A DNA stretch of 64,000 nt, taken from NCBI GenBank assembly GCA_040954595.2, contig CM082592.2:4852735-4916734 (forward strand). The letters run 5' to 3'. The notes below the pieces were generated by a model. It worked only from the letters and a program-made list of their open reading frames with translations. It was not told the origin of the DNA and ran no database searches. Below are positions 1-64,000 of the stretch, piece after piece; the stretch's first letter is position 1, and every line of letters starts with the position of its first letter. Source of the stretch: Balanoglossus misakiensis. Its lineage: Eukaryota > Animalia > Hemichordata. Made by a program: the position numbers and the translations under genes.

Positions 1-447
1 TGGCTGTTACATTTTATCCTTTTAGTTCTAACTTCTTATAAAAACAAAAGGATATGGTTTCACTTCATATCCCCCAAAGAAACACCCCTTTTAAAATGAC
101 TGAAACTTTTAAATGATGCAATTTTAGAAATCTTAAAAAACGACAATCGATATGTGATATAAGCCTCTGCAGTGTGTTGTAACACCCCTGTTTCTGAGTA
201 AAAGGCCAGGTCTGGTGTAGTAATTCTGGCTGCCTTAAATAGGTTTTCACTTTGCGCTAAGGGGTCAAATCACATTGCATTCGGCCATCTTGAAATTGTG
301 TCGATCATGTGAGATTTTTATCACCCACCTAGGTAGCCAAAACCTATTTAAGGTCGGGAGAATTGCCTGGACCGTTCCAAGGTGGACAGACATATGGGTT
401 GGGAAAAAAAACCAGCTTCAGAGTGATTCTGTGTTCCGTGCCGTCTA

Positions 448-596
448 TCAGCTGTCGGGAAAAGACTCTCGTTCTTTCTCCTTCTCCCGTCGTTCAAACG
501 CTTGATGGGCTCTCTCCAGATCACCGATAACATCCAGCAGCGTTGCCGCAGCAGCCATTCGGGAATCGTGGAAGGATTGGCTTTTCTTCAGACCGC
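448..596 (-). CDS. RASAL1: RASAL1 last coding exon (LLDVIGDLERAHQAF...stop)
   Basis: Pyrimidine tract plus AAG acceptor; RASAL1-like L.RAH..F helix; TGA stop. Confidence 0.85.
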
Positions 597-3500
597 CTTG
601 ACAAAGGAAAAACAAGAAAATACTTTGCATTAACGAAAAAGAATATTTGGAGGTGTGTGACAAGACAGTCAATGTAATAGCAAATTCTCTTGAAATGCGA
701 TTTTTTTACTCGTTGGCAGACAAGGCCTGTGAAGTGAGCCACCAGGTGGCCAAAGTACTGCTACTTTGTTTTTACCCCAAAACGGACACGTTTTGCAAGC
801 ACTTACTGTGGTCATCGTCATCATCATCATGATCCAAGTCTTTGCTGTCTCCGTTCATAGTAGGATTTGTCGGTTTACTCATGGCGTCTGCTGCTGCGTT
901 GCCCAGGTCTGAAGATTCTAAATATTTTGTCCTGACAAAAACAATTGATACAGTTAGTATATCAGAGCATTCAGTTTCGCTACTCAAGATTTCAGAGAAA
1001 AGATAAAAAAGACAGTTGCCAGAAAGAACATTCCTGTCAAGTGGGGCACGGAAGATAACCTCACATAAGGTAAACCACTATACAAAAAGAAACCCAAAAA
1101 GTTAACCAAATTTATCCCTTTAATACGTTGACATATGACTGTAACAATCACATGTATTAAAGTCTGACCTTAGCATATCCCTTCCCAGCAGTAACTGTGA
1201 GTAGATGGTTTGTGTCTCGGCATCAGGATCCAAAGGGTCTCTCCAGTCGCCTAGTGTACACGCGGAGTGCGTTTTACTACATCCTCTGGCTGTGAAGACA
1301 AAAAAAGACACCAAAAACTCTGCGATTATTCATAAGGCTGTTGAAACTGGGGAAATAAGTTTACCCAGGATGTAGTGACATATGGTATGGTATTTCCATA
1401 GAATCTATGACCTGGAAATTTCAAGAAACTTGGTTGCATGGCAGTTTGCAGTATTTGTGTATTCCTTCAGACTAAGCAGAGTGGTCTGTCTGTTTTCCAA
1501 GATCCTAACCTGCCTGGCTTGATGCAGTCATTTAAAATTCAATATCCACAGCAATGACAACCTGAGTGTATAAGCACTAAAGTCTCTTCACAAATGTGTA
1601 TACAGTGTATCATTATTTGGGGTAGCTGTTTGAGCAAAACTTCTGACAAATTTCTGGGAAAAGTCCAGGTGCCCGGTAATGTGAGAGATTTATTAGCCTA
1701 CAAACCCAGCAAAGGTAAAACACTACACACCCACAAGTGGCATGATGTGACCACAATGCATTGTATTATGCTGCCCTCTTGAGTTGAGTTTTGGTACATC
1801 CAATGTAACAGAAACACAGTGATTTTATGCCATTTCAAATATAAAAAATAGCGTTTCCTGGTTTGTTTGTGACTGAAAAGAAAATCCCTGAAGAGGCAGA
1901 AACTTCAAGCTTGATCGGTCACCCCAACTGACCCATGGTATTTTGGCGCGGCAAACTTCCCTATTACGGCGGGACACGCACAATGAAATCCCGGTAATGC
2001 AACCGCCACTAATGGAAACAGAAGCCAATTTGGTCTAGCTGCGTCTAACAAGATGATTGATTGATACGGGCAAGTTTCACAACCTCTGGTCTGACTGAGA
2101 AATAAATTTTCAAAACTTCGAACGCAGGCAAATTTTTGATTTGTGGAGTAATCCACTGAGCTGTTAACTAATCGTGCCTGGGCCGTAAATCTAAATTTCT
2201 GCGCTGTATTTTATTGATTTTGAATTCTATGATTCTGAAATGAAGTTTTAAGCAGACAAGGGTTCCAGAGAGTGTCTAATATAGTGTGCTTCTAGTAAAA
2301 AATCACCCGTTTGCAGATTCCATGTTCTGTCTGATAAACATAATTTTTGGAGATTTCAGTCCATTAACTTATTACATATCAGTTCAAACATTAAAAAAAA
2401 TTATGGTTCATAAACAGGGCTAGTTCGGTTGGAAACTATATCCATTATTTAGATTTTATATATCTGCTAAATGCGTATCTTGAAGGCAGCCAAAACATCA
2501 ATTTATCTGTGATCGGTTCTACGATAACACCTGGATAAGGTGATGGCATCATTATCACATCTGACTCCCTAAATGATCTTGTGCTATTTTGCAGGCCTTT
2601 TCTGCTGTCATGCTAATTCACTAAACTTACACTGATTTTTTCCCCACAATAATAATCATATAATCAGCTTTGCACACACACACACACACTCTGATGGGAA
2701 ATATCATCCTAGATCGACATGTGCATAGACGTAAAAGATACATCAGGCTGCTTTTTTCTACAGGGCACAGACAACCGTCTTGCCCCACCTGTACAGAATG
2801 GGGTTGACCCATGTCAATTATTAATTAGCTATCTGTTGGGCCAAAGCAAACCCATCACTAATTATCCCGAGGGTAAATCCAAGTCACTGTTCAATATAAC
2901 TCAGATGACATCTGTGGAGGTACAATGCAAGCTTTTGCTCTCTCACTAATGTTTTTTTTAAAAGGCTTTCATCTATAGTGCATGAAATAATAGTGAGAAC
3001 AGCTGTCACTTTCAAATGTTTGTGGAGTTTCACTGCAAACCTTCAATGAAAATTCAAACAATTGGTGATGTTGAACCACGAACCTGATGATAAAATATTT
3101 TTTTTTTCAGATATGAGAGATAAACCTTGCGTTCAAATGTTTATGGAGTTTCATTACAAACATTCAATGAAATTAAAATAATTTGTGATGTTGAACCATG
3201 AATTGTGATGATAAATAAATATATATATGTATTTTTTTAGATATGAAAGATAAAGCTTGCATACATACAGGGAAACTGCACTGATGAATAGGTCAAGTTC
3301 AACAGCTACAGCTATTTTATGATGTCTTTCAAAATGTATGCACATGCACACAATCACAGAATAATACGGTTAGCAAATTACTTACAATATTACATTGTGA
3401 TTTTATAAAGATTGGCACACTGCTTTCTCTAATTAAGCAATAAAACACCCCCAGCCATGGTATACCACGAGATTTTGACCAGTTCACGACATATACGCAC

Positions 3501-6500
3501 GAGCGATAGCGAGTGCGTATATGGAGTTGAACTGGTCAAAATCGAGTGGTATACCATGGCTGGGGGTGTTTTATTGCTATTATATTATGCCAGTATATTG
3601 AAACTTTGCATAAAACATTTTAAAAAGGCATTTTCTTTGACTATGATATATGACTGTGGTATATGGCTAATATATCACGGTCACGTGTCGTGTCTCGACC
3701 AATCAAATAGCGTGATTTACACCATCAATATACTGGTATAATATAATACTGAATAATCAAATGGATATTTGACTCATTGTCAAAGCCTCGGGGGCATGCA
3801 TCTTTGAAACATGTTATCTTTGCTCATTTGGCAGTAGGAAGAAGTAGCCCATTATTAGAGTTAAGGTGGCATTGCATGAAAAGTTGTGATTTTTGCCAAA
3901 TTTTAATTTTTTACATAAATCGGTAGGCCTAATACTGACCCACAACATGACTAATACGTCTTGGCGGAAATGGTGCATAATCACCCCAAAATAGCACTTT
4001 TCTGAATGAGTTCACAGCTTAACAAATAGGTGTCAACAATGCAAATAGCCGTTTTTCTCAGTTTGCATTTTCGCTGCTCTTGACAACTTCGGACTAAAAT
4101 AGCTTCGCCCTGCGTTGGCCGAATTTGCTCAAATTTTGAAAGGGAATTGTGTATGACCCATCCAACAAAACGCTAGTTTTGTTTGTCGATAAAGTGTCCC
4201 TGGCGGGAATAAACTCTGATTCAATACAACTCACCGTGAATTTGATCAAATTTTCTGAAAATCTAACTTTTAAACGCTGTTACTCCTCAATGGAAGCAGA
4301 TAACGCAAAACAAAATTAGCGTTTTTTTGCACGTGTACTCTAGTTTTGAATGACATATTAAGATGCATGATGCATGGTCAACTTTTTTACCTATTTTAAA
4401 TTTCATGACATAATATCAAAAAATGGGTTTTTTCACCCAAAATCGCCACTATTTCCGGGGATCAATAATATTTGCAACTCAAACAAAAGTTCAAAATCTC
4501 AGCTTCCAGAATATATATGGTTTATGGGGGTTTTAACTTTTTCTTTGATGAGAAATAGGCCTCTGAAAAAGTCTCGACGGTTTCATGCAGTGCCACCTTA
4601 AATGGAAAGGTAGATATTTTTTTGTAATTTCCCCCTATAACAAGATCTGCGATTTTTTGTCAGATCGTATGCATTTCCCACACAGAAGCTTTACAAATGC
4701 AGGTATCGTTAATTTTTGCCACTTTCCTGAAAACGCCCTCCCTGCAGTGAAAACATTTGAGGTGTTTCACGGAGGTCGGATGAGTTTAGGCACAGATAAT
4801 GAACACGAGTCTAACGGCATGAAGTCCGTCAAGTTCACGGCCAAGTTATTAGGATGACCTAGCTTTTCTCTCTCCCTCGAGCTGTATAGTCTTGTTAAAT
4901 GGATGATCTGCGTCGTTGGTAATGAACTGAGTCAGATCCGAGGTGAAGTAGTCCTATTCACTAATTTACTTCGTTGCAGTGAAATATCGATGCTGACGTC
5001 CCGGATTGTTGAGCATGTGCTGTATTGAAGAACCTGTACCCAAAGTGTTCTGGAGGAAAAAAAAACTAGTCCACCAGAGTAACAGCCGTTCACATTTTTA
5101 TTTTCTTGAGATTTTAGAATTCAATGTTGTTCTACGCACTAAAACATCCCCAATGACCTGTTAACATGGCTCAATTCACATTTACTGATGATATATGGAC
5201 ATTACAGATGAATATTTTCAGCATCAATTAATTTTTGATCAGTACCAAAAATTTGCAGACAAATTCTCATGTTACACTGACTCATGTATACTGAGAGTTG
5301 AATTTTAGAAATCGGTCATTTAGCATAATCCAGTGAGCAAAATAACATAAAAAAGCCCACCACAAGAAATAAAAATAACCAAAATAATGTCAAAAGTTAC
5401 TGACTGTCCCTTTAAGCTCTTTTCTCTTATAAGCATATTTTGAACATTCAACTTTATTAGAAATGCCAGACTTTGACTGTTGGGATAATAACATTACCCC
5501 TGGGGTGCCATCTGTGTCAGATAAGACCTATAGCTCTAGCACATGGCATTGTGCTTGCAGGCCTTTACAGTTGCGGTTCTACAGCAGTACCTTCTTATTT
5601 AACACCTCTCTCATACGTATGCCCTTGCTGGCATTTCAAAATCTACACTCTGTCAAATGTGATACCGGCATGCATTGACACCTCTTGCTGATCGACACAA
5701 GGCTGAGGGGGTGATAAGAACGTGCTGTGGTTATGTCTTAGCAGAATGTCAAAGGAGTGATATATAGCTAGCACTCCGACAGAATATTCTAGTCTGCGCT
5801 GTATCTGTACTGCATTCGCGAAGCATGTCTGAATACCAGGTGTGATCGAGTTAGGCCTCTGACCCGTTGTAAAAAAATTAAATACAACTTCCCTCCAGAA
5901 GTGAAATTGAAACCAATAAAATAGAGATTGAACTCACAGTGGCCCTTCAAATAAAAATGGGTGACCGGTGTTATCCTTGAAATGAAGTGTGTCTCAACCT
6001 CAGGGACTTTCATTTTGTGAAACGTTTGATATTTTGATATATGTGATGTTTTGCTTTGATCGATTTTTACCTTCAGAGCCAAGCTGTGAGCTAAAGAAGA
6101 ATCTGCAAAAGCTTTGTCTGCTGTTGTAGAGCTAGAACAAAACCCAGCTGGGAGCTGCACAGATTTTCAAAAACAATGTTTTCGTTGAGAATTTAAAAAC
6201 ATCTCACGAGCCAAGCAGAATCTACCAGAACTGTTTTGCCCACAGGTTCCATGGCAACCAAGGAGCAAAGTATGAAATCTACCCCGCTGTGGCATAGAGC
6301 AGACCTTGGCAATGGTCGTGCTGTAAACCCCGAAAAGGGAAGCAGGCAATAGCGAGGGAAAGCTTTTTGATAACGCAAGAACATCAGCAGTGATTAGGAT
6401 AGACAGGCTGTGACAACACGGCGATTATATATTTCCAATCTGAGCTTGTACGGCTGAATGACATATACTCATCAGGGTCAGTGAACTTGGGAATCAGCAC

Positions 6501-9500
6501 AACTGCTCTACAATCAGAGATCGAACGCTTCGAATTAGCCCGAAGTGCGTGAATCCCGACAATTGATAGATTGGTGTGAAACGGAGCCAGCAATTATGTC
6601 TAGCATTTGACGACTGATCTGAAGGCCTAAACATGTTAGTAACCAGTTTTCTGATTGGTAGATAGCTTATCGCAAGCACACGATTCCGCTGGTCAGTCTT
6701 CAGTCGGAACATTTGTCGGTTCTCACGCGTATGCGGAAGTAAGAAACGATTACAACAGCGAAATAATCGATGGAAACAAGCCTTTATAAACTGTTATTGA
6801 TTAAACATGGCATTGACCTGCTAAACACAATGTTGTGAAAAACTATTAACACTAAATCTGATTTAGTTAAAGGTATACGGTCACCTATACAAATGTAGCC
6901 ACAGTTACCATGGTAAATCGAGATCTAACCAATCACAGATTTTCAGTGGGTGGCACAAGCGAAAATAAAGCGTTCTTTAGAACACTCAAATACGCCATTT
7001 CAGCCATATATGGGCGTATGTAAATTGGACGTGACCGTATACCTTTAACAGAACAGCTGGACCTAACTTTCCAATGAAAAATCACTGAATTCTATATTTT
7101 TCAGATCCTGGAAAATTGATCTACACAACAGTCTTGCATTTGTGATTAAGCAAAAGATACATGTATTGATTGAAATGTTAAAATGTGTCCTAGGCTGTAA
7201 TTTTCGGCACATTTCAAAAATCCCAAGTCTGTCTTTGCAAACTGATTTTTAAGAGTCCCTGATATCTGCCCTAGGAATCCCAGACGATAAAGTCAGGGAA
7301 CACTATTATGCAAAATTTGACTTTTAGAAACTGAACAATTTAATATTTATGTGGCCATTTGATACACCTAGCTGAAAAAATATGCAGTTTCACAAGAAGC
7401 AATGCGTGTCATTTTGCAAAGGGTATGATCTTTTGGTGTTTATCCATTCAAATACCATTGCCAGATTATCACCTGTAATAAACTTTTATGTCGTTGAATG
7501 TGTGTGGCACATTATGAATAATTGCTCCCTAGACATACATTAACACCTATCTGGCGCATCACTGAGGCTGCCCTCGTAAAAAGTCTGAACGAAAATCATA
7601 CATCATTTCGAAAACGATCAACCAACAAAACCAGGAATTTTATGCAAAGCTTTTATTACTTTTTGAGTTCATTTCAAGATGAACTTTATAAAATTTACGA
7701 CCACGTACAGAAAAAAAACGCCCTTGATCCAAGTCAGCTGTATGGTTCGCCTCCAAATGCCAAGAAAGTAATATCTCTCATTTGTTTTCAATCATGTTAT
7801 AGACTTACTTTATGAATGGGAGTAGGAAAAGAAAGTTATAAAAATGCATGTGTACTTTACACAGATTTATAATAATAACTTTTATTTGAGAGGGAGGAGG
7901 GGGTTTAATATATAGATGCAGACAAACCTAAAATAAGTCAAATCTAGGATTTTGTCACTGTGTCACTTTCATCACTAATTGTCAGACTGAAGGAAGTTAG
8001 GAAATTTTATTTCAACTACATGTAAATGAGTTATACATAAGAAAAAAATGCAAGGAAAAGTGGCTTTCCATAGCAACACTCACAAATGCATCAAAATTTT
8101 TACTTGTAAAAACTTCAAAATAACTAAAAGGTATATATTAAAAATAATTTGTTTGTTTTTTCAATTTAACAAACAAACAAACAAACAAATAAATTAATAC
8201 ATATGTACATCACCAAATAAATTCTGGTCTAGCTACCTCCATGCACTATTGCATTTCCCTCACAATACTATCTCTTGTAATAATCCAGAGACACGAAAAA
8301 CAACAGACAAAGTATTAAATTCACAACTGACCTGATTTGGCTGTCTGCAAACAACACGTCCACCTACTTCCTCTGTAAGCCCCAGGGTGGAAAGTGTCTA
8401 GCATGTGTGTGTTGGACACGCAGGTCTTCCTGATCGCCGACAGCCATTGGTGCATATCATTTACATCCTTGTGATGAGACAAAACATAGAAATGTGTCAG
8501 ACTGAGAGATGATATAATCGAACTGGTAGAATAAAAGCAATTGAGACTTTTCCATCGTGACTAGCTGAGACAGTTAAGTGATGTACATGTATTAAGAAAA
8601 GATCTTATTGTCTGAGGCACAGTTTATATGTGATGGAAGAACTAAGCAATGACACAGATTCAGGGACAGTACCATAATTTTTTAGGAATGTACAGCTTTT
8701 TGCTGTGTGTATTGACTATAACAGTACATAACACTTTCTTCATTACCAAAACACCAAATATTTGCGGTGTTAACATTTTGTATGTGTGTAATGAACATTG
8801 TTATCAACAATTTAATATATGTGTCAATGCTATAAAATTAGTGTACAAATTACAGCCGTAATTATCTGTGTTGTCTTGAATCACGATCAGTAGACAAATT
8901 ATCAAAGAGAAAATTTCGGCATGATGTAGGAAATGATACTGATATATACAATCATAAAAAAGTCACAACGCGACTCTTTTTGCTCATTCTGTCCTTCCCC
9001 TCAACTTAATATCAACCTGGAACATTAATCTATCTCCCGCAATGTTACCGGCAAAGTTTTCATGATCCCGGCAATAAATCGTAATGGTTTTTTCGAGATC
9101 AATAATTGATCCATCGTGTTTGATTTACTGCGCGCAATATTTGCGCAGAAAATTGCGTTACGGCAGCCGGCATATAAATTGTTAAATCACAGCGCCCGGG
9201 ATAAAATGTCAAAGGAACGACACGAACAAACAGCGGAGATCAAAGATGTCGCCACGTTGCCATGGCGAAACAGCATCTGCGGGTCGAAGGTCGCCCACAC
9301 GCACGAACCGGGCGCCTTTGGCAGTGTCAGTGTGCGAGGTATGAAATTTGCATGCGTGTTCTCGGTGACGGTGATAAACCGAGGCATTCTCTGAAAGTCG
9401 CTTTTTCTATCTCTTCACCGCGTTCAGTCCCCATTGTCCATTAAATGCGCATTAAGACCCGGGCAATCATTCGCCCTTCCATTAAACTATAATTCAAATT

Positions 9501-12500
9501 GCAGATTCTGGATCAAGACTCGGTCGGCCGAGCAAGCAGACAACCCATTTCGCAGCTTTTTACTCAGTGTTGATCTTGCGTCAGTGCAAACTCTTCACGT
9601 TGCACATTTGATTAGTATCTTAAGAGTATCATTCAAACCTCAATCGATGATTATCTTCTAATTCTCAAATTAAGGACATGAACGGAATTCTAAGGTTCAA
9701 CCTCGTTGACAGAGCCCACCACAGTTAGAATTGCCACTACATGTACACTGTGTGATGCAGATGAAAGGGATTTTGCAGTAATACGAGTTGACCCAACTTG
9801 CTGTATTTCTGCATTTCAATTACAGACCACTTAATTTCAACAATAACACTCCGGGAGCCCATATTGCAATTTTTCATCAGCTAATTTGACTCATTTTACA
9901 TACTTGTGGGTTTTCATCGCCTTAGAATATTCTTCAAGATGTGTATTCAGTAACCATAATTTGTAAACATTTTTATTGTGAGGATGCAAGTGTGTGCATA
10001 AACCTATTTGTCAATTTCACTCAGAATTTGAGATGCAAACTACAGGTTGAGATTGAGTCACAGTGTGGTCATAGTCCATATGGGCATGCATTGCACATAA
10101 TATTATCTCAAATTCCACCAGGCATGTGACACAAGTTATCTCCAACCAGAAATATTTGAAACGACAGGTTGAAACAAAACCATACAAGCAATCAGTAGAA
10201 ATGCACGTCTACTGTGCAATTCTGGGTTTCACCGTACGACACAATCACGTACATGTGACCTTCTGGAGACCTCTGTTCGACAGAAAACCGCATATAGTTG
10301 TCAATGCCTTGTTTTTTTCACAGGGGAAGCCCATTAGCTGAATTATCGTTGACATATTGGACGTGATAATTCACTCAAGCAAAGGGCAGTCTGGTTCATT
10401 TTAGCAAATCCTATAATGCCATTCTCAAATGTGTCAAAAATTTTATCTCATCCACTGTGAATATACTATGTATAAATGTTGTGCACCGTTTCTGAAGTGG
10501 ACATGCCTAATGCTCAGCACACGCACACACACATATACAAAAATACTTTACATAAATGGAACATTCAAGTTTACAGCAGTGCATAAGAAGAGCACCTTAG
10601 TGCATGTGCAGGTACCGTACAAGCACTTACACATGCATGATGCACTGTGATGCAGGTACAAGCTCACATGCATGATGCACGTGCACACATGCACACATGC
10701 ACATACATGTACTCTTATGCAGGAATATGCACACGCCCACACATGCACACACACACCACATATATATATATGCATACACTTTGTAGTCACCTTAGCTTGC
10801 ATGTACAGTGTCTTGTGATTTCCCTCCGAGTCCTTGTATATAATCTGCATCATGTAGGGTCTCTGAAAGGCGTTGCAATCAACCGTCTCCACTGCGCAAA
10901 CTCTCGGAATCTGAATGGTGGATCTGACCTGAAAGCAGAGGGCAGAGAAAAGTCACTTCGAAAATTGCCACATTTCGCAAGTCGTATATTAGAGTGCGGG
11001 TTAGGAATTTCCCTCGGCAGGGCGTCCCTCGGTATAAAATGAAACGCTATTCAGTCTGGGACTTGGAGTGGCGTGCTGCACAGCGGTAGACGAATTAGTA
11101 GCACAGCTCAAAAAGGGGGATTAGATGAAAGATTTCACACTGTTGGGTGCAGTTCACCCGAGACAGAGCGCATTTCAGCGACAATCGACTTGTAAGTTGC
11201 TAACAAGGATGAAAGTAGCAGTGTGGGGCTGAAATGCAGGTCAAAATGTCAGCTTGATAATTGTGAGGTTACATGGAAATCACGCTTTTTTTTCTCACTG
11301 TCAAAACTGTCACGGAAAATAACAGAGCTGGGATATGCTGGTTGCTTTATACCCATTTATTAATTTTGACATCTGATCCCTCTTACTGGTAAACTTCTGA
11401 AACTACGTTCCTGCACAAAAGAAATCTCTTGATTTTTTTTCTGCCTTTGCTGACCCTTGATAGAAAGACTTTCTCGCTTACTTTACTGTTGGATTCTGGG
11501 ATAGCTGTCATCAGCTTGGAACGTATTAGACGATTGTAGTGGTAAAAGTATAGTCAGACAGAATGGTTTGAGTTTGAGATCTGTGACGTAACGCCATTCC
11601 CGATAATTATAGACCCCTCGAAATCTTGAACAAATACCTCGATCTCGGGCTCCTTGGCGTAGGACAGCGTCTCGTTGCTCAGCCAGAAGTAGCGCTTCTT
11701 GAAGGTGAAGGGCGTGATGACGGCGATGTCTTCGCCCCGCCGCTTGCGCAGGTAGCCTTCCTTGATGGTCATGGTGTGGTGAAAGACGCTGCGTTGCTGG
11801 ATTTCACCGGGAGGCACTTTGTGGGAAAAGTCGGGAAAAGCAGAACACATCAATCAGGGCAGAATTACATGCATACCCACGACAATAGTAAACTTGGAAA
11901 CCCCTTCACAGCCAGAGTTTGGAGCAACCGTCCATTGCTTCCAGTGGAGAAGTTGGACCAGTACACTCAAAAAATGGGGATGATAGGCCATATCTGACTC
12001 GAGAGTTGTTAAACGGACTAACCAATCTAATTTCTTGGGAGAGAATTAGTGTGCTTGATAAAAGTGAATAATTCAAGGCATGTATTGAAAACTGTTCCTC
12101 AAGGAACTGATATTTTTTGCCAGGAAAAATCAAACCAGACTTGAAAAACCACACACACACACACGACCCTTGCCCAAGGTAATCAAATGGTTAATCGAGG
12201 ATCATAGACAGTAGAAACAAACTTTGCCTGCCTGTTCAACATGCTCAGATGCATCATTCAGCACGTACCATTTTTATTTCAAGCCTTGCTCACCAAGCAA
12301 TATATACATTAAGCTTAATCAGTCACGGCGTATATTTGAATTTTTTAATAGTTTTTCATCAAAGCAGAGTAGGAGACTGTCTGACTCAATTATCATGTCT
12401 GCAGTCCTGTTACCCTCTATTTACCGCCGACTGGAACAGACAAGTCGTGTATCGACCGAAAGACCGACTGGCTGTCTAATTCCCTGGAGAAAATAGAGGG

Positions 12501-15500
12501 TAGTAGGGCTGATATGGTAATTCTCGGCAAGGAAAGTCCAGCTGCACGCCACAAACAAAACAAAAGCCCAGAAGAAAGATATCATAACAGTTCATTATGT
12601 GCATAGATTTTGAGTTTATAAAGTGATTGTGAAGTGACGAATTTTACATTACGTGTCTAGGGTCTATTCTGTTCTTCATCAGTGGATCACGTGTTGTGCG
12701 TGTGTGCGTTCGAGTTTGAGGGTTGGAGAAGGGGTGGGGGTCAAATCGTGTGAGTGCATGTGTGCGCGAAACGAGGAAGGGTTGTCGTGGAAACACATGC
12801 AAGTCTGCAACGGTGTACTTCGGAGAGATCGTGACAGAGAGAGAGACCAAGAGAACGCCCACCTTTGAGATAATCCAGATCATGTTGGGCTGAGTGTGAG
12901 CGATCGAATCCATCGGACGGGGGATGAAAACATAAGGTTATAAAAAAATAAAAGAAACAACTTAAAAAAACTGCAATTGATGACAAACAAATATGTGGAG
13001 ATAAAGCAGTCACGTGACACTAATGTGAAATTAATGGAGGACGTCTAGAAAGTAAACAGACCATGTGAGATGAAAACTGAACAAAATAAGGGAAAAACAC
13101 GGTGACTGTGGTTCTTGTCCTAAATTATCGTACATATGTTGGTGAAATATTGTGCTGCTATATAAATATTTGGTATAATACAAAATGATAATGAAATCAA
13201 ATATGTGGTGATTGTTATCAGTGTAAATGTAAAATAATTTCTTGCAATGTGTATACACCGGTACAGATATTTATGTTTTTCCTGAATTTGAAGTGATTTT
13301 GCGAATTTGTTGTCAGATTCTTTTTCACAGTGAGCAATCTGTTGGCTTTTCTGGCTCACAACAAACAGTACATCCAATCATATTAGCTCTTGTACACTGA
13401 TAGTGTGCAAGAGCTAACATATATGCAGGGAATGTATACTGTATACACCAATCAACCAGCCAGCCAACAAACCAACACACACAGACGTACACCATCCAAC
13501 TCACTCACTATTAACCCACTAGGACACCCATATTAACCCAATTTACCTTCTGCTTCATCAATGTCAATAAGCCTGTCCAAGAAGTCCCTTATTCGGATAG
13601 CACTGTCCATGATGACTGGATACAGTGGCTGCATGTACTGTTCCTTTCCAAGCTGGGCGCCTAAATTACCAATACTTTGTATAGCCTAAAAAGATAAATA
13701 TGAGGGAAAAAATAGAGGTATAAGTCTTAAACATCACAATCTCCAACTAATATGGTTCTATCAAGAGCTAGCTGTTTAAACATATAAGACAAGATTTCTT
13801 GCAGCTCTTTAACCCTTTCACCACCATGGTTCAGTCCAATTGCATTGTTTTCTATGGTCAGTTGGACCACTAAAGAGGGAACTGGGGGTGAAAGGGTTAA
13901 GGTAAAATACAATACAGAAGAGATGTCTCGACAAGTGCAAGGCAAATGTCAATGTGTGATGTCCTTAAAGAAGGAATATTTAAATATGTCTGCATGAGCT
14001 TGCTTGCGTAAGTGTACACTATCCTCAGTGAAGTCCATGGGTTTTATCCTGTAAAACCTTTCACTTGCAGTGGCCACAACGATATGTGTTTGGGATTCAC
14101 ATATTTTCTGCAGATGTATGTACACTGACTGACAATCTCAGTACAAGGGAGGCCATCTGAAATTGCATCGTATCTAGCAAAACTCAATAAACCTCGCAGG
14201 GTAACAGCCTTACGAGATTTTGATAAATATTAGATAATCGCATCTCCAGCAAATCGTCAGGGGACTGTGATATAACCGTGTTGCCAGAGATTGGCCATCT
14301 GCAATATGTACATTTATATTGGATATCAGAGTTGCGCTAACACTTCCATCATATTTTATACTGTATCACAGACTGGCATAGAAATTACGGGGAAATGAGC
14401 TGAAATGAGTTGGGTTTTTTTGCCCCCATTCAACTGGAAATAAACCGGAGATTACTTGATTCCTATAAACCACCTGAGGAATCGAACTGTCTAGTTTTCT
14501 TCTCAACAGATCAGTCTGAGGATCATTCTTTATTGTCACGTACTGTAAAACAGGAAATTTTCACGACAGGAAATTTTCACGATATTAACTTGGGCAGCTA
14601 TTATGTGCTGATTAATTTTATCTCTGATAAACATTTTATTGTACACACTGATCTATCGCGACTGTTTATTTTCACGTTTTTGTGTGTGAAAAATTTCCCG
14701 TTTCACAGTATATTTTACTTCAGTGAAAGTCGCTTAAAAATAGACAGCACCATGCAAAAGTTACTTCTTGATACAGTCTCATTGTATCGATCTTTTCAAA
14801 ACTTTCTCAGAGTCATGTCAGTGAAACTTTTCCAGGTGCTGAATGTCAACGTCCTACTGTAAAACACTTTATTTTCGCGAGTTGAAATTTTCACGATATC
14901 GAGAGAGGCCACTGTCTCGCGAGTATTAATTTTCGCATTCTCTTATTTCATTCACTGCATCGTTATCTTAAAAAAAAAATTACGCGACTTTTTATTTTCA
15001 CGCTATTTTGGCTCTCGCGTATTTCGTGAAAATTTATCGCTCGCGAAAATAAAGTGTTTTACAGTAATTCAGACACCCTCACATACCTTGGCCAACAGAG
15101 TCAGCGTCCGACACACGTACTTGTCCGCGTGCTGCTCTCGCAGCGAGAAAAGCTTCGGCGACAATATGGCAGGTGCAAAAAACCTGAGAAACAGAAATCC
15201 GCTTATACACAGGTATTTGATGTCCTGCGGGGTGAAAAGAACCAAATGTCAGTGAGTCACCGTTACAGTTTCCTGTCAACTTTTCGAAATCGTCAAAAGG
15301 CAAAGAAAAAGATAATCTCTCATCACGATCTCTGGCTTCAATTTCATTTGACATTTTAAAGACTGATCCATCCTGCTGAATAAATCACACCAGCAAACAA
15401 AGAACTTTATAAAAGCTTTGATTTTAAAGTGTATCGTACAGGGCACGGTTCTTCAGGGCACTGCATGACCGTCTGCGGAGTAATCTGTTTCGAAACACCC

Positions 15501-18500
15501 AGTGAATGAGGTTCAGTCGCTGTTTGCACCTGCACCCATTGCAAAATAGGTCGGGAACATCCACGAAATTCAAATGGATGAAACCACGTATGCAACATGG
15601 TGGGTTAAAGATACACGGTCACCTGTGGAAAATTGTCTACAGTTACCATGGTAAACTTGAGATCTAGCCAATCACGGATTTTCAGTGGGTGGCACACGCG
15701 AGAAAAAGAGCGCCACCATACGTTCTTTAGAACTCTCAAATACGCCGTTTCTGTCATATATGGGCCTATGTAAATTGGAGGTGACCGTATACCTTTAACA
15801 CAGTACTCAGTACAGTTCAGGTAGGTGAAACCATTCATGCTGCGGGGGGAGTTCAGTCAGTAGAGCGAGTCACCCACCTCGTGTTCGCTATCGGGGAACC
15901 TGTCCTCCACCCTCTTCCTCAGCTGCTTGAAGGCCAGTCGCATGACGGGCGGGCATCTGTCCACCGACATCAATATACAGTTGATGATGGACACCAGGTA
16001 CGCTGTCAGGGTCGCCGTGCTCTGCTCCAGCATCTGGTTGGCACTCAGGGCTTTCACACTCAGCCTCCTGTGTGGAGGAAACATAGCGCGAACATATTAC
16101 ATTAAGGTAGAATGTGCCACGAAAAACGGTCTCAAGTTTTTTCTTGTATTTTGTCTGGTACATGTATTTGAATGACACCAGAGGTGACACACGCACACAA
16201 TGTACACACAGACACACACATACACACAGTTCAATGACAGTCACCACTGTCTGTTTTATTAACTGCATGGACGGTTTGAGAAGACTTACAACATACAGCA
16301 CTCAATTGCTGCCCTAAAGGTTAAGCACTTTCTCATTTAGTGAAGGGTTAAGTACGATCGCTATCTCATTGAGTGAAGTACTGAGGTCTGCGCGGGTCGT
16401 AATCATCACCGCAAGTGAAGCATAAAAAGTCATCTCAGTTGCCACTCATCATCATAAATTCAGCGAGAATTCATACACACATGGCTCTTAATTGTAATGT
16501 ACGGTATACTGGGGCTTAATGCAATGGTCCCTAAAGAATACCAGCTGGTCAGTATGTGAGCGGGCTGGCGGGGGTGAAATTGGTCTAAGAATGCAAGTGT
16601 GTTTTCCTCAATTTCTATCTGCCATGGCCAGTCATTCAAATGTTTGCAAATTTCACTGCAACTGGTTCTAAAAATATAAATCAAACTTGCACATCTGCAC
16701 TATAATATGGGAAAATTTTGTACAACAGGATTATGCCAAAAATTATCGCAGTTAACAGGTGTGTATAATAATTAAAGACATTGATAACGTGCAAGAGAAG
16801 AATTATTCACGTCAGAGAAAAATTATGCATGTCGGAAGAAAAGGCCACTACCCACCTTCTGAGAAGATCAAACTTATCAGGGTCCAATTCCAGCAGCTTG
16901 CGTTCGTTGAATATCTTATCAATCACAGGTCCCAGCGTCTCGTGTAAATAGGGCATTCCGATGACTTTCATGAATTGGTCCACCGACTTGGTTGCTAGGG
17001 AGTTGCCACGGAACAAGGTATTGGTATCCTCTGTTGCGAAGGGAAACAATGGAATGTTTGAGGAATATTTTTTTTTTTATTTCGAAAAATGGGATGAGTA
17101 TCTGAGCAAACTCAAGCATAAATTATTTAAGAATTAAAGATTATACTGGATGTTGTATTGGGGATTTGTCAATTCCTTTTATCCCCCTTACAATAGAATT
17201 AGAACTCCATTGGTATAACCTGGCTGTGAAACTGAATACCCTCCCTGCCACTATATTCACTTCTGACTTCTCTGCCCTAAATCTCCTTCTCATCAATTTG
17301 CAGACGTCTCGATCAGCAAAGTCTGAGCCTCAATACAAGCTAATACCTTTTCGTAAAAAAAAAGCGACTGTGTGTTTTCACAGCGAGTAATTCATCTCTA
17401 TCATTCAAGCCGCTTGCGGATTTCGAGTCTTTTCTCGATCGGCACAAAAGCAAAAAAGTCGTAAAATGTCAGGAAGAGTTAAACGCTGATTGTGAAGGAG
17501 CTCGATCGGGGATTTCCACTTGGGGAGAATAATTAGATTGGATCGCAGCTCTCCACACAGACGTCGTGTTATCTTTCTACTTGGCTTGGCAACACGAAAA
17601 GAGCAAAGACTGCCCCCCTCTGATAACGAAGGCTGATGGTGCCCTCGAAGGCAGTCATCACATCATATTATGAGTGTCATTCAGGCAGGAATGCATCTGG
17701 TGGTCTCGCGGATTAACATCCTTGATGAGAACGATCATTTTGTATGGGATGTGGGAGGCATCTCGTAAATCGGTATACCGTATGAAAGAAATAAGCAATT
17801 AGAAATTAAGACTTAGTCGCTGACTCAGAGTTTCCCGCTAGCTACATTGTTGTAACAATTGTACTTCTAGAATTTACCAGCACAGTTTACTGTAAAGTGG
17901 GAAATTTTTCTCAAATGATAACATTTCGCGAACTATGCGAGAGCAAAAAAAAAAAAATGCAAAAATAAAGAAGTTGCATAAAAATGTTTTTTGGGGATAA
18001 CGATGCAGTGAATTACCCCGGTATGAGAGACACCAACAAACAAAAACGTAACTGAGCCAGACCAATAGTCATAGCATTCATAAAACATACATTGTAATAC
18101 ACCGTACATATATACATTGACTTGCACAGAGAGATCAACAACAAAACACACACCCCTACATTTGGTCGGCAACAAGAGAAAGCAAATGACTCTGGGTGTA
18201 TAATAGAGAGTAATATAGCCGGCCTGAGGGATTTCGACGGCTTAGAAACTGTAAAGGTCGGGGTATAAAAAATCCATTACCTGTTCTGCTTGACCTTTTC
18301 CCTGTTTTAAGGCTGACTGAACAAACTATTAAGTTGATTATATATGATGGAAAATTTACCTGTGAGCTTTGGGGCAACCGTGTGTTTTATGTTATTATTT
18401 CTTAAAGACATTTCCATGCGATGTAAGAATCAGCGGTCCGTCTCTTTTATATGAATTCACACGGAAAACACGCGTTTTCAGTTGGTATTACTGTACGTGA

Positions 18501-21500
18501 CTTTGAAATCATCACATCAGATAAAGGCGTTTACAGCCAATGGAAGATTACGATTTCTTGGAATCTGTCGTGCGACGCAAAGTCACATGAGCAGGACGGA
18601 TGCATGAAATTTCTGTTAATTTGAAAATTTGCGTGAGCAGCACAAAAAAAGGTCGCATCTAATGATTTCAGAAGTGGTTATAATGATCGAGCCAGCCGTA
18701 TGTGGTCCAGGTAATTGCTAGCTCAAACATTCCTACTGGTTTGGTTGCCATGGCAATGATAGAATTGTGTAATCCATATCTCTATGCATGATGTGCCTCT
18801 GTCAATGCTCTGCTAACTCACTCAATGTGAACACTGATTGGCCTCTTACGCAAACCCAAACTCAACTTTTTGTAGAATATATTGATTTCATGGATGTTTT
18901 CACCGAAAATTTTAATGGCTATGTGGCTGACAAAATATTTACACCTATAAACTTGTAATATCTCCTTTAAAAAAAAACACGAAAAAATCATAACTCATCG
19001 AAACAGCTACAAGTCATTGAAGGATGGAAATCCATGATTGAAACACAAAACAAAACAAAGCAAAGCAAAACAAATATACTGAGAAAAATAAGTCATTAGT
19101 TACATTTACTGACACTTACCTTTGTAAGAGTCAAGACAGCGAAGTGATTCAACTACAACATATTTTATCACTTGCCTGCCAAAACTGGGTTCAAAATCTA
19201 TTTATAAAATGCATTTTTTTCCCATATCACAATGACTTAAAGCGCCAAGATGGTGTTGCTCACGACAATGATAAAAATGTTGAGAGGACACAATCTTCAA
19301 AGAGAAACAATCATTCAAAAGAAACAAACTTCAACTTTTGAGGCACTCACTAGCTCTCTTGACTTCTTGGGTGATAAGCACATCTAGAAAGGGTAGCACC
19401 ATTCCTTGGCCCAGGAAGATTTTGACGAGCGTTGTGGCTACTTCCATCTTGTCCAGCGTCATTACTTCTTCTAACATATTGAGTGGCGTTGGTCCCTCAG
19501 GCTAAAAAAACAACAACACAACCAGAGGATCAACATGGAGAGTTTTTGGTTCCGGAGACTAAGGCGTGGACTACCCAGACATAGTGCATGGTTAATATCA
19601 CACTCCATAGCCTTATACATGTAGAATTTTGAGAAAACAGTGTTACAATATTGTCATTTTCTTGAACATTCCACAAAAGGTGCCAAAATTATTAATTGAT
19701 ATAAAGAAAACACTATGTCACCGTGCTTGATCTTTTGACAGAGCTGTTCAGATATTTTCGCCATGAGAAATCTATAGCATTATGAGTGCAAGAAAAGTGC
19801 TGACTCAGCATTTTAACATTTTAGACCCCTAACTGAAAAAGCAGGATGGAAACACACTGTTTTCTCTTTATTTTTGTATTTAAAATTCACTGATATACAA
19901 GATATAAACAAATCAGGAAAATTACAATATTCTAAATTTTGAGCAGACCACTACCCACTCATATTTTTTTCTGAAAACTAAGTCTCAGTGAAGCAAACAA
20001 CACGACTACTTTTTTCTTGAGAATCAAACTGGCATGCAATTTCCCCTTTCAATAGAGATTGTCAACAAAACCTCACTGAAATCCCTACGTGTCTCTTTTG
20101 AATATACCGTACAACTACAGTGTACATGATGTAATTCCAAACCATCAGGCTGTTCCACAGCTATCAGACTACATGTACACACAAGAGTTGATGAATTTAC
20201 TCTGTAGACCACGTGATGGTGTCCTTTTTTTAACACACTGTGTAAATTCCACTTGAAACGCTTAAATGAATTCGTTCAACATTTTTTTCTCGATTGCTTC
20301 CATCTGTATCCATGGCGACAGATTTGATGAACGTGTTTTGCATAAAAGGGAGCATGTTTTAATTCACGTACGGCCAGACTTGTACATGAAGGACCTAGGC
20401 ATACCTGGATTTTCCATTCACACAAAGATCAGAACTGCAGCATCTGGGCTTATTATTTCCCTGAATGCAGCCTGCGCGTCAAAATTATTTCTGTCAGACT
20501 ACACCTTTTAAAAACATCCAACATGGGCTGACGTCATTTTCCATGCCACGTTATGTCAATAATAAAAAATCTGTTGCATTTTCACATTTCCTATACAACT
20601 TAGCCAATGTGACTACATGGGACTACGTTTAAAAACATGTTGTGTTGTATTTAATCAAGTGCCAATCTAATTTTCTCTGCCATGATTGATGTACATACAT
20701 GTACCGATTAATGTTTAGAATGCTTGATTCGATCAAGCGTGTTCTACAATGTGCATTTCACTAAATGCATGTTTTGTACCGTGTGAATTCTCTGTTTTTT
20801 TAAAACTATTTCATTTACTTAAGAATGAATGTGAGGTACATGTATACAGGGTTTACACACACAAGTTGTGGGACTCATATGATCTGAGAGGATTAACCCT
20901 TTCACCCCCAGTTCCCTCTTTAAAGGTCCGACCTTACCACAGAAAACAACAGATTTGGACTGAACCATGGTAGCGAAAGGGTTACACAAGGAATGAACAT
21001 CAGCTTTTGAGTGAAATAATGATTCAACTTGACAAGTGTGCAAAGAAAATCCAGCTCGTAAGTCTTTTCAAACACTGAGCAAAGTCACGATCAAAACACA
21101 AGAAATCGCAGAAAACAAGATTTTTTCGAAAGACCAGTAATTGCCCAGAAGCTGTGTTCATCGCACACTTAAATATCCTTAGTCGTGAACGCTGTAAAGC
21201 GAGGGGGCAGTTCACCACAGCGTAAGTAGATAATGACTTCCGAATATGTATTCATTTTGGCGAATACATGCAGGATGTTTTCATGTGTTGGATACGATAG
21301 CAACTGAAATTGTGTGCTATATGTGAAAATAGCAAAATGCAAACTGTAATTACAGGGACAATTTTGTTAGATAATAATAGATTTTCAACTGAAAACAGCA
21401 TGACGTAGTCTTTTGGAATTTGTGATGCATGTTCTGTACATATAATGCCACTTTGAAAGCAAAATCTCGGTTAATATAACTCAGTATGAGTTTTATGCCT

Positions 21501-24500
21501 TTAGGTAAGTGATTGTGTATACAAGGAGGTTTATGGAATTAAACCATACATTTTGCTGTACAACTCTGGGGTGCCCATCAGGCCAATGAGTTTTACGACA
21601 AACTGCATGGTTTTATTCTGTAAACCCATGATTATGAGGTTGCTTTTATTACCATACCAGTATTATACCATAATTTTGGCATGTTTCAGGTATTTAAGAG
21701 AGTCGAAAATACAAGAGTAGGGGGCCAGTGGCATTTTTTCGGATTTGATATCATAGCTCTAGCTTGAGTGTAGCCACAACAAGTTTGCTGTTTATTTCCA
21801 ATTAAATCAGACTGCTGAAAACAAAGAAAGTGTCTGGTTTACCTGTAAGCCAAACAGTTTCAAAGACAATCTGGTTTATTAGTAAATCGAACACTCCGAA
21901 ACAAAAAAGGTAAAATAGGAAGAGGTTATGAAAGAAGAGGTGGGAATGAAAAACAGAGAAATATTAGGTTTTACAAATTCACCCAGTTAAATAATTTTGT
22001 CTCTGTTGATAAAAAAACCAAGAATGTGTGATATTTACCTGTGCTTGGGACACTGATTCTACTAAAAGATCTATGAGTGGTTGATAGTACTGAGATGGTA
22101 GTATTCGTTCCTCAGAACACCTGACCTTTAACCTCAAAGAACCAAGATCTGGCCTGCGGGCAGAGGAAAAGAAACAAGATAGAGTTAATGACATCTGTAT
22201 ATTATTTAAATCATTTAATATCCTTTTTTTGGCTTGAACAGAAAAGATGCACCTGTAGTGTATATTTGAACCAAATTACGATTTGAAATATTTAAGCATG
22301 AATATATTTTATCTGCAGTTTAAAATGAGGCAATAAATTCGGATCAAAAAAATCCTCAGTTATCAATGTAAAATACTAGAAAATATTTCAGCTTTACAGT
22401 TTTCTAATCTGAACAGGGCTCATGAATCATGTGTGGAAATTTAAAAAAAAAAAACTGTCAGAAATGGCCTGTGTATATACCTGTACACATAAGCTGGGCT
22501 ATATCCCTCAATGATGTTTCTCTTTCAACCGCCTAATGATTAGGTTACAGCCACTTGACATGAAATACAACGGCCACTGGATAGCTCTCAGCAAATTGAA
22601 TTTGCGCACTGGGGGGAAAAATGCTTCCTTCCTGATTGCGAAGATGCTGTAAGTTTGATTCGATTCAATCAAGGAAATGCGCTAGCTTTGGGTGAGGGAG
22701 CCATAATTTGTTGCGACCGGAGGGCTTTTTTGTTAAAAACAGTCAACTGAATGATTTGTGTTTATTCTTGGGAGTTAACTTGAAAGATTTGTTTTAGCGC
22801 GAGGCGGGATTTTTATCTCAGGGAGATGATACCTGGTTGGTTCAAGGCATACTGTATGTGTGCCTGTTGGAGCACTCACACAGTCAACTATCTGCAGCCA
22901 GAGGGATTTGTTAATCTTATAGCGTGGGTTTGGGTGTTGTGTTATTTTGCAAGATAAAACTTTAGAGATGCTGACATTAGCCAGAGGTTACGTTAACTCT
23001 TCGCTCGGTAACCTAAGGGATTTGTCTCTTATCTGCTCAGTGTCGCCAATTCGTGTTTACTGGAGGGAAAATGCGTACCAACTGAACTAATAAATGTAAA
23101 CAGAGTACGCAGGGAGATTTGTTAGACATGTGAGTCGGTGTGCATCTCGATTCACTGTAGCTCATGATTGAGATATTGGTAAATTTTGCCGACTGGTCAC
23201 TTGGCGTTTGATTTTCATCAAATGATCCATTCTTGACTGTAGCTTATGGCATCAAAGCAAACAGCACCCAAACATGAATACAGCAGGCAACCCATTTCTA
23301 CCAAAATCTACGATGAGAAATCTTACATTTCCAAGTTACATATTAAACCTACCCGTCCTCATCCTCTTCGATTTCTCTAGGTTTCAGCCTCAGCCACTCG
23401 TCGTACGTCCTGTTGGGTTCAAGGTCGGCAGGATGCAGTTCAATGCGCCCCATGTAGTCGTTATTTCCAAGCCTGTCCCAATCCCACACTATTAAGTGTA
23501 TGACTGCGTCTCTGAGCGGTTTTGTGATCTCAAAGTCAAAGGTTTCGTACCATCGGGGAAACCGTGTTCTTCTGATGGTCTGCAAGAATTCCAATGTAAC
23601 ATAAAGTGGAACAATATAAAATACTGTTAAAAATTAAAGCTGTTTTCACATGGTAATCAGTCAAACTTGTTTCGACTCTGTTATTTGCATTCTTACATGT
23701 GTGTTAACTTGAGCATGTTTGTGATAAACCAATTTTGAAAGTATAGCTAGATTCTTCTAAGTAGATTTAACAATTAGTCTAGTTTTTATTTTGCCTAAAG
23801 TATGTTAATGATATAATTGTGATAACTTCAATGGGACAAAGCTACATGTACACCTTGCATCACCATGGTGTTTAAACTTCAAGTCCGGAAGTCCAACCTG
23901 CAAAACTAGCAAGAGAAATTTCCAATTTCCCGAAACCTCAAAGTTGACATTTTTTACTACACAATATGTTGGCAGGTTTCTCAACCCCAAAGGACACAAA
24001 ATAATGAAGACATCTGCCAACGTTACCTGTGTACTCTTATTGGTCCCATTGTAGGTAATTTTGGCAAATGGATCTGAAGTACCAGTCTTGTCCTTGGCTG
24101 CAAGGTCCCTGTGCAAGTGATCAAAGTAAAATAGCATTACGTTATTGGCTGAGATGCAGGGATGCATTATGGGTAGCCAGCAGTGCCCAGAGAATATACT
24201 ATAACTGAGAATGTTATGCTGAACTGGTCAAACTTCTGACGCCTGTAATTTGCTTTCTGTATTTGATTCTTACGCATCACTTGGCAGTCGTCCGGTTACA
24301 CTCCTGTCCAGTTCAGTTGTCAAGGTGACCAATTTCCCTTGATTCTCGTTATTCTTGGATCAATCGAGTAATCGTATCTCCTTTTCAAATATCGCTATTA
24401 TAATAAACCCTCATGAATTGCAGTATTTGTTGCCAAGAGCACGCTGACTGACTTTGTATACTTTATCAGGCGTTACTCAATGAGGCTAATTTTGCAGTCC

Positions 24501-27500
24501 AATTTATCGCACATTTTGTCGCTTATTTCTGGTTCATTGCTTGATTCTTGCTTGTTTAATCTGTGGAGAGGGTTTCAGAGCTGTTCCTCAGTTCTGCCAA
24601 ACTCTCTAATGACAATAAGAGCCATATAATGACTCGATCTACGTTCATAATTGCCGTACCTCATACTTCCAGTACCAATTACACCTCTATAGAACACAGT
24701 GGCGCACAAACTGGCAGAAGGCAGGGTCAGGGTGAAGTGCAGATTTGCGAAAAACAAATGGCGGAATTCCTCTCGCTCTGATTAAATCTGGAGATGAATG
24801 ATGCTGAGAATGTTGGGTCTAATTCTTTCTCTTGAAAACTAAAGTTGAGCACTGGATGAAGTATACATGTACAGTACCAGCTTTTTTTTTCAGTGTACCA
24901 GTACGTGCCCACGGAGAGTTTGACTTGCACGTCGAAATCAATAGCGATTAAATGAAAGCGGCGTCATACTGTTTTTGTTCCGAGAAAAGCGTGACATCAC
25001 ATGATGAGCATGTGTTTTCTGACGTCCCTGATATGTACATGTGGCACGTACATGAGTATGGGAAAGATATAAAGGAGATTATGGAACCACTGTTTGTTTG
25101 ACCGAACGACAACCTGCAGTGTAGGCTATACGTCTGCGTGGTTGCAGAATTCACTAAAGTTCATGCATTATACAAGCACTAGGCGTAATACTGTAAGACA
25201 TACATTATACCGTTGTTGTTTTCTCTCTCTATTCATTTGCCAATTACATCAAGAAATGTGTTTCAGGAGACAGCCACTTAATAGAAATCAGATTATTATC
25301 AGATGTAGGGTACGGCGACGTCTTTTACTTGAGTACATGATACGGTATTCTTATGCTGTCATATCTCACCAGCGTACGAATACCGCCTACCGCCCAAGTA
25401 AAAGATGTCACTGTACCCTACATCTGATTTTAGTCAGATTGTCTTCAGACCAGCTATGTGTGAAAATTATAAATATTAAGCCACATTTTCACCTTTGCTA
25501 CAGTAGCATCACACAATAGATTTTCTAGTGAATGGAAAACTGTATAAAATTTGAGAGCTTGGGCATGTAAAATTACAATGAAAAACATACACATGTATGT
25601 TTTGAAGCTCACAATTGCACTTTTCAGCTAAAAAAAGTACACTGTATCTGGATCAAAACAAGCCCCTCAGCTGACCTAAATTTTCAAGAAGTATGTTTCC
25701 ATGGTTACAAATCCTGTCACATGCTTTTTCGTTCAAAACAGACAAAAAAGGATGATTTGTTTGTTTAGCGACTGACTGAATGATGCATTGAAATATCAGG
25801 GGCATGTACTTTTATACATATCTCATTGCAGTCCTATCATTAGCACACCCATCTGCGAAATGCTTCACCGGAAAAAAATACGATGATCATCTCGGATGAA
25901 GGACTTATTCAACTTCAATGATTCAAAGCCTAGAAATAATTTCCGAGTACCTGAATATCGATATATCTGTCAAGGACGAGGCTGAAGAGTGTACAACTGC
26001 AAGGCGCAAAGTAATCAGATTTTAATAAACTGTCTAATGGATGCGAAAAACTGGTTCAATTTATAGAATTGTTCACAGCGTTGTCTTCTGTTGTCTTGGA
26101 TACGGGTTTTATTACATAAACTCCTTACATCTTTTGTCGCGCACAGATTTGAGAAAATCTGAACGCCCAAGGATTGTAAGCGAATATGTAATTATAGTGC
26201 TGTAGGAACATCACTGAACCATAGTATGACCATAATGTGGTTTCAGCAGTCTTATGAAATTCAGTTCAGACAGTTTTGAACATCTGTTACGGTTAATTTA
26301 AGCAGGTAATGTGTGTACTACACAATCTCAACCTGCAGACAGAAAGACATAGCACTAGAAAATTTAGAGGAAAGAAATTGCTGAGTCATGATGAAATTGT
26401 TGCCCTTAAACTCTCAAAAGTGACGTCCGTCATTTGTTGTCGTATAAATACCTTGCCTCAATTATTTGGCATTTGAGGGTGTAGTGGTTGTGTTCTTCCA
26501 CCAGTGTTAGGTTGAGATGAACTTCACCTTGAACTTCGCTGTCTCGGTTGACTTTGCGTAATTTGAACCACTTCTCTGTACCTGCTGTAAGATGATGGAA
26601 AAAAAAGGGGGGAGGGAAAATAAAGTTAGAGAATTTCATTTTGACAGTCTACTAGTCATAGTTTGAGTACTTCTAAAAGAATTTCCATATCAATTAAATA
26701 TGAACGTGATTCTTTTAACCCCCTTGAGTGCCAGAAAAAACAGCTTTATAACAATTAGTTATATACCTTGAGTGCCATAAATAAACGTCATAAACTAACT
26801 GGAATCTATGGTTTCTCTGGTACTGTATATATGATTATATAGGTAATGGTAGTCAAGAGGTTAAATTTTCCAACATGCAAAGTTCAAAACAGCAGTGGAA
26901 CTCTTTGTTAAAACTGTATGATCATGAGAATCATTGCTCTGTGGTATTCTAAAAGACCCCACACATTTCTACGTACTTTTAAGCTAAATTTTCATGCAAA
27001 CTTTCAGTGGGAAAGGATGGAAATATTTGTTTTTCTTAAAAGCACTTCCACTGGAGTGTCTATTCTTCTCAGTAAAATTTCTCAAAAATGATTGATTTTC
27101 GACGAGGATACTAGCACTCCTCCGATCTCCTAGTGATATTTGTTTTTCATCAGTGAATCGCAGGATCCTCTTTCAAAAAGGGCACAACACTCTCTTCCTG
27201 TTTTGCGGCCTTGCTCTGTTGTCCAATCAATACAAGCAAGTGGGAGACGGGAACGATCTGCGTGTATCTCTCTCTACAAACACGACGCAGCCATCAATAA
27301 AAAAAGCCCAGCCGCACTGTGACAGTGAGTGCATGAAAAGCCGCAATTTTCCCACCCCATTCCGACTGGGAGAAAATCCTGTTCTGGAAGTCCCTGATCC
27401 TTGCGTTGTCACGGCAACCCTACAGAGTGCCGAAAGATGCACAGGAAGAGTGCATGTCACCTCACACCGAGATTCATTTCCTCAAAACACTGTCGCGTAT

Positions 27501-30500
27501 GTCGCTGGCGTGATATTTCACACGCGGCAAATGCCATTATGCGCAACGGTTCAGACGGGAGTCGCGCAGATTCTATCAGACTTTCTGGGGTTTCACTTCC
27601 CCTTTAGATGGCAAAAATTATGAATTTCAGCGGAACAGCTTCACTCGGGTTAATTTACGCAGTCTTTCTTGCAAAAATGCCTGTATCTGTTATTATGATA
27701 TGTGCATATATGCAGGGATCAAAGTCTGCTCTCTCGATAGTAATGTGGGCCCGGGCTCTGTACATGCCCCTTTAAAACGTAGTCAAAATCCACACGGAGT
27801 AAAAATGCAATTCGCCCTTGTCACATGTCACGAGTGTAGTTTTGACTGTATAAGGATAAGGGAGGGAGGGAGGGAAGGAGGGGAGTATATAAAGAGCTGA
27901 AGAGGACTATGGGTTTTTTTTTCATTTTCATTGCCAAGATCACTCTTCCAGAAATTTCATTATCTATTCACTTTCGAGGAATTATCAAAGCATGAACTCA
28001 GGAGGATTTTAGGTCACGGCAGGCTGAAACATAATTCTTCCCATGAAATATTAATTCACAGTAGAATATCCATTAGGCCGGCGGCCATCGAAATATCAAG
28101 TTTAACTCAACGAGACATATGTATTATGTGTACCTGCAGAGTTGGAACTCTACAAGATGATGACTTCCGGGCTAGAACATTATTTCATTTTTTTATGTCA
28201 TTATTGTTTTTGACGTTATCGTTGTTGTATTATATATCACTTGCATCCTGTTTTGTTGAATACTAGTGGCGTACACATACAGAGCCATCAGTCAACCTAA
28301 AATGCAAATTGACCAGTATATTGGTTGACTTGTGTGTCAATTTGTTATTTTTCGTATCTCTCAGACCAAAATTACCATTTCGATCAATTAAAATTCCAAG
28401 ATGTCAAACACTAACATCAAAAGCATATACATGTATAGACAGGAAAGGACATAAGTCCATGCCAGGTCATGAACAATTTCCACTGTTGATATAGTGCAAA
28501 TACTATCAAGCAAACGATCGTAAGTGGAATATTTATAATTTCCCTTTGGAATGTTATCACTCTTTTAACTGATACCCGGAAATATTTTCTTGCAGACATG
28601 GGTGATGTCAATCAAAAAAAGCACATTTCCAAACCAAGATGGAATTTATGAGCAGCTGCATATATCGATAAGGAACGCACTCTTAATAGCTAAGCAACCC
28701 AGGGGAGTTGGGTTGATGAAAGTTTCAGATATTAGCTTAGTGTTCTCTACATACTTTGACAGAAGAGTGGAATCACTTCATGTATTCAATGTTGCTAACC
28801 AAAAACAGGGCATCGTTTAAATTGATTAGTGAAATATCCTGATACAAAACGGTTTCTCTTGAAGTTTCGAAAATGCATACATGTTATAGAAATGTCTTGC
28901 ATAAAAATTTGAAGGCACATACAATGTACATGTACATGTACTGTAATAAAAGAGGGCTAAATAATTCAATGGTGGGTGTCGATACACATGGGGGAGTCCG
29001 AGAACTGGGCAACCCAAACTCAACATCTGGTTTATCGGTGATACTGCCATCTTGGTTTCCTTAGCTGAACTCCACCTTATCTCCCTGGCACCCATGGGTG
29101 ATGGGATACGTCTGGCTGGACAGTGATTGCCGAGTGTGCATTTTCCTGCCCAGTGTTTATGCTGATAGCGTAGACCACAGCCCTTCTATAGGGACTGTGC
29201 TCAGACGCATGCATGAGTAAAGCTGTATGGCTCCGCGTGGAGTCCACATACATTCAACAAGATCAGTGACCGACAAAGACAATCAGTACAGCGAGAACCT
29301 TGAGTATTGATTCGACGACGTGGGGATATATAGACATGCTAAGTAAACTCATCTGGTCGATCGAGACTCTCGGATCAGTCACCGCGGTGAAACGGTCGGA
29401 GATCAAGTAATCATCCAAAAGTACGGAGTGATTGAAATAAAAGTCATTTGTCATGTTCAACCATGTACAATTTATCTGCGACCCAGCCATGGCTGAAACA
29501 ATTCTCTCCAAGGATTAGAGAGATTGGTTTGTGTCTACGCATACACTTATTAAAGACATTGCCTCGACAGACTGCATGATGCTCTGAATCAATGGTAACA
29601 GAAACTGGCACCATAGAATGAAGTTTGGTGTGTGCACTTGAATCGATCTACCCCCTTCACAGCCTGACCACCTGTTGATTCAGAACTTACGATGACTGCA
29701 TTATGGGTAAGAAAAGTCCAAATCTCACTGTAGTAGCAATTTTTGTGAAATTGCAACCCACTTCTGGCAAAAAGTTCTGTCTCTGCAGAGTGCTTATTGG
29801 GTTCATTCAACTTTTTTCACATCAAACACAAATTTCATTCTTATCAAAATAATGACAGAAGACCATTATCTTGAAATTCTGTTGACCAAAACTGTCTGGC
29901 TAATTTGTTTAAGGAATAAAAATATAGTGCGTGTCTTGGTAATTTGCATCAATATTTAGGAAAATGGCAGTCAATAATGAGATATAGTTGAGATGGTTTA
30001 TGGATTAAGTAAATGGTTTGTGCGTGATGTCGCCAAGTTTTTTTTTTCAGGCAGAACTAGATTATCTTATCAAGAAGATGCTTCATTTCAGTCCCTTGTG
30101 AAATCAACTGAATCAATCCACGTTTTAAACTCAACCATGAAGCATTTATACACAATGAATAAATGTACACAACTATTATCCCTACACTAATTTTCCTGTG
30201 TACTGAGGATAACGATTTGTTAATTTGCAACCATGCATGGGTATAATCTCTCAGTAGTAGATGTGGATTTTGACTCTTAACAGAAAAGTAGAAACTAGAA
30301 AACTTGAGACAACTTGTAAACCATACAACTTTGTAAACCATGAATTTTTTATGGGAAGGACTGAACTTTGAGCTTCAACATTCTGCATCTATGAGAAAAA
30401 AAAATAGCTTGCCCTGAACAGGAAATGACAAGGATTTTCACATCACGACAAGGACTCACTGATCAAACTCTGACATTTGAAATCAAAGCATCGACTGCAG

Positions 30501-33500
30501 AGGCCCTCGGGTGTCAACAAATATGAATGCCATATTAGTAACCGCCAAGGGCATGACGCCCGTGCCCTGTTACTAAACATTTACATCACTCAGGCTGATG
30601 ATTGTTGCTGCAGATATATCACATCAGACCATATGCTCGCAAATTAATTTTGAATGTACAAGTGATATCAACTTCCACAGCGCATAATACACCTCAATTT
30701 AGTTCCCATCTCTCTACAGATTTAGCTCACAATTAAAGGAATACGGGCCACCTTTGGAAAATTATCTATAGTTACCATGGCAAATTGAGATCTAGCCAAT
30801 CACAGATTTTCAGTGGGTGGCACACGCGAAAAAAGAGCGCCACCATGTGTTCTTTAGTCTTGAAACACTCAAATACGCCATTTTAGCCATATATGGGCAT
30901 AATGTATAAATTGGAGGTGACCGTATACCTTTAAAATTCTGCTTGATAAAGTTTTTAAATAAACAACAAAGGAAGCAGAAATGAAACCATGGTACACACA
31001 GAATATAGCTGCTATCACAGAACATCCAGTATGCAAATCCGTGTCGTTTCAATCTACTGTATAACATATATAATCGATGCAAATCTTACCTTTGGGGTTA
31101 TTTTCCAGTAGCTCTTTATCGAGAGATACTTTTCCTATGATGTCATCAACGCTGAAATAGACGAGAGAGAGGGAGAAACGGGAAAAGGAAATGTAAGACT
31201 TGTTGAGCAGGAAACTATAATCCAGCCAATCAGATAATTCACATTCAAACTCTGTGAAGAATGGCAATCAGCTTACAGATGAATTATTGCACATACGCCC
31301 GTTACCATGCACCGATCATTTCATCAGAGGTAATTTCAAAGTAGCGCGCCACTGATGCAGTTGCAGTGCACTTTGTGGGTAAATTGAGAATTTATTGAGT
31401 TGATTGCTTTCAAAAAAACTGTTCATGGGTAGCCAGGTAATGTACAGACCACTGTACTCTGCAACAGATTGCGTATCCCCGAATCCTGCGTTACATTCTA
31501 AATACAGGGCAACTTTATGAGGCAGTCGACGCACTGACAGACACATCGACGTTTGGTTAATTCCCGTGAGGGCTGGGTTGAATGTAAACGGACGCATGGT
31601 GGGGAAAACTGTGATTCGTTTGGATAGGAACGAATAATTAACAGTTGTCACGGAGATGAGCTGCATGTAAATTATTAAGATTGGGATTCAAATACTGTAA
31701 AACGGGTTATTTTCGCGACTGGAAATTTTCGCAATATCAAAAGAGGCAACTGGATTAATTTTTGCGTTCTCGTATTTCACTAACTACATCGTTATCTCCG
31801 AAAAACATTTCACGTGACTTTTTATTAGAACGTTTTTTTTTGGCTCTCGCGTATTTTGCGGAAATTTATTGCTCGCGAAAATAACCCGTTTTACAGTACA
31901 TCAACCAGAATGAGACAATCTACAGCTTCATCACAATAGAAGCCTGCACGATACCCAGGGCCTGGGGACGCAGACACGCTGTGTGATGATGCATGTTCAT
32001 ATCTGCCGGAGAAAATGATTTATGTGCGGATGACGCTCGACGTGCAGCTGTCAAGCGCACATTCCCCGAGGCAGACATCCGTTTGCACTTTACGGTTATA
32101 GATTGAGAGTCGGCGAAAAAAGCGAAATGAACAGATAATATGCATGATGCATGCACTTTTGGGTACCGACGACAGTTCTTGTTGTTTACGACAAAATGTC
32201 AGGAAAGTGATGAAAATGGACATCCTGTTTTGCCGCTGGCTGTAAATATATTCATTGTCCTTCCTTTCATCGAAGCTATCTCAAAAACATCATCATCATC
32301 TGCAACACCTGCCATGAACTCAAGCACATACATCAATCTCTGAAAAGAGTAATGTGAATTCAGAATTTGTGAGGATTTCTCCGAGTCAACTTAATTGAGC
32401 TAATCTGCAAGTACGGAATCTAAATTTCTCACCTTAAAAAATTGTCATGACAGTCGGTGATAATTAATATATCGTTGTTGGGGTTGTACTTAAAGGGGTT
32501 ACTACACAGCCCAAGGGCAAACATTACATGTTTCTGTATACCATGACTGTTTTATTAGAAACAAAAGATAAAATATGCTGTGCAACTCTTTAAATCCCAG
32601 AGTATCTTTCACTGTTTAAGGTAGTACGAGCCTCTGGGGCAGATTTTCTGGAAAATGATAGTCTCCAAACCTTTCATTTCTCTGATATATGTATATCAAA
32701 ATGTGTGGGGAGTCTTTTTATTCAAAAATAGGTGTTCACCATGTTGTGTTTATAAAATTCACTAATTTAAATTTTCTTGCTAGAGTTAAAGTAGACATTG
32801 GCAACAATTTTAAAATTCCAAGTTGAGACAATTATTTTCTTTCATTACAAGTTTTGCAAAGTGATCTCGATTGTTATTCTTGATTCTCATGGCCTCAGTG
32901 CAGTTTATTCAGAAATTTATCTTGTAGTACAATTCTATCTTGCTAGTTGCCACGCAAAAAAAAATATCAATAAGCTATTTTTACTCTCAAGAAGATTTAA
33001 TGCTATTACATTCTTTGAATTGCGGTCTGTTTGAATTGATGCAGTTTGTCATTTGCAAAAGAGGCAGACAATTACTCTAAATATTTCCATCAATCTGAAA
33101 ATAATGAAGTTGGAAATATGTTATTGAAGAGTCAACGAAAGGCCAATTGGATTCAATCTCTCAGGGCAGAGCGGAGACTAAGAGACTTCTTCCAAGCACT
33201 CATCGCGGATACAAGGCCTGTACAGTCAATTTCCGTTCTATTTGCATAGCAATTTTCTCGACGTGGAAAGTATGCATTCAGGGTTAATACGGTGGATGGG
33301 TCAGAACTGGATGACGGTCGGCCGAGAGGTGACTGTCTTAGATATGCAACAGACCAACCTGAGAGTGTCTTCATCATAGACATAAAGCGATAAATTGTGA
33401 AATCCACTTGGTAGGTGTAATGTGTACTCCTCTCCCCAAAATGGATCCAACGTCTTCCAAACTGTTGCCGTCCTGTTTGAGAAAAGAAAAATACGGACAA

Positions 33501-36500
33501 GTGAAAATTCCATCATTCAAAAAATATATATTAAAGGGACAAAGTCTCTCTCTTGCTGCCCTTATTTCATTAATTATGTTTGATACAAGACACCGTTTAT
33601 GTCACTATACATGTGGATATATAGTGAATCAACGTTCGACCATACACAACTTCCATCCAGCTTGTAGACACAAGAGTGAAAAACTCGTCAAAATGAATAA
33701 TCGGTGTTTACCATTTATTCATTTTGGCGAGATTTTTACTCTCATATCCTACAAACGAGATGGAAGTTGTGTGTGGTTGAACTTTGATTCACTATATATC
33801 CACATGTAGAATAATATAAACAGTGTCTTGCATCAAACATAATTAATGGGAAAAGGGCAGCAAGAGAGAGACTTTGTCCCTTTAACCAACATGCGGCATT
33901 ACAACCGCCTATGGTCGTAACTCGCAAGACAAACATGAAATTTTTAATAAAAATTTGAGCTACTGCATAACATGGCAACTAACGGAAGGCCTTCAGGATA
34001 ATGATCATTAGTGTTGAAATGGGAAATCATTAAATTCACTCATGGTTGGTAAGGCTACACGTATGCAGTAAACCTGTCAAAAAACGGTACCATGATAATA
34101 TCAGTCGCTATTTGAGAAATGAGATATTTTCAGCTGATGATTCCTTGTTTTGTTATTACGTTAAATTTTGCAATACTGATAAAATTATGAATGAAAAATT
34201 TTGAATTTTACAATTACTTGTACCTGAAGCGATCAAGTTTGAATGAATTGTGATCACATGTTATTATTTGGGGTTGAAGGAAACTTTTAGTACCACCAGT
34301 AACAAGTTTTTTAACAACTGCTTCTTTTTTTAATACTGGATAAAAAGGAACAACAGTATTTTTTTCAGTTGAGAAATTCATGTCCTTTTATGATCTCCAC
34401 TGGTTTTTTTGAGTTGCATGACACTCACTTGTCAAAAGTCTGAGTTTATCATCTATAGTATACCACTAAGATTCCTTACAAGAAGTACAAGATTTTGAAG
34501 TCATTATAAAACTTTTTCTTTGTTACATTCTCAGATCAGGGCTTTTTACAGCAAGATAACGGCTCGTTCAGATTGGCATTATTGCATCACGCATTTTATA
34601 TATTTTTTTTTGCGTATTAAGGCTTATAATCATGTACATATAACAATACCACAGCACTGACTGTCCTGCAGCTTTTACTGATACAGACATACCATACTTG
34701 ATTTCTTTCTTTCACTGGCACTTTTTAAAGTTAGACATGATCAGACAGAAATAAAACTGAGACAGGCTTGGTTTCTCTTGAGGTGCTCGTGATGATGCAA
34801 TGCCTTTTTTTGAATATCACGAGACATGATCAGAGAGAAAGAAATCTGAAACACTAGTCTGGGTTTCTCGAGGGGCATGCACGCGTTCGATGATGCAATG
34901 CCTCGATGCAGAAAGACTCGCTTGAAAAAAAAAAACACTATTTGCGTTTCATGTCTGGAAAAACAACAACGACCGCAAAACTCCATTCGCCACAAATCCT
35001 TTGATCTTCTGCAAGGTTGAAGTTCTTGAATGCATTATTGTAACACAATTTAAGCTCGGAGCAGCGGTGCGTTAACGGCCACCCATAAAAGATGCATTCT
35101 GATGCTGCTTTGTCGCCATGGCGACCATCGCCGTGGCTTACACAATGGCTACCGTGGAACATCCTGTCCACGCATCGGTCATAAATCAAACAGATAACGT
35201 AATGCAGACATGTTTGGTAAATTCTAATTTACCCTTGTAATATACATTAGAGGAATGTTAACACAGTCAACTAGATGTGCCCGCATTATAGTGTGTGAAT
35301 TATATTTTTCAGAAAGATAACACACATGAACTCCTGTCCTATTTTATTATGTCTCCAGTAATAGTAATACGCTATGCAACATCTGCTGGAGAGATTTTTA
35401 TTTCCTGTATAAGAAATAATCGCATCGTTTGATCCACTGTCATATTTCACTGCTGCGTCACTTTTAAATCACTGCTGGCATACGTCACACCCATAACCCA
35501 CAGGTATATGATCATAACTAATTTACATTATGCCTATATATGGGTGTGTCTGAGTCTTCTAATGATCATGTGGTGGCGAACACTGTTTCGCGTGGCCACC
35601 CAAGAGATCTTTGGCCAGATCTCAACTTTCTAGGAACGGACGCTAGGTTTAAATTTAGGGGTTTTGTTGCTACCATTGCACTTGCAGCATAAAGTATACA
35701 CATGTATGTGCAGTATGTTAGTTTTGTATAAATGAATGACCTTCTATACTACAAAATATATTTGTACGATTTAGTGTGAGTGTGTTCTTTGAAAGCATTT
35801 GGGACTATTTTTGGAAGTCAACAAAGCCTTCATTGCTGGTTGCAAAGCAATATTGAAACCAGCAATGCATGGTTCCCCTTTTTTAGTGAAACTAAACTGT
35901 ACAATTAAAAGACAATTACTCAATGCAAATGCTTCACTCGTGACACAATTCCCCACCCTTGCAATGTTGGATTGAAGTACCGTACCTCGGTCGCGATCAT
36001 TTGTAGACCAGTAATTTTGAACTCAAGACCATCTGCTGCTGTAAACAATTAATTGATGTCAGGGTAGGTTCATGTGTGTATAAAATGGCAGCATCTAATG
36101 AATAGACCCAACCCTAGAGGGAATCGCTAATCTGATTGATGTAATCTCAATAAAATAATTTGACAGGGTCTCTGGGGTAAAATACATGCTAAATTTATCA
36201 TCGGGTAACCTGAAAATAGATCAGTACACCATTTATATTAATCATACACTTCACTTTACCTAAAATTACTAAATTTGTAAAAAAACATTATATTGTTTTT
36301 CAATATGGTTGAATGTTTCACCTTTGCAATAGATATGTTTTTGCAATAGAGTTGTGTGAAGCTCCACGTTGCAAATATATAAACGACAATGAAATTTCAC
36401 TATCAGCACAATCGTTTTATGTTCGTGCTTGGGCTGGAAAAATTCTGTGACATCCAATTTAAATTCGAGACATGAGCGCACTCTTCATGCTGATATGGCT

Positions 36501-39500
36501 CAATAAATGACACAAAATAACTGGAACATCTTTGAAAATTCATTCACCGCAGTGGAGCACGGCGTATATATCTATACAACACTACAATGATGACGATATC
36601 ATGTTCATCGTGTAAAATCCCCCGGAAATGCACACGTTTACACTGCAGCAGTCTGCGGTTTATAACGTACATGCAAGCTCACAAAATACATGTAAACCCA
36701 ATGTACCGCAGCGGTGATGCAGTGAATGAGGATATTATTTTTATTGGCCGGAGCACTTAAATGTTCATGGCAGAGCATCCCGCTGTTTTGCTCTTGAAAC
36801 AAGCGTATAAAAATGGACAGGTACACGTTTGCATACACACCCTGCAGTGGTTTCACTGTTCACTGCTGTTATCTAGGGTCTGCATATTTCAACACCAATA
36901 CCGGTTATGATCGACGAATGTACAATACTGTAAAACGGGAAATTTTTGCGACACGAAATTTTCCAATATCAACAGAGGCAACTGTTACATGACGATTAAT
37001 CCTCGCGTTCTCGTATTCCATTGCATTGTTATCTCTGAAAAACATTTTACGTGACTTTTTATTTTTGCGGGTATTTTTTTTTTGGCTCTCACGTAGTTCG
37101 CGATAATTTATTTCCTGTTTTACGGTATATACTGCTACATAAATTGTAATAATTATAATTCAATGTAACTATCAATCATATTAGATAAGTGACCTAGCAA
37201 TTGATAGAGGGCAATGATAATTTGAAGAAACACTAATGCCCCAGACTTCAATCAAATGCTCACTTCCACGGCAGAAAATTGAGAGCGATTATTAAAACGG
37301 GGATTGAGACTCAAATTAATCTGAATACATGTACGTGTAATTTTCTTCCAGGGCTGAATTCCTCGGTGACTATTACATGGTGGTTAAACCCCATCATGCA
37401 AAGCCACACCCGGGAGGAGGAAACACTCATTTGAGCAGAATTGCCAATTTGTCGGCTCACTTTGCCTCCAGGGGGAAACAACGCAAGCAAATGACTCCAC
37501 AGGCTTTAACCGGAGACAATTTGCTTAAATCGAGTTCAGGGTTTCTTGAATGCTATGAAGATCGATCAAAAGCGAATGCGGACGGATGCCAGGAACTTTA
37601 TTTTAATCTCAAAATCTTCAGCACAGCTCCTGGTAATTGTTTTCGGAACTGAAGCAGGTATATCTCTGGATCAGTTCTGATATCCAGGTGCCTGTTAAAA
37701 CAACCTCTTGAAAACGCTGATTCTTACGTAATCATTTCGTGGAAACTGGTTCTTCAAGGTGGAAAAGGTGGCCCAGCCCACACAGTGGACGTATTTTCAA
37801 ACTCTCAAAACACAAGCCCATGCTTTGATGTTAATATTCTTTACTGTAATTGCAACCATTAATCTTAAGTGGCTCAATTTTAAATTACCGTCATCAATCG
37901 CAGTGACCAGCCATAATAAAACCCAGTCTGTCACTTTTATTAATAACATTATTGGATCTGAGTTTCTTTCATGTTAAATTTTAGCTAGTATATCACATTT
38001 TTCTTCGTGAATGTTGTATTCAGTAATAAAACAGTATCTAATAAATATCGCTGTAATGAAGTATAAATTACTGAAATTCTGGAGTGGACACTTTTCTTGT
38101 ATTTCCGAGAATATCCATCCATATTCGTAAATTACCTGTTGTGGTTAATTATGTACTAAGACAATTATATAGTATTTTAGTTGAGTTTTGCATTCTTGCC
38201 TTCTGGATTGAAACTCCAACACTACACGGATGCTCAATCTGTTGATTCGCAGAAACATTTGTTTACAACTGGACTAGAAATCCAGATACATAACATAGTT
38301 ATATTAAAGAGAGTTTGACTGACTTGTACAGTGAAACCTGTCATTACGGACACCTCTCTAATCAGGACACCTCTCTATTAAGGACAGATTTTCTGGTGTC
38401 CTTAATAGACAGGTTTCACTATACAACTTTCGGATGATCACAATTGTGGAAAAAAAAGGGTCCACACAAAAAGATCATTACGCACATTGTCAGTTTGTTG
38501 ATACACATGCACTTGGAAGACAAATCACCTGTAGTCTACGTTTTAATCTACAAGACTAGAGGCATGCTTTGGCAATTACATTTCAGAGTCAGAAGCTATC
38601 CCTCTAATACTATAAATCTTCCAGAAGCATATAACGGGGATAGTAAATCCTGATTTCTGACCGTCGCTTGCAACATACACTGCATTTAATCCTACTTTTG
38701 CAAGATGGCTACAGCAGATTAGTTTAATCATCCCTTTATGAGATCAGTAAGGATTTACAGAAAATATATAAAAAGTTTAATGAATACTGTGGCACGTAAG
38801 CTTTATGCTCTCACCGTACAAATACACAGTAGTAAAGGTTTTACCAATCTTCGGATAACTATCGCCCAAGGAAAATTAGCAACCCAAATCTTCACTTTCT
38901 AAGATTGCTTCTTGCACGAACAGCGTAGAGTGTCAAAGAGTGCATTTAATCACATCTCAATGACTCTACTTCAGTCTTCAGGTCCACACAAGGCAGTCCC
39001 ATTAAACGCAGGGTTGGCAATTTTCTGCATTCGTCTTCCCAATCCCACTCGCGCGTTTAATATGACTTCCAGTGTCTGAGCTGAACAAATGAGCAGGAGG
39101 TATCAGGGTGCTGCTAATTTTGCTGAGGAGTAATTGTTTCAGGCGGCCCTGATGTGTGTGTTTGCCCCGAGGGCTCGCTGCGGGCATTGTATTATATTTG
39201 TAATGCAGTTTTTATTTTCCCAACTGGGCATTTCCACTTATAAAATGGCATTACACCCATCCTAGGTGGCAGAAGGGATTTCTACTGTCTAATGTGTGTA
39301 TAATAATGTATGAGCTGGTCGGTTAAGATACTGGTACGTGTATGTACCGGTATAGCCTGGCCCCAGACCAGTGTGTTTTAGATATATAGAAATTTTACAC
39401 AGTGTAGAATATCTATATATCTAAAACACACTGGTCTGGGGCCAGGCTAGTACTGGTATTGAATGTACGAGCAATCATTAATTCTTGCAAATTAATTAAG

Positions 39501-42500
39501 AAGGTGTGATTCAGAAGTGATCTCTCGGGCCTAAAAATTAATGCTTAGTTATTGGTAGTATGACTTGGCTGGCAGCGTACCTGAAGGCTTACAAATTGTA
39601 TCCAAATCACATACATGTATCTACCATATTGTTCCCAAACCTCAAGCAAACCGAAACTAGTTCCCAGTAATCCTCGCACATCTCGTAGCGTCTTAAAACT
39701 AAAATGTTGAATAATTGATACTTGTGAGACCAATCTGCGACTGTCACTCTCATCCGCAGTTTCCAGCCTCGGGGCGAACTTTCCTCTTGATTAAAAACCA
39801 TCACAGCTCGGCCGCTGATCCATTGCCTGTTCTTCTGTGTCTTTGATTGAAACTTCTCCAACAGATAGATTGCTGCGGGGCTGTGTAAGTGATTCCACCC
39901 AGCAAGGCAGAGCGCATCAATAGAACAGCTCTGCGCGACAGAAGATTGATTTTCACAGACTTCCTCGGTTTCGAAGATTATGAACAGCTTGGCCTTAAAA
40001 AGTCTTTGAGCACCGCAGCGTGCATGTATACCACAGTAAAACCTGTTTAAACCGGACAACAAAGGGACCGAAGATATTGTTCGGTTTACAGAGGTGTCTG
40101 GCTTATAGAGGTTCATTTAACATGTGATTCTGTGTGAAAGGGACTCGAAAATGTCTTGAGCGGTGGGGTGGGAAACCTTGGCAACAATTTTATTTGAAGA
40201 TCTCCAAAACTGTCAACTTTCACAACAGGCACAAACGCACAGTTTCTGTTATACTTGTTATTTGTTTGTATATATGTGTTGCTGTTGTTTGTTTGTTGTT
40301 GTCTGGAAACATACTGAGAATCTTGCTGTCATGTGAGAAAGCAACTGACCAACAGCTTGGAGAATATTTGTCCCTGTAAAATGCATGCAAAATCCATAAA
40401 GTGTAATGTTTATGGCTACGACTTGGTTCAAAAACAGTCTGACAAATAATTACTGCATCATCTATGTAGTTGAAGAAAAAATATAAGACAGCTTAGGTTT
40501 AATCCAATGAAACAGTAAAGAGAATCCAATCGCTGCAATTAGTATTGTCACAATAGTTCAAAGTCTTATAAGCTTATATAGCTACGTAGGAGTTTACCTT
40601 TCATTGTTTGCGTCATCTTTCTGAAGATGGCTTCATGCCGAGAAGATTCTTTTCAATAAAACACACAATGATCCAATGGATCTGGGATTGCGTTTCAAAG
40701 GGTATCTATGACGCATACGTAATGTATTATGACGGCATCGATAATTCTTTCTGTTCGGAGCACTTCCGACAAATTATGGATTACGTCTGTATTGCGATAC
40801 GTGTGATCGCGATGACGGTTTCTTCTGAGCGCGTCTGTCAGTGACGTCAAGATCGAGTTTCGCCGCTTTCGTAGAAAGTGTGGTTGCCGGACTGTGGATA
40901 ATTCTTCGCCAGTGAATGATATTTCAGAAAAAATTGGAGTACCCTTTGGGGAGCCACTAATTCTGGGCCAAATAGAGGGATTATAGTTAGTTGATCTCTC
41001 CTGAAGAGAACTCCCAATGAAAAAAAAGCCAGGTAATTTTCCTCCTGACATTTAGGGTAAATGATAACTTGAGGCGATATGGTACAGCAGCGGGGAGAGT
41101 TACTTTTTTTCTACAAAAGGAAAAACTACTGGCTTTATTTGTCGTCGATAACTTTAATACCACATGAGTATTTGCCCACCTGCTGATATTTCACCGTGAC
41201 CTCATGCGCTGGTGTTGTTCTGAAACTTTATGTTTCTGGGGTGCAAGGAACTACGTGTATGTACTGTACCCAGCTCTGTTTTTTTCAGGAATGGCTAGGA
41301 TGGTTGTCTGAAGAGTGTGAACAGCCTGTTAAATATTGCATAATGGTGGCACATACACTCACACACCAGTTTGCATGACGAGAACAAGTTCAGCAATGGC
41401 ATGCAATTTAAAAATTAATGGTACAGGTATACGATCATACATGTATTTATGTTTAAAATGTGTTTCTGAGTCTAGAGTGTATAGTGGTTCTCTTTTTTCA
41501 CATAAAGCCACCCAGTGAAAACCTATCATTGCCGTGATCTAATGTTGCCATGGTAACTGTGGCTAAATTTGCATTAAGTGATGTTTTACCTACAATTATC
41601 TCCCACCATCTGTCACCTAAAAACAGAACTTTTCCGAGAAGCAATTTGTATACAAAATGACACCATAATCAGTCAAGTTTCAGCAGGAAAGGGCAATACG
41701 ACGCGGTCTAATCGACATTTTTTAAAATACTCAACTATGATCATCAACTCCATATTTCACTCACCACCATTGTGCACTGATGATTGATAGTCAGCAAATT
41801 ATCTGATCCCAAATCATTTGCCACATTTAAGAGGGCACTTTCCGGCAGAAATACCGTCTGTTCAGTCATTTGAATTCAGCACTGCCATTAAACCATCAAC
41901 CGTGTACGTGTAGACTTTAACTTTAATATCTCGGTGACAATGAAAAGGCACTGTACAAAAACACAGAGATTGATGACTATATGAAACAACTCTTTGAAAG
42001 ATTCTCAGAAGGGCCTTTGATGTACAATGATGGAATGCTATGGGCATCATATTAACTTGAATGCCATATGCAGGTGCTATATTGTTTATGTTGCCAAAGC
42101 AACGAATTGAAAACATCAATTTTATGTCATGTCTTGAGGATGTTCACTTCCAACCTAAAACATTAAAATGCTATAAACACTGATATCGACACTCAAGAAG
42201 TTTCACTGAACATAGCATGTATTTTGTTTGGAATAGATACTTTATATTTGCTTATACGGTAAAATCTGTCTAAACCAAATCCTGTCTAGTCTGGAAACCT
42301 GCCTATACCGAACACCTTTTCCTGTCTCTTTGACAAAGAACCACATGTTGAAAGAACCTCTATAAACCGGACACCTCTACAAACCGAACAACTTCTTCAG
42401 TCCCTTTGGTGTTTGGGTCAGACAATCTTTTTACTGTACCTAAAGTTTACAAACAGGATCTCCAATGCAGAATTCTACAGAAGATTATGCATACAACTCA

Positions 42501-45500
42501 TAAACAACAGCTGATACTGCTACACAACCAAGTCAACAAATGCAATCTCAGAACTTAGCGCAGATTTAACACACATAACCTATTCAGCTGAGTCAGGCCT
42601 TTTGAACAGGTCTTGCTTTACCACAGAAAAGAATGGATTTGGACCAAAAGCCATCATGGTGGTGAAAGCTTAGGGGTTCAATGGTCGACTGAGAAAAATA
42701 TACACAGCTGCGTCAGAATTACCTTATGGATAAACAGAGGACATGGCGCTATGCAATAATCCCTTTTCTTCAAAATATGCCGTTTGTCAATCACCACGAA
42801 GCTGCTTAACAAGTGAATATTTCACCAGCTTGACACTTTCCATATAGATGGCCTGGATGTAGTTGCACAATCAGAATGTTTCTGATTTTCAACTGAGGAT
42901 GCTTTCATACGCCTTCTTTAACCCTTTCACCACCATGGTTCAGTCCAAATCCCTTGTTTTCTGTGGTAAGGTTGGACTTCTCAAGAGGGAACTGGGGGTG
43001 AAAGGGTTAAGATGGAACTAGGTAAATTCTGCTGGGGTTTCTCCCTGCAGTCACGACTCTGTGTTAAACACAATTAAATTGGGGAGATATCTTGGGCCAA
43101 TATCTGTTTCAGACCGATGCCATCGTGAGATTGGTATAGAGTATTGCTCCTATTTCCCATAGACAAATAAATGGCTGCCCACACAGGGCATATCATATAC
43201 CGGTACATGTTATTGTACACTGAGATATACGATGGGCACGATTGTAATCTTTTTGAAACACCTGACATCATTGATGTGACTGTTAAATATGACTGTTGCC
43301 AGGTCATGTGAGTTTGCATGCTGGTTGCTTAGCTGGTTGGCTGGTTGGTTGGTTGGTGTGTGGTGCGACTAAGGGAAAAACTAATAACGCTATATCTGGT
43401 TATAGACACAGTAATGGCTGATACATCATCAGTTCAGATTACGCAGTGATCATTGCGCTACAACAACAGTTTGGTACCGAGTTACCCAAATCTCTTTGTA
43501 GCACACACACACAGACAGGCATCATGTCTGCATCGAGCAAATCAAAGATAAACCAAGGATCGGGAAAGATCTCTGAAAAGACTTCCAGTTCCCCTCGGAG
43601 TAGCCGTAATAAGATTGAGCCGTAATCTGGCGTCCGAGGCAAGAAGATAGCAAAAGTCGCCCCAAGGTGACAAACGTTGTCTTGCCTGAAAGTGAAAAAA
43701 ACGGATCACGGAGGATCGGAGAGGTTTTACAGACAGTCTCAATACAGAATGGCAAAAGTAATATCTCTGTTCAGAGTCTGAGATATTGTGAGCTGTGCAA
43801 AATGTCAAAGCATGGTTACTTGGCTCAACCATCATAGTACGCGCATGTCCCGTTCAGCAGGTAATACATAGCACTGCCTTGTAGTTGTACAGCGAAGCCC
43901 TACGGCTGCATATGGTACATACAGAAGATCTACCAGGTATTTTCATATGCAATTTCTCTGTTCGACCGACTCAAAACAAGTTATTTATCTCTGATCTGAA
44001 TTGCACACCCGTCAGAGATTTCAGCTCTTTACATTTTGCGAGAAATATTGTTGGCTGTGAAATTACTGCTGGATGAAGCGAGTGCATGGTTTTTTTTTAC
44101 TGTTTGGTACATTATGTATCTATTGAATTATAAAGTGGTACTACTACTGCAGTTATACATTACAGTTTTGGCTAAACATAAAACAAGTTGGTTAGCCTCA
44201 TGCTGAAAAATTTGATCATCAATTCTTTTCAACTGATGTTGATATGGCCAAGTCTATTTCCTGCAACCTCCGGGTGTGTCCATGGTTACATACGATAATA
44301 CTACAAAGGGGTTTTGTCAAAATTAATTTGATTTCAATGCCAGAAACACATTGGTATGTAAATCACAAATACTGATCTGACTGGTCTTTGCATTACTGAC
44401 TTGAATTTCAGTCGTTCCCTATAAATCTACAAATTAGATAATTATTTTTACAGTCAAAAACTTGTTATGACGTATTGGCGCAAATGGGTTTTTTAGTGGT
44501 ACTCTCTCTTACTGGAGAATTTTCATAAATTCAATGTAGTCTGCCTCATTACCTGTACCCTAGATTTCAGCCCGACGTTCACATTTCATATGCTGGTAAT
44601 CACCCAACTCATCAAGTCTGTATAGATTACGTCCTTTGCCGATAAGCACCTTTTTTCTATTTCGTCCAATATTCCTACTAAACCCACGGTAATTACCTGA
44701 GTAAATCCCGAATGATTAAAAGGCATCCATTTTCCTCTCTCTCCGTTGCACTATTCGTCAGTTTCTGTTTAATAACAACAGTTCGACTTGTGTACTCAAC
44801 ACCGATGCATGCAAGGACTTCATAATTTCACATCGATTATTTGTTACAGAGAGATTTGTCCATTGTTGCCACTTCATTCATACATACAATAAAATTGTTG
44901 TACAAAAAAAGAAATCAATTTTAATAACAAAACTGCCATCATTTTTTACAATCACAGCAAGTCTCGTTCATTGTGCCTATTGATCTTTCAACTGAAATAT
45001 ACATCAAGAGTATGTATGCACAAGATTCAAACTTTCCAACTGCCGGGAAAAAAAACATTTTGTGTACATGGCTGTCTGGCAAAAAAGTATCTGGAATATC
45101 ACAAATTTAGGCCACCTGAGTGACCCCAAAACAAAACTGTGCCATATGATTTTGACGAATACATTATAATTGCATGAGTAAACAAGTTTTACAACTGTAC
45201 TCAGGGCTGGGTTGTCGCCATGGAGACAATTTACACACCTCATTGAATGCTTTGTCAATTTATACTGCCATTTTCAAGGTTTTGGCTGTGACAGAATCTA
45301 GAGATAAGAGATTATCATGCCAATTTTGTCGGTCATGGAATTTGCAAAAAAAAAAAAAACACTAGAAATTTGACCTCTGGTGCTACACAGGTAAGGGTGT
45401 ATTCCAGAAAATGCAAAATTATGTACATGTATAAGTATTTTTGGCCATTAAAGTAAATCATTAAAATGCAAATCACTGTTTTTGTCTGAATTTTTTCACA

Positions 45501-47876
45501 AAGCAAACAGAGAAGAAGGGAAGCTCTAGGCTTCAACCACCAAAGATTATTGGCAATTTTGTCAGTCATGAAATTAAAATAAAATAATACTATAGAAATT
45601 TGACCAAGTATTTCACAAACAAGGGTAGATTTACATGGGAAGTATTTTTGGCAATTAAAGTAAATCATTAGGATGCAAACCACTGGTCTTGTTTGAATTT
45701 TTTTTCACAAAACCAACAGAGAACAGGAGCTCTAGACTACAACCACCTGTTGAGTGTTTTACACACGTGTGCAGAATACAAAGTGTTGCTCAACAAGATG
45801 GATTTTCAAAAATCCCAATATGTGTTTTCACACTACAGCTCTCTGTAACCTCTTCGACATTTCTGACGGCGGTGCAGATGGCTGCTAGGTAACTGACAGG
45901 CACACCTTTTAAGCTCACTCAAAAATATGTCATAATTCATGCTGTGAGATATGATATTGACAAATTTACACTTCCCTACTACGCTATGCTATAACTGCCT
46001 TGGCTAATCCATTTTTTTTGTCTTTACCTTGGTTTGACCTCTTCGTACTTTTGCCTAGTTTATCATAAATTTAAGCCAATGTTGTCACTAAAGTTTAGAA
46101 ATGACAAAACAATCATTTGGTAAAAAAATTTAAGACAACAATTTAACCTTTTTACTGAATAAGGCAAACATCACACCTTTACTTCAGTCACAAAAAAATG
46201 TATTTGCTCAATTTGTAACTCTGAATTTTAATTTTAAACATTCAAGAAATGCAAAGCTATATCATCAGTGATCATTTACTAAAATACATTTGTACACCAT
46301 AAAAAAGATGTTTGCCTCATAAACTCTATTAGGATTCCGTGAAATATTGAATAAGAACATGATTCCAATGATGGCTGTGTGAACACAAATTCCTTTCAAA
46401 TCCAATGCCTTGTTGAACCTTAACCCTTTCACCCCCGGTTCCTTCTTTAGAGGTCCAACCTTACCATAGAAAACAACGGGTGTGGACTGAACCATGGTGG
46501 TGAAAGGGTTAATAAGGGTTGTGAGAAAGTGACACCGTGTAATATCTTTGTGAATCAGTTGACCTTTGTGTTGTTTCCAGGGGAATCGCATGTCGACTCG
46601 ATTAATTTCACTGGCAGTAATGTGACATATAATTACTATTCTCACTGGAGTGGTGTAAATTGCAAATAAACAATGAAATCACAAATCGGTGTCAGACCCA
46701 ATCAATGGACAAACATCTTTGCATGACTGAACACCAACAAATTCCCAAAAACCACCTGAATTTTGTCAAGGTTGTAGATACTTGGGCGAGTTAATGTGAC
46801 GAATGACAATGCTGATATTATGTACACCTTCACTGTTTAGTAGAAATATCTACAATGTATCTTTTATAACATTGACTGGTCAGATGTAATCAGATGCAGA
46901 CTTGGCTCATACGGTCTGAAAAATTAGGATCTGAAAAATTATAGCACTGCATGACAGACCAGAATCAGGCTTGACAGTACACAACTGCACATAGCGCTGT
47001 AATAATCCAGACTGTAATGTAGTCCTAAAACACAGATGTGTGTGTTACAGCATTTTTGCTGAGGTTGATCACATCTTCTTCTAACAAAATAGCAACAGGT
47101 TTGCTCCCTGTTGCTACACTCATTAGGTGATGCATTATTCAACCAAAACAAACATTTTAAATTTGCAAGACAAACATTTTGATAACATCTCTGACCCTGA
47201 AACACAGCAGCTATGCTTAATCCCGTTGCTATGGTAACAGTGCTTAATTAGAGAATATTTTCGAGAAATATTCTAAGCCATCAGGATTGTTTACGTCCAT
47301 GGAATTACGTGTCGATTGTGACTACTAAGGACAGACCCAATTCTGATGAATGCATCTACAGTCTGTTTATTTCTACCAGTATTGAAAAGACTTTCTTTAC
47401 TGCTGGAAATAAGTTCATGTATGTACGTACTTACCTTGCAACAACTTCATTGTCAATCTTCACAAGGCAATATGGGTCACTGCTACCAGTTCTGTTGACA
47501 TAAAAAGTCATTGCGCGGAGTCGTTATCCTATGTTCTTATATTATCTGTCCACAAATCTCGCATACTGATGATCATGCATGCCCCCATTCCGGTCCCCGG
47601 CCCAAGAGTAAATCACAATTTTACACTGACCACTGACACTACATCATCGTGATAAGATTTATAAAACATTCTACCTCTATTATCTATATCTCAGTTATCT
47701 GCATGATACGGATTACGGTTTCAACGCTTTACCGCGTTCGTCGGTATAACCGTGACACCTCGCCATTGTCATACCTCTATTATAAAACATGAACAGAGAA
47801 AATAAACTTACATGTCCTTCGCTGGGAGGTTCTTGCCTTCTCCAACACGCAGGTAGATCGACGTGTTTTTGGCCAT
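448..47876 (-). CDS. RASAL1: RasGAP-activating-like protein 1 / RASA4-type GAP1-family Ras GTPase-activating protein (19 coding exons, about 830 aa)
   Basis: Exons, all GT-AG and phase-consistent: 47812-47876, 47435-47491, 33359-33472, 31090-31151, 26452-26581, 24027-24108, 23353-23579, 22039-22153, 19351-19501, 16856-17030, 15878-16067, 15087-15224, 13547-13685, 11638-11816, 10791-10928, 8332-8467, 1169-1289, 807-931, 448-596. Sum 2493 nt. Contains two C2 domains, the FRGNSLATK arginine finger, the FLRFFAPAILSP motif, a PH domain, a BTK motif and a RASAL1-like TLGDWRDPLDPDAE tail. Confidence 0.93.
807..931 (-). CDS. RASAL1: RASAL1 exon 18 (acidic low-complexity linker)
   Basis: CAG/GTAAGT; phases 2-1 bridge the flanking exons. 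Confidence 0.82.
1169..1289 (-). CDS. RASAL1: RASAL1 exon 17 (GCSKTHSACTLGDWRDPLDPDAE...)
   Basis: Close to the recalled RASAL1 post-BTK segment. Confidence 0.92.
3011..3260. repeat. Two-copy tandem duplication, about 120-bp unit
   Basis: ttcaaatgttt.tggagtttca...tgatgttgaacca...agataaa.cttgc occurs twice, from 3011 and 3132. Confidence 0.8.
3436..3745. mobile_element. Double-hairpin non-autonomous element
   Basis: Near-perfect palindrome 3436-3578 centred on gagcgatagcga, plus a second inverted repeat 3581-3601/3725-3745. Confidence 0.65.
3865..4597. mobile_element. Non-autonomous DNA transposon, Kolobok-like
   Basis: TIR GGTGGCAyTGCATGAAA at both ends, TTAA flanks, no transposase ORF. 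Confidence 0.8.
6871..7044. mobile_element. MITE family A (AGGTATACGGTCAC TIR, TTAA TSD), Kolobok-like
   Basis: TIRs plus TTAA. Homologous copies at 15609 and 30737, degenerate copy near 41425-41580. Confidence 0.85.
8332..8467 (-). CDS. RASAL1: RASAL1 exon 16 (PH helix and BTK motif FHPGAYRGSRWTCC)
   Basis: QWLSAIRK helix; Zn-binding BTK motif. Confidence 0.93.
10600..10778. repeat. Cryptic purine-pyrimidine repeat (CATGCA/CA/TA)
   Basis: Run of catgcac/cacac motifs just past the exon 15 donor on the minus strand. Confidence 0.7.
10791..10928 (-). CDS. RASAL1: RASAL1 exon 15 (PH domain)
   Basis: CAVETVD...AFQRPYMMQI...LYMQAK; phase 0-0. Confidence 0.92.
11638..11816 (-). CDS. RASAL1: RASAL1 exon 14 (PH start KEGYLRKR...FKKRYFWL)
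   Basis: PH beta1-beta3; AAG/GTATT. Confidence 0.9.
13547..13685 (-). CDS. RASAL1: RASAL1 exon 13 (AIQSIGNL...KEQYMQPL)
   Basis: RasGAP C-terminal motif; TAG/GTAAA. Confidence 0.93.
13813..13896. mobile_element. MITE family B (about 85 bp, CCCTTTCACC TIR, TTAA TSD), piggyBac-like
   Basis: CCC..GGG termini with TTAA; four copies in the window. Confidence 0.85.
14543..14708. mobile_element. MITE family C (CTGTAAAAC TIR, TA TSD)
   Basis: ta-ctgtaaaacaggaaatttt ... aaaatttcccgtttcacag-ta. Confidence 0.75.
14857..15064. mobile_element. MITE family C copy
   Basis: Perfect TIR ctgtaaaacactttattttcgcga, TA flanks; ends about 22 nt from the exon 12 donor. Confidence 0.85.
15087..15224 (-). CDS. 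RASAL1: RASAL1 exon 12 (ISGFLFLRFFAPAILSPKLF...RTLTLLAK)
   Basis: FLR signature of RasGAPs. Confidence 0.95.
15609..15794. mobile_element. MITE family A copy
   Basis: Same TIR and internal sequence; TTAA flanks. Confidence 0.85.
15878..16067 (-). CDS. RASAL1: RASAL1 exon 11 (CPPVMRLAFKQL...RFP)
   Basis: RasGAP motif; CAG/GTGGG. Confidence 0.93.
16856..17030 (-). CDS. RASAL1: RASAL1 exon 10 (arginine finger NTLFRGNSLATK)
   Basis: Canonical RasGAP motif; splice sites. Confidence 0.95.
19351..19501 (-). CDS. RASAL1: RASAL1 exon 9 (EVATTLVKIFLGQG...)
   Basis: TAG acceptor, GTGAGT donor; start of the RasGAP domain. Confidence 0.9.
20897..20981. mobile_element. MITE family B copy (opposite orientation)
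   Basis: Homologous to the 13813 copy. Confidence 0.82.
22039..22153 (-). CDS. RASAL1: RASAL1 exon 8 (LGSLRLKV...LPSQYYQPL)
   Basis: GAP1-family motif; splice phases fit. Confidence 0.92.
23353..23579 (-). CDS. RASAL1: RASAL1 exon 7 (C2B: PRWYETF...VWDWDRLGNNDYMG)
   Basis: C2 Ca2+-ligand loop; CAG/GTAGG. Confidence 0.93.
24027..24108 (-). CDS. RASAL1: RASAL1 exon 6 (DLAAKDKTGTSDPFAK...)
   Basis: C2B motif; CAG/GTAAC. Confidence 0.92.
26452..26581 (-). CDS. RASAL1: RASAL1 exon 5 (end of C2A, start of C2B)
   Basis: TEKWFKL...SEVQGEVHL...IIEAR; tandem CAGCAG acceptor. Confidence 0.9.
26719..26860. mobile_element. Degenerate piggyBac-like MITE
   Basis: ttaa-cccccttgagtgcca ... tggtagtcaagagg-ttaa. 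Confidence 0.5.
30737..30930. mobile_element. MITE family A copy
   Basis: Same TIR and internal sequence; TTAA flanks. Confidence 0.85.
31090..31151 (-). CDS. RASAL1: RASAL1 exon 4 (VDDIIGKVSLDKELLENNPK)
   Basis: CAG/GTAAG; C2A DD.IG motif. Confidence 0.92.
31695..31896. mobile_element. MITE family C copy
   Basis: TIR ctgtaaaacgggttattttcgcga, TA flanks. Confidence 0.85.
33359..33472 (-). CDS. RASAL1: RASAL1 exon 3 (C2A: TATVWKTLDPFWGEEY...YDEDTL)
   Basis: Splice sites and phase 2-2 fit; C2 motifs. Confidence 0.93.
33535..33881. mobile_element. Foldback MITE with long arms, TTAA TSD (Kolobok-like)
   Basis: agggacaaagtctctctcttgctgccctt arms inverted over about 130 bp; TTAA on both sides. 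Confidence 0.85.
36928..37125. mobile_element. MITE family C copy
   Basis: Homologous internal sequence, TA flanks. Another fragment lies near 17890-18010. Confidence 0.75.
38329..38421. mobile_element. pogo/Tigger-like MITE (CAGTGAAACCTGTC TIR, TA TSD)
   Basis: TIR match and TA flanks; related sequences near 40033-40115 and 42257-42436. Confidence 0.75.
39353..39449. mobile_element. Palindromic MITE with TAG...CTA termini and 9-bp TSD (AcademH-like)
   Basis: Near-perfect 97-bp palindrome; flanks gtaccggta / gtactggta. Confidence 0.8.
42257..42436. mobile_element. pogo/Tigger-like MITE copy
   Basis: ta-cggtaaaa...tgtct ... agaca...ttttactg-ta; internal acctctataaaccggacacc repeats. Confidence 0.65.
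42922..43006. mobile_element. MITE family B copy
   Basis: TIR plus TTAA on both sides. Confidence 0.85.
45310..45748. repeat. Degenerate two-copy tandem duplication, about 200-235 bp unit
   Basis: Repeated blocks caattttgtc.gtcatg, tagaaatttgacc, aagtatttttggc.attaaagtaaatcatta, gctctag.ct.caaccacc. Confidence 0.7.
46424..46508. mobile_element. MITE family B copy (opposite orientation)
   Basis: TIR plus TTAA on both sides. Confidence 0.85.
47435..47491 (-). CDS. RASAL1: RASAL1 exon 2 (ITGSSDPYCLVKIDNEVVAR)
   Basis: CAG acceptor, GTAAG donor, C2A SDPY motif. Confidence 0.93.
47812..47876 (-). CDS. RASAL1: RASAL1 exon 1 (MAKNTSIYLRVGEGKNLPAKD)
   Basis: ATG at 47876, donor GTAAG. Resembles the RASA4/RASAL1 N-terminus. 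Confidence 0.92.
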
Positions 47877-48814
47877 TTCTCTCCACTCTCCCGCCGCGCC
47901 AGTCCACCACGCGCGCGCGCCTACTTCTCAACGCGCGTACGCGTCCACTCGCGAATTTCACACGTGAGCGGTGTCAGCCGTGCAACGAGCAAACTTCCCT
48001 CTCGTGTGGTGATGGTGGTAGTGGTGGTGCCCGTTGTTGTATACTCAATCACGACTGGTGGTATCCATTGGCACAGCCCACTCGCCGGCGATGTACGTTC
48101 TAAATGAGCGATCCCGACATGAAACAGTTGAACACTTACTACTACCGTGAACTAAGCACTTATACTCAGCGTTCCCCCCACGTCAAAGGCATCGCACAGA
48201 TTGTACACAAGGAGCAATGTGTGTGTAGTCTGTACGATATCTTTCTGTACACAAACCAGTGAGTCGTTTCGTAGCTTGACAATTTGCCAATGTTATTAAG
48301 ACTGAACCATTATTGGGGGCGAGGTTGGGGCCAGTGAGTTCAGCGTACTCGCTTGGTTCGCGGGTCCTTGAGAAGTACAATATTTTGACGCATCGTTGCT
48401 AACTTAAATATTTTACCGGCAGCAGGCTTCATGCCAAACCTGGCCAAAATTCCATTTTCGGAATAAAGAAACGAAATTCATTTTTTGCAAAATGATGGCA
48501 GCCTATATCGTTGTCATAGATACCCCTGCATTAGTCCACGAATCCATATGTACAGAACTGTGTAACCGAATCCATGGCAACGGCTTCAGTCACACGTTGT
48601 CGCCCTTTGGGAACATCTACAAGATAAAGCTTAGACAGGTTTCGAAGATGCTGCCCGTTGATACTCTCCACAAAATGAACAGTTGTCTACTTCCGAATTA
48701 ATAAGTTTTTTGTTTAAAAAAATATGACACAAATTATCACAGTCGCGTTCTTCGTCTACATGCAAGCATAAACTGATGTACGATAAGTATGTATGTACGA
48801 TAAATAGTATGTAC

Positions 48815-48874
<60 letters not shown>

Positions 48875-48875
48875 T

Positions 48876-48911
<36 letters not shown>

Positions 48912-49010
48912 CAGGCAGGCAGGCAGGCAGGTAGGTAGGTAGGCAGCAGGCAGGCAGGCAGACAGAAGGGTGGGTGGGGACGGGTGGGTGGGCTGATGGA
49001 TGGATGGATG
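48815..49010. repeat. Compound microsatellite: (GATA)~24 followed by GCAG/GTAG/GGGT/GATG runs
   Basis: Directly visible. Confidence 0.95.
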
Positions 49011-50050
49011 GCCATTATTATGAGACACATCATAAACGTTTACTGATAGATCTAAAATACCTGGAAATGCTTAGAATAGTACAAATAGTATATGTTGAGA
49101 AAATTAGACACGCAGAAAGAAGATGGAATTCAATAATTGCAATATGTCATTCATTTTAATCACTGTTGGTTCACATCTGGATGTAAAAACTACATGGATT
49201 TCACAGGTTTGCATACTTTAGCCCTATAAACTGTGGCTGTAAAATCCCATCCCATTAATTTGTAGACTAAACGTAGTTGTCAGTTACTATGATTATAAGC
49301 TCGCCGCTAGAAGGATAAATCGTTTCCCTCAGTTGGAAAACACCATCGCCAGTTACTTAGGCAACGGTCGTCCATCATCAGAAAGGGAAAGTACGTTTCA
49401 ACTGTTGGTGGCGCTGCAATGACACAAGCCGAGTCTCCGCGGCAACGGATAACAAGCTGGAGAAAATAACATGGTATTTGGAAGCTTCTCTTGGTAGACA
49501 ATGGGCATGAATTGGATTAAGCCCAATATATAATTCCTGGTTATATTCTCGTGTTGTCTGGGAATGGTTTGTTCAGGAAAATAAGAATATTCAAAAAAGG
49601 TGGCTGGACGTCGACTTGGTTTCTCGTTCTACTCCGTGAAACATGAATAATTGCTCAGTATTTGACTTTTCAATACGAACATCCATTTTTTCAGTATTCA
49701 GCATTATTAATTTAAGCCCGGACATAAACATAAATTCCTTTGTCAGCAATTACAGTGGTCATTACTCATGTACAGGCTTTGTTGAGAAACTGAAAGACTG
49801 GACATTTCAAAAATAATATCTGAAATACAATTCTTAAACTTGCATTTGTTGACAAGATTTTCCCTTTTTAAAGCAGTACCAACAATGACGCACTGGGTTC
49901 AGAGGTCAACATAAATATAATATACGACGTCACTGTTGACAAGTCTGGAGATCAGAAGTCTATTTACTTTACCCATGTACCCGTGTCTTGGATCAGCTGA
50001 TCGCTGGTATCACCATAGACAGTAGAGGTATCTATAGGTATCACACAGAC

Positions 50051-50132
50051 ATGGCAGACTGGAAATTGGTCGTCTGCGTTTTGGCATCGGTTTCTTGCGT
50101 GTTCGGTGTCAACAACGTTAACAAAGTGTGTG
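50051..50132 (+). CDS. Cobalamin-binding protein exon 1 (signal peptide MADWKLVVCVLASVSCVFG)
   Basis: ATG, hydrophobic leader, GTAAGT donor, phase 1. Confidence 0.8.
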
Positions 50133-52177
50133 GTAAGTATTCTGTACTATCGTAGGAGTGTGCAATCTTAGTTTGTAAGGCCCAGCAGTGTTTTTAAAAG
50201 TCCAGTGTAGACGTAATCGATCGCGCCTTTGTATGTTAATGCGCCTGTGCTGTGTGGTTGCGTGGACGCACCACTAGAAAAGGCCAATGCTCTCTTTAAG
50301 AAATCTTGTGTACGAGAATCAGACTATTTTCTCCAAGCGTGCATTCACCCCCTACCCTAATTTAGAACTATAGAAACTTTATTTTCCTATAGCCAGCATT
50401 TTTCTATAACGTGCGCATAGTGGCCATTGTCAATGGTGATTTGAACAGTTTGGAAGATGTTAAAGTCCTCACGTGAAAAGGACTCAAGGTCACCCGAGGT
50501 CGTTGTGATATTTACTGCTTCGGCGATCTCTTATCAATAATACAGACAACATATTGTCTTGTTATCTATCTGTCCTGTAAATAATGCACTGACGTCACAA
50601 AAGTAGATCATACGATGCCGTTATTAATATTTATGGTATATGTTGGTAGTGGTATATATAAGGGATCGGGGGCCTTTTAGTTTCTGGAGGGGGTGTATGT
50701 CAGTGATATTTTTTTCAGCCACTGTTATAGCAATTGTTTCTCTATCTGCCAGTCTTACTATGTACTCAAGGCAACATCTGCTATGTCCCCCCCCGCCAAG
50801 AAATCAAATGGGCCCCCCCCCCCCTAAGGAACAAGTAAAACACGGACAGAGACGTGGAGACCGGTGTTTAAGTTCGATGAGGCAGGAACAATGAGCTATA
50901 TTTCCTTTGGATTTATAGTTGCCCTCAGTTTGAAATGGTTACGAAAGAGACATTAATAATAAATGCCTTTCCGGCCTTTAAAGAGAGTTGGTTTTAGTTC
51001 ACAAGCGTTCTGAAGATCTATTTCCATTTACACCAATTACAGGCCCTGACACCGAGGATGAATTGCAGACAGCGGCCATCCAGTCATACAACAAGGCTGC
51101 GAGTTGGTTGAAATCACAACAGAACGACCAATGGGGGTGGGAACACACGTCGAGCGTCGTGTTCGCTTTGCAACTGACCAATCCAGACTGGTTTAAGAGA
51201 GACGACCTGGAGAGCCAGCTCAACGTCAAGCAGTTAGAGATCGAGCTGCTGGCTGCTCTTGGTAAACGAAAGACGTGAGTAGGCCTACGCCTGCCCACCA
51301 GAAAACACTTTGATGCAAACACGATCAGGGCTTCAACGCAACCAAGCCGAAAGCACTGGCAATTGTCCATGTCCATGTTGACGTAGTTCTTGACCGATCT
51401 TGACCGATTAGTTCTTGACTTTGACACCCTTTAAAGACCCACAGTGGGGTCTGTGTCGTTATGCGTGCACTCTATAAGCAGTGTCTACATACTAGTACAC
51501 AATGTACTGTACATACTCCAAGTACGCGTTTACTGTCTATATACTGTCTATAGCGCGTATGCGCATCATTAGCAACTTTGGGTCCACAAGAAAGATCGCT
51601 GTGGAATGAAACAGTTTATCACATTATAATGATTTTAAACTCCCCATTTTCAGCATTGAGACCATGAAGACTGAGTTGAAAGAGGAGCGCACTTCACTGT
51701 CCGAAGACCTCTCAGCCGGTCCGTTGGCCTATCACATTCTGGCGCTCCACGCCACATGCCGCAACGTCACCGACTTCTACGGACACAACCTCGTGCATCA
51801 TCTGGAGCGCGAGATGAAGACGTTCCCGGACCACTTCAAGGGCTTCAACAACTACTTCCAGTACGGCCTGGCGGTGTTGGCGCTCTGCAACACGAAGTCT
51901 CACATCAAGGAGAAGCACATTCAGAAGCTGTACGACTACGCCAGTCAGGAAGGCTGCGGCGGGTATCTACATGGCAGTGGTCAGTGACACCGGGTGGATA
52001 CATGGGTTGTAATGAAAGTGAATTCCTACACACTAGATTGAATAATGTGTCATCATTCCTTTCTCTCTTTGGAACACTACGTTACTCAATGAATTCGCCG
52101 TCGACGGATGATGATGATTGTGATGGTGATAGTGATGATGATGTTGACAATGATGATGATGGTGGTGGTGGTGGTGG

Positions 52178-52253
<76 letters not shown>

Positions 52254-54332
52254 GATGGTGATGATGACGGGCCATCAAGATTTGTTCTCTCCCCATTCCA
52301 GATTCGACAGCCACGGTTGTCACAGCGATGGCCTGCGTGTCCGAGATCCCGGAGTTTGCCGACGATGACAAGGTGAAATTCCTACTCGGCAGAGGAATCG
52401 AAAACCTAACCAGAATCCAAGAACCCGGACCCGACTACGGCTTTGGGAATATCCACACTTCCGCCCTAGCCGCACAGGTATATAGTTCACCTTCAAATTT
52501 GCGAGTTTCGTAATCCTCCATTTTGTAGCACGCGTTGGACTATTTTTTGGTGCGTTTATGATTGGATACTGTTGGCACTGTGTGACGTGCCAGAAAAATC
52601 TCTCAAAGTTCTCGTCGGTTTTGTCACATGCTTCATATAGTAATACTAGACTTACATTTCACTTTTTACAAGGTTTGCTTACCACCATTGCTAGCCTCCG
52701 AACGTATAGCATTAAATATTGCGAGCAACTCCAACTGTGTTATAGATTGATGAATCCAGCCAAGATTATAACACAGCAACGAGTCGGTACATTTTAACTA
52801 CCATGTTTTAGAATAGAAAATGCATGTAAGAACAAAATGAAGACGATACCTGAAATTACCAAAATATAGATTTCCACTCTCAACACTTGTTTGAAAATGC
52901 GCTTTGTGGGCGTGTTCAAATGGGAGTGAATCGCACAACTCTGTATAACCAAAAATGCGAAATTCATCCACAGGCACTATCTGCTGCCGGTGTATCTCCA
53001 TCGATCTGGCACTGTAATGACGTCATCAGGGGTATCATCGACAGCCAAGAAGAGTCTGGTTCCTTCGGTGATCATTTGATGACCACCATGCAAGTCCTTC
53101 CCTCGCTTGTCGGCAGACACTACGGTAAAATCGACACGTCCAGTTGTCAAACGACTGAGAAAAGTAAGTTCGAATTTTCGCAATCTGATTTAATCAGATG
53201 TAGCATTTTGAGCTTTTGTTCATGTTTTTTCCGGTCATTTTAAGTCATTTATGTTCACCACGATCATCTACACAGGCGAACAAGCACACACCTTAGATCC
53301 CCTCGCGTTCGCGAAGACGATCTCCGTCACACTGACCGTCGTCTACAAAAACGGCACCATGGAGTCCGATGTCTTGTACGTTCCCAAAGGACGGAGTCTC
53401 TACGACATCATTGACGCTGCCTCCCAGCACCACGACCCGAAGTTCACGTGAGTTATTCCCTGTAGAAACCCTGGGTCTGCCCAGTTAGGTGCGCAAGTGC
53501 CTGTAGATGTCGAACGGCCTCGGCTGCAGTACAATGTAGCCGAGGCCGTTCAACATCTTCAGGCACCTGTGGTTGTCTCATTGTCGAGTCAAAATGGGGT
53601 TTTGGAGCCAGTGCATTCATTAATTTCAATTTCAACAGGTGTGAAGTTTCGTTTATGTTAATGACGAGGCCCGTGGCAAGGTGCATGGCAAACGTATGGC
53701 ATCTTCAGTCGCTCTGAATGCTCAATAACACAATCCCTAAGAAAACGTCGTATTACTCATTTTTTTCCTGTAGATTTGACACGATAGATTCCGCATGGGG
53801 TCACTTCGTCCACGCCATCAATGGCGTTTCTGGTGTGTCGGGCAGATCGTACTGGCGTATCTTCAACAATGAAGAAGCCCTGGCAGCAGGTGGGTGACGT
53901 GTGTGTGAAAGGATCTTACCACTAATAGTCTATTTTCCTAACTCCACGAGACATTGCGAGATCTCGCGGGGCTAGGCAGTTTATATGGGAGGATATTTTC
54001 AGGTGACACAGGACAAAGAATACGTAGCCTATCCTGTTAAACGGCACAAAAGTTAAACTCTGTACCTAGTTTCATTCAGCTTGACTTGTATTACTTGCCT
54101 AGCAATCGGTCACGGTTGCTCCGGTAATTAACCAAATCTCGCGAGATCTCGCAATGAGCAGAAAATCATCTATGACAGCTTTTCAAAATCAAATCAGATT
54201 TATTAATTATAGTAGCGTGTAATGTTTCATCGATATACATTCTATTTCTGTTTGTTTCAAGGTGTGGAAGACTTCTATCCAGAGAATATGGACCACATCT
54301 ATTTCAAGTACACATTGATACCGAAGATTTAG
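50051..54332 (+). CDS. Secreted cobalamin-binding protein, transcobalamin/intrinsic factor/haptocorrin family (8 exons, about 454 aa)
   Basis: Exons 50051-50132, 51043-51274, 51654-51979, 52302-52477, 52974-53163, 53276-53447, 53774-53889, 54262-54332, all phase-consistent, 1365 nt. Signal peptide; alpha-domain motifs G.LA..ILAL...C, NYFQ..LAVLALC, D..A....A.AC, FGNIHTSALAAQAL; beta-domain SAWGHFVHAINGV...YW...GV. Confidence 0.88.
50662..50824. mobile_element. PIF/Harbinger-like MITE (GGG...CCC, TAA TSD)
   Basis: taa-ggg...ggccttttagtttct / agaaatcaaatgggcc...ccc-taa; imperfect TIR. Confidence 0.5.
51043..51274 (+). CDS. Cobalamin-binding protein exon 2
   Basis: CAG acceptor; GTGAGT donor, phase 2. 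Confidence 0.85.
51654..51979 (+). CDS. Cobalamin-binding protein exon 3
   Basis: AGPLAYHILAL..TC and NYFQYGLAVLALC motifs. Confidence 0.9.
52107..52268. repeat. (GAT)n/(GGT)n trinucleotide microsatellite, intronic
   Basis: Directly visible; lies in intron 3 of the cobalamin-binding gene. Confidence 0.95.
52302..52477 (+). CDS. Cobalamin-binding protein exon 4
   Basis: DSTATVVTAMAC...FGNIHTSALAAQ. Confidence 0.9.
52974..53163 (+). CDS. Cobalamin-binding protein exon 5
   Basis: W.C...GSF...QVLPSL.G..Y motif. Confidence 0.9.
53276..53447 (+). CDS. Cobalamin-binding protein exon 6 (beta domain start)
   Basis: ISVTLTV...VPKGRSLYDII..A; CAG/GTGAGT. Confidence 0.88.
53774..53889 (+). CDS. Cobalamin-binding protein exon 7
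   Basis: SAWGHFVHAINGV...SYWRIF beta-domain motif. Confidence 0.9.
53952..54156. mobile_element. Inverted-repeat element (cattgcgagatctcgcg ... cgcgagatctcgcaatg), probable MITE
   Basis: 17-bp perfect inverted repeat within intron 7. Confidence 0.55.
54262..54332 (+). CDS. Cobalamin-binding protein exon 8 (GVEDFYPENMDHIYFKY..stop)
   Basis: Typical family C-terminus; TAG stop. Confidence 0.87.
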
Positions 54333-55041
54333 TCCAATCTTCCGAAAGCGACTCAAAAAGAAGAAGAAAAAATCAACAAGATTTTGCGTGTGCAGCATTT
54401 TCTCCAAATTTCCATCTGCAATCTAATTTAGTTTCTAGAAACGAAAGTACTGCAGTTACCCAACATTTATATTTCATTGTTTTGTATTGTCTGTGCAGTT
54501 CCGTTTGATTCTTTTGTAAAAGCATCCCGTTTGTTTGTTACTTTGAAATGTGTATCGTAATTAGTTTTTGCTCTTCTCAATATTATTAAATACAATTCCT
54601 GCTTTTTAATCAAATCAATAACCGTGTCAGACTGCGAATCTGCCCGTTCACTTTCTTGGCACTGTGAATAAATTATTGTCTATATGTGGATGGGGTCGTT
54701 CAGCGCGTGTAGTGAGTCCATAGTTAGTTATTAGAGCACGAATTGGAATTTTGTCCGAAACAACGCTAAATCTACCCAATAATCAACATATCACAACATT
54801 ATGTCAAGTCATTTTCGGTCGTTCACATTTGAACTTTGAACGCTATACTCCAGGCCCTCTACAGGTGGTTTTGTGAGAAGCTCTTGACACTGCGCAACAT
54901 TTATAAATATCTTAAAATCTTTGTCTGTTCCTGGTTAATGATTGCCCTGTTAATAGATTTCCGCCATTCCTCGAATTTTTGTTTTCAACCGACATTGTCG
55001 ACTGATGTGATGAAGCCAACGCGTTGGCGACCAAACGAGGA

Positions 55042-55073
55042 TATATAAAAGGCGCGGGTTCGAAACCGACAGT
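55042..55073 (+). promoter_or_regulatory. Putative TATA box and initiator for the HEPN-like gene
   Basis: TATATAAAAGG followed about 27 nt later by ACAGT; about 470 nt upstream of the ATG. Confidence 0.45.
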
Positions 55074-55521
55074 GTTCGTGGAAAAAAAAAGACGACAATT
55101 TTCCCCTGAGTCGAATTGAACCCGTCTCCACGGGACAGTCTTAACGGCCAGTGTTGCCAACCGGAGAAGTGTACCCTGCCGCACGCTCGGTCGTCCTGTG
55201 ATACGTAAAATTGCGTGGAACTGTCGATGAAGGCCCAACCCAAAGTTGGTATGCATGTGACCACCATTGGACCTGCGAGTTTTTGGTATACTGTCTGACC
55301 TGCAGCTGCCACTGGTAAAGGTCTGAACTTTGAACTGCAGCTTCAAAATATCACTCACTTACGCTCAGGGGAGCGGTGACGAACATGACCTAGATGTCCC
55401 TAGTTTTGTAGCTATTCAAAACAGTAATAAGCGATCAAAGGTGGGATTTCTGAAGTCTTTTGGCAATTTACAACTTGGAAACGGATGAACGTATAAAACG
55501 TATAGAAAAATAGACTCAAAA

Positions 55522-55920
55522 ATGGGACAGTCAAAATCTTCGCAGTATGTCTCCAAAGGTCTAACCAAAACAGAAAATGACTTCGAGTTAGTCATTCGCA
55601 CCTCAAAGGAGCTGGAGCATCTCCTTGACAACTATCTGGCAGCGCAGGGCAAGGGCCTGCACGAGAAGACCAACAGCGTTCAGGGTGAGATCACGCCGTA
55701 TCTGGCGAGAAAGTTACACTACATCGCCACCATACGGAACAAGCTGGTCCACGAGCGCGACTACAACAAAATCGACAGGGGCAACTACATCAGAGCGTTT
55801 GAAGAAGCGCAACGACAGCTCGCCGAGACAATTGAACAATCTCACAGAGGAGGTGGAGACGTCGACGTCGAGATTGGCGGCCATAGACGGAGAACGAGGA
55901 CTCGATGCGTGATCCAATAA
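55522..55920 (+). CDS. Small DUF4145/HEPN-like protein with RxxxxH motif, N-myristoylation signal and CaaX box (132 aa, single coding exon)
   Basis: AAAATGG start context and coding-like composition. ELEHLL helix, GKGLHEK, IATIRNKLVHE (R72..H77), MGQSKS N-terminus, RRRTRTRCVIQ C-terminus. Confidence 0.8.
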   Translation: MGQSKSSQYVSKGLTKTENDFELVIRTSKELEHLLDNYLAAQGKGLHEKTNSVQGEITPYLARKLHYIATIRNKLVHERDYNKIDRGNYIRAFEEAQRQLAETIEQSHRGGGDVDVEIGGHRRRTRTRCVIQ

Positions 55921-56586
55921 AAAAAACTAAAAGCAAAGCGCATCGCTGCTCAGCTGAGTAGTCGGTTCATGTGTAGGCCTATGGATATTACAAATAACAG
56001 TACTAATCTGGAAGAGATTAATCGTTTGTTTTTTAATCTTATTGTCGCCATTTTGCTTATGAAAATCCATCGATACTATTCTGCGCACTGACGCACGGTG
56101 GATGAGATAGTTGGACATCAAAGAAGTATTATACTTTGTCCAATGACGCATCCATATGATGCGTTTTTATTTCGAGTTTTATTTCCAAGGAAAGGAGCAG
56201 GGCGGAGACTCCTAGTTTTGTTTGTTGCACGAGAATTTATCACGTTTTGGCGTTTTTATGTAGTTTTAGAAAATATTGATGAATAAACTTAACGGGAAAA
56301 AAAAGATTTCCGACAGATTTTTTTCGGCTGGTTTGTTATATGAAAAGAAATGCTTGTTGGCTTAACATTGATCCTTCTAGTAAATTGTGTGAAAAGACGC
56401 GGTTACCCAGAAAATTTTAAAACCAGTCCGAATCTTATACCCGGGCCGCATAGTAAGTCCCCCCGGTTGTGCACAATATCTCCAATGAAGCTGGGATGTG
56501 ATTTCTGACATACATGCTGTGTTGTTTGAAGATACTGGTTGTTGAGCTGTTCCCATTCTAAAAATGGTTGCATGAAACTTTCTAGC

Positions 56587-57391
56587 GCAGTTTCATGCAT
56601 AGCCGTGGTTCTTACCGAAAAATCGTGGTTCTTACGTTATACAGCATACAAAGTCAAACATTTTCAAGGTTCTAGCTTACAAAGTCTTAATTTTAGTCGA
56701 TGCGATGATAATTTCTCATTAAAAATTAACAATTACCGCTCTAAAGCTCTCTCATATCATCAAGGTTCTTAGATAGGCAGTTTCATGCATAGCCGTGGTT
56801 CTTACCGAAAAATCGTGGTTCTTACCGAAAAATCGTGGTTCTCACCGAAAAATCGTGGTTCTTACGTTATACAGCATACAAAGTCAAAAATTTTCAAGGT
56901 TCTAGCTTACAAAATCTTAATTTTATTCTATGCGATGATAATTTCTCATTAAAAATTAACAATTGCCGCTCTAAAGCTCTCTCATATCATCAAGGTTCTT
57001 AGATAGGCAGTTTCATGCATAGCCGTGGTTCTTACCGAAAAATCGTGGTTCTTATACGTTATACAGCATACAAAGTCAAAAATGTTCAAGGTTCTAGCTT
57101 ACAAAATCTTAATTTTAGTCTATGCAATGATAATTTCTCATTAAAAATTAACAATTACCGCTCTATAGCTCTCTCATATCATCAAGGTTCTTAGATAGGC
57201 AGTTTCATGCATAGCCGTGGTTCTTACCGAAAAATCGTGGTTCTTACGTTATACAGCATACAAAGTCAAAAATTTTCAAGGTTCTAGCTTACAAAATCTT
57301 AATTTTAGTCTATGCAATGATAATTTCTCATTAAAAATTAACAATTACCGCTCTATAGCTCTCTCATATCATCAAGGTTCTTAGATAGGCA
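56587..57391. repeat. Tandem array of four about 190-bp units with a variable 20-bp internal subrepeat
   Basis: Units start at 56587, 56777, 57007 and 57199 (190, 230, 192, 190 bp); subrepeat cgtggttcttaccgaaaaat. Confidence 0.95.
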
Positions 57392-59101
57392 TGTCTGTCG
57401 GAACCTATGCATGGTGCATGCACTCATTGCACTGTACATGTATATTGTTTCACACTATACCGGCTCCCTCTGCATCCAGTTCCCGACCGCCATGTGCAAA
57501 CGGTATCAACATACAGATGTGGTTGTTTTGCGATTATGCGGGCGCGCAACGAATATCATGTGAACTCGACGCTTATCTGTTTAATGGATGATGTCGTTAT
57601 CTTGTCACCGATCAACAGCGATCAATAATGCCCCCCACCTTATCACGAACTGTGAGTGAGCTAAGCCCGGGGGAAAAAGCAGTGCCACGGTCCGAACTGG
57701 TACGAAACTGACCAGTCCAGTGGTCCAGCTATACGGACTCATCATCCCGGAGCCAGAGAACCAGCTGCTATAGGCCTAGGCTACGTATGAGATAATGAGT
57801 CGGACAGTTGGCATAGACACTCAGTTCTGCTTCTAATAAGTCGTAAGAAGAGCTTTCAAAAAAGTAAGTACGCCAGAATTTAAAGGTAAGCTATTACCAG
57901 CAGTGACGATTGAACAAGTCATGTATTTTCAACCACCTGTTGAGTCAAGCCGCGCTGTGAGAGTGCGTTCACACACACGTTATCGTGGCGGTAGGTGACT
58001 TGTATGTACTATCTCCATGCTGTGCTTTTCCGCACTATAAATACACAAGAGCTCAGTATGGACAAACACGAAAACAGCCTCTGTTTTCTAATATGAAACC
58101 AGCGAGCCTACGGTCATGAACTAAAAATACCTCTGAAAATATTACAGACCGTAAAAATAAAAGAGTGGTGTTCATACAATTCGCAGAAAGATATACCATC
58201 AAAGCTATACACAATGGGCGTTGTTTCTGCACTGGATATCAAATTACATTCGCGCAACACATTAATTTCCGCTGGCATTGGACGGTTTCTGTAAAGCTGT
58301 TGCGGCTTATTTGAATTCACGGATTTGGCGACGCACCATTAACGTTTAGTGCCAATTTTGAGAAGGGGATTTGTGGCTGCGTGGTTTCGTGTGCGGACTT
58401 GCTTGCTATACGGGAAAGGGCACGGTAGGTCCCAGTTTCGAATCCCCTAAGAAACAAGGTGATCGCGTTTCTAGACTACTGTGGGTTACAAATAATTCGT
58501 TGGATTTATCAACCAGCTAAAATAAAAAGCAATGACCTTGAAACCCGGCCAAAATAATGAGTGCCCTTTCCAATGATGTGTCAAAAGCCGAAAGCCGGCT
58601 GATGTCTCATTTGTGTGAGTGTATACTCATTATCGAAACGGACCATCGATAGTAACAAGCGCTGACTGCATGTAAAACGAAGACCCACACATGCGTTCAC
58701 TATTTTGGTATGAGATATTTATTACAATTTAAATTTGACAAGCTGCCACCACGCGTGCTATTGGTTTCGTGTCACTCGTTTCTGGAGAATAACTGTGAGA
58801 GATCAAGAAAAGACTTGGTTTTTTTTACCAGTGCTCACTGTTTACTAAAGTATTTATGAAATATATTTGACGGTCATCGCACTTATCAATCCCGATAAAA
58901 GTTAACAAAAACGGTGGATAGCGGCAAGGTAAGCATTACGGAGCCGACAATATATTTTTTTTTCGCAGAACTACCACATGTTAGAGAGAAGGAAGTGTCG
59001 GTTGTCAGGTTGACGATAAAAAGCACCGAAGCTCTTGTTCTCATCTTATTCTTGCAGATAACTGGGGACTGTTGATCCAGTCGCGGTCGTCATTTCTTGG
59101 G

Positions 59102-59521
59102 ATGGCGAAATCTCTGTTTGATAAACTGTCTTGGAGGCCGAGCGAGAGTATCGAGAACTACGCCTTCCTGGCGCGCAAAATGCGCCTGGCAATCGAGCAA
59201 CAGATAGACGCTGACTTCAAACTAACCAGGGGAAACATCTTCGACAAGATACAGACTCTGGAAAACAACAACTTCTCGCCGGAGTTGCTGCACAAAATAC
59301 AATTCATCGCCAGGAGTGACGAAAATCTCGGGAACGGCGAGATTCAAGTGGACGACAGTACTTTGAACAGTCAGGAATTAATCAGGAATTTCGAGGATGC
59401 GAGTAGAGAACTCGCTGAACTCAGAGGGAGTCACCAAACTAACAATTTGACGCGAATTATTCTAAGTGTGCTGTTCTACGACGTCATCCTGTTTTGTTTC
59501 AATTGTTTATTCGCCAGATAA
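59102..59521 (+). CDS. Divergent paralog of the 55522 protein: putative inactive HEPN-like protein with C-terminal hydrophobic tail (139 aa)
   Basis: ATG at 59102 after a strong acceptor at 59057. Aligns by eye to the 55522 protein (PELLHKIQFIA vs PYLARKLHYIA; IRNFEDASRELAE vs IRAFEEAQRQLAE). RxxxxH is replaced by DENLGN. Confidence 0.7.
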   Translation: MAKSLFDKLSWRPSESIENYAFLARKMRLAIEQQIDADFKLTRGNIFDKIQTLENNNFSPELLHKIQFIARSDENLGNGEIQVDDSTLNSQELIRNFEDASRELAELRGSHQTNNLTRIILSVLFYDVILFCFNCLFAR

Positions 59522-60440
59522 ACTTGCCTGAATATTGCTGGAATTACATTTATAAGTACATGTAATAGCATTATTGAAATTTTAACAGTTCTCAGAAAAA
59601 TTCAATATTCTATTGTTAAAATGTAATTATTTAATAAATGTGCAATTTATTATGATTTAAAGGGACTAAGTGCGAACGTTTATTTTAGTTAGTTCTCTTT
59701 CTTTTGACGGGCTATTTATGTTATTCTGCTCACTGAAACATGCTAAATGACCACATCATTTCATATCCAGTGTCGCTGACTTTACGTGTGCACGCATCTT
59801 CTTTCCTTGTCTCAGTGCAGTCGAGTCGGGACAGTACCTTGGGACCCGACAGCACAACCTCACACAAAGTAGGGCGCCATCTACGGCACAGATCGCTCTT
59901 ACATAACCCTTGACCTGACGATGACCTTTGAACGTAGACTGGATCCTGGACGACGAGTGACTGTGGCACCGGGTTTGGAAGGCGAAGTAAGTGTTAACGC
60001 TTGACAAGGAGAGAATTATTTATGTACAAATATTATCAAGGCGAAAGCATGTCCTCCGACCCACGAATTTACTCAAACACACATTCAAATTTACTATGGC
60101 ATGTCTGAAGCCGGCGAAAAGTCGGGGCCGCTGAACTGTGTGTGGCACTTTTTGACGTCGTCAGTTCGTGGTTACGTCACATTCCGACGCTGTAGCTTGC
60201 GTAACACCAGCAAATTTCATCTCCACAAACTGACGACGTCATACGTACACATAGACTAGTGTACTGCTCTTACTGTACTGTGTTCATGATGAAAACTTTT
60301 ACTGTTTATTACACTAGCATATGTCCATGAAATGTCCATGAAATGTGTAAGGTGACCACTTTCAGTCACCATTAAATATGTGTATGTGTTACAGATAATT
60401 TGGAAGCATTGGTCTACTACTGTGGAGAATTTACACCTTG

Positions 60441-61220
60441 ATGGCAGCTGTCAATATAAGACCAGCAATTAAGACGTTATTTCATCGTTCACAAAATGTC
60501 TCCTGCTGTCGGCATTTGGCCTTTGTGCCGGCGAGCGACCCAGTCCAGCCTCACCAGATAGAACAGCTTCAGGACATGCTGAACTCATCCAGGAACTTGC
60601 TGGTGATAACAGGTGCCGGAATATCGACGGAATCCGGCATTCCCGATTACAGATCGGAAGAGGTCGGTCTGTACGCCCGGAGCGACAGCAGACCCATCCA
60701 GTACGCGGAGTTCCTCAAGTATCACGAGAGGCGCAAGCGCTACTGGGCCAGGAACTACATCGGCTGGCCGAGGTTCAGTTCCTTCCAGCCCAACGTCGCG
60801 CACAAGACCCTGGCCGCCTGGGAGAAGCAGAACAGAGTGCTGTGGCTGATCACCCAGAACGTAGACGCCCTGCACGCCAAAGCCGGCACGAGAAACCAGA
60901 CCGAGCTCCACGGGTGTTCGCACCGCGTGGTGTGCCTGGGCTGCAAGACGATCTCCCAGCGCACGGAGCTACAGGAACGAATCCTGGAGTTGAACCCTCT
61001 GTTTGAAGCCGATTCTGTCAGCATCGCTCCAGACGGAGACGTCCTGCTGGACGACGAACAGATCGAGGACTTTCGAGTTCCCGATTGCCTAAAATGTGGT
61101 GGGATTCTCAAACCGGACGTGATATTCTTCGGAGATAACGTTCCGAGACCCATTGTCCATTTTCTGTACAAGAAAGTGGACGTGTGCGATGCAGTCTTAG
61201 TGGTAGGATCGTCCCTAAAT
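60441..61220 (+). CDS. SIRT4: SIRT4 coding exon 1
   Basis: ATG at 60441, GTAAGT donor at 61221. Confidence 0.95.
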
Positions 61221-61515
61221 GTAAGTTATCATACATTGCAACATTTCCTCAAATACTGTGGCCTGCATCCCTGTTGAAACCAAAAGAACAGTCGATAACT
61301 AAAGCGTCTCTGTTTTATTTCAGGTTTACTCAGGTTACAGATTTATCACGCGTGCGCATCAGCAGAAGAAACCTATCGCCATTGTGAACATCGGGGAAAC
61401 CAGGGCCGATAAGCTGGCTTCTCTCAAAATCTCAGCCAAACTTGGAGATATTCTACCAAAGTTAGAAATAAAACCATCTGTGAGGCAGGAGGCTACTCAT
61501 GAATTCATGATATGA
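60441..61515 (+). CDS. SIRT4: NAD-dependent sirtuin-4, mitochondrial (2 coding exons, about 323 aa)
   Basis: Exons 60441-61220 and 61324-61515. GAGISTESGIPDYRS, RYWARNYIGWP, TQNVDALH, HG, two CxxC Zn pairs, APDGDV SIRT4 loop, LKPDVIFFG, GSSL/VYSGYRF, basic N-terminal targeting-like peptide. Confidence 0.96.
61324..61515 (+). CDS. SIRT4: SIRT4 coding exon 2 (VYSGYRF...NIGETRAD)
   Basis: Pyrimidine tract plus CAG at 61323; TGA at 61513-61515. Confidence 0.94.
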   Translation, partial: VYSGYRFITRAHQQKKPIAIVNIGETRADKLASLKISAKLGDILPKLEIKPSVRQEATHEFMI

Positions 61516-64000
61516 TCTAAGCCTCCTACCTTTTGAATACACATAGTTTTTGTGTGAGTTTGTCTTGACAGTAAAGGTTTCCACAAAATGAATACACAAA
61601 TTTCCATTCAAATGGGGAAGCCCACAACACAAGCTATGTTTATTGGAAGCTTACATTCAGTCAAGAATGTACATAACTCTAAACAAACAAGATTCAATAT
61701 TAATTTTTGTACATATTTTGCGATCGAAAAACATGACCACAATGGAACGTGCATAATAGTAAAATCACTAAGTTTTCTGTACTTCGAAGTAACACCAAGT
61801 TGACAAACCCAAAAGTTTCCAGGACGAAAAGTCGAATAAACAGCAATGTTATAACAAAGAGAGACAGGACCTACAAGCTGGGACGAACCTGGGTAATAGT
61901 GAAAACGGTTACATTCGCTATGTAATTTGCCTTCACTCAAAACAGACCGTAAATTTGTCCGTAAAAACAAAGCTTGGCTTACTCTACAAGACCAATGCAT
62001 AAATTATGCACATCACATAAAAGTGCGACTTCGGTACATCAATCAAACTGACGTAACACACGAATTCAAAGTGCAAAACATCACATCAGTTAGTGAAAAA
62101 CAACCAAGCATTAATTTAACACATACGCTTCACACAAAAACAAAACAGCCCAGCTACAAATTGCTGATTTGAGTTCCATGCTTAATTCCCACTGACTGAA
62201 AATATACAATTGCAGAATTTACTTAATTAAAATATAAATACATGTATACAAACTATATGACTTGAAAGGTGATTCTGAAAATAGCAGTTTTGATTTGCCA
62301 AAAAAAATTATCCTTAATTTTAAAATATAGAATTATTTAGAATGTCTTGAAGATTTTATAAAAGAAGACCTAATTTTTTTGACATAAATAGTTGCAATTC
62401 TTCCTGACAATTGAAGCAGATTGTCGTTGTTTCATGCTGTGATCAGACCTGAGTTTGTGTTTTGGAATCAGCATTCTTTTCCTAATGATAATTCTGGCTA
62501 CTTTCAAATAATCTTTTTTTTCTCACTGTGACTATGTAGTCCCTTGAAACATAACTGAAGCAACTGATCAGGAACACTAATTCCACAAATGGTTAGAAAT
62601 GGACCAGTAGGACTAAAAATAATGTATTTTTTCCAGAATTCTTTCTAAGTATAGCAACAAGATGAAATGTCCACTTTCTAATCTATCAACACAGCCATCA
62701 CTTTTTTTAAATCTTGACTGTAGGACCCAAATTCAATGACTAACAAAAATGTTGCGCCATTACTCCTAAACAGACTGTGTTGCCAAGCTTCACCGTTGCT
62801 ACACAGAGCAAAAATACTCCAAAATACCATCAAAAATTACCCGGTACTGTCTCCTAAAGTCAAGGTTTCTTCATAAGGCGACAAGCAGACAAAGCATAAA
62901 GGACGCACAACCCCTTTCCTTAACTTTGACAAGAATGTGGCTTAAAATTCCTTAATTCAAGCGCTGATTGGAAAATATCCCTAATAAATAAGGCATTTTG
63001 GTAAATTTAAGCTTGGAAGTTATAAAATTTTAAGTTACAAGCAAGGAAAAGACAGACCTGATATTCTAACACTGTACTTCAAACAGTTTCTTGGAGCTAC
63101 ATGTAATTAACTTATATATAATATATCTACTTATATACTAGTATGCAAATAATGTAAATATAAAATTAAACCCTTTAAACTTTCTAAACAAAAGTTGTCC
63201 AATAATTCCAAAAAATGAATTCTTTTCATAAACAATTATTCTAATCTATAGTACAATTGCATATTTTAAATCAAAATTGTGACCTCAAGTTATTTTACAT
63301 ATGTTAAAAGATAAACTTCCATAAAACTTTACACAAGAAATATTTTGATTTCAGAAAGAGAAATGGCACTTCATTGATATGTTAATAAAATGAAATAAAA
63401 TGGATACTCAGTACATGAAAAGTACAAATGATCAATTATGAAAACTGTACGATCTGCTGTTGTTTACAGAATATGGTGATGAGTTCTGATGACTTGCTTC
63501 TAAGAACTGTTACTTGTGACCACAATTAGTTCTACCACATTTTGATACAAAATGAACTGGTTCTTAATAAATTAATAAAATCTACAGAAAACTATCAAAT
63601 GCACTAAAATTTGGCAGGGGGTCAACAAACAATGTTAAGAGTAACTATTTCACCACTTTATTTCTATTTTAAAGGTACTTTAACCTAATAAACTAACTAA
63701 TTAACCAAAACAACCAGCCACTGTCACTTTCATTGAGTCAACTAGGACGCCACAGGATTAGGACATTGTCAACAGCATAATTCTTAACTTTTGGCTATTG
63801 AGAGCAGTGATTTCCCCACCTTTAGAACGGATTAGGCACAACAAGGTATTACAACTCTTATCCTCCCCAACTTTAAACTAAAGTTGTTCGCAAAATAAAT
63901 TCCTAATTCAATGTGAAGTAATATAAACATTGCAAATAGCTAATTGGCCAATATTGGATTAATTTATATTTGAGAAAGAAGTAAACCACATATTCTTAAT

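Follow-up and report, generated by a model that had tools for sequence, protein, structure and literature searches.

HEPN proteins are defined by an Rx4-6H motif (PMC3710099, section 6), and Table 1 of the same survey assigns the DUF4145 family to bacteria, archaea, and dsDNA viruses, with no eukaryotic entry. The DUF4145 protein RAZR (PF13643) combines the helical HEPN fold and an Rx4H motif with an N-terminal zinc finger (Cys4, the RAZR/PD-T7-4 type) and is a phage-triggered defence RNase (PMC13017515). Membrane-associated HEPN groups of bacteria, with the domain on the cytoplasmic side and a proposed role in RNA degradation, were described by Anantharaman et al. 2013 (PMC3710099, section 15). 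In these three groups, either a transmembrane (TM) segment lies N-terminal to HEPN (WP signature; Abi2/Swt1 type), or a pair of TM segments precedes a Zn ribbon; one of the groups overlaps DUF4145 and includes a Vibrio example. Eukaryotic HEPN families include C6orf70, Las1, Swt1, Cxorf38, and Sacsin, with expansions in Daphnia and nematodes (PMC3710099, section 9). Among KEN-type proteins, the membrane-bound HEPN RNase IRE1alpha has a co-assembling suppressor paralogue in IRE1beta, a weakly active kinase-RNase whose defect lies in the kinase domain (PMC7041686).

Here, we describe two adjacent genes, gene 1 and gene 2, in a window that comprises the whole analysed stretch of 64,000 nucleotides from the hemichordate Balanoglossus misakiensis. 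The features of the locus are as follows (positions in the window):

51664..53447, + strand: upstream host neighbour (part), a spliced eukaryotic cobalamin-binding protein gene (PF01122; GT..AG joints in run X3)
55042..55049, + strand: TATA-like box TATATAAA upstream of gene 1, a candidate promoter element
55522..55920, + strand: gene 1 CDS, 132 aa, small HEPN/DUF4145-type protein (ORF list, profile and structure matches)
55522..55539, + strand: MGQSKS in gene 1, N-myristoylation consensus MGxxxS (predicted modification)
55735..55752, + strand: R72-N73-K-L-V-H77, Rx4H motif of gene 1 (family alignment)
55885..55917, + strand: RRRTRTR-CVIQ in gene 1, polybasic patch and CaaX box (predicted prenylation)
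56282..56287, + strand: AATAAA poly(A) signal of gene 1 (one run X3 contig stops at 56296)
56604..57391, no strand assigned: tandem copies of a high-copy repeat of ~192 bp between gene 1 and gene 2
58929..59057, + strand: intron predicted in the 5'-UTR of gene 2, with an AG|GTAAGC donor and a pyrimidine-rich CAG acceptor
59102..59521, + strand: gene 2 CDS, 139 aa, remote homologue lacking the catalytic residues (HMM, hhalign, SNPs)
59318..59335, + strand: D73-E-N-L-G-N78 of gene 2, replacing RNKLVH (HMM alignment)
59456..59512, + strand: C-terminal hydrophobic helix IILSVLFYDVILFCFNCLF of gene 2 with a central Asp, predicted tail anchor (Kyte-Doolittle)
59633..59638, + strand: AATAAA poly(A) signal of gene 2 (a run X3 contig reaches 59628)
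60441..61277, + strand: downstream host neighbour, a SIRT4-like sirtuin exon (E 1.3e-98 to PDB 5oj7, which we take to be SIRT4)

A sequence-only reading of this DNA had described two co-oriented, intron-free coding ORFs about 3.2 kb apart. Both are present on the + strand with a spacing of 3,181 bp, neither requires a coding intron, and the peptide pairs quoted for their alignment occur in the two ORFs. Gene 1 resembles RAZR in its HEPN helical fold and Rx4H motif, but its subfamily has no sensor domain and carries a C-terminal membrane anchor or lipid signals at both ends instead; the N-terminal Cys4 zinc finger is absent from gene 1, whose single Cys lies within the CaaX box. In contrast to the TM arrangements given in section 15 of PMC3710099, the subfamily has HEPN followed by one C-terminal TM, or the order MGxxxS-HEPN-CaaX. 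The eukaryotic families resemble gene 1 and gene 2 as animal HEPN proteins, some laterally acquired and some predicted inactive, but have other architectures, and section 9 of PMC3710099 describes neither myristoyl/CaaX anchors nor an active-plus-dead tandem among them. The HepT/MntA type VII toxin-antitoxin system (PDB 5yep, 7ae2) provides top structural matches with the same motif as gene 1. However, an MNT antitoxin gene is neither adjacent to gene 1 nor among the recurrent neighbours identified, and gene 1 scores 13 bits against the NCBIfam HepT model, whose cut-off is 60. IRE1alpha/IRE1beta serves as a working model for the earlier idea of an active/dead pair, with the difference from IRE1beta that gene 2 would be a minimal, fully dead domain.

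The assignment of gene 1 to HEPN/DUF4145 is borne out by a Pfam match, Foldseek, and structural alignment. The Pfam DUF4145 profile (PF13643) gives 23.2 bits, marginally above its gathering threshold of 23.1, and only 10 of 54 subfamily members reach a DUF4145 match at E 0.01; a HepT-like profile matches gene 1 with E 0.0017. In the AlphaFold2 model, the core has a pLDDT of ~90. The top ten Foldseek rows are all HEPN-type proteins, yet with E>0.1. VIA-align finds HepS, AF0298, YutE, and SO_3166 as best matches (Z 9.1-9.4, rmsd 2.8-4.3, 101-110 aligned), where Z values of 8-9 are common among helical bundles according to the tool itself. A PDB sequence search with the family profile returned nothing significant, and a viral fold library gave no match at E<=0.001. 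According to the model and its structural matches, gene 1 is predicted to adopt the all-alpha HEPN fold. The motif IRNKLVH is retained as first described, with R72, N73, and H77 intact, the polar N73 following R72 and the acidic E32 lying upstream. Conservation in the family is 1.00 for R, 0.99 for N, and 0.99 for H (n=356; inflated for members retrieved via the motif), and it is also very high outside Rx4H at K29, E32, and GxGLHxK. At a position where 96% of the family have Arg, gene 1 shares a His with 8 other members.

Both products had been read as membrane-targeted, and predicted anchor signals are indeed found in each gene and family-wide. Ser6 of the myristoylation consensus is present in 131 of 150 fetched MG-starting homologues. 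The CaaX box of gene 1 is preceded by 5 basic residues; at least 5 occur in only 2 of 165 such homologues. A CaaX box with X=Q favours farnesyl. Judging from these consensus motifs, we infer lipid modification of the gene 1 product. Gene 2 instead ends in a hydrophobic stretch of 19 residues (Kyte-Doolittle mean 2.33) that coincides with helix 116-138 of its model. Among the top 150 family representatives, 135 have RNxxxH, 77 a Cxxx end, 40 a hydrophobic tail, and none both ends, while in the 80 locus proteins (79 bacterial, 1 viral) a hydrophobic tail is found 69 times and CaaX never. The predicted anchor type splits the family into MGxxxS plus CaaX lipid signals in eukaryotes and a C-terminal transmembrane helix in bacteria.

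The similarity between gene 1 and gene 2 exceeds chance. Pairwise BLASTP aligns them with 33% identity over 49 aa (E 1e-4), and their Smith-Waterman score is reached by 2 of 20,000 shuffles. With a family HMM built without both genes, gene 2 obtains 15.4 bits (best of 5,000 shuffles, 10.5) and is the one further inclusion-level match when the window's 1,311 six-frame segments are searched (E 0.0014). With the 356-member HMM, it scores 14.9 bits, compared with 0.8 for its reversed sequence and at most 10.3 for 3,000 block shuffles. Moreover, hhalign yields 43% with a narrow alignment and 90% with a broad one (E 1.7e-6, 100 columns). By these sequence comparisons, gene 2 is a genuine remote homologue of the HEPN family. 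Its structural model (pLDDT 82, HEPN matches with Z 9-9.8) is circular in this respect because it was built on the family alignment.

That gene 2 has lost the catalytic motif, first noted as R to D and H to N, holds in the HMM alignment (R72>D73 and H77>N78); hhalign places the gaps in this stretch otherwise and still finds no R or H there. Gene 2 consequently lacks the Rx4-6H motif of active HEPN RNases. The loss goes far beyond R and H, in that almost every conserved polar residue is gone, including the equivalents of H47, K29, and R66 and the conserved GxGLH loop, and gene 2 agrees with the family consensus at only 4 of 21 aligned columns conserved to at least 80%. The catalytic helix has kept its hydrophobic pattern. 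The former active-site region has a net charge of -4, lower than in all 356 homologues, an acidity that speaks against RNA binding at this site of gene 2. H64 together with R71 is a candidate alternative active site, without support from the family.

Could the pair reflect contaminating algal DNA or an assembly artefact, or gene 2 a chance ORF or pseudogene? Both genes are free of coding introns, algae supply the closest named relatives, and gene 2 is poorly recognised in databases: a word-match search gave 25 candidates, none at E<=10, and in the ESM Atlas all matches were <0.9 and uninformative, with a low recognition score (2135). Against this stand the reads, all from one sample, perhaps the very one from which the window derives. 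Depth across both genes is single-copy and uniform with the flanks, alleles occur across both genes, and contigs of 579 and 1,067 bases bear each CDS together with its flanks. GC3 is host-like (0.64 in gene 1 and 0.61 in gene 2, 0.67 in the sirtuin exon), and the poly(A) and splice signals are of animal type. Run X3 has contigs over gene 1 (55357-55869 and 55840-56296) and over gene 2 (59226-59628); we take this run as RNA solely because its contigs are spliced, and contigs give neither level nor tissue. Furthermore, all 7 of 7 allelic SNPs in gene 2 are synonymous (P ~1e-5 to 9e-5). Gene 2 is under purifying selection and is maintained rather than decaying. Given also its positive homology tests, an artefact, chance ORF, or pseudogene is largely refuted and in our estimate extremely improbable.

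The subfamily comprises 1,503 representatives at 50% identity. Named eukaryotic members come from green algae, diatoms, Nannochloropsis, oomycetes, a raphidophyte, and a chytrid, and named bacterial members from planctomycetes and Vibrio; no named animal protein occurs among the matches listed (best 150 of 1,503; 120 of 809; most unnamed). In Vibrio, it is a core gene found in 120 of 121 genomes, 116 of which have one match, and its context is housekeeping, adjoining ftsY/rsmD and also YhhN/MarC, rather than that of a defence island. A second paralogue beside the family gene was found in none of 161 other loci (~20 of eukaryote type, most of them short). Family matches are present on 5 of 72,556 plasmids and in 0 of 50,697 phages, and no PADLOC system model matched at E<0.01 (7 proteins). 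The family is a stand-alone, partner-free core gene in Vibrio, and these data lend no support to the toxin/antitoxin-like or antiviral system that had been proposed for the pair. In Gemmataceae, its distribution is patchy (7 of 81), which fits conflict genes. Neither the subfamily nor an active/dead pair of small HEPN proteins was found described in the open-access literature searched. The active-plus-dead pair was seen only at this locus.

With regard to origin, a history of gain of a marine protist-type gene, tandem duplication, catalytic loss in gene 2, and an anchor swap is likely. We infer transfer from a marine micro-eukaryote and duplication in place. Microalga-like genes are documented in hemichordates (PMC4729200). 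For duplication, the two genes are adjacent and have equal start-to-core distances, with N at residue 19 in both (1 of 137 homologues). P0188, P0194, and most others among the top matches listed for gene 2 are of CaaX type, and gene 1 ranks 1 of 357 for the last helix of gene 2 (9 of 13 identical), a segment picked after the fact. Against it, gene 1 ranks only 18 of 357 overall as a match of gene 2, and 185 of 357 for helix 1. The gene 2 branch spans ~3.54 substitutions, and the AU test on a sister relation of gene 1 and gene 2 gives p 0.289. Neither the donor nor this relation was resolved by a FastTree tree (153 rows, 20 near-identical diatom-type rows dropped) or an IQ-TREE tree (52 of 209 de-duplicated rows). 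No starred clade of the latter contains gene 1, and a Chlorellales grouping in the former has a support of only 0.76. Instead of transfer, ancient retention with loss may apply.

Based on HEPN biology, the gene 1 product, with its intact Rx4H, would form a HEPN homodimer with a composite active site and act as a metal-independent endoribonuclease. Predicted myristoyl and prenyl groups would pin it at the cytosolic face of a membrane, where it may serve routine or stress turnover of membrane-associated RNA rather than act as a conditional toxin. Gene 2, having apparently lost catalytic and basic residues and gained a predicted tail anchor, would have been kept by selection as a likely non-catalytic helper, brake, or scaffold. 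We lean, with slightly better than even confidence, towards gene 1 as a stand-alone membrane-tethered homodimeric endoribonuclease and gene 2 as an old tandem duplicate in a non-catalytic regulatory or scaffolding role. Gene 1 might not be an RNase at all; the subfamily might instead employ the conserved R/N/H/K surface for another task near the membrane, such as binding RNA or nucleotides, or a different chemistry. Its strong conservation at K29, E32, and GxGLHxK and its core-gene status in Vibrio are unusual for toxic RNases, and non-catalytic HEPN domains exist (PMC3710099). However, an Rx4H motif whose R is followed by a polar residue and that has a conserved Glu upstream is an established hallmark of RNases (PMC3710099), and RAZR cuts single-stranded RNA via such residues (PMC13017515), so that we regard a non-RNase function as improbable.

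In the sequence-only reading, gene 2 could heterodimerise with gene 1 as a dominant-negative inhibitor, scaffold, or sensor; poisoning of a composite active site would give a toxin/antitoxin-like or antiviral RNase switch. HEPN active sites do form across dimers (PMC13017515), and co-assembly with a weak paralogue can suppress a HEPN RNase, as with IRE1beta and IRE1alpha (PMC7041686). Gene 2 still shows the catalytic helix's hydrophobic pattern, carries acidic charge at sites that are basic in gene 1, lies adjacent to gene 1 under selection, and is represented by contigs of the same spliced run. Yet the family persists without a partner in Vibrio and at the other loci and is rare on mobile DNA, gene 2 has also lost K29 and the GxGLH loop, and the differing anchors may direct the two proteins to separate membranes; we therefore consider the switch unlikely. 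If gene 2 does act on gene 1, it might be a charge-complementary dead subunit, a suggestion we hold only tentatively. Similarly doubtful is the fuller picture in which a doubly lipidated protist-type HEPN RNase, from a membrane-RNase family spanning kingdoms and not yet described, was captured and duplicated and a tail-anchored, acid-faced dead copy switches the enzyme off by heterodimerisation, as a minimal independent counterpart of IRE1alpha/IRE1beta. Alternatively, gene 2 may be a tail-anchored helical adaptor whose role is unrelated to gene 1, the two being neighbours through history only. The extreme divergence, the loss of nearly all conserved surface residues, the anchor swap, the dissimilar flanking DNA, and the separate poly(A) signals suit such an adaptor, but adjacency and orientation have been retained, and the hydrophobic core and last helix of gene 2 are still gene 1-like. 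This is quite plausible, if short of an even chance. It is compatible with the gene 1 half of the favoured explanation and differs only in the partner of gene 2.

The locus helps to define a compact HEPN subfamily whose members are almost always attached to membranes, by either of two means: a C-terminal TM helix in bacteria, or myristoyl plus prenyl signals in eukaryotes. Since the gene is core in Vibrio and widespread in algae and protists, its function is testable in tractable hosts. If gene 1 acts as favoured here, it would give eukaryotes an RNA turnover enzyme of a new, membrane-proximal kind. Furthermore, the locus contributes a probable case of gene gain by an animal from a microbe, and the catalytically dead paralogue, kept by selection, offers a natural experiment on the origin of pseudo-enzymes.

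Some minor observations concern the DNA around the two genes. The window contains no tRNA genes, no DNA similarity was found between gene 1 and gene 2 or their flanks, and blastn revealed no transposon-end-like matches around them. The idea that gene 2 has a further coding exon upstream was rejected: its frame stays open as far back as 58985 but contains no ATG there, an in-frame stop immediately precedes the candidate donor at 58929, and the stretch carries a 16-nt indel allele, which lies inside the predicted 5'-UTR intron, where there is no RNA cover. A second TATAAA is located upstream of gene 1 at 55492. Summed depth over the ~192-bp repeat reaches ~3,000-4,600, compared with 40-200 in its flanks.

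Two co-oriented ORFs were read from the sequence:

55522-55920, + strand: gene 1 ORF, 132 aa
59102-59521, + strand: gene 2 ORF, 139 aa

They are 3,181 bp apart. Upstream of the pair lies a spliced gene for a cobalamin-binding protein, downstream of it a sirtuin exon; C2 and PH exons farther upstream are consistent with an intron-rich animal genome. Depth, alleles and GC3 together show that both genes belong to the host genome.

Gene 1 is a HEPN protein. Its Pfam DUF4145 score is barely above the cut-off (23.2 vs. 23.1 bits), it matches a HepT-like profile (E 0.0017), and R72-N73-x3-H77 together with E32 fits the RNase signature in section 6 of PMC3710099. An AlphaFold2 model gives a confident four-helix core. 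The best ten Foldseek rows for this model are all HEPN-type proteins, none significant, and the top four of 48,161 chains in VIA-align are HepS, AF0298, YutE and SO_3166 (Z 9.1-9.4, rmsd 2.8-4.3, 101-110 aligned), at a Z that is frequent among helical bundles according to the tool's own warning. Hence, the HEPN identity proposed in the sequence-only reading is carried by the agreement of the fold matches with the DUF4145 profile and the Rx4H motif.

Judged by its sequence, gene 2 is a real, remote and dead homologue. It scores ~15 bits with family HMMs built without both genes, exceeding all 5,000 shuffles and 3,000 block shuffles, and is the only other inclusion-level match among 1,311 window segments; hhalign returns 90% (E 1.7e-6) over 100 columns and 43% for a narrower alignment. 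Of 21 highly conserved columns that align, it matches the consensus in only 4, and K29, G43, G45, H47, R66, T70, R72, N73, K74, H77 and R86 are absent. The former motif region has a net charge of -4, lower than in all 356 homologues and partly a consequence of the loss of basic residues, and this acidity argues against RNA binding there. The gene 2 model is HEPN-like, having been built on the family alignment and hence not independent of it. Coordinates, HMM and hhalign scores and the lost residues thus bear out the earlier description of two co-oriented, homologous ORFs with motif loss in the second.

Sequence contigs come from three runs of one sample, possibly the source of the window. One contig of run X1 covers the entire gene 2 CDS with 19 substitutions, of which the seven within the CDS are all synonymous (P about 1e-5, rising to 9e-5 when transitions are weighted); its listed indels fall outside the CDS. 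Gene 1 alleles differ by three synonymous changes and by two replacements confined to the variable N-terminal linker. Run X3, labelled 'DNA?', is read as RNA because of GT..AG joints in the neighbouring gene. Its contigs, which carry no level, strand or cell type, cover 55357-56296 at gene 1, ending nine bases past AATAAA, and 59226-59628 at gene 2.

A tandem duplication is the favoured, not proven, origin of the pair. Three things suggest it: the genes are adjacent, their distance from start to core is identical (shared by 1 of 137 homologues), and gene 1 is the best of 357 matches to the last helix of gene 2; against proof, gene 1 ranks only 18/357 over all of gene 2. An AU test on their relation gave p 0.289. 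The nearest matches of gene 2 are mostly CaaX-type, so that its hydrophobic tail is probably a secondary gain. In the hhalign alignment this region (59447-59521), which contains a central Asp and two Cys, begins with TRIILS opposite the gene 1 end TRCVIQ-stop, so that it may derive from an ancestral CaaX stop that was read through. The nearest relatives of gene 1 are eukaryote-type (51-57% identity), and no tree resolves a donor. Hemichordates are described as having microalga-like genes, with transfer or repeated loss as alternatives (PMC4729200).

A profile search places gene 1 in a subfamily of 1,503 representatives at 50% identity. Among the best 150 of these, RNxxxH occurs in 135, and most of the remaining 15 look by eye like gene models truncated at an intron. 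A Cxxx end is present in 77 of the 150, a hydrophobic tail in 40, and both in none. Ser occupies position 6 in 131 of 150 fetched MG-starting proteins and the CaaX boxes of such homologues are of the CVIS/CIIC/CVIM type; MGQSKS...RRRTRTRCVIQ in gene 1 is thus a trait of the family and no coincidence. On the eukaryotic side, the members that carry a name come from green algae, diatoms, Nannochloropsis, oomycetes, a raphidophyte and a chytrid, with haptophytes from Atlas; no animal is named among the matches listed. Bacterial members, including planctomycetes, Vibrio and others, carry a C-terminal hydrophobic helix where eukaryotic ones have CaaX (helix in 69 and CaaX in 0 of 80 locus proteins). 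Many tails at Gemmata-type loci (L002-L016, L024, L026) open with 'GC' followed by hydrophobic residues (as in NKGCFGLV), about where eukaryotic members terminate in CaaX. Speculatively, a transmembrane helix that was cut short may have given rise to the CaaX box. A CFI-box-CTERM domain is fused to some bacterial members (P0072, P0118, L150; the NF041770 match is shown for P0072). In P0159 and P0169 the HEPN domain is repeated in tandem and one copy is degenerate, which mirrors the active/dead pair in cis. Motifs are partly degenerate in a few eukaryotic members (P0079, P0147, P0153), with the forms RDKLIND in Fibrocapsa, GNNLVH in P0147 and RNKLLY with a hydrophobic tail in the chytrid Globomyces; catalysis may thus have been lost more than once.

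The pair had been proposed as a toxin/antitoxin-like or antiviral module, a framing that the distribution of the family does not support. In Vibrio the bacterial homologue belongs to the core genes and is mostly single-copy: 120 of the 121 genomes sampled carry it, the exception being a 1-Mb assembly, and 116 have a single match. Of 25 loci titled Vibrio or Vibrionaceae, 23 have an rsmD-like gene nearby and 21 have ftsY; in L042 and L050-L080 the match, at about 6001, lies in an ftsY-rsmD-DUF1145-YhhN-DUF2492-DUF2500-MarC region. No paper on this core homologue was found in the literature. Scanning 161 loci (1.26 Mb; few eukaryotic, many short) in six frames, at a cut-off of 8 bits low enough to catch a gene 2-like copy, revealed no second paralogue beside the family gene, the one extra match being a split gene. 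Mobile DNA matches are scarce (plasmids 5/72,556, phages 0/50,697, one viral contig), and no PADLOC model matched the family at E<0.01. Patchy presence in Gemmataceae (7/81) and the description of RAZR, a DUF4145 protein, as a defence RNase (PMC13017515) count against a non-toxin reading. The overall picture of the family is not that of a toxin needing an antitoxin.

Going by HEPN biology and consensus motifs, gene 1 is most likely a stand-alone, homodimeric endoribonuclease tethered to the membrane by lipidation, which would act on RNA close to a membrane, either routinely or under stress. For gene 2, the likeliest reading is a tail-anchored derivative without catalysis. That it acts as a brake on gene 1 through co-assembly, one of the options raised in the sequence-only reading, is a testable minority reading: IRE1beta is described as a precedent (PMC7041686) and the charge reversal in gene 2 would be consistent with it, but the family does without such a partner in all other loci examined. 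We consider any direct effect of gene 2 on gene 1 unlikely, and a new role unrelated to gene 1 a real possibility, if short of probable.

A study of 2013 (PMC3710099) had predicted HEPN domains that are associated with membranes. The three membrane HEPN groups in section 15 of that work differ in architecture from the gene 1 subfamily, and DUF4145 is listed there only for prokaryotes and viruses. In the literature we found no description of the subfamily, its lipid anchors or the active/dead pair, although family lists in PMC3710099 may include members; subfamily and pair may thus be without prior description, HEPN, DUF4145 and membrane HEPN proteins being already known.

High-copy interspersed repeats lie at 56604-57391, about 54050-54200 and 59700-59860; summed depth reaches about 4,600 in the first two, and the first is built from about four tandem copies of a ~192-bp unit and has 20-bp repeats inside. 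Within an intron of the cobalamin-binding gene, a long low-complexity (GAT/GAC)n tract (52100-52280) yields His-, Asp- and Met-rich ORFs, which were rejected as artefacts. The C2 and PH exons belong to a multi-exon gene on the - strand (about 10500-24300), which we take to be, probably, a RASA2/RASA3-type GAP.
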